A stretch of DNA of 43,418 nucleotides from a virus (lineage: Duplodnaviria > Caudoviricetes): IMG/VR virus record IMGVR_UViG_3300032290_001207, positions 1-43,418 of that record. One strand, written 5' to 3'. The notes below the pieces were generated by a model. That model ran no database searches. It saw nothing but the letters and a program-made list of their open reading frames with translations, and was not told the origin of the DNA. Each line of letters starts with the position of its first letter. Position 1 is the first letter of the stretch. This document shows, one piece after another, positions 1-43,418 of the stretch. The position numbers and the translations under genes are program-made.

Positions 1-6
1 ACCACA

Positions 7-807
7 TTATAGTGTAAACAACTTCCCGTCAACGACGCATGAATAGTCAGGTGCTACGTGGATCATCTGAATATGCGGGTAGTCATTAACAATGTGAGCA
101 ATTGCAAATCCCTTTTGCCAGTCATGATGTTGCATATACTTCATTCCTGGACCTTTCTCGTCACACATGTGACCAAGTTCATATCCACGAAGTGTTTCTC
201 CTTCGCCGTTATTTCTTAGTTCATATGTAACTAGGTGGGAAGCAATTCTGTGTGAGTGACCTCTAATTAAAGATATCTGTAGGTCTTCCATATCTTTTCT
301 AACCGAGCCAGTTGCTGCAATTGAGAGGCCGTGGTGAACGTGAATATCTCCAAATCGGCGCTTTGGCAATTCATTGTAATGAATATATTCGTAGCCTAAT
401 GAATCTAATCCCCACAATGCTTCTGGGGTAACTTCATTAATATAGTCAGGAAGCTTTGCATCTACATAGTTAAAAATTCTAACATCATGGTTTCCTAAAG
501 CTGAAAAAAGTTGAGCCTCTGGAAGCATCTCTCGTGTCTTTGTATAAAAATCTCTGGCGCCCTTTGCTTCATGGCGCATCATAGGAACAATGAGATCTCG
601 ACTATCGGTCTTGTGAAGGTTTAAAAATTCTGCTGATCTACCTTCTGTGTACTTGCTATAGCATGCTTGATCATCTGTGTCACCAAGGTAGTCAACGACA
701 TCTGGCTTAAACCACTTCATTACTTTAAACCAAAGCGCAATCATCTTGTCATCTTGGTATGGGAATTGCTGGTCGGATGAAATCATCCATTTTAAATCGT
801 TACTCAT
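7..807 (-). CDS. Calcineurin-like metallophosphoesterase
   Basis: Motifs SDQQ (DxH-like), GDTDD, GNHD, HHG and GHSHR occur in the canonical order; 266 aa. Confidence 0.85.
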   Translation of the reverse strand: MSNDLKWMISSDQQFPYQDDKMIALWFKVMKWFKPDVVDYLGDTDDQACYSKYTEGRSAEFLNLHKTDSRDLIVPMMRHEAKGARDFYTKTREMLPEAQLFSALGNHDVRIFNYVDAKLPDYINEVTPEALWGLDSLGYEYIHYNELPKRRFGDIHVHHGLSIAATGSVRKDMEDLQISLIRGHSHRIASHLVTYELRNNGEGETLRGYELGHMCDEKGPGMKYMQHHDWQKGFAIAHIVNDYPHIQMIHVAPDYSCVVDGKLFTL

Positions 808-824
808 TGTCTACCTTAATATGT

Positions 825-849
825 AAAAAAGTCACGGGTACGTGACTTT
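825..849 (-). terminator. Intrinsic terminator-like hairpin
   Basis: Minus strand AAAGTCACG-TACC-CGTGACTTT-TTT: 9-bp perfect stem followed by a U-tract. Confidence 0.6.
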
Positions 850-861
850 GATGTTACAGTA

Positions 862-889
862 ATTGTAACATATTGATACGGTATGTCAA
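862..889 (-). promoter_or_regulatory. Sigma70/SigA-type promoter
   Basis: TTGACA-16nt-TACAAT with a TG extended -10; overlapped by the inverted repeat TGTTACA-N5-TGTAACA (852-870). Confidence 0.7.
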
Positions 890-1327
890 CTATTCAGTTG
901 CTGCGATTGCTAAATAATGTACGCTTATTGTATAAGTGTCTGTTCCTGCTGTTGTCTTTTGAAGTGAAATTGATGCACTTTTTGTGCCAGCGGAAATAAT
1001 CGCTGAGCTTACATCTACACCTGCATCTTTTGATGCTTTAATTTGTAATGAATATATAAATGCAGCGCAGGTTCCAGTAAGAGTGCCTATATAGGTTATT
1101 GGAAAAGTTGTTTCAACGCCATATTTTAAAGTAATTGATTTGGGGGTTGTTTGTCCTGCAAGTAATTTTTTAGCAACGGCACTTGTTGCAGAGGAGTCCA
1201 CAGAGCTTTTAACTCCTTGTATTGAAGCAGATAATCCCGTTTGCCCTGTTTTTAATATCTCTAATTGAGTAATGATTTCATTTAAGTTAGCATTATCTAG
1301 CGGTGCACCCGCATCAAATGTAGCCAT
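890..1327 (-). CDS. Hypothetical protein, possibly tail/fibre-associated
   Basis: 145-aa ORF with GGAGG RBS; N-terminal coiled-coil-like segment followed by a Ser/Thr-rich beta-type segment. Confidence 0.6.
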   Translation of the reverse strand: MATFDAGAPLDNANLNEIITQLEILKTGQTGLSASIQGVKSSVDSSATSAVAKKLLAGQTTPKSITLKYGVETTFPITYIGTLTGTCAAFIYSLQIKASKDAGVDVSSAIISAGTKSASISLQKTTAGTDTYTISVHYLAIAATE

Positions 1328-1330
1328 AAT

Positions 1331-1507
1331 TTAATCCTCCAAAAGACTTGTAGAATATTCTTCTACTGCCTTATCTTTATCTTGTTTTTCATTGATTAAT
1401 TGCGTCAAATCAGCTCTAAGTACGGCTATCTGTGTTTCATAATTTGAAACAATTTCGCCTATTCTTTGCTGAAGTGCTGTAATAATTAATTCTGTTTTAT
1501 CTTGCAC
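1331..1507 (-). CDS. Small coiled-coil protein, 58 aa (not in ORF track)
   Basis: GTG start, translating as MQDKTELIITALQQRIGEIVSNYETQIAVLRADLTQLINEKQDKDKAVEEYSTSLLED*; fills the gap between neighbours and shows a heptad pattern. Confidence 0.75.
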   Translation of the reverse strand: MQDKTELIITALQQRIGEIVSNYETQIAVLRADLTQLINEKQDKDKAVEEYSTSLLED

Positions 1508-1521
1508 TTTTTACCCTATCT

Positions 1522-1734
1522 TTATAGAGATGCTAGTTCTTCTAGAAGAGCATCTATCTTATCTGTGATTATTAATACCTGTGAATTTAGGCTTGAAATC
1601 AATTCTGTATTTTTTTCAGTTACCGCGTTTTCCTCTTTTAATGATACCTGAATACTATACTTGCTGTACTCAAGTGATCTAAGGTGTTGATTGACTATAG
1701 CAGTCTTTTCTTCATTTGTTAATTCATATGTCAT
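1522..1734 (-). CDS. Small coiled-coil hypothetical protein
   Basis: 70 aa with a strong AAGGAGG RBS, directly after a promoter. Confidence 0.8.
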   Translation of the reverse strand: MTYELTNEEKTAIVNQHLRSLEYSKYSIQVSLKEENAVTEKNTELISSLNSQVLIITDKIDALLEELASL

Positions 1735-1751
1735 TTTGTTCCTCCTTTCAT

Positions 1752-1779
1752 ATTATAGCATTTAGGTCAAAATAGTCAA
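1752..1779 (-). promoter_or_regulatory. Sigma70/SigA-type promoter (copy A of duplicated promoter)
   Basis: TTGACT-16nt-TATAAT with TGC extended -10; 28/30 nt identical to 43063-43092. Confidence 0.85.
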
Positions 1780-1791
1780 GCCCTGATACTT

Positions 1792-4700
1792 TTAGCAAAA
1801 GCAATCCGTATCACAAGGACCTGCACAGAAGCAGTATTCACCTGGACAGTTAGTGTTAGTACATGCAGTACATCCTGAAGGGAAGAATGGTGGGACGAAA
1901 TACGGTGGTACGAAGTATGGTGGGAAGAATGGTTGGGCTGGGAAGTACGGTGGTACGAAGTATGGTGGGAAGAATGGTGGTACGAAGTATGGTGGGAAGA
2001 ATGGTGGGACGAAGTATGGTGGGAAGAATGGTGGTACGAAGTATGGTGGGAAGAATGGTGCAACTGCTGCTTGCTGATTTGCGGCGGTAATCAAAGTTGT
2101 CTGTGCCTCATCCCCAGCATCAGACGTTGTATCTCTTACCATTACTGTGGTTGACAATGGAGAATACGTTGTAAGAACGGTTGCTACTGATGAGTTAAAA
2201 TTGACACGGTATTTGCTATTTTGAATTGGCTTAGACGGATAAGAGCTTATGGTAGAACTATCGTTAATAAATGCAAAAGAGTTATCTTGTTCTACAAATC
2301 TATCTATAATTATCATGTCTGCATACTGCTGACCACTATAGAATGTTACTTCATATGTCATTACATTTGATACTGCCCCATACTGATGTCCGCTCCATCT
2401 TATTTTATACTGAGAAGCATTAGACCAATAATAAAGAGATGTTTGAATCATATCTTTTGGCAAGACAACAAATATTGATCCGCTTGTTGGCATTGAAACT
2501 GATGTGTTTGGTAGTACGCTAGAAGAATTTCCTAATGTTATATACCCGTTTGTACAAACGCTTATCCTATTGCCCATAGAAAATGTGTATGTGACTGCTG
2601 CTGCTAAAGCTGAGCTTGTTGTAGTTGCACTTCCAGTTTCATATCCAGCTCTTGTTGTTACTACGGTTACTGTAGCGCTCTGCCCCGCACTTAATCCGCT
2701 TACCGTAAACGACCTTACGTTTCCAATTGCTGTTCCATTACTGACTGATCCAGCACTAACACTTACGGTGTAATTATAACTTGAATTGTAATTAGTTATT
2801 GATCCTGTAAATCCATTGGCTGTGCGAGTATTAGTTCCGAATGTAGTGGTAAGCGCTGGTAGGGAGCTAGTGGAGTAAGAACCACCTGCAGATGTTGTGC
2901 TAAGGTTAGTTCCATCGTATCCAAATAAAGATAATGTGTAAGCAGTACCTGGGGATAGCCCCGAAAATGTGTATGAGCCGCTAGCTGTAGATCCATCAAA
3001 AGATCCACCTACATATGCTCTTGTAGTAGTTGAATTAGCGCCTGCTGTAAAGTTTAATGTTATAGAAGTTGTTGTAGCGCTTGAGCTTGTAATTGTTGGG
3101 GGAGAAGGTATAACTGCTTCTAGAGCTGGTCCAACTTGTGTAGAACCAGCTTCGGTAGAGGTGCCGCTTGCGTTAGTAGCAGTTGCAAATGCTTTAAAGT
3201 AGTTTGGAATGTCTGCAGATGTAATAGTGTATGTTCCAGAGGTGCCGTTAACAGTCGATCCTCTTTGAGGGTCACTAGTTAATACTGGATTAGTTCCATT
3301 ATATAGTCTTAAGCTGTAGCTTGTTGGTGATCCAGACCACCCTGTAGTTGAAAAAGTTATAATGCTTCCAACTCTATAGTTTCCTGTATTTGTAGATATA
3401 GAAACTGTTCCGCCTGAAGGTATCGGTTCTCTTAAATCTACTTCAATTGTATTTGAATCTACTTCTCCTTGAGAGTTACCTGCTCTAATTAAAAGATAAT
3501 AAGAGTATCCAGCGCCAAGGCCAGTAAAAGATTGTGGTGATGAGAGCCCTGTTATATTTTTAGTAAAGGCGGAAGAAGCTGGGAGTTGAACTATCTTGGC
3601 ACGTAAATAGTATGTTGTTGCTAACCCTCCATTCCCAAGTTGCGATAAGGCTGTAAATACTGCTTGCAAGGATGTGTTTGATGTTTTAGATGCAGAAGAC
3701 AATACTGGCTGCTGTGGCTTTGTAGTTATTACAACAGCATTTGAAATAGTAGAAGAGGACGAATATCCAAAAGAAGTATGTGACCAAATTTTGACCTTTA
3801 ATGTCCAGCCAGAAGAAAATCCAGATAGCTGTGTCGAGGTTTCGGATATTTGATCTGACCAAGTATACCAAGTTTGATAGTTATCGCTTGAGTATGCATA
3901 CTGAACTCTATAATAATCTGGTGTCGGGCCAGATGAAGATGGGGTCCATGAAACATTTATAAGAGCATTAGCGTAATCAGAACCAGAGACAAGTGCTGCG
4001 GTTACGGTAGTTGGCGGCAAAGCCAGTGTTTGCTGCTCTATAGTAACTGGGCTTTGGCTTAATGCAACCACAGACAAAGAGTCTGCTTTTGTTGCAACTA
4101 CTCTAAATCTATAATAGTTTACCTGTGGAATGTTTGTTCCAGCTTTAAGGCCTGGGGCTGGAGCAAGGTATGTTTTTGTATTTGATAGTCCTGCTGCTGG
4201 GTTTGTTATTGTTCCGCTTGAAACTACATTCCATCTTGGGCTATCGACGGTTGGATCAGTACTGCTAGTAGGGATATAGTCATAAGGTTCATTTGGGTCT
4301 GGCGTAGCCATATCAAAATAATAATTCAATGTATATGATCCAAGGTTAGTCCAGTTATAATTTGTTCCAGTTATAGTTGTTGGGCCATAAATACTAGCAG
4401 ATGATATGTCTGGGTCCTGGCCTTCTGGTAAGTTGGCCCCAACAGAATCTATATTAAAGGATGCCCTTTGTATAGTAGGTTCATTGTCCTGTTTAGTGTC
4501 TTGTGCATAAAACCATAAGGTTAAATAATAGTCATATTGATATGGATTATAATTAGGAACTGCAATATAATTTCCTGTAGGGGTGGTGTTTCCAGTTATT
4601 CCAAATTGAGTCAATTGACTTGTTGTCAATAAATAAGTTTGCGGTTCATAAAAATTGGGGTCAGTAAAAGAAACAATTTCGATTTCTACTTTAGATACAT

Positions 4701-5331
4701 CTGACGCAGTGATTCCGCTCCCAGCATATGACCAAGCAATGCTAGTTGATTTGTATACAGTTGACTGTGCAACAAGCTGTGGATTTAGATCTTTATATGA
4801 TAAATAGTATGGGTTGTATATTATTCCTTCTGTTCTTGGTAAAGTTTCTCCAGTCAACCCATATTTGTTTTTAGCATATACAATTGCTCTAAAATAATAA
4901 GAAGGTCTATTTGTATCTCCCTTTGTTATAGTGTATGTTAATGATGTTACGGACATGCTAAAGGCTGACTCTTTGACAGTTGTCCAAATTCCAGTTAGTG
5001 GGTTTTCTGAGAATTGAATTTTTATATGATAGTAGATTGGATCATAGGAGGATGACATTCTTTGCCAGTTGCCCCTTGTTACTGTTATTACTGACCCCTG
5101 TGTAAATTCTCCACTACCTAATCTTGAGTTAGTTGAAAGTGTTGGTCCAGAACCTAATACTGGTCTTGGTCTATTTGTAACATCTACAGATGAAAATACG
5201 TTCTTCCATCCAGTGCTTGTTTTAACATATGCATTTTCTACTGACTCCCAGAGTTGGTTTCCTTTATTTAATAATACGTCTGTTATTATTTTCCAGCCAG
5301 TGCTGGTCTTTATTCTAATTTGTTGGACCAT
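1792..5331 (-). CDS. Tail fibre / receptor-binding-like protein with Ig/FN3-like domains, Pro-Phe-Tyr repeat and 8-Cys C-terminus
   Basis: 1179 aa; Ser/Thr-rich beta-sandwich repeats with FN3 hallmarks (VSWTP, FTGLGAGYSYY, FSGLSPGTAYTL, VSGLSAGQS); last large gene of the tail module. Confidence 0.8.
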   Translation of the reverse strand: MVQQIRIKTSTGWKIITDVLLNKGNQLWESVENAYVKTSTGWKNVFSSVDVTNRPRPVLGSGPTLSTNSRLGSGEFTQGSVITVTRGNWQRMSSSYDPIYYHIKIQFSENPLTGIWTTVKESAFSMSVTSLTYTITKGDTNRPSYYFRAIVYAKNKYGLTGETLPRTEGIIYNPYYLSYKDLNPQLVAQSTVYKSTSIAWSYAGSGITASDVSKVEIEIVSFTDPNFYEPQTYLLTTSQLTQFGITGNTTPTGNYIAVPNYNPYQYDYYLTLWFYAQDTKQDNEPTIQRASFNIDSVGANLPEGQDPDISSASIYGPTTITGTNYNWTNLGSYTLNYYFDMATPDPNEPYDYIPTSSTDPTVDSPRWNVVSSGTITNPAAGLSNTKTYLAPAPGLKAGTNIPQVNYYRFRVVATKADSLSVVALSQSPVTIEQQTLALPPTTVTAALVSGSDYANALINVSWTPSSSGPTPDYYRVQYAYSSDNYQTWYTWSDQISETSTQLSGFSSGWTLKVKIWSHTSFGYSSSSTISNAVVITTKPQQPVLSSASKTSNTSLQAVFTALSQLGNGGLATTYYLRAKIVQLPASSAFTKNITGLSSPQSFTGLGAGYSYYLLIRAGNSQGEVDSNTIEVDLREPIPSGGTVSISTNTGNYRVGSIITFSTTGWSGSPTSYSLRLYNGTNPVLTSDPQRGSTVNGTSGTYTITSADIPNYFKAFATATNASGTSTEAGSTQVGPALEAVIPSPPTITSSSATTTSITLNFTAGANSTTTRAYVGGSFDGSTASGSYTFSGLSPGTAYTLSLFGYDGTNLSTTSAGGSYSTSSLPALTTTFGTNTRTANGFTGSITNYNSSYNYTVSVSAGSVSNGTAIGNVRSFTVSGLSAGQSATVTVVTTRAGYETGSATTTSSALAAAVTYTFSMGNRISVCTNGYITLGNSSSVLPNTSVSMPTSGSIFVVLPKDMIQTSLYYWSNASQYKIRWSGHQYGAVSNVMTYEVTFYSGQQYADMIIIDRFVEQDNSFAFINDSSTISSYPSKPIQNSKYRVNFNSSVATVLTTYSPLSTTVMVRDTTSDAGDEAQTTLITAANQQAAVAPFFPPYFVPPFFPPYFVPPFFPPYFVPPFFPPYFVPPYFPAQPFFPPYFVPPYFVPPFFPSGCTACTNTNCPGEYCFCAGPCDTDCFC
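1879..2058 (-). repeat. Coding tandem repeat, 27-nt unit encoding VPPFFPPYF (12/15-nt subunits)
   Basis: Unit ggtgggaagaatggtggtacgaagtat repeated on the + strand; 60 codons, almost all P/F/Y/V. Confidence 0.95.
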
Positions 5332-8300
5332 TATGATCCAGCCTTATAAACGAATACTACGTCTCCACTTTTTGCATTAGGATACTTGGCTGTAGTCCAA
5401 TATGTTTCTTCCATAGTAAAAATATTTCTGAGTCCGCCAGATAAATAGTTTTCAGAACTTCCAGCAACCTGTGCTGATTTCATAACTTGAGTTTGTCTTG
5501 CTTTTGACCCATTTGCAGCAGGTGCACCAAGATACAGTCTGCCTTCATCTGCTTGTGCTAAATCTCCATAAACTCCCCCGCCTAAGTCATTGCCAACTAT
5601 ATTTGAAACTTTTAATATATCTTGACCATTTTCACCAGTAATTTGGAAAATGTTTACCAAACCTTCAAATGAATCTTTAATAGTGTAGCTTCCCATTTTA
5701 ATAGACATTCCGCTAGCATCGCCAATCATATACTGCGTCGCGTTTCCTAATCTAAAATTACCTGAACTTAATATATATGCAGTAGTCTCTGCAGATCCTG
5801 CTCTGAAATCTCCATAGATCTCTGCATCATATGCAATTAGCTTTCCATTTAGTGATGCAATTGATACAGTTGGCTTTGTTCCATTATATGCAAAAAATCC
5901 TGCAGAATCAATCTTTATTCCAAGAGCATTATCGGTTCCAGCAGTCGGTGATGTTTTAAATGAGTTAGCAATAATTTTTCCACCAGAGATTTCTCCAGTT
6001 TCTCCATCTAAGACTAGGGCCGAGGTGCCAGCAGAATATCCAACAGACTGTATTTTTGTACCAGTAATTTCAAAACCTTTTATGTTTGTATTAGTTGCGT
6101 TTTGACCAAAAAATCCAGACACTGCTGTTATTTTTCCAGTTAGATCTACGTCTGTAGCTGTAACTTTACCGCCATATGTTACTTTAAATTTTGTTGCCGT
6201 ATCTGTTCTTGTGCCTCCAGCCCAAATCATTACATCAGAAGATGTTGGATTGTCTGGGTGATACAGTCCTATTTGATTAGAGCTGTTTATTGAATTTGCA
6301 TCAATTTCCCAGCCACCAATTTTTCCCTTTTTTGTAACTATTCCGTCAATTGTGTCTAGCTGAAAATATTGATTTGCTCCGTTTGTTCCCTGTATTCCTA
6401 CTTGGCCTGTTGGCGTACCAGATTCATTTTTTAGCTTGCCGAATTCAATCTTTCCGCCAGTTGTTATTAAAGTAATTTGTCCATCTATTGTGCTAGTTAC
6501 TGGTACGCCGCCTACAATTTTAGTTACTGGTCCTCCGATAGTAATATCTCCAAGCACTCCAGCAGTTGCATTTATTGTTCCGTTTACTGTTGCGTCTACC
6601 ATCTTTACAATTCCAGATGAGTTTACAGTAAATGGTGCTACGCTATCCGTTAAGCCACCAACTCTAATTGATCCTCCAAGAACATTAATGTCTCTTGCTA
6701 TTACAGATCCTCCTTTTGTTACAGAAAACTTTGCATCTTTATTTATATTTGCAGAGTATCCACCAGTTTCTCCAGCACCTGCCCAAAATGCATATGTTCC
6801 GCTTGGTGACAACCCAGTGTATGAATCAGTGCCTGCATGTAATGTATTTTCAATTTTTCCAGGGTAAATCATCCAGTCAGCAATTTTTGCTCTTGTTGTT
6901 ATAAATGTTGGTGAGGCTGATGAGGCATCACCAATTATTTGAGTTGTCGCATTAGTGCCATTTGTATCGTCGGCATCATAAAAGAATAAACCTCTTTTAT
7001 TAAATACTCCTCTTGCACCTGATTGTTTTGCTGTCCCGTCGGGGTTTAGATCTCCAGTAAATATAGATCCCAGTGTTGCAAAAGTAACTGGGTTTTCAAT
7101 TAAAGAGAGGGCGCCAACGTCTAAAATTAATACTTTTGAGGGAAGAGACATGCTTGCAAACCCATCAACATAATTCCATCTTCCCTTTACCCAGACTTCA
7201 TTACCAGAACTTGCCTCATCGTATACTACAACTGGGCTAGATCCTGAGCTTGCTACTAAAGTATAAGTTCCATTTTCCGTAGCGCTTTGATAAATTTCAA
7301 TACCTGTAGCTGATTTATTAAATGTTGATGAAACCACATACCCGTTTGCCATTGGCGATACGGATATGGTTGTTGTTATCCCTGAAAGGAAGTTTGGCTT
7401 AGTGACCGATGACAAGCCTGTAATCGGAACTTGTGTAAAGTTTTCATTTCTATATATATCTAAATCAGTAACATATCCGCTTGTAAATGAACTTGGAGAA
7501 GATGCAAATTGTCCTATTATTTCATTTTCAGTTATTGTTACTGAGGTACTGCCAGTTGTGACATCTAAATATTTTTCAAAATGCTTTGTATTTCCAGAAT
7601 AAGTTAAAAACACTTTAACAGAAGTTGGCGGGTTTTCGGCTGGCATATCGAACGATACAACCAAATTTCTTCCACTCCAAGATCCAACTGGATTAACAAT
7701 TGGGTCTGGTGGCAACTTGTCAGATTCTAAAGAATCAAAAGCCTTAATAGATTTAACAGATGATGCAACTCCAGAGCATGTGCCATAAGATAGGTGTTGA
7801 ATTTTTATGTACTTCAAGTTAAAGTCATCAAATTTTAATGTGGCTGGGCCCTTTCCTTCATACCTCTGAACAAATGGACCAGCCTCCGAGTTTCCTACAA
7901 AAACTAAAGTTCCTTTATATGTTGACTTTAAAGTAACTGCACCGCTCCATGATACTGTTGCGCCTTTATCAATAGATGTTACAGACCAGTCAGAGGACTG
8001 AATGGCTGTAGAGCAAACTGGGTCTGAGTAGACTGGAACTGAAAAAACAACCCCGACGCTTGCTGCATTTATATAATCTGTTCTTAAGAATCCAGAAAGC
8101 GTGGTTTGAAAAACATTGCCAAAATTTGCCATTATCTGTTCTCTAGTTATAAGCATTTTTTGATTAGTTGTAGTCACATCTTTTTTGTGCCCAAAGTAAA
8201 CTGTCCTTGGTGTTCCTAGAACGTTACCAGTTAATTCAATTTGAAACCCAGTAGAATGTGTAGGGGATTTCCAAACAATCTGTAGACTATCTTCAATCCA

Positions 8301-8537
8301 TGTAGCAACAATATCTGTTGACTCCGCCAATGGCAATGGTATGGTTTGCACAAGAAATGTGTTTGACCAAAGCGTATTATATTTTGCATTTAAATCTTCA
8401 TCCTCAAAAACCCATTGAAAATTAAATCCATATAGGGTATCGGCAGTAAGACCTTTAACATCTGTATTAAAATAATTTTTGTCAGATGGGTCAAAATACT
8501 GTGTTACCTGTAGATCAGGGAATTGAGAATTACCCAC
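5331..8537 (-). CDS. Minor tail protein / central fibre-spike-like protein
   Basis: 1068 aa; Ig-like N-terminal half and Gly-rich beta repeats (AKIADWMI, GKIGGWEI, WAG...FxVTxGG) typical of phage tail spikes; stop/start coupled to neighbours. Confidence 0.75.
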   Translation of the reverse strand: MGNSQFPDLQVTQYFDPSDKNYFNTDVKGLTADTLYGFNFQWVFEDEDLNAKYNTLWSNTFLVQTIPLPLAESTDIVATWIEDSLQIVWKSPTHSTGFQIELTGNVLGTPRTVYFGHKKDVTTTNQKMLITREQIMANFGNVFQTTLSGFLRTDYINAASVGVVFSVPVYSDPVCSTAIQSSDWSVTSIDKGATVSWSGAVTLKSTYKGTLVFVGNSEAGPFVQRYEGKGPATLKFDDFNLKYIKIQHLSYGTCSGVASSVKSIKAFDSLESDKLPPDPIVNPVGSWSGRNLVVSFDMPAENPPTSVKVFLTYSGNTKHFEKYLDVTTGSTSVTITENEIIGQFASSPSSFTSGYVTDLDIYRNENFTQVPITGLSSVTKPNFLSGITTTISVSPMANGYVVSSTFNKSATGIEIYQSATENGTYTLVASSGSSPVVVYDEASSGNEVWVKGRWNYVDGFASMSLPSKVLILDVGALSLIENPVTFATLGSIFTGDLNPDGTAKQSGARGVFNKRGLFFYDADDTNGTNATTQIIGDASSASPTFITTRAKIADWMIYPGKIENTLHAGTDSYTGLSPSGTYAFWAGAGETGGYSANINKDAKFSVTKGGSVIARDINVLGGSIRVGGLTDSVAPFTVNSSGIVKMVDATVNGTINATAGVLGDITIGGPVTKIVGGVPVTSTIDGQITLITTGGKIEFGKLKNESGTPTGQVGIQGTNGANQYFQLDTIDGIVTKKGKIGGWEIDANSINSSNQIGLYHPDNPTSSDVMIWAGGTRTDTATKFKVTYGGKVTATDVDLTGKITAVSGFFGQNATNTNIKGFEITGTKIQSVGYSAGTSALVLDGETGEISGGKIIANSFKTSPTAGTDNALGIKIDSAGFFAYNGTKPTVSIASLNGKLIAYDAEIYGDFRAGSAETTAYILSSGNFRLGNATQYMIGDASGMSIKMGSYTIKDSFEGLVNIFQITGENGQDILKVSNIVGNDLGGGVYGDLAQADEGRLYLGAPAANGSKARQTQVMKSAQVAGSSENYLSGGLRNIFTMEETYWTTAKYPNAKSGDVVFVYKAGS

Positions 8538-9426
8538 TAAATGAAATCTCCAATCTAAACTCTATGTCTGCTGGTCTTCCTGCCATTTTTTCAAGTGGTG
8601 TTGCAAGGATTGATCTTGATATTAATCCATATGCGGCATCAAAAGTATCTTCATCATTTATTCTTAAGCCTTCTAGGTTGATAGTAGTTGACCCAGTATT
8701 TTTAGCAGTTGCCGCTATCCCAACTTTATAAATAGAACTCATGTCTGGGTTTCCTGCGGAAGCTAAAAGAGATGAAAATGTTGTGGACAAGACCTTGTTG
8801 CCAGAAGTTAGCGGGGCAGCAATTGTTGTATAGAAGTATTCAGTATCAGAGCTATAAAACTTAATTGTTATTGATGATAAGTTAGTATCAGATTGATTAT
8901 AGGCAAGGACAATGGTGTCATTACCACTGTACCCGCTAATACTAAATGTTCCAATATCTGAAACATATTCTTTGCTTGTGCTAGAGGCTGCGGTGATTGG
9001 TATTAATGCATTTCCTATTCTTGGGAACGGAGCAACTGTTGGGCTAGATATTATACTCGCTGGGACGGATGTGGAATCTAGCCATAACAAATTGTTTTCA
9101 AAATCAGAAATCATATTGCTGTCAGAATTAAGATTAGAGGTTTTTAATTGTGGGTACAGCCCAACTTCAGTAATTATTCCAGCCACATCTTGTGGCAAGG
9201 TTGCTTTATAGATTACAGCATATGTTGTATTAGAGCCTACCGTTTGAATGTCTATGCTGCCAAAGCTTGCTTGAATTCTGTAAAACTCAAATCCCAATCT
9301 GCTATTTGTATCGGACAAAGCGTAGTCTGCATTTGTTGCTATCCCAACCGCTATATCTTTTTTAATAAATCCAGGTGCTCCAGCTAGATAGGATGTTAAA
9401 AACCTTTTTCCAAATTTTGTAATCAT
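8530..9426 (-). CDS. Minor tail / baseplate-associated protein
   Basis: 298 aa; MITKFGKRFLTSYLAG start and ITEVGLY motif resemble fibre-attachment N-termini; position in tail module. Confidence 0.6.
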   Translation of the reverse strand: MITKFGKRFLTSYLAGAPGFIKKDIAVGIATNADYALSDTNSRLGFEFYRIQASFGSIDIQTVGSNTTYAVIYKATLPQDVAGIITEVGLYPQLKTSNLNSDSNMISDFENNLLWLDSTSVPASIISSPTVAPFPRIGNALIPITAASSTSKEYVSDIGTFSISGYSGNDTIVLAYNQSDTNLSSITIKFYSSDTEYFYTTIAAPLTSGNKVLSTTFSSLLASAGNPDMSSIYKVGIAATAKNTGSTTINLEGLRINDEDTFDAAYGLISRSILATPLEKMAGRPADIEFRLEISFSG

Positions 9427-9791
9427 TATAAACTTCTCCTTATTTTAAGACCCTTAACTTTTTGTCCAGTTGAATTTTTTACTTGTATTGTAAAATATAT
9501 TGTTGGTGGAATAGTTGTATAATCAACTTTCTGTTCTCCCTTTATTGATATATCGGATAAAGACGGAATCATTGTTCCAGTACCATCTCCTGGATCTGGG
9601 TCTGGATCTGGATCTGGGCCTGGGTCCGAGCCTCCAAAATTAGAACCAAGAGCTGTTTTTGTTGGCTCTATCCCTGACTCTATAAATCTAATCGCTAGCG
9701 GGTCTAGGGTGGTAGCTAGTGGGTCCCCCTCAAAAAAATAAATATAAGGGGATTGGTCTATCTCATTTGAGGATATTTTTTCTGATGCCAT
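9426..9791 (-). CDS. Hypothetical tail-module protein with (DP)n linker
   Basis: 121 aa containing DPGPDPDPDPDPG; TAATG coupling to the downstream gene. Confidence 0.7.
   Translation of the reverse strand: MASEKISSNEIDQSPYIYFFEGDPLATTLDPLAIRFIESGIEPTKTALGSNFGGSDPGPDPDPDPDPGDGTGTMIPSLSDISIKGEQKVDYTTIPPTIYFTIQVKNSTGQKVKGLKIRRSL
9588..9626 (-). repeat. 6-nt coding microrepeat (Asp-Pro)n
   Basis: tggatc/tgggtc hexamers in tandem. Confidence 0.85.
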
Positions 9792-9797
9792 TTTAAA

Positions 9798-9806
9798 ATT
9801 ATACCA
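9798..9806 (-). promoter_or_regulatory. Extended -10 promoter, probably leaderless mRNA
   Basis: TGG-TATAAT followed by 6 nt and then the ATG at 9791; no SD sequence. Confidence 0.6.
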
Positions 9807-11216
9807 TTATTCAGAATAAATTGATCTTGCCTGAATTGTGGTTTTAATACCCCCGCTCCAAGTTTGAGATATACTATTTACAATAAATTTTTCTGTTCCT
9901 GTTAGCCCATGATAGCTGTAATCTACAGAAATTATATCTCCAATTTGTATTTTTGGATTGGCTATTACTTCTAAATTAAGCGAAACTTGTTGATTTTTCC
10001 ACTGCGTCTTTATCCAGTCGGATAACTCTTTTGCCTCAGACTCTCTTTGAATCCATTTTGAATCAAATGTAATTGGCTCCTGGGTATCATACTTATTTAA
10101 AGACTCATCCATATAAATCAAACCACTGCTATTTATTATGCCATTCCCAACTACGCTAATCTTGCTAACGGATGATTGTTCTAGCGGAACAAATGTGCCA
10201 GAGTTATTTATTATATATGCTTTAACATTAAATGGACTTAGATTAAATCCAACTAAATCAACATACTTATTAATATTAAGTGATATGTATTTTGCTGCCG
10301 CTGGTTGGCTTGAGTAATCTTTGTCTATGTATTTAATTTCTCTTGCAACTGGCCCGAACTCTTCTATCCATATATTTGGTGAAGTTTTTTGTATTTTGTT
10401 AATGCCGCTTAGCCACAGATCACCATATACAAAGTTAGTTGACATTTGAGCAAATTGATTTTTGTATATTTCTTGAACTAAATTAGAACTGTACTCTGCT
10501 TCCGTGATTGACCTTGCATAAACATAATCAAATCCAATAGTTCCAAGACTGCAGAATAAACCAATTTTATTACTTTTTGCCAACCTTCCCGCCGCTTTGT
10601 CTACAGCAGTAATTGTGTACCCGTCTATAAAAGCAGTAATTGTTGTTTTTGTTGGTTCTACCTTTACGTTTACATCTAGCTTATATGCAGTTCCTTGCAA
10701 TATATTTGTAACCCTTGCAGTCTTTAATATTTTTTGTGAGTCTGCTATTCTAGAAATTATAGTAGATCCTTTTTCTGAATTATAGGAAGTTTTTAAAATT
10801 TGAAACTCATCAGATGTATTGCTAGCAGCCAGGCCTGTAGTTTTAATATTAATTACGTACCCAGTCTTGCCATCGTTATTAACAAAAAACGATATACCTC
10901 CCGAAGACTCTTTTGTTGCAGATTCACTTTCTGGTTTAAAGAACAAAGTTGTTCCAAATGAATAATAGTTAGATTCTGTTGATAGCCCTGTGTCTCTTAC
11001 TGCCATCGTTACTGAATTTGGATTGTCGTCTAATGAGTCTATTATAAGCAAAGATTTTGAAACAGTAACTCCTTTTGTTATAACAGATTTTGGTGTTGTA
11101 GTGCTTTCTGGGGCTGTCGCTGTGGGGTCTACTTGATTAAATAAATTAGTTTTATCCGTGGGTGATCCATCAATTGTCCAAATTTCTTCATCAGGTCTTA
11201 TAGGAAGGTACGGCAT
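9807..11216 (-). CDS. Minor tail protein (tail tip/hub, lectin-like middle region)
   Basis: ORF track gives 11231, but ATG at 11216 (MPYLP) overlaps the upstream stop as TAATG. C-terminal ANPKIQIGDII motif is typical of tail hub proteins. Confidence 0.7.
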   Translation of the reverse strand: MPYLPIRPDEEIWTIDGSPTDKTNLFNQVDPTATAPESTTTPKSVITKGVTVSKSLLIIDSLDDNPNSVTMAVRDTGLSTESNYYSFGTTLFFKPESESATKESSGGISFFVNNDGKTGYVINIKTTGLAASNTSDEFQILKTSYNSEKGSTIISRIADSQKILKTARVTNILQGTAYKLDVNVKVEPTKTTITAFIDGYTITAVDKAAGRLAKSNKIGLFCSLGTIGFDYVYARSITEAEYSSNLVQEIYKNQFAQMSTNFVYGDLWLSGINKIQKTSPNIWIEEFGPVAREIKYIDKDYSSQPAAAKYISLNINKYVDLVGFNLSPFNVKAYIINNSGTFVPLEQSSVSKISVVGNGIINSSGLIYMDESLNKYDTQEPITFDSKWIQRESEAKELSDWIKTQWKNQQVSLNLEVIANPKIQIGDIISVDYSYHGLTGTEKFIVNSISQTWSGGIKTTIQARSIYSE

Positions 11217-13234
11217 TAGTTCACCACCCAAGACAAGCCACTGTACACGTTCCAGGTACTGTAATCAACTACTGGTGTGTGGGCTTCGGGCTTAGTGTTA
11301 AACGCACCCCTAGTTTTTATTCTATACCTACAATTTGGATATATCCTAGGCTGGTTAGTTACACTTGGCATAGCAAGTCCTGCGTATTTAGATAAGTCTG
11401 TTTCTGATGTTATATCTACAGGAACCATTGTACCAGCAGCATAATTAATTGATTTAATTACTATAGGATCTTTTGTTTGAAATTCATACTGAATTGCATC
11501 ATATTCAATTACTTCTGAGTCTATTAAAAAATGTCCGCTGTATGAGAGTGCAACTTTTTGTGAGGTTAAATTAGGCTGAAGTATTGAGGTTGCATCCATA
11601 TCAATATATTTGCTTAACAATGGAGAATCTTCTTTAGCAATAGTTTTTGTTATTGCACCAGCTGCTAACCAAGTACTTCCAATATTTACAATTTCTTTTG
11701 ATTCTTGGTAATTAATATTTTCATATGCTGTGTAGTACGTAACCTTAACATTGTTTACACTGGGCAAAACTTTTTTATCTATTGATATTATATTTGAAAG
11801 GCTTTCTCCGTCTGGTTCATTTCTAAATTCATAAGATACGGTTCTGTCTTTGTCAAAGATAAAATCCCTAGTATAGAATTGAAGTACTCCGCTATTATCA
11901 ACAAAGGCAATCATTTGAGAATCTCTGCAAAGATCTTGTATTAAAGACCACACCGTATCGTTTCCATCAGACCACCAGTAGCTTGGCTTTGATATAGATT
12001 TTTCTTTTTCTGGGTCTGTGTTGTAATTAATATTGTAATTTGTAAAGCCAACAGTATCCAGCATTCTTCTTATAATTGCTGGCATTGTGTAGTTTTCGCA
12101 AAGCATCTGTGGGCAAAGTATCTCTTGTAGTATTTTGGCGGAGTCAAGTGCCGTAATTGAAACTTGTCCAGAAGTAGATATGTTCCAAGAATCAATATAA
12201 AAGATGCCTTGGTTTAATTTAAAATATTTACCCATCTCATCTTCTTTGTCTCCCGTCGAGTTGTATATCTTATAAAAAACTTTAACTTCTGCATTTTTTA
12301 TTATATAAACACTGTCAGCGTTAATAGGACTTGAATTTAATTTACTATATACCTTATATACAAGATCTTGTCCTCTATTTCCTAACAGGTTTAAAGACAA
12401 AGAGTTTGCTGTAACATTTCCGACTGCAAGTAGATCTTCTGTGCTAGAAGAGGTCTCCTTATTTAATGTAAAGTCAATTAAATCAGAAGTTATATCATAA
12501 ACTAAATGAGGAGCTAGTTCTATTACTGCTACGTATCCTCCAGGATTTGTTGCCCCCATTGCTATTGAAGAGAATGTAGTTGTAGAGGACATGTTTAGAT
12601 CTGCCTCATTTGTACTCCATGTTGTACCAGTCCAATATATTGTAACCACCCCAGCATTAAATCCAGTTGTTGGAATAGAGGTTCCGTCTTTTAGCAAAAC
12701 ATTATTTCCATATATATACCATCTTGATGGTATTGCATGTGCTGTTTCAAATTTTAAAACTATTTTGTTGCATCGTACGTTTTTTGGGTAGACGGTTGCA
12801 TCATATTTAATTTTTAATGCAGCATGTCCGTTTACAAAGCTTACCCAATATTTATAATAGTTAGAGGCAGAAGAATAATATGTTCTATAGGTATTACCAA
12901 GAACTGGCTTGTATGTTATTTGTTTGGGGTCGGCCCAAGAGCCTTTTAAAACATCACCACTAATAGCATGTTTTATGCCTGCACCCTCTGGTCTATTGGC
13001 TTTGACAATTGTGTCTACAGGAAATAGTTTATTGAACGGTCTTTTAGATTCTATCTCTTTATATACAATAGGAGCCTCAGCACTTGCTCCGTTTGTGTGG
13101 TCTGCAAATGATTTAATAGATGCTTCATTAAACTGAATCATCTGGTTTAGATTTAAATCTATTGTCCCGCCAGCATTTACTTTAATGCTATGGTTAAAAT
13201 TAAATATTTCTAGGGATTGATCTAGGGTAGCCAT
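11216..13234 (-). CDS. Minor tail protein (Tal/hub-like)
   Basis: Likely start at 13234 (MATLDQ, TAATG overlap). Contains GIFYIDSW...ITALD and VWSLIQDLC...FVDNSGVLQF hub-like motifs; second gene after the TMP. Confidence 0.7.
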   Translation of the reverse strand: MATLDQSLEIFNFNHSIKVNAGGTIDLNLNQMIQFNEASIKSFADHTNGASAEAPIVYKEIESKRPFNKLFPVDTIVKANRPEGAGIKHAISGDVLKGSWADPKQITYKPVLGNTYRTYYSSASNYYKYWVSFVNGHAALKIKYDATVYPKNVRCNKIVLKFETAHAIPSRWYIYGNNVLLKDGTSIPTTGFNAGVVTIYWTGTTWSTNEADLNMSSTTTFSSIAMGATNPGGYVAVIELAPHLVYDITSDLIDFTLNKETSSSTEDLLAVGNVTANSLSLNLLGNRGQDLVYKVYSKLNSSPINADSVYIIKNAEVKVFYKIYNSTGDKEDEMGKYFKLNQGIFYIDSWNISTSGQVSITALDSAKILQEILCPQMLCENYTMPAIIRRMLDTVGFTNYNINYNTDPEKEKSISKPSYWWSDGNDTVWSLIQDLCRDSQMIAFVDNSGVLQFYTRDFIFDKDRTVSYEFRNEPDGESLSNIISIDKKVLPSVNNVKVTYYTAYENINYQESKEIVNIGSTWLAAGAITKTIAKEDSPLLSKYIDMDATSILQPNLTSQKVALSYSGHFLIDSEVIEYDAIQYEFQTKDPIVIKSINYAAGTMVPVDITSETDLSKYAGLAMPSVTNQPRIYPNCRYRIKTRGAFNTKPEAHTPVVDYSTWNVYSGLSWVVN

Positions 13235-13728
13235 TATACTTCTTCTAATGTAATTGATACGGACCAGTGTGGTTGTAGTCCTCTTTTTAAAACTGTAAAG
13301 CTGCAACTTTGAAATGCTACATCGTATTCTGTTGTTTTATTAGTTACCACGCCAGCAGATGTGCTTTCTGCTAAATTTACTTTTATTTTAAATACACCCT
13401 GACCAAGGTCGGTATCATAAAAAGTTCTTATGTCCTCTGCGCCCCAGGCACCGTCCACAGTTATATCTCTGTAAGATGGCAGCATATCCCAGGAAACGGA
13501 GAATGTTTTTTTATCAGCAATAAAAAATTTTCTTAAGGTACCATTTGAAGTTCTTTGTACTTGCTCAATTCTATTATTATCCATTGTAAAAGATGATCTG
13601 TTATGTTCTGTTAATTTATTCCATTGCAAGGATGTGACAGGGGCGCTTACCAAAACCCCATTGACTACCGCCATGTTCAGAGGGTCAGGGGCATAGATTG
13701 ATAAAATAGATCCTCTACTTAGTATCAT
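13234..13728 (-). CDS. Distal tail (Dit-like) protein
   Basis: 164 aa, immediately after the TMP (ATGA overlap), ending in ITLEEV. Confidence 0.6.
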   Translation of the reverse strand: MILSRGSILSIYAPDPLNMAVVNGVLVSAPVTSLQWNKLTEHNRSSFTMDNNRIEQVQRTSNGTLRKFFIADKKTFSVSWDMLPSYRDITVDGAWGAEDIRTFYDTDLGQGVFKIKVNLAESTSAGVVTNKTTEYDVAFQSCSFTVLKRGLQPHWSVSITLEEV

Positions 13729-16700
13729 TTATTCCTTGACCTTCCTGCCATTGCATCACGCAATTGCATTTCCCTAGATATTGCTCGTGCAACATCGTCT
13801 GGGCTTAAGTTGTTTCCATTAAGTGTAACATTTATATTATACTCGGAACCTGATTTAATGTCATACCCATTTGCATTTGGATTAAATGGATTCATTACTG
13901 CTGGTATTACCGCCTCATTTTTATGAAGCAGTGCAAGCATATCGGCTGGTACCATATTAATACCATTTTCAAATTTAGGTATACTAAGATTTGCAGAATA
14001 AGAAGGATTAACATATCCGCCATCGGCATACTGGATTTTATCTTTAGATAGAGGATTAAGAAGTTTCTTTCTTTTTAATCTATTAAATGGTTCAGGAAGC
14101 CATGATGCTCCATCCCCATCTAACCCTAGGCCAGGGATTGAATATCCTGGGGTCCAGTAGTTCATACGCGCTTCGCGGAAATCTTCTTTAGGTTGGCCCA
14201 TAGATGAATCGGGTGGAAGTGGTGGCACATTTTCAAGAACTGGGCCGCGATATCGAGTAACATATCCTCCATTTGCATACCCAGAAGGGGAAGCAATATT
14301 AAATTTATTTTTCTTTAAATACTCTAAGAAATTTTTGCCAAATGGCTTAAATGATCCATTTTTAAATCCAGTTTCTCCATTTTGAGAAAGAAACCAGTTT
14401 TCTAATATGTTGTTGTATCTATCTTCTTTTGAACGATTAGCAAATGCAAGTGGGCCATAATTTTTACCTATCGATCCATTTGGCCAATAGTTCCATTTTT
14501 CATTTCCTGGTCTATCAATTACATTTGTCACTGTTCCCTCTGCGTATTGAGTTCCTTGCAGATTGTATCTTGCGCCATCTCTGAATCCATATAATGTATT
14601 TTCTAAAGATTTTGGCTGCGCCCACTCGGAGCCTCCCCACCTAAATATGTCGTATGCATTAGTTGGATTAGATATTGAAACTCCAGTAGCAACTCTCTTT
14701 GATTTGACTGCATCCAATGCGGCAAGCAAAGTTTTTGTGCCTATCGTCGGAATTGACATTGGTGACAAGGCTGAGTTCATTGAATTTGCTGGATACGCGT
14801 ACTGTACCCAGTCTATATCCTGAGTTTGTGGAGTAAATAAGCCTTGCCCAGATCGGCCTCCGCCAGGAATTGAACCATCGGGGATGTATCCTCCAGGACC
14901 AAGGTCTGGGGTATCTTGGTAGTAGTTTGGTAGATCTTCCAGCCATTCATAACTTCCCCAGCCTCCTGGTGTACCTGGACTTGAGGGGTCAAGAGGAATG
15001 TCTTTATTCCCATTAGGCAAAGAGTACCAAGATGGTTTAGATGGGTCGTATACAGTATTTGGGTTATAGTTTGCCTCTTGTCCATACCCAAGCTGATTCT
15101 TTCCTTTTCCAAAATTATATTTTGGATATCCCCAATTGGAATTATTTAATGCAGTATAAAGTTTTTCTGGGCCGCCGAAACGTGTCCCAGTTGTTAAAGC
15201 TTCTACAATTTTATCATATCCATTTTTTTGTGGGTTTAATGACAAAGTTTTTATTACAGCATCAATGCCTTGTTCCCATGAAGTGTATGCCTGCACTCCA
15301 GTTCCAGTTTTTTTATTAACTGTATTAACTTTTTTAGACCCTGGCATTTCTAAAGTTGTATTAAGTGGGTTATACAAAGCCTTGTTGTTCCAATGACCAC
15401 CTTCTTGGAATATCCAGGCCCTTATTCCACTAGCAAGCCCTTCGGTTGGTTCGCCTCCCAATCTTTGAATAAGTGCTTTTGCAAACTGAGTGGGGGTTTT
15501 AATATCTAATTTTTTAGTTGACGGTGTTGGAAGAGTACGAACTGTTGGATTTAATTGAAGCTTTAACAAGTCTGCGTATTCCTTATTAAGTAAATCTGGC
15601 ATCATATTTTGATCGTTAACATTTAAAGGCTTAGCTTCAAAGTTTAACAGACGCTGTACTGTTTCCCTTGCGTGTTTGCTATCTCCAATAAATGTTCCGA
15701 TATCTTGGCCCAAGTAATCTGCAAGACCTAAATCTGTGTCGCGTGTTCTAAATCCTCTTAAATATAAATCAAATCTTTGCTTATTATCTTTAGGGTGGCT
15801 TGAGTCATAAATTTCAATGCCTTTGTCTGTGGGGGTTGCAAGGCTAGCATATTGTTTTTGTAAATATTTTGTTACAGATTTTGAAGACAAGTCTTTCATA
15901 TAACCAGCATTATACATCTCTGACATTATGCTACCGCTTAAGAAGTCTGCATTGGATTCAGTTGTGTCTTTCCAGTCCATAAATGATCCATCTTTATTTT
16001 TAAATAATTTAGACTTTGTATTTTTTCCACTAATTTCGTTAGCAAGTCTATATTGCAAGTTATGACCGTATTCATGAAACATAATTGATAGCAATGACAT
16101 TTTGTATGAATCGTCTGTTAGCAATTTACCATTAATAAAATCAGAGTATTTTTTTACATCAAAGCCTTTTGGTCCGCCAGGTGCATAACTTTCAAAAGTT
16201 GGATCATAAGTATTTTTATTAGCACCATCTTCTGGAAGCCATGCCTGTTTTCCTAGTCCTGCTGTTGTTGCTGGCTGTAGTAGCATCATTTGGCCTAGGT
16301 CTCCAAAAGTTGCCATGTTCCCAGCTACACCTAATTTATGTCCACCGATATCGCCATAGCCAGGATCGTATCCACCAATATAAGATGCTATATTTCTTGG
16401 GTGAGTCACTTGTAGATTTGTTAAAATTGGATTTTTTAATAGTCCAGGATCGCCAGCAGCTTTAAGATGTCTATCATATTTTGCTCCGTAATAAGTATTT
16501 AAAAGAGCTCCCCATGCATGTATCCATTTTGAAACATTTGCTTCGTTTGTAGTCATGGAATCTACAATAGTATTTCCAACTATAAAATCTTTTGATCCTG
16601 CATCTTTATTGGAAAGATCTTTTTTTGCGGCTGCCATCCACTTATCAATTTCTGCCTGTGTGGGCTTCATGCCAAATAAATCTGATATGAATCCTCCGCC

Positions 16701-19700
16701 GTGGAATCTAGGGATACCGCTCTTTCTATTTTTTGCTAGCCCTCCCTCAGCGTAGTTTCCAGGTATAATATTTTTAAGAAGATCTTGAATTACTTCTCCT
16801 GGAAGCTGTGCGAGTAGGTATTCTGTTTGTCCTGGTAGGTCTTTCATTCCAGCCTTAGCCCATAGCTTATTCCAATTGACAAGCTTAGGAATAACATCTA
16901 CCGCAGATGTAGCAAACCTTCCCATAACGGATGAGGCACTCTTAAAGTATTTACCATTTTCTTTATCACGTAATGCTTGCTGATACATCTTTTCATCTTT
17001 TGGATCCATCCAATTAGGATTTCCAGTTGCGGCGCCAGCCATATATTTACTGCCAGATATTCCAGATGTTATTATATCCTTTGGAAGATTTCCTAAATAG
17101 CTAAGCAGTCCTTGAACAATACGCCCGAAAGGAGTATCGGAATTTATTGCTGGTTTAAGTTGACCAAATGGCTTGGGGGCAACTAAGTTTGCTAAACCAC
17201 CTGTTCCAAATTTTTGAGCATTTAGTGCATCAAATGTTTCTGCTCCGTATTTCTTTACAGAATCTGCTTTAATTACATATTCCCCATTTGAAAGCATGGC
17301 AGGTATAGAGTCTGATGTTGCTGTTCCTGCGCCACGTATATATCCGTCTGGTGTAAGGTAGTCTGTAACTCTTCCACCAGATGCAAATTTCTTTATGCTT
17401 AGTTCTGTGCCAGCAAAGATTTTTGATCCGCCCTTGTACTTTGGATCATTTAGATGAGGATTCATCTCTATTAATGACTTAAGAGGAATTCCGTATTTTT
17501 TAGAAATTGCAGATAAAGTGTCTCCTCTTTTTACTGTGTATCTAGAGTTTTCGTAATTTAGTTTAGCCTGATCCGATGTCTGATATTTAACATTATCAGT
17601 ATCTACATTTTCCTCATCTACATCTATTGGCTTATATGAAGGTCTTCCAAATCCTACAATTGGAGCACCCTTCTCATTGTATTTTCTTCTTTTTATAAAT
17701 ACTCCGCCGCCCATTCTTTGGTTTCCAGAAGATCCCGTATTTCCTTCTATAGTTGAAACTGCATTTTTGCTCAGAACATTTCTTACTAACCCTACGTGAG
17801 AAATTCTGTTTACACCATCTCCTGGAAAATTCATGAAAGCTAAATCTCCACGAACTGGATTTTGTGTCCACTTACCAGTTGATTTAAATGATTGAGCTCC
17901 TCCAGGAGTCCATACCATACTTGCTAAATCTACCCCAGATTTTTTGGCTACCCAATTTATGAAGGCGCCACACCATGCAATATATTTAGTTTTTAGATCA
18001 TATACCTTTTGGGCAAACCTTCCAAATATAGTGTCGTTATTTCTTCCTTCTCGATATCCTAGCATAGACTCAGCTGTTTCAATCATTGAGCTTGCTGTTC
18101 CTAATTTACCAACTGGTCCGCCCTGGGCGAACTTGCCAGCATTTAGTGCATCAAATGTTCCTGTTCCATATTTTGCAACAGAAGACGCTTTAATTACATA
18201 CTCTCCGTTTGAAAGATAGGCTGGAATGGAATCAGATGTTGCGGTTCCTTCACCTCGTATGTATCCTCCAGATGCTTTTGCTGTAACTCTACCATATTGG
18301 TCACCAGTCTCAATCCTGCTTCCAGGAACTCTGTTTCCTCTTATAACATTTCCAGATGCGTCAAGTCTATAAATCCATCCATTAAAGTGAAAAAATTCTC
18401 CTGCAGTAATAGCGTTATCTGCAACAATTTGTTTTCTAGCGTCGGAAGTCAGTACACCAAGATCTCCAGTCTTGGAATCTTTCCAGGTCGCATAAGTTCC
18501 CTTTGCGGCAATTGCAGTTCTTGCACTTCTGTGACCGTCCATGACTGCATAGTACAAATCATAAAGAGTTTTTCCGCCACCAAGGCCTTTAATTATATTT
18601 CCAGTTTCTTTTGCAGCCGCATTAATGTTGTCGAAGGCTGTGCCATAAGTAGTTATCGGAGTAGGGCTTACTGATGAATCATACTTTAGTCCGCTGTTTA
18701 CTGTTGCAAGTGAGCTACCATCTTTGCCAATAAAAGTTCCGCCAAAGATATCTTGTATCATGCCAGACAAAGATTTATCTTTGCCCTTTGCATCTGCTTC
18801 TAGGTTTGTTCCAAGAAGTTTTACATTTCCAATATATCTCTTTTCAGCCAGTGCATAAATTTCTTTTTCAGCATCTGTTCTCTGAGGTGTAGCGCTCAGT
18901 GCCATCTTATCTTTAATTAATTGTTCGTATCTTAATTGATATTCTTGAATTTTTGAAAGACGGATTTGATTTAAGCTAGCAGCTTCTTGTAAGGCAGCTA
19001 ATCTTTTTGCAGATTTTTCTGCTTCGTCTTGAATACTTTTCTTTCTGGCTTCTTCTTTTTTGACGTCAGCAATTCTCTTATCTTCAATAGCTTGCAATGC
19101 TGCTGCTGTTTGTATTTGTTTTTCTAGCTGGGTTATCTTAATTTGTGCAGATGCAGCGGCATCCATGTCTCCAGTGGCAAGAGCTGCTTGGTAATCAATT
19201 TGTAGAAGCTGCATTTGTAGAGCGTTACTTTCTACATTTTCTATATCTTGAAGTGCTCTTTTCCTTGCTTCTGCTTCTTCATTAATTTTTGCTATTTTTT
19301 TATCAATTGCTTTTATTTCATCTTCAGCATTTACCATATTTTTATTATGGGCTTTTTGAGCTGCTTCAAGACCTTTTCCAATAGTTAACTTAAGCTTTGA
19401 AATTATTTTTTCAGATTTACCAAGTATTCCGACACCAGTTTTTTCCATTGCATCAAGAGCGGACTGCTGAATTGCAACAAACTCTCCCATTGCAATAGCT
19501 TCAGCGGCACTCATATTTTTTAAATCAACATCTACTCCTGCTAGGAGCAACTGCCATTTTGCCATTGTGCTTGCTATGCTGTCGCTTGTAGTTAATATTT
19601 CTTCTAAATGCGGATGTGTTTCTTTTAAGCTTTCTACTTGGGTCTTAGTTAATGTTCCTTGTCTGGCAGATGCGCTATTAATTTTTTCCATTGTAATTCG

Positions 19701-22700
19701 ATAAGCTTCTGCTTGGTCAATTACATTTCCAAATTCATCTTTAGTTCCTACTAATGCTTTCATGCTTGAATCCATATAAAGAACAACATTTGATAGAGCG
19801 GTTCCTAGAACTTCACCATAAAATGCATCTGATCCGTTTTTACCAAGCTTGTCTATATTGGTATTTAATTTATCTATCGCTTCAGTAGCAGCAGTTGCTT
19901 TGTCTTTTACTGTTACAAAGCTATCTGCGGTTATTGTTTTAAATGCCAATGATGCGTTTGTTGAAGCAGAAATTAATGCATAAATTTCGTTTGTAGCATC
20001 TTGAACTGATTTCCCACCAAGCACCATTTGAATTTTTAAATTAGTGGCCATATCAAGAACTTGTTGTTCTCTCATATTGTATGAGTCATCTATATCAGAA
20101 AATCCTTGTACTAATTCTTTTTTATTAGTTTTTGCATTTCTTATTGCTGCTTTTGTTTCTTTTATTGTATAGGTAATTCCAATAACACCAATTTTTGTAA
20201 GTGATTCGTATGCTGCCATGCCTCTTGCTTTTGTAGCTGCAAGCTGTTCGTTTACTACTTTAATTGAATCAGAAAGGTTGTTATATTTAATCCCAGCCTC
20301 TTTAGCGCCATTTACTGATATTGCATTTGTTAAAAGCTCTCTTTGTTTAAATTCTTTTTGTTGGGCCATAGCAAATTTAAATGCAGCAAATATCGATGTT
20401 AAGGCCATTAGTGCTATTCCTATTGGTCCCGTCATAAATTTAATTGCTAGGCCGATTGCATTAAATACTCTTGGACCAATTACTCCAAGTTTTGTTATGA
20501 CGCCAGTCATTGTTGTTAAACCCTTTATATGTGGCCCAATCATTTTAAGCATTGGATACATCTGCATAGCCATGCCAGCATTTGTCATTGCAGAACCCAT
20601 TGTTCCGCCTACACCTTGGCCTCCCATCATAAGGCCCATACCAGCCATTGAGGCGCCCATACCTCCAGTTGTATCTATTGATGCTCCAGTTTTTGTGTTT
20701 ACCCCACGAAGCCCAGCACTAAAAGCACTTCTAACTCCGTAAGGTTGTGGCCCTATAAATTGGTCCCCATATCCAGTTTTATTTGATCTTACCATTCCGC
20801 CTAATGCATAATTTGAAACTATTCCGCCATCATTTTTTGGGACAAATATTTCTGGTCCCTTTTCTCCAACAAGATATGGCTGTCCAGAATTTACTGGTCC
20901 GCCATTTTCTCTTGCTTCAATCATTCCGCCAGCATTAAATCCGTTTGCGTCTGACTTAAATGAATTATCAGATAGGCTTACTGCATGCCCTCTTTGTCTC
21001 ATTCTTAGTTCGGCTTCAGTTTTTAATTTAAGAAGTGCAGCTGGAGTTAGTGCTTTTGCAGGAGATGGCTTGACTGCAGAATGGATTGCATGGAACTCTT
21101 CCCAGTTTACTAATCTGCCGTCTTCTAGTCTCTTGATCATTGCGCCATAGATTTGTCTTTCTGTGGCATTTAAATTCATATCTGAAATAACTTGTCTTAA
21201 CCTAGGGAGAACGCTATCTATTTCAGCAATCATTGCTTCATGATAAGCAGATGCGGTCATTCCCTTTGGAACAGATAAAGTAGACTCGGCAAAGAATCTC
21301 TTAGCTCCGCCTTTTACTCCAAGTAAATTAATACGAGCTTGCTCTGACATTGATGGCATTCCATCAACCCAGGTTCCATCCACCATTTCTCCATAGTACT
21401 CTCTCTTGCCTTGGGCACTGGATGCCATTTTAAATACACCAGAGGTCCCTACGTCGTTTACTAGGCTTCCTTGTATGTTATCCCTACTTAAATCTCTATC
21501 ACCTCTTAAATTGGCCGCTACGATTTGTTTAAAGTATTCTTCTTGTGAAAATACCCCGTTGTTTGCTTGATCAAATATTGGGTCATATTTTGACTCAAGA
21601 ACAATAAGTTTTCTTTTTTTGTTTGGGTCAGTAGGGTCAATCATTGTGCGAATTTCTTGTGTTGGAGATCCCAGTTCGTGCGCCCCTCTTGCAATAGTTG
21701 TTGCACGTTGCTCTGCAAGTGCCTCGGTCTCATGCATTACTGGTTTAACAAATACTATAGATCCGTCTGGTTTTTTATATACTCCTGCAATTCCTTCAAC
21801 TGGGAAGCTGTGGCCAGATGAAGCTTTTTGTAATACTCCAAAATCTGTGGGATCCATGTTTGCAAATTGACTTGTCTTTAATGAAAAATCAATTTCTTCC
21901 ATTGTAAGTCTTGCTTTTCTTTGATCCTGTACTTTTTTAAAGCTTCTTGGCATTCCAAGGAAAAGCGGATCTTTTTGAGAATTTCTATATGCATCAATTT
22001 GTGGCTTGATCCATGGGAATTTTTCAAGATTCTTTTTGTGTTCTGCATCTCTTCTTATTTGTTGCGCTGCTGCAAAAGCTTTTAGTCTTAGTGCTGCTGG
22101 GGATTCATTGCCATATCCATGCTTACCTCTTTTTACTAGGCCGCCAATTAAGCCTCCCGCATTTGCTGCTTGTCTAATTTTAAATTTAGACATAAGCATT
22201 GCTCTGTTTGCAAGCCAACCTCTAAATTCTTTTGGCTTTTTATCGAGTACAGCCTGCATTGTAGTTGTAAGACCTCTAGAAGTTCTCATTGTATTTTTGG
22301 TTGCTGGCGACGTATCTCTGCTTAATATCTTGTTAAGCATATCTTTATGATCAGCATATCCGTGCTCCATCGCAGCGCGATCTAGCATTGAAATGTTTTC
22401 TGCTGGGTCTAATGAGAAATCGCTTGAAAAAATTCCATATGATGAAAGACTATCTTGTATTTGATTTATTTCCCATGGCTGTAGCGCAGCTCTTCCTAAA
22501 TGATCAATTCCTGCTACTGGAGTGTTGGGTGAACTTCCAGGGGTAAAGTGTGCAACTTGTACGCCATTGTTTGGGCCATCGCCAAACCTATTAGCTGCCG
22601 CTATTAGTCTTGTAACCTTTTCTTTTTCATATGAAGAAGAGGCGGCCATGGCTTCAAGAACTTCATTCCTAGAAGCAATTTTTTCATAAGCGCTTGTTGG

Positions 22701-25700
22701 TCCAACATATTGCCAGTCTTTTCTAGTTAAAGATGCTCCGCCCAGATTGCGGGTTTTGACAGGCATTGATAAACGTTTTTTATGTAGTTTACCTCTATAT
22801 TTTTCTTGCTTTCGTAATCTTTTTTCAAACTTAGGCAAATCATCTGTTGTGATTTGATTAAATATATCTTGTGAAAATACTCCGTCGTTTAATGAAAGGG
22901 TTTCTCTCCATCTGTCATCAAACCATTTTGTTGCTTCAAATATAGCGTCATCTGTTGGTAGTCCTAGGGATCTTAGGGTAGAGGCATCGGCAGCAACTGC
23001 GGCTAGTCTTAAATCTTCTCTGTCCGATCCAGCGTAGTATTGTATAAATTTAGTTACAGGGTCTGTACTATCTATTGCAATATTGCCATAGTTTTTAATT
23101 CCCCTAGTTACTAGTCCTCCAAGCATTCCGCCTGTGTTTCTTAATTCAATTCTTGATCCACTATTTGCTTTATCTAATAATGGCTTGTTTGCTGCAGTAA
23201 ACTCTGGATCAAAATATGTTTCTTTTGGAGTTAATAATGCATTAACAACTCTCCCCCCACCAGAGTATTTGTTTTGTGCCATGCCTACTAAATCTGGATT
23301 ATTGCGTGAAGCTTGCTGATTAAGTATATAGCTTCCTTCAGGAAGTCTGGCTGGAATTATATCATAATTTACATTTGCTGGTCCTGGAACTACTGAGCCG
23401 TGTCTTGAAGGATCATAAACCATTCCACCATCATTTTTTCTAACAATAGGCAATGTTGTTTCTGTACTGTACCCGCCGCCAGAAGTTCTAACTCCTAGGG
23501 CTCTTGCAATTCTATCAACAAGAGTTTTTGTTGATCCTTTGTGAAACATCTCTTTCATGTTTGATTTGCCAGTAACTGGGTCTACTGTAGGCTGGGATGT
23601 AAGAGGAACTGTTGTTAGATTTACTGTTCTTCCCATTGTTGCAGCTGTCATTTGAGCTGTCTCTGCCATCATTGCTTCTACTGTTTGATTCAATGCAATT
23701 ATTTTTGCTCTTGCCTGATCTACAGTTATTTTGCCTTGTTGTAATTGTGCAACAATTGCAGCACCTTCTGCTGCTGCTAAAGATGTTAACTCTACCATTG
23801 GTGGAAGCATTGCTGAATAAGAAGAAGATAGCTGTGTGGTTACGGTTCCTGTTGCAGCAACTTCTTGCCTAAGAAGTGCAAGCTCTTCTTTTGACTGCAT
23901 AGCTATTGCTGCTGTCATAGCATGCCATCTTGCTGCTTCGCTTGCCACTATTCCAGTTGATACACTGTTAACGGAAGTTATGCCAGGAATTCTAGGCAAG
24001 TCTCCATCCATGTACATCTGAGGGTTATTGCTAATTTTTCTATTTACTGGCCCTGTTCCAGGAACTACACCAAATATAGTTCCAAGCTGTTCTTCTCCAG
24101 ATGGAATAGTGTGGGACATATCTCTAGAGTAAGGCTTACCAAGATATTGGCTATCTTTATTTACTACTCTATCAGATCCAGCTCCAGTTGTAACTATCCC
24201 TCCGCCGAGTGTGCTCATGTTTACACTTGAATGAGTTGCACGAGTAGCCATGGCGGCTTTTGTTTGAAGTATTTCAAATGACCTAGAAAGACCTAGAACT
24301 GCATCTTCAAATACTTTTGCTGCTTTTGCATCGCTATAGAAAGAATCACCTACTGCTTTTGCTGCAGCTTCTGCAGCCATAATTTCTGGTGTAAGAAGTT
24401 TAAATGCGCTTCCACCTTTAAAAAATTGTTTTAGATTAAATATGCCTTTAACAATGTACCCAAAGAAGTTTCCAAGCACACCAGTAAGCATGATAAGAGG
24501 TCCAGCAAGCGCTGTAAGGCCACCGACAAATGTTAATATTGATTTAATTGGTCCAGGCAAATCAGTAATAAATTTTACAATGCCATCTATTGCTTTTAAT
24601 ACAAATGTACTAATTTTTAAGAATGATTCACCAGCGGCAGCCATGTCAGCTTTTACTGATTCAAGCGCTCTCTTATATTGTCCAGATGCAGACTCTGTCA
24701 TCTGCTTCATTTCTCGAGCTGAAATGTTTGCGAGATCTTGTGTACTTGCTTTCATCAAATCTAAAACTTGTAGCGTTTGGCTTCCTTGTTTTCCAAGGTT
24801 TTCAAATAAGGCTGACATTCTAGCAAATTGGAACTTTCCAAATAATTGTTCGATTGCTTTTGATTTGCTTAATGGATCAAGGCTGTCTAACGCTTTTTGC
24901 AAGGACATTATTGTGCCAGTTAGATCCCCAGCATTTGATGATACTATTCCAGCTAAATCAATTCCAAACCCAGTAAACATTTCTTTTGCAACTTTAGTAG
25001 GGTTGATAAGAGATGCCAATGCTGACTTAATAGCGTTAGCGCCTTCTGAAGCATTAACTCCGCCTTCTTTCATAGCTGTAAGGTAGAGTGCTAGATCTTT
25101 TACATCTCCTCCAAGAGATTTAATAACAGGGCCTGCTTTGGGGATTGCCTCAACTAAATCTCCAAGGCTTGTTGAAGTTTGGTTTTCAACTGCGTTAAGG
25201 AAGTCAATTGATTGAGTTAGCTCTTCAGTGCTTTGTTTAAATGCATTTTGAATAGCAAGAGTTGCTTTCATTGCATCTTGTCTATCAACTTCTCCAAGAG
25301 TGGCAAGTCTAGTTGTTTCTTTTGTTGCAGATACTAACGCTCTACCTTGAAGACCAGTTGCCGCTAAATCAGCCGATAATGCGATTGAGTCTTTGTAAGA
25401 TGCTCCATATTGTACGGCCAACTCTTTTGCAGTTGCAGCAATGTCTTTTCTAATCTTTGCAAGATCTTCTGCTGATGTCTGAGTAAGGCCTCCATAAACC
25501 TTTGTAAGTCTTACTAGCTCTGCGTCTGCTGTTAGGAATGCTCTTGACGCTGCTGCTCCGAATGCTGCAAGCGGTACGGTAAGTCCAACGGTAAGCTGTC
25601 TACCAGCCCACTGTGTGTTCTTACCCCAGTTAATTAATTGATTTGAGCCATCCTGCATTACCCTGTTCATAATTGCTTGCTCTTGTCTTAAGAGCTGCAT

Positions 25701-26150
25701 CTTATTTTTATTTTCGTCTAGTCCTCTTGCGACCATAACGTTGTATTGCATTAAGCCTTGAGCATTTCTGCCAAGAGGCTGAACAACAGAATTTTGTAGC
25801 ATTACCTGTTGTTTTGCTAAATCTTTAACTATGGTGCTTGTCTTTTTTGCATGAGACTGCCAAGTATTATAGTACTCGCTCAGCTTCATTCTTCCAGAAG
25901 CTAAGTTTTTACCAAACTTATCTACATCAGAAGATAGTGTAACAAAGTGGGAAGAGAACTGGCCCGTTGATCGCATTGTATCTACGAAGGACCTGTTCAT
26001 CTGTCCTATTTGAGCATTAAGTTTTTGATTTAATCCAAGTGTTGTTGTTTGAAGTTTTATTAATTCTGAGGTCACTGCTTGCAACTGCGCTGTAAGGCTA
26101 GTAAAGTTAGCCGTCGCAGTTATGTTGGTATTAATATTTTGATCTACCAA
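13725..26150 (-). CDS. Giant tape measure protein with kinase-like, CHAP, LysM, HExxH peptidase and lysozyme-like modules
   Basis: 4141 aa following the frameshifted chaperone. TP901-type TMP core in the N-terminal ~600 aa, hydrophobic segments, AWCGAF...HVGLV...IEGN (CHAP), YTVKRGDTLSAI (LysM), HEYGH. Confidence 0.92.
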   Translation of the reverse strand: MVDQNINTNITATANFTSLTAQLQAVTSELIKLQTTTLGLNQKLNAQIGQMNRSFVDTMRSTGQFSSHFVTLSSDVDKFGKNLASGRMKLSEYYNTWQSHAKKTSTIVKDLAKQQVMLQNSVVQPLGRNAQGLMQYNVMVARGLDENKNKMQLLRQEQAIMNRVMQDGSNQLINWGKNTQWAGRQLTVGLTVPLAAFGAAASRAFLTADAELVRLTKVYGGLTQTSAEDLAKIRKDIAATAKELAVQYGASYKDSIALSADLAATGLQGRALVSATKETTRLATLGEVDRQDAMKATLAIQNAFKQSTEELTQSIDFLNAVENQTSTSLGDLVEAIPKAGPVIKSLGGDVKDLALYLTAMKEGGVNASEGANAIKSALASLINPTKVAKEMFTGFGIDLAGIVSSNAGDLTGTIMSLQKALDSLDPLSKSKAIEQLFGKFQFARMSALFENLGKQGSQTLQVLDLMKASTQDLANISAREMKQMTESASGQYKRALESVKADMAAAGESFLKISTFVLKAIDGIVKFITDLPGPIKSILTFVGGLTALAGPLIMLTGVLGNFFGYIVKGIFNLKQFFKGGSAFKLLTPEIMAAEAAAKAVGDSFYSDAKAAKVFEDAVLGLSRSFEILQTKAAMATRATHSSVNMSTLGGGIVTTGAGSDRVVNKDSQYLGKPYSRDMSHTIPSGEEQLGTIFGVVPGTGPVNRKISNNPQMYMDGDLPRIPGITSVNSVSTGIVASEAARWHAMTAAIAMQSKEELALLRQEVAATGTVTTQLSSSYSAMLPPMVELTSLAAAEGAAIVAQLQQGKITVDQARAKIIALNQTVEAMMAETAQMTAATMGRTVNLTTVPLTSQPTVDPVTGKSNMKEMFHKGSTKTLVDRIARALGVRTSGGGYSTETTLPIVRKNDGGMVYDPSRHGSVVPGPANVNYDIIPARLPEGSYILNQQASRNNPDLVGMAQNKYSGGGRVVNALLTPKETYFDPEFTAANKPLLDKANSGSRIELRNTGGMLGGLVTRGIKNYGNIAIDSTDPVTKFIQYYAGSDREDLRLAAVAADASTLRSLGLPTDDAIFEATKWFDDRWRETLSLNDGVFSQDIFNQITTDDLPKFEKRLRKQEKYRGKLHKKRLSMPVKTRNLGGASLTRKDWQYVGPTSAYEKIASRNEVLEAMAASSSYEKEKVTRLIAAANRFGDGPNNGVQVAHFTPGSSPNTPVAGIDHLGRAALQPWEINQIQDSLSSYGIFSSDFSLDPAENISMLDRAAMEHGYADHKDMLNKILSRDTSPATKNTMRTSRGLTTTMQAVLDKKPKEFRGWLANRAMLMSKFKIRQAANAGGLIGGLVKRGKHGYGNESPAALRLKAFAAAQQIRRDAEHKKNLEKFPWIKPQIDAYRNSQKDPLFLGMPRSFKKVQDQRKARLTMEEIDFSLKTSQFANMDPTDFGVLQKASSGHSFPVEGIAGVYKKPDGSIVFVKPVMHETEALAEQRATTIARGAHELGSPTQEIRTMIDPTDPNKKRKLIVLESKYDPIFDQANNGVFSQEEYFKQIVAANLRGDRDLSRDNIQGSLVNDVGTSGVFKMASSAQGKREYYGEMVDGTWVDGMPSMSEQARINLLGVKGGAKRFFAESTLSVPKGMTASAYHEAMIAEIDSVLPRLRQVISDMNLNATERQIYGAMIKRLEDGRLVNWEEFHAIHSAVKPSPAKALTPAALLKLKTEAELRMRQRGHAVSLSDNSFKSDANGFNAGGMIEARENGGPVNSGQPYLVGEKGPEIFVPKNDGGIVSNYALGGMVRSNKTGYGDQFIGPQPYGVRSAFSAGLRGVNTKTGASIDTTGGMGASMAGMGLMMGGQGVGGTMGSAMTNAGMAMQMYPMLKMIGPHIKGLTTMTGVITKLGVIGPRVFNAIGLAIKFMTGPIGIALMALTSIFAAFKFAMAQQKEFKQRELLTNAISVNGAKEAGIKYNNLSDSIKVVNEQLAATKARGMAAYESLTKIGVIGITYTIKETKAAIRNAKTNKKELVQGFSDIDDSYNMREQQVLDMATNLKIQMVLGGKSVQDATNEIYALISASTNASLAFKTITADSFVTVKDKATAATEAIDKLNTNIDKLGKNGSDAFYGEVLGTALSNVVLYMDSSMKALVGTKDEFGNVIDQAEAYRITMEKINSASARQGTLTKTQVESLKETHPHLEEILTTSDSIASTMAKWQLLLAGVDVDLKNMSAAEAIAMGEFVAIQQSALDAMEKTGVGILGKSEKIISKLKLTIGKGLEAAQKAHNKNMVNAEDEIKAIDKKIAKINEEAEARKRALQDIENVESNALQMQLLQIDYQAALATGDMDAAASAQIKITQLEKQIQTAAALQAIEDKRIADVKKEEARKKSIQDEAEKSAKRLAALQEAASLNQIRLSKIQEYQLRYEQLIKDKMALSATPQRTDAEKEIYALAEKRYIGNVKLLGTNLEADAKGKDKSLSGMIQDIFGGTFIGKDGSSLATVNSGLKYDSSVSPTPITTYGTAFDNINAAAKETGNIIKGLGGGKTLYDLYYAVMDGHRSARTAIAAKGTYATWKDSKTGDLGVLTSDARKQIVADNAITAGEFFHFNGWIYRLDASGNVIRGNRVPGSRIETGDQYGRVTAKASGGYIRGEGTATSDSIPAYLSNGEYVIKASSVAKYGTGTFDALNAGKFAQGGPVGKLGTASSMIETAESMLGYREGRNNDTIFGRFAQKVYDLKTKYIAWCGAFINWVAKKSGVDLASMVWTPGGAQSFKSTGKWTQNPVRGDLAFMNFPGDGVNRISHVGLVRNVLSKNAVSTIEGNTGSSGNQRMGGGVFIKRRKYNEKGAPIVGFGRPSYKPIDVDEENVDTDNVKYQTSDQAKLNYENSRYTVKRGDTLSAISKKYGIPLKSLIEMNPHLNDPKYKGGSKIFAGTELSIKKFASGGRVTDYLTPDGYIRGAGTATSDSIPAMLSNGEYVIKADSVKKYGAETFDALNAQKFGTGGLANLVAPKPFGQLKPAINSDTPFGRIVQGLLSYLGNLPKDIITSGISGSKYMAGAATGNPNWMDPKDEKMYQQALRDKENGKYFKSASSVMGRFATSAVDVIPKLVNWNKLWAKAGMKDLPGQTEYLLAQLPGEVIQDLLKNIIPGNYAEGGLAKNRKSGIPRFHGGGFISDLFGMKPTQAEIDKWMAAAKKDLSNKDAGSKDFIVGNTIVDSMTTNEANVSKWIHAWGALLNTYYGAKYDRHLKAAGDPGLLKNPILTNLQVTHPRNIASYIGGYDPGYGDIGGHKLGVAGNMATFGDLGQMMLLQPATTAGLGKQAWLPEDGANKNTYDPTFESYAPGGPKGFDVKKYSDFINGKLLTDDSYKMSLLSIMFHEYGHNLQYRLANEISGKNTKSKLFKNKDGSFMDWKDTTESNADFLSGSIMSEMYNAGYMKDLSSKSVTKYLQKQYASLATPTDKGIEIYDSSHPKDNKQRFDLYLRGFRTRDTDLGLADYLGQDIGTFIGDSKHARETVQRLLNFEAKPLNVNDQNMMPDLLNKEYADLLKLQLNPTVRTLPTPSTKKLDIKTPTQFAKALIQRLGGEPTEGLASGIRAWIFQEGGHWNNKALYNPLNTTLEMPGSKKVNTVNKKTGTGVQAYTSWEQGIDAVIKTLSLNPQKNGYDKIVEALTTGTRFGGPEKLYTALNNSNWGYPKYNFGKGKNQLGYGQEANYNPNTVYDPSKPSWYSLPNGNKDIPLDPSSPGTPGGWGSYEWLEDLPNYYQDTPDLGPGGYIPDGSIPGGGRSGQGLFTPQTQDIDWVQYAYPANSMNSALSPMSIPTIGTKTLLAALDAVKSKRVATGVSISNPTNAYDIFRWGGSEWAQPKSLENTLYGFRDGARYNLQGTQYAEGTVTNVIDRPGNEKWNYWPNGSIGKNYGPLAFANRSKEDRYNNILENWFLSQNGETGFKNGSFKPFGKNFLEYLKKNKFNIASPSGYANGGYVTRYRGPVLENVPPLPPDSSMGQPKEDFREARMNYWTPGYSIPGLGLDGDGASWLPEPFNRLKRKKLLNPLSKDKIQYADGGYVNPSYSANLSIPKFENGINMVPADMLALLHKNEAVIPAVMNPFNPNANGYDIKSGSEYNINVTLNGNNLSPDDVARAISREMQLRDAMAGRSRNK

Positions 26151-26156
26151 TTACTG

Positions 26157-26815
26157 TTACTCCTCAGAGTACCCCAAGCCTGCTCCGATTCCAAATCCAG
26201 CTTGCGCTGCGAATTGTCCTTGTAATGAAACAACATCGTCTGCTGATGCTTTTATTCCAAGTGCTCTTCTTTGAACATCTTCAAAGGTGGTACTGTTTTC
26301 ATTTTCTTCTTGACCCAAATCAATTCCTTGAATTGAAGCTAAGAACTTTCTTTTTTCTGATTCAGACTTTTGCATTGATTTAAAAGTTTGAATCAGTTCT
26401 GGCATTGAAAGATTATCTTCCAACTCTTCATAATTCTTCCAGTTTCCTAAAAGAAAAACTTCACCAAGTAAAGCGGCTAAATCTAGTTCTGACCAGCCAG
26501 AACCGCTGCCGCTAGAAGGTTTGGGTCGTCCATCTTAATTCCTCCGCAAACTTCAAGAATGCGATTGATTGTTGGAACATCTAAAACATCTTCAAATGCG
26601 TCTCTGTCTTGAGTTAATTCTGGTAGTTGCTTTTCTAGCGCTACTGCACATGCGTCAATCAAAATTGTCAATGTTTGATCTTCTGTTGATGCTTCTGCTG
26701 TCTTTTGAATTGCTGCCATAAATTTTCTTAGCTCTTTAATTGTTAAAGGCTTTAACTTTACTACTGCTCCATTTTGGAGAGTGATTTCTTCTACATCGTA
26801 TACTGTACTTGCCAT
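26157..26815 (-). CDS. Tail assembly chaperone, -1 frameshift fusion product (lambda gpGT-like, ~219 aa)
   Basis: Slippery C CCA AAC at 26519-26525. The -1 frame opens a few codons earlier and continues through WSELDLAALLGEVF into the 26157-26423 ORF. Confidence 0.8.
26483..26815 (-). CDS. Tail assembly chaperone (short form, gpG-like)
   Basis: 110 aa between tail tube and TMP; AGGAGG RBS. Confidence 0.85.
   Translation of the reverse strand: MASTVYDVEEITLQNGAVVKLKPLTIKELRKFMAAIQKTAEASTEDQTLTILIDACAVALEKQLPELTQDRDAFEDVLDVPTINRILEVCGGIKMDDPNLLAAAVLAGQN
26519..26525 (-). other. Programmed -1 ribosomal frameshift site CCCAAAC
   Basis: X XXY YYZ heptamer in the correct register (GAC CCA AAC). 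Confidence 0.8.
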
Positions 26816-26844
26816 TTTAATCCTCCTAGGATCTAGTTATAAAT

Positions 26845-26873
26845 ATTGTATCATATGCAAAATATAATGGCAA
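26845..26873 (-). promoter_or_regulatory. Sigma70-type promoter for chaperone/TMP operon
   Basis: TTGCCA-17nt-TACAAT with TG extension, directly after a terminator. Confidence 0.7.
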
Positions 26874-26905
26874 TAAGAAGCCCCCCAATTTCTTGGGGGG
26901 TTTCT
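26872..26905 (-). terminator. Intrinsic terminator after tail tube gene
   Basis: CCCCCCAA-GAAA-TTGGGGGG stem with GNRA loop, followed by CTTCTTATT. Confidence 0.85.
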
Positions 26906-26923
26906 ATTAATTAATTAAATTAA

Positions 26924-27682
26924 TTAGTTCCAAGTACGGTCTACAATAATACCGTATTCTTTGCCTGCGTGATCTGAGTTACCAGATGGTAGCAAACGGA
27001 ATGTTACTGGGAATGTTGATGCTGCGTTACGAGCCAAAGAGAACTGTGACTGTTGTACAGAAAGAACACGACGTCCATAATATACACGCTCTGTCTTAGA
27101 AGATGCATCGGTTGTTGGAGCCTGCCCAACTGCAATTAGTTGACGCTCGACTGGAGCTTCTCCTAGTGCACCTGCTGCAAGACCAAGTGTTCCTCCATTA
27201 AGTGTATTTCCTGACTGTCCAAATACGGCAAGAACGTTCTCAAGAGTACCTTCTGCCATTTCTGTTGCGATCATAACTTCCATTGACTCTTTGAAAAGCT
27301 TTGCTGTGTCAAGAAGCTGATCTACTGTTACTGAACCGTATGATGGGTTGTAAGTAATCTGAAGACCGTTGTTTGTGAAACCTACGTTGCGGTAAGCTGC
27401 ACCTGTTACTCCTGCTGCTGTGTCGATAGCATTAAGAGTATTTGTGAATGACTCTCCTGCAACTGGTGTTGCTCCTGATGCGCCATTCTTAAATGCTGGT
27501 AGCAATGTGTTACGTGAAGCAGTACCTGCTACTACAGGTGTTGGTGATGATGTGTTTGATGAAGCTGTTGCTCCTGGGATTAATGTAGAGTTATATCCTG
27601 ATGTTGTTGAATCTTCTATTGAAAGAAACAGTGGTGATGCACCAACGAGAATATTTCTATGATTTCCTGTGCTTTGTGCCAT
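26924..27682 (-). CDS. Major tail (tube) protein
   Basis: 252 aa with NILVGA, VGFTNNGLQITY, VDQL and FPVTFRLLP motifs; own promoter, strong RBS and terminator. Confidence 0.85.
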   Translation of the reverse strand: MAQSTGNHRNILVGASPLFLSIEDSTTSGYNSTLIPGATASSNTSSPTPVVAGTASRNTLLPAFKNGASGATPVAGESFTNTLNAIDTAAGVTGAAYRNVGFTNNGLQITYNPSYGSVTVDQLLDTAKLFKESMEVMIATEMAEGTLENVLAVFGQSGNTLNGGTLGLAAGALGEAPVERQLIAVGQAPTTDASSKTERVYYGRRVLSVQQSQFSLARNAASTFPVTFRLLPSGNSDHAGKEYGIIVDRTWN

Positions 27683-27770
27683 TTTGTAAAACCTCCATTA
27701 AATAAATATATATATTGACTTACTGTAAAACTTTAAATCAAGCTGGCTAGGCTCTTTTCCTCTAAGACTA

Positions 27771-27799
27771 ATTTTAGAGTATAATGCCCCTAAAAGCAA
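27771..27799 (-). promoter_or_regulatory. Sigma70-type promoter for major tail gene
   Basis: TTGCTT-17nt-TAAAAT, then a ~80-nt leader with GGAGG RBS. Confidence 0.6.
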
Positions 27800-27800
27800 G

Positions 27801-28307
27801 TTAGTTAAATCTTCCTCTTCCGTCGGTAGATCTGGCATACTTAACCTCAAGGATTACGTCTGCGGATAAAAATCCCTGTAGTTCTTGAGATGGCTCAGTA
27901 GGTGATATTTCAACAACCATAGTATTAAAAAATTTAATCTTTGGGGTTGATTTTGAGGCATTTAGGTCTTTGGCTGAGTCGTCCATTCTTCTAAATACGT
28001 CTACCATAAGGTTTCTAATTTCATTGACTTCCGAGAAATTGGTGGCATAGATAGTAAATATCATTTGCTCGCAGCAGATCATCCAGTTTTCTTCATAGGA
28101 CAGTCCTATCTTGTCATAGACTATGTGCTTCTTTCCGCTCAAAAATTGATTTAGTTCGGGCTGTTGCTGTACTGGAATAATTGGGATAATCTCTTTTCCA
28201 ATATTATCGCTGTAGTAGTCTGAATCGTTAAATATCTTGTTTAATATTAACTCAGCCCAAAGATGCTTTCTTATTTCATACATTGCGTCTATATTGTAGT
28301 CTGTCAT
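27801..28307 (-). CDS. Tail terminator-like protein
   Basis: 168 aa directly upstream of the tail tube gene; assigned by synteny. Confidence 0.6.
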   Translation of the reverse strand: MTDYNIDAMYEIRKHLWAELILNKIFNDSDYYSDNIGKEIIPIIPVQQQPELNQFLSGKKHIVYDKIGLSYEENWMICCEQMIFTIYATNFSEVNEIRNLMVDVFRRMDDSAKDLNASKSTPKIKFFNTMVVEISPTEPSQELQGFLSADVILEVKYARSTDGRGRFN

Positions 28308-29092
28308 AGTGATCCTCCAAATGCGATTGCAAGGGCTGCATCAGCCTGACTTCTAATCTGATTACTAGAGAAAGAGTACTGAACCTTTTTAATATTTGCT
28401 GGGACTCGGAGAGCATCAGAAATTTTGCGATTAAATATTTGCTGGAAACCAGATTTTCTAATAGATGCTCCTACCATGTTACCACTAAAAAATATGCTGT
28501 GGGCTAATTTAAATTGATTTGATGATGAGCGTCCGCCAGGACTTTTAACAGTGACTGAGTCTCCTTTTGGCATAAACACTACCATGCCGTCTATTTCAAA
28601 TACAAGTCTTTCTGCAGACTTTGGTCTAATGATGATTGGCATTCCTTGTTCCATAATAGAGGCTTTTTTTGCAAAGATATATTTCTTTTTTTGTTTTTTG
28701 TTGGTTGTTGGAACAGAAGTTTTTGATAGCTTAAAGTCATAATCAATTTGAAAAGAAAGACCATTTGGATTTATTTGTTTTAGTTTAAATAGCCTAGCTG
28801 TGGGCTGACCTGTTTTATTCCATTCGTACATATGGTGAAGCGACTTTGGCTTAACTCTTGAAAGAGCATCTACGTATTCTCCAAAATCTTTATCGATCTG
28901 GGTAAATATAGTATTTCTAAATAGCATCTGGAATTGTTTGTTTGCTTCTAGTTTGCCCATCACATTAGCCTGATAGTAAAGAAATGCAGATATTTGTGCA
29001 ACTGTGCTGTCTTTTACAAAGCTGCCACTTGACCCAAGCATTAGTCTTTCTAGTCCGCTTGCGGTTTGTAATAAAGCTACACTAGATTCCAA
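28304..29092 (-). CDS. Neck / tail-completion protein
   Basis: Basic ~262-aa protein between head closure and tail terminator. Probable TTG start at 29092, overlapping the upstream stop (ORF track extends to 29146). Confidence 0.5.
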   Translation of the reverse strand: MESSVALLQTASGLERLMLGSSGSFVKDSTVAQISAFLYYQANVMGKLEANKQFQMLFRNTIFTQIDKDFGEYVDALSRVKPKSLHHMYEWNKTGQPTARLFKLKQINPNGLSFQIDYDFKLSKTSVPTTNKKQKKKYIFAKKASIMEQGMPIIIRPKSAERLVFEIDGMVVFMPKGDSVTVKSPGGRSSSNQFKLAHSIFFSGNMVGASIRKSGFQQIFNRKISDALRVPANIKKVQYSFSSNQIRSQADAALAIAFGGSL

Positions 29093-29507
29093 TTTGCTGG
29101 TTCTCCGATCTTTTAACAATAGAGTTATATGCAAGTATGTTTCCAAATGGATCTGTTATTGGGGTTGAGCTAACAACTTCAAATACTGTTGGAGTCTCTG
29201 AGGGAAAGTCTAATTCTTTCCAAACAATATTTCCACTGATATCCCTAAAATTTGTTATCTTGTCTCTATAAGTAATTTGCCCGACGCTTCTTACTTCGAG
29301 CATTTGCTCATTTGTATATCTTGTATTAAGGGTTTGCCTATCTCCGCCTCTGCCTGTGCCAGAGTTAGATATTATTCCTTTTGCAGAGCACTGCATTGTT
29401 TTTGAGTATGACCATTCTTTTTTAATGGCTCCAGTGTTTACATCCTGTGTATCTGACTGAATGTATACATCAAGACGAAGTGGCATCAAAGAAGTTGCCA
29501 GGCTCAT
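29082..29507 (-). CDS. Head closure / stopper protein (SPP1 gp16-like)
   Basis: 141 aa, beta-rich pattern (LDVYIQ..QDVNTGAIKKEW; FEVVSSTPITDPFG); synteny. Confidence 0.65.
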   Translation of the reverse strand: MSLATSLMPLRLDVYIQSDTQDVNTGAIKKEWSYSKTMQCSAKGIISNSGTGRGGDRQTLNTRYTNEQMLEVRSVGQITYRDKITNFRDISGNIVWKELDFPSETPTVFEVVSSTPITDPFGNILAYNSIVKRSENQQIGI

Positions 29508-30476
29508 TTAAAATACAACCATACCGTTTGTAACATATGGGGCAAGAAGTTGATCTGCATATAAGTTTCCTGTGCCTCTGTGTGCATCTTCCATAAACTC
29601 AAACTTCCAGTCAAATGTGCTTATGTTTTTTACATACTTATCTTTCCATGCACGATCTTGTTCAAAATACTGTTTCATTAAAATCTTACAAGCTTCTCTA
29701 ACATTGTCTGGAACGTAGTACCATCCAAAAACTCCATCAACTTTATACCTGAAATCTTTTTTAAATGCTCCAGAATATCCCCTGCTATTTACTGATGGGG
29801 GGATCATTCCATTTGCTGAGTAGACGGTGTCGTCTTGAAGATCTTGAAGGTTAACTCTAATTCCGTAGCTTGACTCAGACACTATTGGAGTGTAGAACCA
29901 GTTATTTATAACCAACCCAGATTGAAATACCTTAACGTCTTCTTCATGTAAACTTGTAATTTCTTCTATTCTAATTGGTAGAGGAAGTATGTCTGACCCA
30001 TATCCTTGAGCAACCTGTGTTCCATTGTATGAATAAAAAACTTGGTTTGTATAAGCCTCAATTAATTTTCTAGCATATTTCTCTGCTAGCTGAAGCTCGC
30101 CATAAGTTTTGTAGTTTGGGTCAGATGGGTCTGTGCCAAAATTTAAATCATCTATTACATCTGCTATATTTACATAAGGAGTTACAATATCTACTATTTG
30201 AGTATTTTGTCCTTCTACTCCACCAACACGATATGTCCAAGTAATTCTAAGTTTTTTAGGGACAGAAGTTAAACTGTATGGTATTGTTATTTGATAGGTT
30301 CCTATATCGGACTCAATCTTTGTGGCAGTATAAGTGGCAATTGTAGGATAGACTGTTCCGTTAGCAGTTACTTCTTTTACTACTGCGGTTACTGCTCCGT
30401 CTGCATCTGTTATTTCTCCACCCCAATATATTTTTGTGTTTATTGGTGATGTTTGAGATTTATATATTTCTGCCAT
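29508..30476 (-). CDS. Head-to-tail adaptor with N-terminal Ig-like extension
   Basis: ARKLIEAYTNQVF and FGWYYVPDNVREAC motifs typical of gp15/gp6-like adaptors. Confidence 0.7.
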   Translation of the reverse strand: MAEIYKSQTSPINTKIYWGGEITDADGAVTAVVKEVTANGTVYPTIATYTATKIESDIGTYQITIPYSLTSVPKKLRITWTYRVGGVEGQNTQIVDIVTPYVNIADVIDDLNFGTDPSDPNYKTYGELQLAEKYARKLIEAYTNQVFYSYNGTQVAQGYGSDILPLPIRIEEITSLHEEDVKVFQSGLVINNWFYTPIVSESSYGIRVNLQDLQDDTVYSANGMIPPSVNSRGYSGAFKKDFRYKVDGVFGWYYVPDNVREACKILMKQYFEQDRAWKDKYVKNISTFDWKFEFMEDAHRGTGNLYADQLLAPYVTNGMVVF

Positions 30477-30492
30477 TAACTTATGTTAACGC

Positions 30493-30885
30493 TTAGTGAT
30501 AAAAGTCTTGGACTTCCTTTGGTGTCGCTAAACGAAAACCCTCCTCTGTATCAAAAATTTTTTGAGCATCTTCTTCTGGCATTGCTACAAATGGATGTTC
30601 CTTTGTAAAGGTGTAACCATGAATATCGTATCGATAATTCTCTCTTGTCATTCTTACCAAAATAGAGTCTTCGTCTATCTTCTTTGGATCTAGTCTAGGG
30701 ATAACTTCAATCTCTTCTAGATTATCTTCAATTTCCTGCTTTGTCTTTTGATAGACTGACCAAGAAACTCCTTCTTCAGATAGGGCTGCAATAATGTCTT
30801 TTTTATTCTTTAAGCCTTCTGTGTCAACCGCAAAATCTTCTGCAATTACTTTTAATTCGGCTACCTTTAATGTGTCAAACGACAT
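30493..30885 (-). CDS. Hypothetical protein with N-terminal HeH/Rho_N-like motif
   Basis: LKVAELKVIAEDFAVDTEGLKNKKDIIAAL; AAGGAG RBS; follows the MCP. Confidence 0.6.
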   Translation of the reverse strand: MSFDTLKVAELKVIAEDFAVDTEGLKNKKDIIAALSEEGVSWSVYQKTKQEIEDNLEEIEVIPRLDPKKIDEDSILVRMTRENYRYDIHGYTFTKEHPFVAMPEEDAQKIFDTEEGFRLATPKEVQDFYH

Positions 30886-30915
30886 ACTTATATTCTCCTT
30901 TTTCTAGGTCCTTTA

Positions 30916-30924
30916 ATTATAGCA
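30916..30924 (-). promoter_or_regulatory. Extended -10 promoter (TGCTATAAT)
   Basis: Lies between the MCP terminator and the next RBS; -35 is weak. Confidence 0.6.
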
Positions 30925-30934
30925 TTGTTAAATT

Positions 30935-30966
30935 AAAATGAAAAGCCCCCAAAATTAATTGGGGGC
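30935..30966 (-). terminator. Intrinsic terminator after major capsid gene
   Basis: GCCCCCAA-TTAATT-TTGGGGGC followed by TTTTCATTTT. Confidence 0.85.
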
Positions 30967-30992
30967 ATTTCGGTAGTTTAATTCTTAATTAA

Positions 30993-32042
30993 TTAAGAAG
31001 CAACCTTAACGTTCTTTACGACTACCCAAGCATCTGCTTGCTCGATCTGGACGCCAACACGAGTATACATTGTGTACTCGACTGAGTCCTTACGTGGCCA
31101 GAAGAAGCGGTAAACAGTAACATCACGCTTGATACCAATAACAACGTTATTTGGGAATGTCAAGTGGATATCTCCGTGTGAACCTGATGGTGTAGCATAG
31201 TCACCAGTCTGTGTCTCGCTAAGAAGTGGAACTTCAACGATTGGAATACCAAATGCGTATGGAGCTACATATCCTGCTGGACCTCCAACAACTGGAACAT
31301 CACCACGGATGATGCCTGAAGCAATATCCTGTGGGTTTGCAAAGTTTGTTGAATTAGATGTTGAATATAGGTAATCCTGGATCAAGTTTGATCCTGCAAG
31401 GAAGCGAAGGTCTGTACGACGCTGCTTGTACTTACGTGGAAGTGCCTTAAGTGCTGAGTTGAATACAGCACGTGAGATATTTGCTCCAGCTGCGTCAACA
31501 ACGCGACCTGAAGTCTTTGCCTTCTTTACAACGCCATTAAATGACTTGTAAAGAGCATCTCCTGTTAGAGTAGTATCTCCATTGAGGATCAGGTCTTCAA
31601 TGTCATTACCTGCTTGTGTTGCCATCATTCTGGCAATATGGTCTTCGACGTCTGCGCCTTCAATATTGTCTTCAAGAGACTCTGTTGAAAGTTCCCAGTC
31701 CATACGAAGCTTCTTTGTTGTCAAAGAAATTTTTGAGAATGTTACAGGTGAGTTAACTCCTGTGTTGTCTGCCTCAGTTGCAAGCTTTACAAGCTTCTCA
31801 CCGATAGACATACGGTCAATCTCTGTTGTATCAGATTTCATTCGGACAGTACGTGCAACCTTACCAATTACGGTAGCGTCGAACATATAGTCTAGAAATC
31901 GCGCTGATTGTTCTGGGTTTAGAAGTCCACCATTGCCATTTTCAGACGCTGTGTGTACTCCAGTTCCACCAGTTGCGGATGCATAGCTACCAGTTACGTT
32001 TGTACCTGCTGCTACTGCTTTTTCTAATAGTTCATTACTCAT
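30993..32042 (-). CDS. Major capsid protein (HK97 fold)
   Basis: 349 aa with GGLLNPEQ, ELSTESLEDNIEG, LILNGD and AFGIPIVEVP; between scaffold and terminator. Confidence 0.92.
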   Translation of the reverse strand: MSNELLEKAVAAGTNVTGSYASATGGTGVHTASENGNGGLLNPEQSARFLDYMFDATVIGKVARTVRMKSDTTEIDRMSIGEKLVKLATEADNTGVNSPVTFSKISLTTKKLRMDWELSTESLEDNIEGADVEDHIARMMATQAGNDIEDLILNGDTTLTGDALYKSFNGVVKKAKTSGRVVDAAGANISRAVFNSALKALPRKYKQRRTDLRFLAGSNLIQDYLYSTSNSTNFANPQDIASGIIRGDVPVVGGPAGYVAPYAFGIPIVEVPLLSETQTGDYATPSGSHGDIHLTFPNNVVIGIKRDVTVYRFFWPRKDSVEYTMYTRVGVQIEQADAWVVVKNVKVAS

Positions 32043-32060
32043 TTTTATTTCACCTACCCT

Positions 32061-33371
32061 TTAGTTTGAAAAGATTTCATTTACGGAACCGAGGAAAGAA
32101 CCGTTCCATGTTGATTTTTTTGTTACAACCTCTGAACGGCCAAGATCAGAAGACTTCTTAATAGCTGTGTCGCCTTCAACGGCATCTACACGCTTTTGTA
32201 CACCATCAATGGTGCCTTTGATTTCTAGCACTGCTGCATTTAGTGCAGTATGCTTTTCTGCCAACTCTGCAATTTGGCCATTTACGCTCTTGCTAAATGA
32301 CTCAACTGTTTCTTTAATTTCTGAAACTTGAGCCGCATTTGCGTCTGTAGCCTTTGCGAGTGTCTCCGAGAAAAATCCCTTAAGATCGCCTAACATTTTT
32401 GCAAAGTCAGGATCAGCTGTTTTTTCAACTGTTTCTTCAACGGAGTCGGCAGGAGTTGTGTCTTCGATTGTTTCTGCAATAGCCTCAACTGCTGCTACTT
32501 CTTCTACAACCTCAACAGACTTTTCAATAGTTGCTTCTGCTTCTACAGCTTCTACAACTACATCATTTTGTACGTCTGACATCTCATTACCTCCTTCTAC
32601 GTTTGCCTGTTTTGCAATTGTTTGTGTTTCAGGCAACGCTAATCTTGTCTTCTTAAATGAAGCAAGAATTTTATCTATTTCTTTAGACTTGTTCATATCT
32701 GAACTTTCTACCCAACCAATAATCTTGGCTGGCTTTCCTGTAATTGGTGAATCAAAAGTTTTTTCTGTTGACATAAATACAGAATCGCTTTCTTCACAAT
32801 AAAAAATATTTTCTGTAACGACTTCTGCTGCCATACCTTTAAATATAAGTTGGCCATCCATTTTTTCAATTGAAAGAATATTGCATAGCTGATTTGCTGG
32901 TGAGTCTACTATTGATAACTCTACAAGATCATAGGCTTTAATAAATCTAACTTGGGTTCCGTCTGCCTTGTTAACTTCGTTGTCAGACTCTGTTATTTTC
33001 CCGCCGATTGAAAAACCAGAAAGAGTGCCATCAAGAACTTTTTCCCAAGTATCTTGTGCACCCTTTGATATATATGAAGTTACATAAACTCCATTGTAAA
33101 ATTCTTTTGTTGTCTGATCATAGTATGTTTCTGGTTTAAATGAAACAACTTTGCCAACAGCCATTGGTTGATGCATCTCACGAAGGTTGCCTCTAAAGCT
33201 TTCAAAGGCTTTCATGCTTGCTTCAGCAGTAACAACATCTCCTGTTTGATCAACATTATCTAATGTTGCAAATCCAGAGACTGTTCTGTTTTCACGGTTG
33301 ACTTTAGTAAATGGAACCGACAAGTGCAAGTTGTCGCCATTACTGGACCATAGGCCTTTTTCAATGTTCAT
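32061..33371 (-). CDS. Prohead protease (XkdF/HK97-like) fused to acidic scaffold domain
   Basis: VSGFAT..VDQTGD, LREMH, GFSIGG and ELSIVDSPAN motifs; Glu/Ala/Val-rich coiled-coil C-terminal half. Confidence 0.88.
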   Translation of the reverse strand: MNIEKGLWSSNGDNLHLSVPFTKVNRENRTVSGFATLDNVDQTGDVVTAEASMKAFESFRGNLREMHQPMAVGKVVSFKPETYYDQTTKEFYNGVYVTSYISKGAQDTWEKVLDGTLSGFSIGGKITESDNEVNKADGTQVRFIKAYDLVELSIVDSPANQLCNILSIEKMDGQLIFKGMAAEVVTENIFYCEESDSVFMSTEKTFDSPITGKPAKIIGWVESSDMNKSKEIDKILASFKKTRLALPETQTIAKQANVEGGNEMSDVQNDVVVEAVEAEATIEKSVEVVEEVAAVEAIAETIEDTTPADSVEETVEKTADPDFAKMLGDLKGFFSETLAKATDANAAQVSEIKETVESFSKSVNGQIAELAEKHTALNAAVLEIKGTIDGVQKRVDAVEGDTAIKKSSDLGRSEVVTKKSTWNGSFLGSVNEIFSN

Positions 33372-33378
33372 ATGCTTA

Positions 33379-33407
33379 ATTTTATAGGTTTATTTACTCT
33401 AACGCAA
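33379..33407 (-). promoter_or_regulatory. Sigma70-type promoter, probably leaderless
   Basis: TTGCGT-17nt-TAAAAT, 7 nt upstream of the ATG at 33371; no SD. Confidence 0.55.
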
Positions 33408-33424
33408 ATAACAGTCGATTAAAC

Positions 33425-35017
33425 TTATTTGACTTTTGGACCATCGCCTTTAGGGTTTCTGGCCTCTCCGCTTTTGTCTGGCGCATTTGCAGATCTTTGC
33501 TGGTCTCTTCTTCTATTACCAGTAGACTTGGCATTTTGATCAGCAGCCTGTTGTGGCTTTAAATCTACCATTTCGTCTCCGCCGTCTACGGTTGTCATGT
33601 TCTTTCTAATACGAACTTCATTAGGGGTAATGACCTGCATCCTTAAGTATATCTCATCAATTCGGCTTTGGGTTTCTTCATCAGTAAGGCTGAGCTCATT
33701 AAATTTTAGCTGTACTACATCTGTTTTTTCTGCAATTAAATAATTTAATTTCTTTTCAAGTCTGTCCTGTGAGGGGCGGCAGACTTGCTCTTTAAATGTT
33801 TTATCCGCATCTCTAGCGGCAGCAAGGTTAATTCCTTCTGGAATACCTATCTTGCTAATTGGAACACGATGAGCCAATAAGATTTCATCTCTATTAGATT
33901 TACGATAGATGTTAAATGAAGACTCTTGTTCGCCTGCCTCAATTGGCTCCATTTTAAATTCAGTTTTTGAGTCTGGAGTATCTGCTGGCAATGGTATATA
34001 TAGGGATCTGTGGTTCTTGCCCTTTAGTCCAACTTGGAAAAACTCAAGCAATTTTCTTTCTGACTCTGGGGAAAGCTTTGCTCCTTTTACTGTAATAATA
34101 TATCTTGGGACCGCTTTATTTTCAAAGTAGTCTAGGTTATATCTTCCCGCAAATTCATTTCCTGCCAGCGCTTGTTGCGCTGCAATAATGTCTGGTACTC
34201 CGTAGTAGTTATTCATTGGAGTATATTTCTTTAAATGTATAATTTCATTTGGTCTATCTTCTTGACCAGCAATTGGGCTAGGTGTCTCTAGGTCTCCAAA
34301 GTTTCTAAAGAAGACTGCTTTGCCATAAAGAAGCTGGATGAATCCGTCACGGAATCTTCTTACACGCATTGTTTTGGCTGGTATGTGGCCTATGTAGCCT
34401 ATATCTCCAGCAGTTGTACGTCCTATCTCTATGTAACCATTTCCCGTTGCCTCAAGGTCTGTGTAGGCCTTTATAAGGGTCTCTGTAAATGACTCTTCCT
34501 CATTGCAATCGTCAAGCCATCGGTCTAGTTGTGTTTTAATTCTATCAATTTTTGAACGTGCTCTATCTAATTGCTTGTCATCATTTATTGCATCCATTGC
34601 ATCTTTGGCCTTAGATGTTTCTGTGAAGATGTATCCAAGCCCTACAATATTTGAAACTTTAGCATTAATCGCTGCATAGTTATATGTTGATACTTCATAA
34701 ATTTTTGAAAGGTACTCTAGGTTATATGTAGGCTCAACTAGATCAAATAATGCGTACCCACTAATTGCTTGCTGTAATAAGTTTTGCTGGGTGCCTACGC
34801 CAGTTGTTCCAACAAATGCCTTTGAAAAATCACGATTAATCTTACGCTTAAAATTTGCTCCAAGGCCTCTTAGCTTTTTAATTTCATCAAGACCAATCTT
34901 AAATGGATCGTCTTGGGGCCCGTCTAATTTTTGAAAATAAAACCAGTCAGATGTATTAGATATATCAATTGTAGATACGCTATCAATTTCATCTTCAATA
35001 GATTCTAGTCTTTTCAT
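33425..35017 (-). CDS. Portal protein
   Basis: 530 aa with TGNGYIEI, EIIHLK...YYGVP, YFENKAVP, AHRVP and ITPNEVR motifs of HK97/PBSX-type portals. Confidence 0.92.
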   Translation of the reverse strand: MKRLESIEDEIDSVSTIDISNTSDWFYFQKLDGPQDDPFKIGLDEIKKLRGLGANFKRKINRDFSKAFVGTTGVGTQQNLLQQAISGYALFDLVEPTYNLEYLSKIYEVSTYNYAAINAKVSNIVGLGYIFTETSKAKDAMDAINDDKQLDRARSKIDRIKTQLDRWLDDCNEEESFTETLIKAYTDLEATGNGYIEIGRTTAGDIGYIGHIPAKTMRVRRFRDGFIQLLYGKAVFFRNFGDLETPSPIAGQEDRPNEIIHLKKYTPMNNYYGVPDIIAAQQALAGNEFAGRYNLDYFENKAVPRYIITVKGAKLSPESERKLLEFFQVGLKGKNHRSLYIPLPADTPDSKTEFKMEPIEAGEQESSFNIYRKSNRDEILLAHRVPISKIGIPEGINLAAARDADKTFKEQVCRPSQDRLEKKLNYLIAEKTDVVQLKFNELSLTDEETQSRIDEIYLRMQVITPNEVRIRKNMTTVDGGDEMVDLKPQQAADQNAKSTGNRRRDQQRSANAPDKSGEARNPKGDGPKVK

Positions 35018-35352
35018 TTTACTTTACCGTTTCTAAGCATTTCATCTTTATAAACACCAATGTCCATAGGGTCTGGGGTAAGGCCCCATTTTAGTCTTTC
35101 GTTTTGATATTCAAATTCTTCGTCGTCAATTTTTCTTCTACCAGAAAGGAATTTAGGTTGGCCCTCATAAATACCGTATGAGCGAACCTCTCTAGCCAAA
35201 GCGTCCATTTTAGATCTGTTTCCTTTTTTAGATGTGACTGAGAGGAAGTTGCCATCGTCGTCTCCAATCCATCTGCCATCAGGCATTTCCCATACGTATA
35301 TGCCAAGTGTGGTTTCTTCTAGAATCTGTGATTTTTGGTTTAAGATATTCAT
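35014..35352 (-). CDS. Hypothetical protein coupled to portal
   Basis: Probable start MNILNQ at 35352, because the longer start falls inside the promoter; ATGA overlap with the portal gene. Confidence 0.7.
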   Translation of the reverse strand: MNILNQKSQILEETTLGIYVWEMPDGRWIGDDDGNFLSVTSKKGNRSKMDALAREVRSYGIYEGQPKFLSGRRKIDDEEFEYQNERLKWGLTPDPMDIGVYKDEMLRNGKVK

Positions 35353-35360
35353 AGACCTTA

Positions 35361-35389
35361 ATTGTACCATCACTTAGCATTAAAGTCTA
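35361..35389 (-). promoter_or_regulatory. Sigma70-type promoter for portal operon
   Basis: TAGACT-17nt-TACAAT with TGG extension, 8 nt before the ATG. Confidence 0.6.
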
Positions 35390-35414
35390 CAATCTGTACA
35401 CCAACCTGACACAA

Positions 35415-37160
35415 TTAGATACTTTGAAGCACAATCCAGTCATTGGAATAGGTATAAATCTCTGGCTGTGACAATGTCGTCGCATTTCCAGAAGCTACGG
35501 ATGTTGATCTTCCTATATATAGCTCATAGTGATTAAGGGCTATTGCTGGAGTTACAGCTTTTTTATAGAACGCCATATTTTTATATGTTGACTCTGTCCA
35601 TGGAGCCGCAGTAGCATCTGATATTGAATTAAATATAATCTCAGCATTTGAGACGGGAGAACTGAATATAATAAATACGTGGTGCAAATTGTTATTTAAA
35701 AATATTGAGTCAGCCAGAGTTGCAGAAGTTTTGTCTACTCCATTTACATATATCTTTGAAATATTGGACTTTGAAATAGTGTTTAATTTCCATTCAAATT
35801 TAGTTCCAGCTGTATAGAACAATCCTCCATTTGATGATATTGTAGAAGGGGTGTAGAAAAATTCAATGCCATATATATCACTAATAAATTGAGTAGTACT
35901 AAAGCTGCTATCTGACTTTACATGGATCCCGCTATTTTTTGCCCTTAATAATACTGGGTAGTCCACTGTAAATAAATCGTACTCTGAATCTGAATACAGT
36001 ATGTCTCCAGAATTTTCACAGAGTACATCTTTGTTGCTAAAAAAATCAATATTAAAATATGAAAGTCTTGGTAGTATTCTTAGTGTCTCGTTTGCCGTCA
36101 TTGTTATTTTTATAAATAATATTCTTGATGTAGTAGTGGAACCTTTTTTAAATTGAGGTAAGGCTTCTCCATTAACACATGGTGTCCAAGATCCGCCTTC
36201 AACTTTTGATTCTACTGAAATTCCAGTTTTTCCCCTCCATTCTATTTTTGAGGAAACTGTACTAACCGAACTTGGAAGAAATATTTCTTTTATAATTTCG
36301 TAAGAGTTGTTTCCTACATATGTTGAAAATCCAAGAAACCGTTTTGCTGAATCATAAAATAAATATTCTTCGTAAGCTTCTTCATCTAAAGACAGGTTAG
36401 AATAAGAATAAGTGTATGAAGGTCTTATAGAATTTTGACTTATTGTAAATATTACCCCAGAGTCTGGCTTTGCAACCTGTACTGGATTGATATAATCTTT
36501 GCCGTAATAGTAGTGAGATAGGGCCAGGCTTTCTGTCAAAGAGTATCTATATATTGCTGGTGCGTCGATTATAAAAGAATCGGCAGCAGATTGTGTTGGA
36601 CCAACAGTAAGGTCTAAAGATGTGTTTGTGTAGGGAAAATCATTTATTTCAATTGCAGACACAGATTGTCCGTTTATATATAGCTGCATGGAATTTAAAG
36701 AATAGGTCGCAACAATATGTATTGCTTCGTCTGGGTCATTTAGCAGGTGATCAATTCTTTGTCCTTCTAGTAAAAAAACAATCTTGCCAGCTTCATAAAA
36801 TAGTCCTATATTCTTTAGCCTATCTGCTAAGATTGTAGTTTTGTTTTGTGTTGTTATGTTTTGCTTAAACCATAGCTCAATTGAAAAAGCATTGTCTTCA
36901 GTTTTTCTAACTCCAAAAGGAGTAACAGATTGGATGCCATAAAAATTTTTATCAATATTTAACTGTATAGATTTTGTATTCGTTATTAGTGTGCCTGAAA
37001 CTCCACCTAAAACTATTGGTAAAATGTTAGAGGATATGCCGCCCACATAGGTTGAATTGTTTCCACAACCAGAAATATCATATGCAGTAGTACCAGAAGA
37101 TTCGTCCAGCGGCCAAAAGGCTATTGGATTATCTTTTATTACTCTAAGTGCATAGGACAT
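35415..37160 (-). CDS. LamG / concanavalin A-like lectin-domain protein, probably virion-associated
   Basis: DNPIAFWPLDESSGTTAYDISG, FSIELWF, HIVATY, LYING, IDAPAIY; a second degenerate LamG-like domain at the C-terminus. Confidence 0.8.
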   Translation of the reverse strand: MSYALRVIKDNPIAFWPLDESSGTTAYDISGCGNNSTYVGGISSNILPIVLGGVSGTLITNTKSIQLNIDKNFYGIQSVTPFGVRKTEDNAFSIELWFKQNITTQNKTTILADRLKNIGLFYEAGKIVFLLEGQRIDHLLNDPDEAIHIVATYSLNSMQLYINGQSVSAIEINDFPYTNTSLDLTVGPTQSAADSFIIDAPAIYRYSLTESLALSHYYYGKDYINPVQVAKPDSGVIFTISQNSIRPSYTYSYSNLSLDEEAYEEYLFYDSAKRFLGFSTYVGNNSYEIIKEIFLPSSVSTVSSKIEWRGKTGISVESKVEGGSWTPCVNGEALPQFKKGSTTTSRILFIKITMTANETLRILPRLSYFNIDFFSNKDVLCENSGDILYSDSEYDLFTVDYPVLLRAKNSGIHVKSDSSFSTTQFISDIYGIEFFYTPSTISSNGGLFYTAGTKFEWKLNTISKSNISKIYVNGVDKTSATLADSIFLNNNLHHVFIIFSSPVSNAEIIFNSISDATAAPWTESTYKNMAFYKKAVTPAIALNHYELYIGRSTSVASGNATTLSQPEIYTYSNDWIVLQSI

Positions 37161-37166
37161 AATAAG

Positions 37167-37175
37167 ATTATAGCA
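37167..37175 (-). promoter_or_regulatory. Extended -10 promoter, probably leaderless mRNA
   Basis: TGC-TATAAT followed by 6 nt and then the ATG at 37160. Confidence 0.65.
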
Positions 37176-37180
37176 GTTTT

Positions 37181-37894
37181 TTACATTGCGTCTGGCATCT
37201 CATCTTCTACAGGAGTTTCTCCGTGTAGCCAATGATTTGGCACCATGTACTTATACCCACTTTTAATTAAATGTGCTGTGTGATGATATGGGGCCGAGGA
37301 TGGGAAGATAATTACGCTTCCTGCTTCTGGCTTAATGCCAAATGTTATCTTATCAGCGTTTCTAGGGTCATCGAAATCTTCACCAGGCTTTTCTTCCATA
37401 GTAAGGGCATCGTATCCTTTAACTGTAAATGAAATTTCGCCGCCTTCATAATTATCATTTAAGTACATTACCATAGAAAACTTTAATCGGCCATCGCCCT
37501 CTTGCTGATCGTAGTGGCCGCCCATCATTGTTCCTGTTGAATACTTATTGATTTCAAAGTTTGGAAAAAGATTAACTGGCTCTTGAACATCCTTGGCTGC
37601 TGCATACTCAGCAGCAACATTTTCAAAAGCAGACTTAATCGTATTAATGATATACTCTGCCTTTTCTCTTTCTTCAATATTTCCAATTGCAGATATTTGT
37701 GATCGGTAGGTAGGCTTTTTTTGTCCGTAAACATACATCTGTCCGCTACATGCGCTCCACTCTTCCCATGGTTTTACTGCAGACTTTATATTATCAATTA
37801 AATCTGATTCTTCAATTAATGCAACTAGCTTTTCTGGGTCTTCTATTGCATTTTTATAATAGTAAACATTTTCTTCTAATATTTCAAGATTCAT
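37181..37894 (-). CDS. 2OG-Fe(II) oxygenase, prolyl 4-hydroxylase-like (#5)
   Basis: HYD, YLNDNYEGGE, IFPS..YHH and KY motifs. Confidence 0.9.
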   Translation of the reverse strand: MNLEILEENVYYYKNAIEDPEKLVALIEESDLIDNIKSAVKPWEEWSACSGQMYVYGQKKPTYRSQISAIGNIEEREKAEYIINTIKSAFENVAAEYAAAKDVQEPVNLFPNFEINKYSTGTMMGGHYDQQEGDGRLKFSMVMYLNDNYEGGEISFTVKGYDALTMEEKPGEDFDDPRNADKITFGIKPEAGSVIIFPSSAPYHHTAHLIKSGYKYMVPNHWLHGETPVEDEMPDAM

Positions 37895-37895
37895 T

Positions 37896-38612
37896 CTAAT
37901 ATCCCCCTGTATTTGGCGGTGGCGCTAAGCGCTCACCCTTGTCTCTTAAGTCTGACCATTCTTTTTGTTGTACTGCTTGCTGCTCACGGATTAATCTTAT
38001 TTCTTCTTCCCATTGATCCCACTTTTCTTGCGGGTACTCAGATTCTTCATAATCCCAAAAAGATCCAATTGTGAATCTGTTCCCATCTTCAACAACTTGA
38101 ACTTCATGTTCATTTTCATGCCCACCAGCAAAAGCCGCCAGCATTCCAGATTTAGGCTGAATTGCTATGTCGTGGTCCTTAAAGTTAAGTTTACCACCAA
38201 CGAAATCATCATTCAAATACAAGAATGTTGCCCATCTGCTTCTTTCAAAAGCATTATATTCTCCGTCTGTACTATTGTCTGAGTGGAATGAAGCAAACGC
38301 TCCTGGTATCCATTTTTGTGCATGATAGCTAACCTTTTTAACACCTTTACCTCTTGCAATGCCAGTAGCTTCTTGAATTGAGCTTTCAAGATTTTTAAAG
38401 AAATCTCTAGGCAAACCAAATTTTTCCATATCGTCTGTGTCTGGCAAGTTGGAGGCATATGACTCATAAAATGATATAGGGTCCCAATTTAATGATTTAT
38501 TTTCAACGCAATGTTCCCAATACTTTAAAACACTTTCACATTCTTCTTGTGTTAAAAAGTTATCAAATACAACAATGTCATCTTTTAGTCTTGTGTAGTT
38601 TTCTAAGTTCAT
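37896..38612 (-). CDS. 2OG-Fe(II) oxygenase, prolyl 4-hydroxylase-like (#4)
   Basis: FDNFLTQEEC, HSD, YLNDDFVGG, HEV...RFT. Confidence 0.9.
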   Translation of the reverse strand: MNLENYTRLKDDIVVFDNFLTQEECESVLKYWEHCVENKSLNWDPISFYESYASNLPDTDDMEKFGLPRDFFKNLESSIQEATGIARGKGVKKVSYHAQKWIPGAFASFHSDNSTDGEYNAFERSRWATFLYLNDDFVGGKLNFKDHDIAIQPKSGMLAAFAGGHENEHEVQVVEDGNRFTIGSFWDYEESEYPQEKWDQWEEEIRLIREQQAVQQKEWSDLRDKGERLAPPPNTGGY

Positions 38613-39523
38613 TAGATTCTCTCCGCATTCTCTGGTATTACATGAAATAAGCCAAGTTCTCTTTGTTTATTCTTTCTTTCTCTTTCCATTTCTTCCCAAA
38701 GCTGGTCTCCATATTTTTCTTTATTTGCATGCCACTCTGGCGATCCAGGATCATAGTAAACCCAATTGCATCTAATAAAATATTTATCACCACTAGTTAT
38801 TTTTTTAACTCCATGATAATACATTTCTCCTTCTGGAAATATAAGTGGGTTACCTGCGGGAAAGACCATTACGTCTCCAGATTTAGGGGTAAACATTTTT
38901 ATTTTATTTCCTATAAGGAAGTCAACTTCTCCGCCAGTGTAATCATCATTTAAATAAAGTGTTACTGTTATTGCAAATTTGTGTCCTGGCTCATCTATGT
39001 TTTCTAGCTGATAGTCGCTGTGGTAGTGCATGACCAGGTCATTGGCTGGTCCGTCTTGAGATACCCCAGAAACATACTTACATATCGAAGGGCCCATCCT
39101 AAACCATTTTTTGTCTGGAACTTCGAATTGTGATGTATAATTAAAAACTACTTTATAAAAAATTTCAAGTATTTCATTTAAAACTTCAAATTCTTCTTTT
39201 GTTTGATCTGATTCTTGAGATCTTCCAATGTCCCATTGATCTAACTCTAATCCAAATATATACCAATCGTGCCAAGGGCTAAACATGCTTTTTCTTTTTG
39301 ATGTGTCTTGCTCTAATTCGTTTTCTGATCTTTTTAAAACACGCATTGTTTTGTCTATATCTTTAAAAAGATTTTTATAGACTAAAACTTTAGGATAAAA
39401 TTCTTCATATTGAATTTCTTTAGATTGTTCTTTTAAAGCATTCATATCTAAGGATTCATTTTGTGAATTAATTTGTCCGTCTACGTCCGCCTCGCTTAAC
39501 ATGACGTAATTTTTTTTATACAT
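38612..39523 (-). CDS. 2OG-Fe(II) oxygenase, prolyl 4-hydroxylase-like (#3)
   Basis: HSD, YLNDDYTGGE, HGV...KY. Start could be 39523 or 39538. Confidence 0.88.
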   Translation of the reverse strand: MYKKNYVMLSEADVDGQINSQNESLDMNALKEQSKEIQYEEFYPKVLVYKNLFKDIDKTMRVLKRSENELEQDTSKRKSMFSPWHDWYIFGLELDQWDIGRSQESDQTKEEFEVLNEILEIFYKVVFNYTSQFEVPDKKWFRMGPSICKYVSGVSQDGPANDLVMHYHSDYQLENIDEPGHKFAITVTLYLNDDYTGGEVDFLIGNKIKMFTPKSGDVMVFPAGNPLIFPEGEMYYHGVKKITSGDKYFIRCNWVYYDPGSPEWHANKEKYGDQLWEEMERERKNKQRELGLFHVIPENAERI

Positions 39524-40202
39524 TACTTGGATCTCCATGAGATAAAATTGTCCAGAAGAAAGGAGATGTAAATCTAAATCCTCCAGTTATTTCTTTTACG
39601 CCATGTATATAGTTTTTATCTCCTGGGAAGAAATAAGCTGATCCTGGTACTGGCTTAAATTCTATTCCTTGATTTGGAAAATATAGTTCGCCGCCTTCAT
39701 AGTTGTCGTTGAAATAAAATATTGACCCTATGTCGTAATGTGGAAAATCGTTTGCTGTTCCTGCATCTGGTCCGTCGTGAAGTTCTTTATCAGCGTGTGG
39801 CTTTTGCAAGCTTCCTACTGGCCATTTAACTATTGCTGGGCCAGTAGGTTGAACCTTTACGTTAAAATGCTTTTCTACTACTGGCTGAAGTCTATCAATC
39901 ATTTTGTTTACTAGCTCTAGTATTGATGGGTCAGCCTGCATTAAAGAATTATATGTAGCAACTCTATCTTTCCAGTAATTTGCTTCGTAGATTACTGTGC
40001 CGTTGGAATTAAAGTGGTCTTCTGTGTAATCCCAAATTTTATTATTAAGTGCAAATTCTGTTAGCTTGTCACATTCTTCTTGACTTAAAAAATTTTTGCA
40101 TTCTACAATATTTTCTGGTCCGCTTCCAAAAAATCCAGAAGGAGTAATTGACTTAAGCTCTTGATAGTTGTGATGTGAATTTGATATTTCTGACTTTTCC
40201 AT
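39516..40202 (-). CDS. 2OG-Fe(II) oxygenase, prolyl 4-hydroxylase-like (#2)
   Basis: NFLSQEEC, HAD, YFNDNYEGGELYF, HGV...RFT. Confidence 0.9.
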   Translation of the reverse strand: MEKSEISNSHHNYQELKSITPSGFFGSGPENIVECKNFLSQEECDKLTEFALNNKIWDYTEDHFNSNGTVIYEANYWKDRVATYNSLMQADPSILELVNKMIDRLQPVVEKHFNVKVQPTGPAIVKWPVGSLQKPHADKELHDGPDAGTANDFPHYDIGSIFYFNDNYEGGELYFPNQGIEFKPVPGSAYFFPGDKNYIHGVKEITGGFRFTSPFFWTILSHGDPSNV

Positions 40203-40207
40203 TTTTT

Positions 40208-40936
40208 TTACCTATACTTTCTTCGTGTCCAGAAAGATTTTTTATAAATCCCTCCGTCTGGTATTCTGAACGTGTCATTTGCCCATTTTGATCTTTCAAA
40301 AATTTCTGATTGGTTGTGGAGCTTTATATCCATTTGCCAGTCTTCTCTTTTAAAAGGAATTATTTGAACAAACGGCGTTCCTTTTGGTAGTACCCCGCTA
40401 AATTCCTTTTTTAAAAAAAACGGCATTAAGCCTGGAGTATTAAACTTATCATTATCTATTATACCAGCCACCATTGTAAAAGGTAGTTCAAAATGATTTA
40501 ATGGCGTGACATATAGAGCAGAATATCCTTCTGGGAGTTCTGGTGCCCATGTTGGATAAAAATGAAATGAAGATTCATAATGACCAGATGGTATTACAAA
40601 ATCAGACATTCCGCCTGGCCTAATTTCACAAAAATCTTTAAATTGTGGTGGTACCTTTACTAAAATTTTATTGTCTACTAATTCAAATGTAATATCGCAT
40701 GGAGTTTTTAAAACGTACCCTGTTGTATATAGGTCTAAAATTGCTGGACAGGATTTATATCCCAATGCTCTACTTCCATCTGGGTACTTTGCTGGTTCCC
40801 CGTTTGGCATCTTTATATATATGTCAGAATCTTGATACCATTTTGGAGTATTTTTAGAGGCTGGTTCTGGCGCTGGGGTATCTTTGTATTCGTTTGATAC
40901 TCTATTTGAATGAAAGAATATTTTTTTAAATTCCAC
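40208..40936 (-). CDS. Hypothetical protein, DUF6065-related (possible dUTPase-like beta fold)
   Basis: KSCPAILD...GYVLKTPCDI...PEGYSAL...GIIDND...KGTPFVQIIPF parallels the adjacent gene; GTG start. Confidence 0.55.
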   Translation of the reverse strand: MEFKKIFFHSNRVSNEYKDTPAPEPASKNTPKWYQDSDIYIKMPNGEPAKYPDGSRALGYKSCPAILDLYTTGYVLKTPCDITFELVDNKILVKVPPQFKDFCEIRPGGMSDFVIPSGHYESSFHFYPTWAPELPEGYSALYVTPLNHFELPFTMVAGIIDNDKFNTPGLMPFFLKKEFSGVLPKGTPFVQIIPFKREDWQMDIKLHNQSEIFERSKWANDTFRIPDGGIYKKSFWTRRKYR

Positions 40937-41642
40937 AGGGTTCTGGTCCGTCCACTACTTTTAACCTTAAAGACTTTACTTCATGGCTTCCTAGCTTATT
41001 ACCTTTGTGGTCAACGGCATCTCTATAAAAATTTGTCCACTTACCACTCTTATTTATTTCATAAACTATATTGCTGTAGTCCGCATCTGGAAAGAAGTTT
41101 GCTGGTAGATCATTGATATTTTTTACAATTGCTTCTGACCCATTCAGCTTTGACAAAGAAATTGGCATAATTGCAATTACTGGAGTGCCTGCTTTAATTG
41201 TAATTTCTACATTGGGTCTGGTGATTCTCCATGCTATTGGAAATTCCCCCCTAAAGAAAGATGTGCTTATTACTGTTGAAAATGGCTGAACTCCGTCTCT
41301 GAGTAAATTTGGGACTGGCATGCCTAGCATGCTTACATCTTCTTCGGTTCTAAAAATCATTCCGCTATTAAAGCTTATTGTTGCATTTGATCTACCAGTA
41401 GTTACATATTTTTCTCCCGATATTATTTTTACATGATCAGGCGTTGAATCTGATACTCCATCCCATATAAAGGTTATATCTTCTGGAAATGATATGCCCC
41501 ACCCTAAGCCGTTTGTTAAGCTAACTGGAAAACATTTATAAGCATGTGCATCAAAAGTTTCATCCATCCATTCTCTTTTTACAGAAAGAGGTTCTAGTTT
41601 TCCAAGGTCTGGTCTAGTATTATATACTTCAAATGTGTACAT
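40926..41642 (-). CDS. DUF6065-family protein
   Basis: REWMD...AYKCFPVSLTNGLGW N-terminal signature, recognised from memory; IKAGTPVIAIMPI. Confidence 0.65.
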   Translation of the reverse strand: MYTFEVYNTRPDLGKLEPLSVKREWMDETFDAHAYKCFPVSLTNGLGWGISFPEDITFIWDGVSDSTPDHVKIISGEKYVTTGRSNATISFNSGMIFRTEEDVSMLGMPVPNLLRDGVQPFSTVISTSFFRGEFPIAWRITRPNVEITIKAGTPVIAIMPISLSKLNGSEAIVKNINDLPANFFPDADYSNIVYEINKSGKWTNFYRDAVDHKGNKLGSHEVKSLRLKVVDGPEPCGI

Positions 41643-42325
41643 TAATATGGGGACGGTTCTGGCAATGAGGTATCAGTTTTAAATTTCATATAAAACTCCA
41701 TGTCATGTGCCGCATCGCTATAGTCTGTCATTGTCACAATAGAATACTTTAGTCCCTCTTTTACTGGCAAAGCTGCGTGAGAAAACAAGTACGTTGATGG
41801 GAAAATATAAAGATCCCCAGCTTTAGGCTTAATTTCTAAATCTAGTTTATCAAATCTTAATCCGCCTTCTATGTAATCGTCATTTGGATAGGCAACCATT
41901 GAAACTGTTGCTATGTAAGACAACCCATGATCTGCATGATACGAAAAGTGTTGGCCTGGACCATATTTAATAAAATTCATTGCTTCCCAATACTTCATTT
42001 CAATATTGTATTTATTGCAATAGTCTTTAAGTGCTACTGCTTGTGCATCATGAACATCCTGCCAAAGATTATTCATTTCAACTTCATCTGGGGGCAGATT
42101 GCTAGATGGGTTTTTATTTATTTTAAAGTCAACACAATCTCTATATTCTGGCATTTTTTCTCTATACCCGACAGTAGCTTCTTGCCAGCCTCTACGTTCA
42201 CCACTTTTTGCAACAACATTTTCTAGCCTATTAATAATATCAAATTCTGGCTTAATCACATCTCTATAAACCCATATACCAGGGAATAACTCTTCTTTTG
42301 AAGAAAATTTAAAATCTTTTTCCAT
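41642..42325 (-). CDS. 2OG-Fe(II) oxygenase, prolyl 4-hydroxylase-like (#1)
   Basis: IKYGPGQHFSYHAD, YPNDDYIEGG, IFPSTYLFSH...KYS. Confidence 0.9.
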   Translation of the reverse strand: MEKDFKFSSKEELFPGIWVYRDVIKPEFDIINRLENVVAKSGERRGWQEATVGYREKMPEYRDCVDFKINKNPSSNLPPDEVEMNNLWQDVHDAQAVALKDYCNKYNIEMKYWEAMNFIKYGPGQHFSYHADHGLSYIATVSMVAYPNDDYIEGGLRFDKLDLEIKPKAGDLYIFPSTYLFSHAALPVKEGLKYSIVTMTDYSDAAHDMEFYMKFKTDTSLPEPSPY

Positions 42326-42347
42326 TTTTTTTCTTTCTATTTGTTTG

Positions 42348-42578
42348 TTACCATTTATTTAATGGACACGAAGCATTAATAAGCTGTGTTTTTAATTTCA
42401 TTACACATCCACACTCTTTACATTGTGATGTTAGTTTAACAAATTTTGGACAAACCTGACAAATATCAAGTCTTTCTTTTATTTTATCTGGGTCTTTTAG
42501 TTTTGCTGAAGGATCCAATATATGCCATGGACGAGTTTCTCCCAAAGACTGTTTCCATTTTTCCCACTCAGTTAGCAT
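42348..42578 (-). CDS. Small Cys-rich metal-binding protein, DUF6171-like
   Basis: RLDICQVC...CKECGC.MKLK......CPLNKW. Confidence 0.7.
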   Translation of the reverse strand: MLTEWEKWKQSLGETRPWHILDPSAKLKDPDKIKERLDICQVCPKFVKLTSQCKECGCVMKLKTQLINASCPLNKW

Positions 42579-42589
42579 TTTGCTACCGT

Positions 42590-43039
42590 TTAAATGTCTG
42601 CTGGAGGGGAGAAAGTTGTACCGTTATAGGTATAACCAAGGGTTACATCGCTTTCATCTTCTAAACCAAAAACACTTATTGGATCAGCAAAAGCTGCAAC
42701 ATATTTAGGGTTAGGAACATTTGCAATTACTGCTGAAGAAAAACTAGCGGCTACAACATTATTTATTAAAAAAACATGTAGAGTTTTATCCGCTGGTCGT
42801 GCAGATAGAGGGTCAGCGCCTTCTGCCATAGAAAACTCTCCAGTAGATGGATCATAAATAGATCCTGTTGCAATATTTTCTTTAGAACTTACAGTAATTA
42901 CATTAATTGGAGAAGACTCTACAATAGAATTCCATCTATCAATTAAATCAGGCTGGGCCTGGCCTTCTGGTAGTGTCATCGTATGAAAAACTTCAGACAC
43001 GCCATCTGCGTTTGGTGTTGTTACTAATACATATTTCAT
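42590..43039 (-). CDS. Hypothetical protein with two internal repeats, possible fibre assembly chaperone
   Basis: 149 aa, AAGGAG RBS; halves end IATGSIYDPSTGEFS and VTLGYTYNGTTFSPP. Confidence 0.6.
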   Translation of the reverse strand: MKYVLVTTPNADGVSEVFHTMTLPEGQAQPDLIDRWNSIVESSPINVITVSSKENIATGSIYDPSTGEFSMAEGADPLSARPADKTLHVFLINNVVAASFSSAVIANVPNPKYVAAFADPISVFGLEDESDVTLGYTYNGTTFSPPADI

Positions 43040-43062
43040 TTATTTCTCCTTTATTAAATTCA

Positions 43063-43090
43063 ATTATAGCATTTAGGCTAAAATAGTCAA
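43063..43090 (-). promoter_or_regulatory. Sigma70/SigA-type promoter (copy B) upstream of the oxygenase operon
   Basis: TTGACT-16nt-TATAAT with TGC extension; near-identical to 1752-1779. Confidence 0.85.
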
Positions 43091-43100
43091 GCTTTATATA

Positions 43101-43418
43101 TTAACAAACGCAGTTGTTTTCACATGGTCCAGTGCACCAGCACCAAAGAGAAGGGCAGTTACCCTCGCTGCAAGCTGGGCATCCTCCAAAAGTTGGTGGT
43201 ACGAAGTATGGTGGGAAGAACGGTGCTGGGAAATACGGTGGTACGAAGTATGGTGGGAAGAATGGTGGTACAAAATATGGTGGTACGAAGTATGGTGGGA
43301 AGAACGGTGGGACGAAGTATGGTGGGAAGTATGGTGGGAAGAACGGTGGGAAGAACGGTGGGACGAAGTATGGTGGGAAGTATGGTGGGAAGAACGGTGG
43401 GAAGAACGGTGGGACGAA
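43101..43418 (-). CDS. C-terminal fragment (105 aa visible) of a second Pro-Phe-Tyr repeat protein with 8-Cys terminus (not in ORF track; start lies outside the window)
   Basis: Manual translation: ...FVPPFFPPFFPPYFPPYFVPP...PPYFPAPFFPPYFVPPTFGGCPACSEGNCPSLWCWCTGPCENNCVC*; frame is open to the window edge. Confidence 0.9.
   Translation of the reverse strand, partial: FVPPFFPPFFPPYFPPYFVPPFFPPFFPPYFPPYFVPPFFPPYFVPPYFVPPFFPPYFVPPYFPAPFFPPYFVPPTFGGCPACSEGNCPSLWCWCTGPCENNCVC
43194..43418 (-). repeat. Coding tandem repeat of PPFF / PPYF / VPP units (12- and 15-nt subunits)
   Basis: Same subunits as 1879-2058 in a different order; runs off the window end. Confidence 0.95.

Follow-up and report, generated by a model that had tools for sequence, protein, structure and literature searches.

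Five genes for prolyl-hydroxylase-like oxygenases lie behind a phage gene that ends in Pro-Pro-aromatic repeats, which raises the question of whether the repeat is what these enzymes act on. We examined this question in the window, that is, the whole 43,418-nt stretch of the Caudoviricetes record IMGVR_UViG_3300032290_001207, which comes from an uncultured phage of a lake, and in related phage loci.

Two proteins of the window end in a Pro-Pro-aromatic tract

All genes of the region lie on the minus strand. As the first-pass annotation had described, the gene at the window's edge (43101..43418) ends in PPFF/PPYF(V) repeats and a Cys tip: a tract of 77 residues (43188-43418) is directly followed by an 8-Cys tip (43101-43187). 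The window cuts this gene, a candidate substrate, down to its 3′ end; its complete form encodes a 299-aa Fn3 protein in a near-identical genome (L001:3216-4115, on a contig that aligns with the window across 9.3 kb at 99.6% identity). The second candidate substrate, a 1179-aa fibre-region protein (1792..5331, minus strand), is encoded about 32 kb from the oxygenase cassette. It carries the same kind of tract (1876-2061) and an 8-Cys tip with the same spacing (1792-1875), as had been claimed, but its description as a tail fibre draws on position and one weak fn3 match (E 0.007). When all six reading frames were scanned, PP[FY]F turned up 15 times in the first tract, 11 times in the second, and nowhere else in the window. 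The two tracts have DNA in common, and thus like repeat types inside one genome may reflect copying. Among relatives, C-terminal tracts are borne by unrelated carriers (Fn3, PASTA, and long fibre proteins), all are aromatic-rich with or without Pro-Pro, and the cap after the tract is a Cys tip, a Hint domain (starting directly after the tract in some relatives), an S74-like domain, or none. The position of the repeat proteins, beside Mtd_N and tail genes, suggests that they are virion appendages.

The genes behind the repeat gene form two modules

Nine closely packed genes follow the repeat gene (intergenic gaps of −23 to +22 nt). A promoter-like site with an extended −10 (43063..43090, minus strand; 11/12) lies between the repeat gene and this cassette and is the best scorer of the region; promoter-like sites overall numbered 32 versus 24.1 ± 4.2, little above chance. 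After the repeat gene, a site of at least 10/12 was present in 16/57 relatives versus 0/57 control windows. A terminator-like site was looked for after 37181 and none was found, and the next gene begins 20 nt on, which leaves the operon's 3′ boundary undefined.

The nine genes comprise a pair linked to the Cys tip and the oxygenases linked to Pro-Pro. The pair consists of a gene for a 149-aa protein of a family that was not recognised (42590..43039, minus strand), a possible Cys-tip assembly partner, and one for a DUF6171-like Cys protein (42348..42578, minus strand). The 149-aa family was found behind 23/27 Cys tips and 0/20 long tips, and the DUF6171 gene behind 15/27 Cys tips, 2/40 short non-Cys tips, and 0/20 long tips; taken as a module, they tracked 27/27 Cys tips versus 0/20 long tips. 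They do so also in phages without the oxygenases, and the earlier notion of one nine-gene system is not supported. The DUF6171 label has its match in PF19668, yet the score of 26.5 bits falls below the cut-off of 27. The 149-aa protein showed a tail-fibre-assembly likeness of only 0.75, which is a lead.

The oxygenases weakly resemble prolyl hydroxylases, and D1 has a predicted dUTPase-like fold

The five oxygenase genes, all on the minus strand, are the core genes OX1 (41642..42325; H130/D132/H183/K193), whose nearest solved relative is Bacillus anthracis P4H, and OX2 (39516..40202; H136/D138/H200/R210), to which P3H1 and P4H are about equally near; the accessory gene OX3 (38612..39538; H173/D175/H242/K252); OX4 (37896..38612; H110/D112/H169/R179), for which P3H1 is best by sequence and fold; and the accessory gene OX5 (37181..37894; H127/D129/H205/K215), whose sole solved match is the chlorovirus P4H 5c5t (E 0.008). 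Their identification as 2OG-Fe(II) oxygenases was upheld: PF13640 scores are 28.5-42.6 bits against a curated cut-off of 27, and the HxD...H motif and basic 2OG ligand (Lys in OX1, OX3, and OX5; Arg in OX2 and OX4) are invariant in all five family alignments. Searched against solved structures, each of the five family profiles matched a prolyl 4- or 3-hydroxylase best; these matches, with E values from 6e-9 to 8e-3, are weak and span the shared core, and PiuC and lysyl hydroxylase follow closely. The OX4 model shares 14-21% identity with solved structures including P3H1, and C3 versus C4 regiochemistry is unreadable from P4H/P3H1 matches. Bacterial P4H-EF-Tu complexes also appear among the fold matches. 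The HxD...H triad is that of collagen P4H and P3H1 (PDB 8k0e/8k0m) and B. anthracis P4H (3itq), and Lys-type and Arg-type paralogues stand side by side here as they do among these enzymes. Collagen hydroxylases, however, act on Gly-X-Y, which the candidate substrate is not.

Two DUF6065-like proteins had also been claimed. D1 (40926..41642, minus strand) matched DUF6065 (E 4e-33), but D2 (40208..40936, minus strand) matched phrog_7084 and is a distant paralogue. D1, a core gene with invariant H33/Y35/C37, adjoins OX1 in 50/50 Pro-Pro representatives. Every listed Foldseek PDB match of its model (pLDDT 90.6) was a dUTPase (best E 2e-4; 8-15% sequence identity), and D1 is thus predicted to adopt a dUTPase-like fold. 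The accessory D2 has invariant C63, D161, and D163, its two conserved Asp lying at the place expected for dUTPase motif 3; its profile matched no solved dUTPase in the PDB at E up to 5. The active-site sequence motifs of dUTPase and dCTP deaminase were not recognised in D1 or D2.

A three-gene core accompanies Pro-Pro tracts

Co-occurrence of (PP[FY]F)n genes with 2OG/DUF6065 genes, which had been suggested as a check, was observed from the enzyme, carrier, and repeat sides and in two phage groups. On the enzyme side, a PP-x-aromatic ORF lay upstream in 67/80 loci chosen by DUF6065, and 11 of the 13 loci without one hold little upstream DNA. On the carrier side, 80 loci were found by the Fn3 N-terminus with the enzymes unused; in the 59 with a complete gene and at least 4 kb downstream, the cassette stood behind 49/49 Pro-Pro tracts and 0/10 non-Pro-Pro aromatic tracts. 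On the portal tree, the tract/cassette switch occurred four times (three forced), leaving three independent contrasts (p 0.25); all trees were quick trees with SH-aLRT as sole support. Orthologues of OX1, OX4, and D1 were found nowhere in two complete non-Pro-Pro genomes, whose best OX1 scores were 77 and 103 bits versus 354 for OX1. On the repeat side, OX1 and D1 were present in 40/60 loci with at least 5 kb downstream; the 12 loci counted as having none include L282 (off-strand match) and L332 (repeat ORF not found), likely chance matches in non-phage DNA. L292 and L302 hold a PPFF tract with only a divergent oxygenase (103 bits), on contigs that are 18% and 60% complete.

Non-Pro-Pro Phe/Gly tracts are followed by another, PF13759-like oxygenase family, and thus enzyme type changes with repeat type. 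In non-Pro-Pro genomes, divergent oxygenases also occur in clusters, together with D2-like and glycosyltransferase-like genes, and no aromatic repeat was seen beside these clusters. Because recombination moves neighbouring genes jointly, some of the co-occurrence is expected from linkage alone.

Evidence that bears on this point came from a second phage group, which makes up 19/79 repeat-selected loci and whose D1 is divergent. A capsid related to that of Bacillus phage 0305phi8-36 and unrelated to the window's is encoded on two contigs of this group; nevertheless, the group keeps PPFF tails and the OX1/DUF6065/OX2 core, on different carrier proteins. Its OX1 and OX2 fell into starred clades with the window's OX1 and OX2 (97 and 98), which 0/9 oxygenases of non-Pro-Pro phages joined. 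Because the repeat and the three core genes stay together despite unrelated capsids, the enzymes likely modify the repeat. The PPFF/PPYF tails of this group lack OX3, OX4, OX5, and D2, leaving OX1, OX2, and DUF6065 as the only constant genes, and the proposal that five paralogues serve five positions is not supported.

Among 50,697 phage records, neither D1 nor the Fn3 gene had a match in cultured phages. S-MbCM7 and Melnitz-3 have oxygenase neighbourhoods; a PPxF-type repeat was absent from the four translated fibre-region genes of S-MbCM7. A cellular version of the system was considered and dropped: the three genome-contig matches are short MAG contigs with the phage cassette, probably binned phage DNA. 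In one metatranscriptome, contigs of a close relative run across the cassette; an assembled contig is no proof of transcription, since the sample may include DNA.

Discussion

The closest prior art is the oxygenase array of phage Syn9 and the chlorovirus P4H. In Syn9, gp41-gp54 form a tandem dioxygenase array, for which the passages of Iyer et al. (2010; PMC2938197) on it propose secondary-metabolite synthesis; collagen or tail-collar substrates are proposed, in the portion of that paper on such operons, only for other, bacterial operons with sulfotransferases. As in the window, tandem divergent 2OG-Fe(II) oxygenases go with a dUTPase-fold conserved-Cys gene, in the part of that account that lists them; gp43 matches the D2 profile (27.7 bits), and the array lies directly behind tail-fibre genes, as the window's cassette lies behind a fibre-region repeat gene. 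The Syn9 array as described there has, in addition, two tryptophan halogenases and a JmjC protein, neither of which had a match among the window's nine genes, and its upstream genes are Gly-rich without a Pro-Pro tract. Chlorovirus PBCV-1 likewise encodes a P4H-type enzyme (5c5t) that takes Pro-containing peptides and has Pro-rich candidate substrates, and attempts to find hydroxyproline in its virions failed, according to PMC7019647. There, however, the enzyme stands alone in a virus of eukaryotes and is not part of a conserved cassette next to a repeat; the window has five paralogues together with DUF6065, all in a bacteriophage, and its repeat unit is Pro-Pro-aromatic. A literature search, with most subscription journals outside it, yielded no repeat-oxygenase pairing and no papers on DUF6065.

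Judged from sequence, the stalk formed by the repeat on putative virion appendages is probably hydroxylated by the cassette. The idea of the repeat as oxygenase substrate thus survives from the first-pass annotation, on repeat-enzyme co-occurrence and the likeness to prolyl hydroxylases; its single nine-gene system, five-position split, and RiPP-like product are not supported. It is unlikely, in our estimate, that a linked oxygenase island instead targets EF-Tu or other host proteins, 2OG levels, nucleotides, or small molecules, with the repeat a mere neighbour. Such an island would suit the cassette's own promoter-like site, the comparable islands away from aromatic repeats in non-Pro-Pro genomes, the Gly-rich rather than Pro-rich upstream genes of Syn9, the EF-Tu complexes among the fold matches, the predicted dUTPase-like fold of D1, the two Asp of D2 at the presumed motif 3 place, and the small number of independent contrasts. 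However, the three genes stay with PPFF tails despite unrelated capsids and different carriers, orthologues of OX1, OX4, and D1 are missing from both complete non-Pro-Pro genomes, although the hosts of these phages would be similar, and D2 is without a sequence match to solved dUTPases at E up to 5.

Quite improbable is a role as collagen hydroxylases for a phage Gly-X-Y fibre protein, with the PPxF tract a bystander. The best matches do include collagen P3H1 and the collagen P4H of chlorovirus, and a collagen-like gene lies within 16/41 closed cassette loci versus 0/7 cassette-free loci; yet 25/41 closed cassette loci have none, the 43-kb window (part of a genome) has none, and both complete cassette-less genomes do have one. 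Action on the Phe/Tyr of the tract, or a chaperone role in which the cassette binds a greasy chain rich in Pro, is highly doubtful as well: the OX1/OX2/D1 core tracks Pro-Pro rather than the aromatic content common to every tract, and the catalytic residues are invariant, even though Phe/Gly tracts own separate oxygenases and D2 accompanies 21/22 tracts holding at least two Tyr/His versus 14/28 other tracts, a trend confounded by kinship. We give hardly any credence to the tract being a RiPP-like precursor that is modified and then excised as a free product. The Hint domain directly after the tract in relatives and the sulfotransferase, AspH-type, glycosyltransferase, and SDR genes of some cassettes would fit it; but cleavage at the Hint Cys1 would free the Hint domain, with the tract staying attached to the Fn3 protein, several unrelated carriers bear the tract, and no protease or transporter was found among the annotated genes, including the nine. 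No short leader-core precursor was found either, since the tract ends 299-aa Fn3 and 1179-aa proteins and is fixed at the C terminus of a folded Fn3 protein.

Under hydroxylation of the repeat stalk, a host-type promoter would express the cassette, and OX1 (Lys-type, P4H-like) and OX2 (Arg-type) would oxidise prolines within each PP dipeptide, possibly with one proline for either enzyme, with D1 as a partner or redox helper via its conserved Cys. The modified tract might then form a stiff polyproline-type stalk on which the cap would be interchangeable (a Cys tip, a Hint domain, an S74-like domain, or no cap); folding of the Cys tip may be helped by the 149-aa protein and the DUF6171 protein, and OX3, OX4, OX5, and D2 would be lineage-specific extras. 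Hydroxyproline glycosylation was rejected as a general step (PF11397 in 0/3 complete Pro-Pro and 1/2 non-Pro-Pro genomes); PF11397 glycosyltransferases do occur inside some cassettes (L030, L055, and L148). More tentatively, and with somewhat less than even confidence, we suggest a portable tag-directed modification system in at least two unrelated freshwater phage groups, in which a (Pro-Pro-aromatic)n tag on any virion appendage would be converted by a three-gene core (P4H-like, P3H-like, and dUTPase-fold Cys helper) into a hydroxylated stalk resembling collagen or extensin, other tags going with other oxygenase families.

Many 2OG-Fe(II) oxygenase genes are found in aquatic phages; their functions, according to PMC9602691, have not been specifically investigated. 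The locus supplies a cheap, synthesisable candidate substrate, the machinery is narrowed to three genes that unrelated phage groups retain, and phages whose repeats and enzymes differ are available as natural controls. If the proposed modification is true, phages would hydroxylate their own structural proteins, DUF6065 would gain a first function, small prolyl hydroxylases with a new sequence specificity would be added, and the 2OG-oxygenase arrays of phages, which are usually classed among auxiliary metabolic genes, would get a virion-building job.

Results

The window covers the structural region of an uncultured phage, in which a very long tape-measure protein of 4141 aa carries CHAP and LysM domains (13725-26150). 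Its major capsid protein shared 56% identity with the capsid proteins of Streptomyces phages in the Stanwilliamsviridae, and close relatives of the phage came from freshwater metagenomes, which together point to an actinobacterial host. The window ends in a gene (43101..43418, minus strand) encoding 77 residues of PPFF/PPYF(V) repeats followed by an 8-Cys tip. A contig 99.6% identical to the window over 9.3 kb (L001) supplied the complete gene, which encodes a 299-aa protein with an Fn3 domain and is preceded by that of an Mtd_N protein. The tract is longer in the window than in L001; thus, the repeat number is variable or was assembled differently. As the first-pass annotation had claimed, the 1179-aa fibre-region protein (1792-5331, minus strand) is capped by the same tract and by a tip whose Cys residues are spaced alike. 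Long stretches of DNA are identical between the two tracts, and the tips have diverged. TTC and TAC were used almost exclusively in the tracts (43188-43418 and 1876-2061); outside its tract, the 1179-aa gene preferred TTT over TTC (31 to 3) and likewise TAT, and the capsid and tail-tube genes leaned to TTC.

Five genes after the tip (OX1 to OX5) scored above the PF13640 cut-off, shared 20-33% identity over aligned parts, and all retained HxD...H plus Lys or Arg, in agreement with the five divergent 2OG-Fe(II) oxygenases annotated earlier. Two DUF6065-like proteins had also been proposed: D1 (40926..41642) is indeed DUF6065, with an invariant Cys and a structure model of dUTPase-like fold, but D2 (40208..40936) is only its distant paralogue, retaining the same Cys. 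The Lys-type OX1, OX3 and OX5 best matched the prolyl 4-hydroxylase (P4H) of B. anthracis or PBCV-1. Arg-type OX4 best matched collagen prolyl 3-hydroxylase 1 by sequence (E 6e-9 vs 2e-5) and by fold (3e-10 vs 5e-9), and for OX2 the P3H and P4H matches tied. A 4-Hyp/3-Hyp split over the Pro-Pro dipeptide would be an attractive inference, at match margins insufficient to assign regiochemistry. A glutathione-peroxidase gene, perhaps for redox support, lay inside cassettes of both phage groups described here (L124:14238-15011, a Pfam match; L283:2183-3648 and L305:8123-9061, similar by eye). Cassettes in Bacteroidota metagenome-assembled genomes (L240, L241, L242), all on short contigs, are probably mis-binned phage DNA.

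The co-occurrence of repeats with oxygenase clusters, proposed for checking in the first-pass annotation, was found from three starting points. Among DUF6065-selected loci, a PP-x-aromatic ORF lay upstream in 67 of 80; 11 of the remaining 13 had little upstream DNA, and two (L076, L079) had other oxygenases in the 3 kb covered. An Fn3 N-terminus query gave 80 loci with 74 whole genes, 15 of which were left out for having <4 kb of downstream DNA. In this set, which was not dereplicated, the cassette stood behind 49/49 Pro-Pro tracts and 0/10 aromatic tracts without Pro-Pro. Two complete genomes of the latter, non-Pro-Pro type contained no PP[FY]FPP-coding DNA and no OX1, OX4 or D1 orthologue. 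From the repeat itself, 79 of at least 125 loci were analysed. OX1 and D1 were present in 40 of the 60 with ≥5 kb downstream; the other 20 had other oxygenases with a DUF6065-like gene (3), oxygenases only (5) or none (12), many of the last two classes being distal fibres. A search across 18 contigs detected an OX1 orthologue in 7, a weak match in 3 and none in 8; of these eight, seven are no more than 50% complete and the last is the giant record of L332. In 50 Pro-Pro representatives, partly D1-selected, OX1, OX2 and D1 occurred in all, OX4 in 47, OX3 in 40 and D2 in 35.

The cap after the tract was exchangeable: a Cys tip, a Hint domain (called from profile matches to inteins), an S74-like start (judged by eye) or none. 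The 149-aa family (42590..43039) and/or DUF6171 (42348..42578) followed Cys tips in 27/27 cases, long caps in 0/20 and short non-Cys ends in 8/40; a fused form of the two was also present in cassette-free phages of the non-Pro-Pro type. These results indicated that both genes belong with the tip, not with the oxygenases, and that what had been annotated as a single nine-gene system is two modules. At L003:7565-8065, and likewise in 13 further loci (alignment A10), the tract gives way directly to a Hint domain whose first residue is Cys; the terminal His-Asn is missing from several of these domains, which may therefore cleave at one end only.

Other repeats had their own neighbours. In L081:9001-11142, L105, L112, L118 and L150, the same Fn3 carrier bore a Tyr/Phe-x-Thr-Pro tract lacking Pro-Pro, and a divergent D2-like gene came after it; L150 had in addition a divergent DUF6065, an AspH-type gene and one other oxygenase gene. 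Behind the Phe/Gly tracts in L114:1432-4946, L127, L142, L156, L157 and L160 stood PF13759-like oxygenase genes, one to three per locus (one gene tested for this assignment), which form a second repeat-enzyme pairing.

Discussion

The repeat-plus-enzyme module is real and conserved. Its pattern could nevertheless arise from genetic linkage alone: in a 33-row portal tree, where one label served for tract type and cassette because both traits coincided in every labelled row, the non-Pro-Pro state required 4 changes, 3 of them forced by starred branches, giving just 3 independent contrasts (p 0.25). The stronger argument for the pairing is a second phage group (19/79 repeat-selected loci) with an unrelated capsid. 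In two of its contigs, the capsid shared 38-45% identity with the capsids of 0305phi8-36-like Bacillus phages but had no significant similarity to that of the window. This group carried PPFF tails on several different carriers, with relatives of OX1 (39-46% identity), D1 (21-30%) and OX2 (34-39%). A quick tree of 66 oxygenases placed OX1 and OX2 of both groups in starred clades, with all 9 non-Pro-Pro oxygenases outside. Because OX1, D1 and OX2 were retained there, the core of the cassette is these three genes; the earlier proposal of five paralogues acting at different positions of the repeat was not supported, as only OX1 and OX2 among the oxygenases were constant.

A collagen-like gene lay inside 16/41 closed cassette loci, and its product would be a less likely alternative substrate; such a gene is also present in the two complete genomes that lack the cassette. 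Also counted against a tract substrate, non-Pro-Pro genomes possess D2-like genes and divergent oxygenase clusters of their own, next to which no aromatic repeat was seen; on the incomplete contigs of L292 and L302, a PPFF tract was present but no OX1 orthologue was found; and hydroxyproline was undetected in PBCV-1 virions, according to PMC7019647. The oxygenase clusters of non-Pro-Pro genomes lie, with D2-like and glycosyltransferase-like genes, in a non-structural region in L243 (G001:C1:78000-96000) and L244 (G002:C1:40000-52000). On balance, we favour, with moderate confidence, hydroxylation of the tract as the most likely function of the cassette. The claim of a dedicated substrate gains from the co-occurrence, but the independent contrasts are few. 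The module would work like viral and collagen prolyl hydroxylation, its enzymes being candidate members of those families.

The literature searched, partly in excerpt, yielded no report of a Pro-Pro/aromatic repeat paired with an oxygenase cassette, and no cultured phage searched matched DUF6065 or the repeat-bearing gene. PMC9602691 and PMC12774648 treat the function of phage 2OG oxygenases as untested. By Iyer et al. (2010, PMC2938197), an array of phage Syn9 with a dUTPase-fold Cys gene was described and metabolite synthesis proposed, with collagen or tail-collar substrates suggested for other operons. Like the present module, the Syn9 array is encoded behind fibre genes, though Gly-rich ones, and its gp43 is a match to D2. 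In L404:2932-18145 (Syn9 gp35-gp54), the oxygenase/halogenase array directly follows Gly-rich fibre-region genes, gp36 also containing Cys and Trp. Syn9 is in culture and would allow a test of fibre modification.
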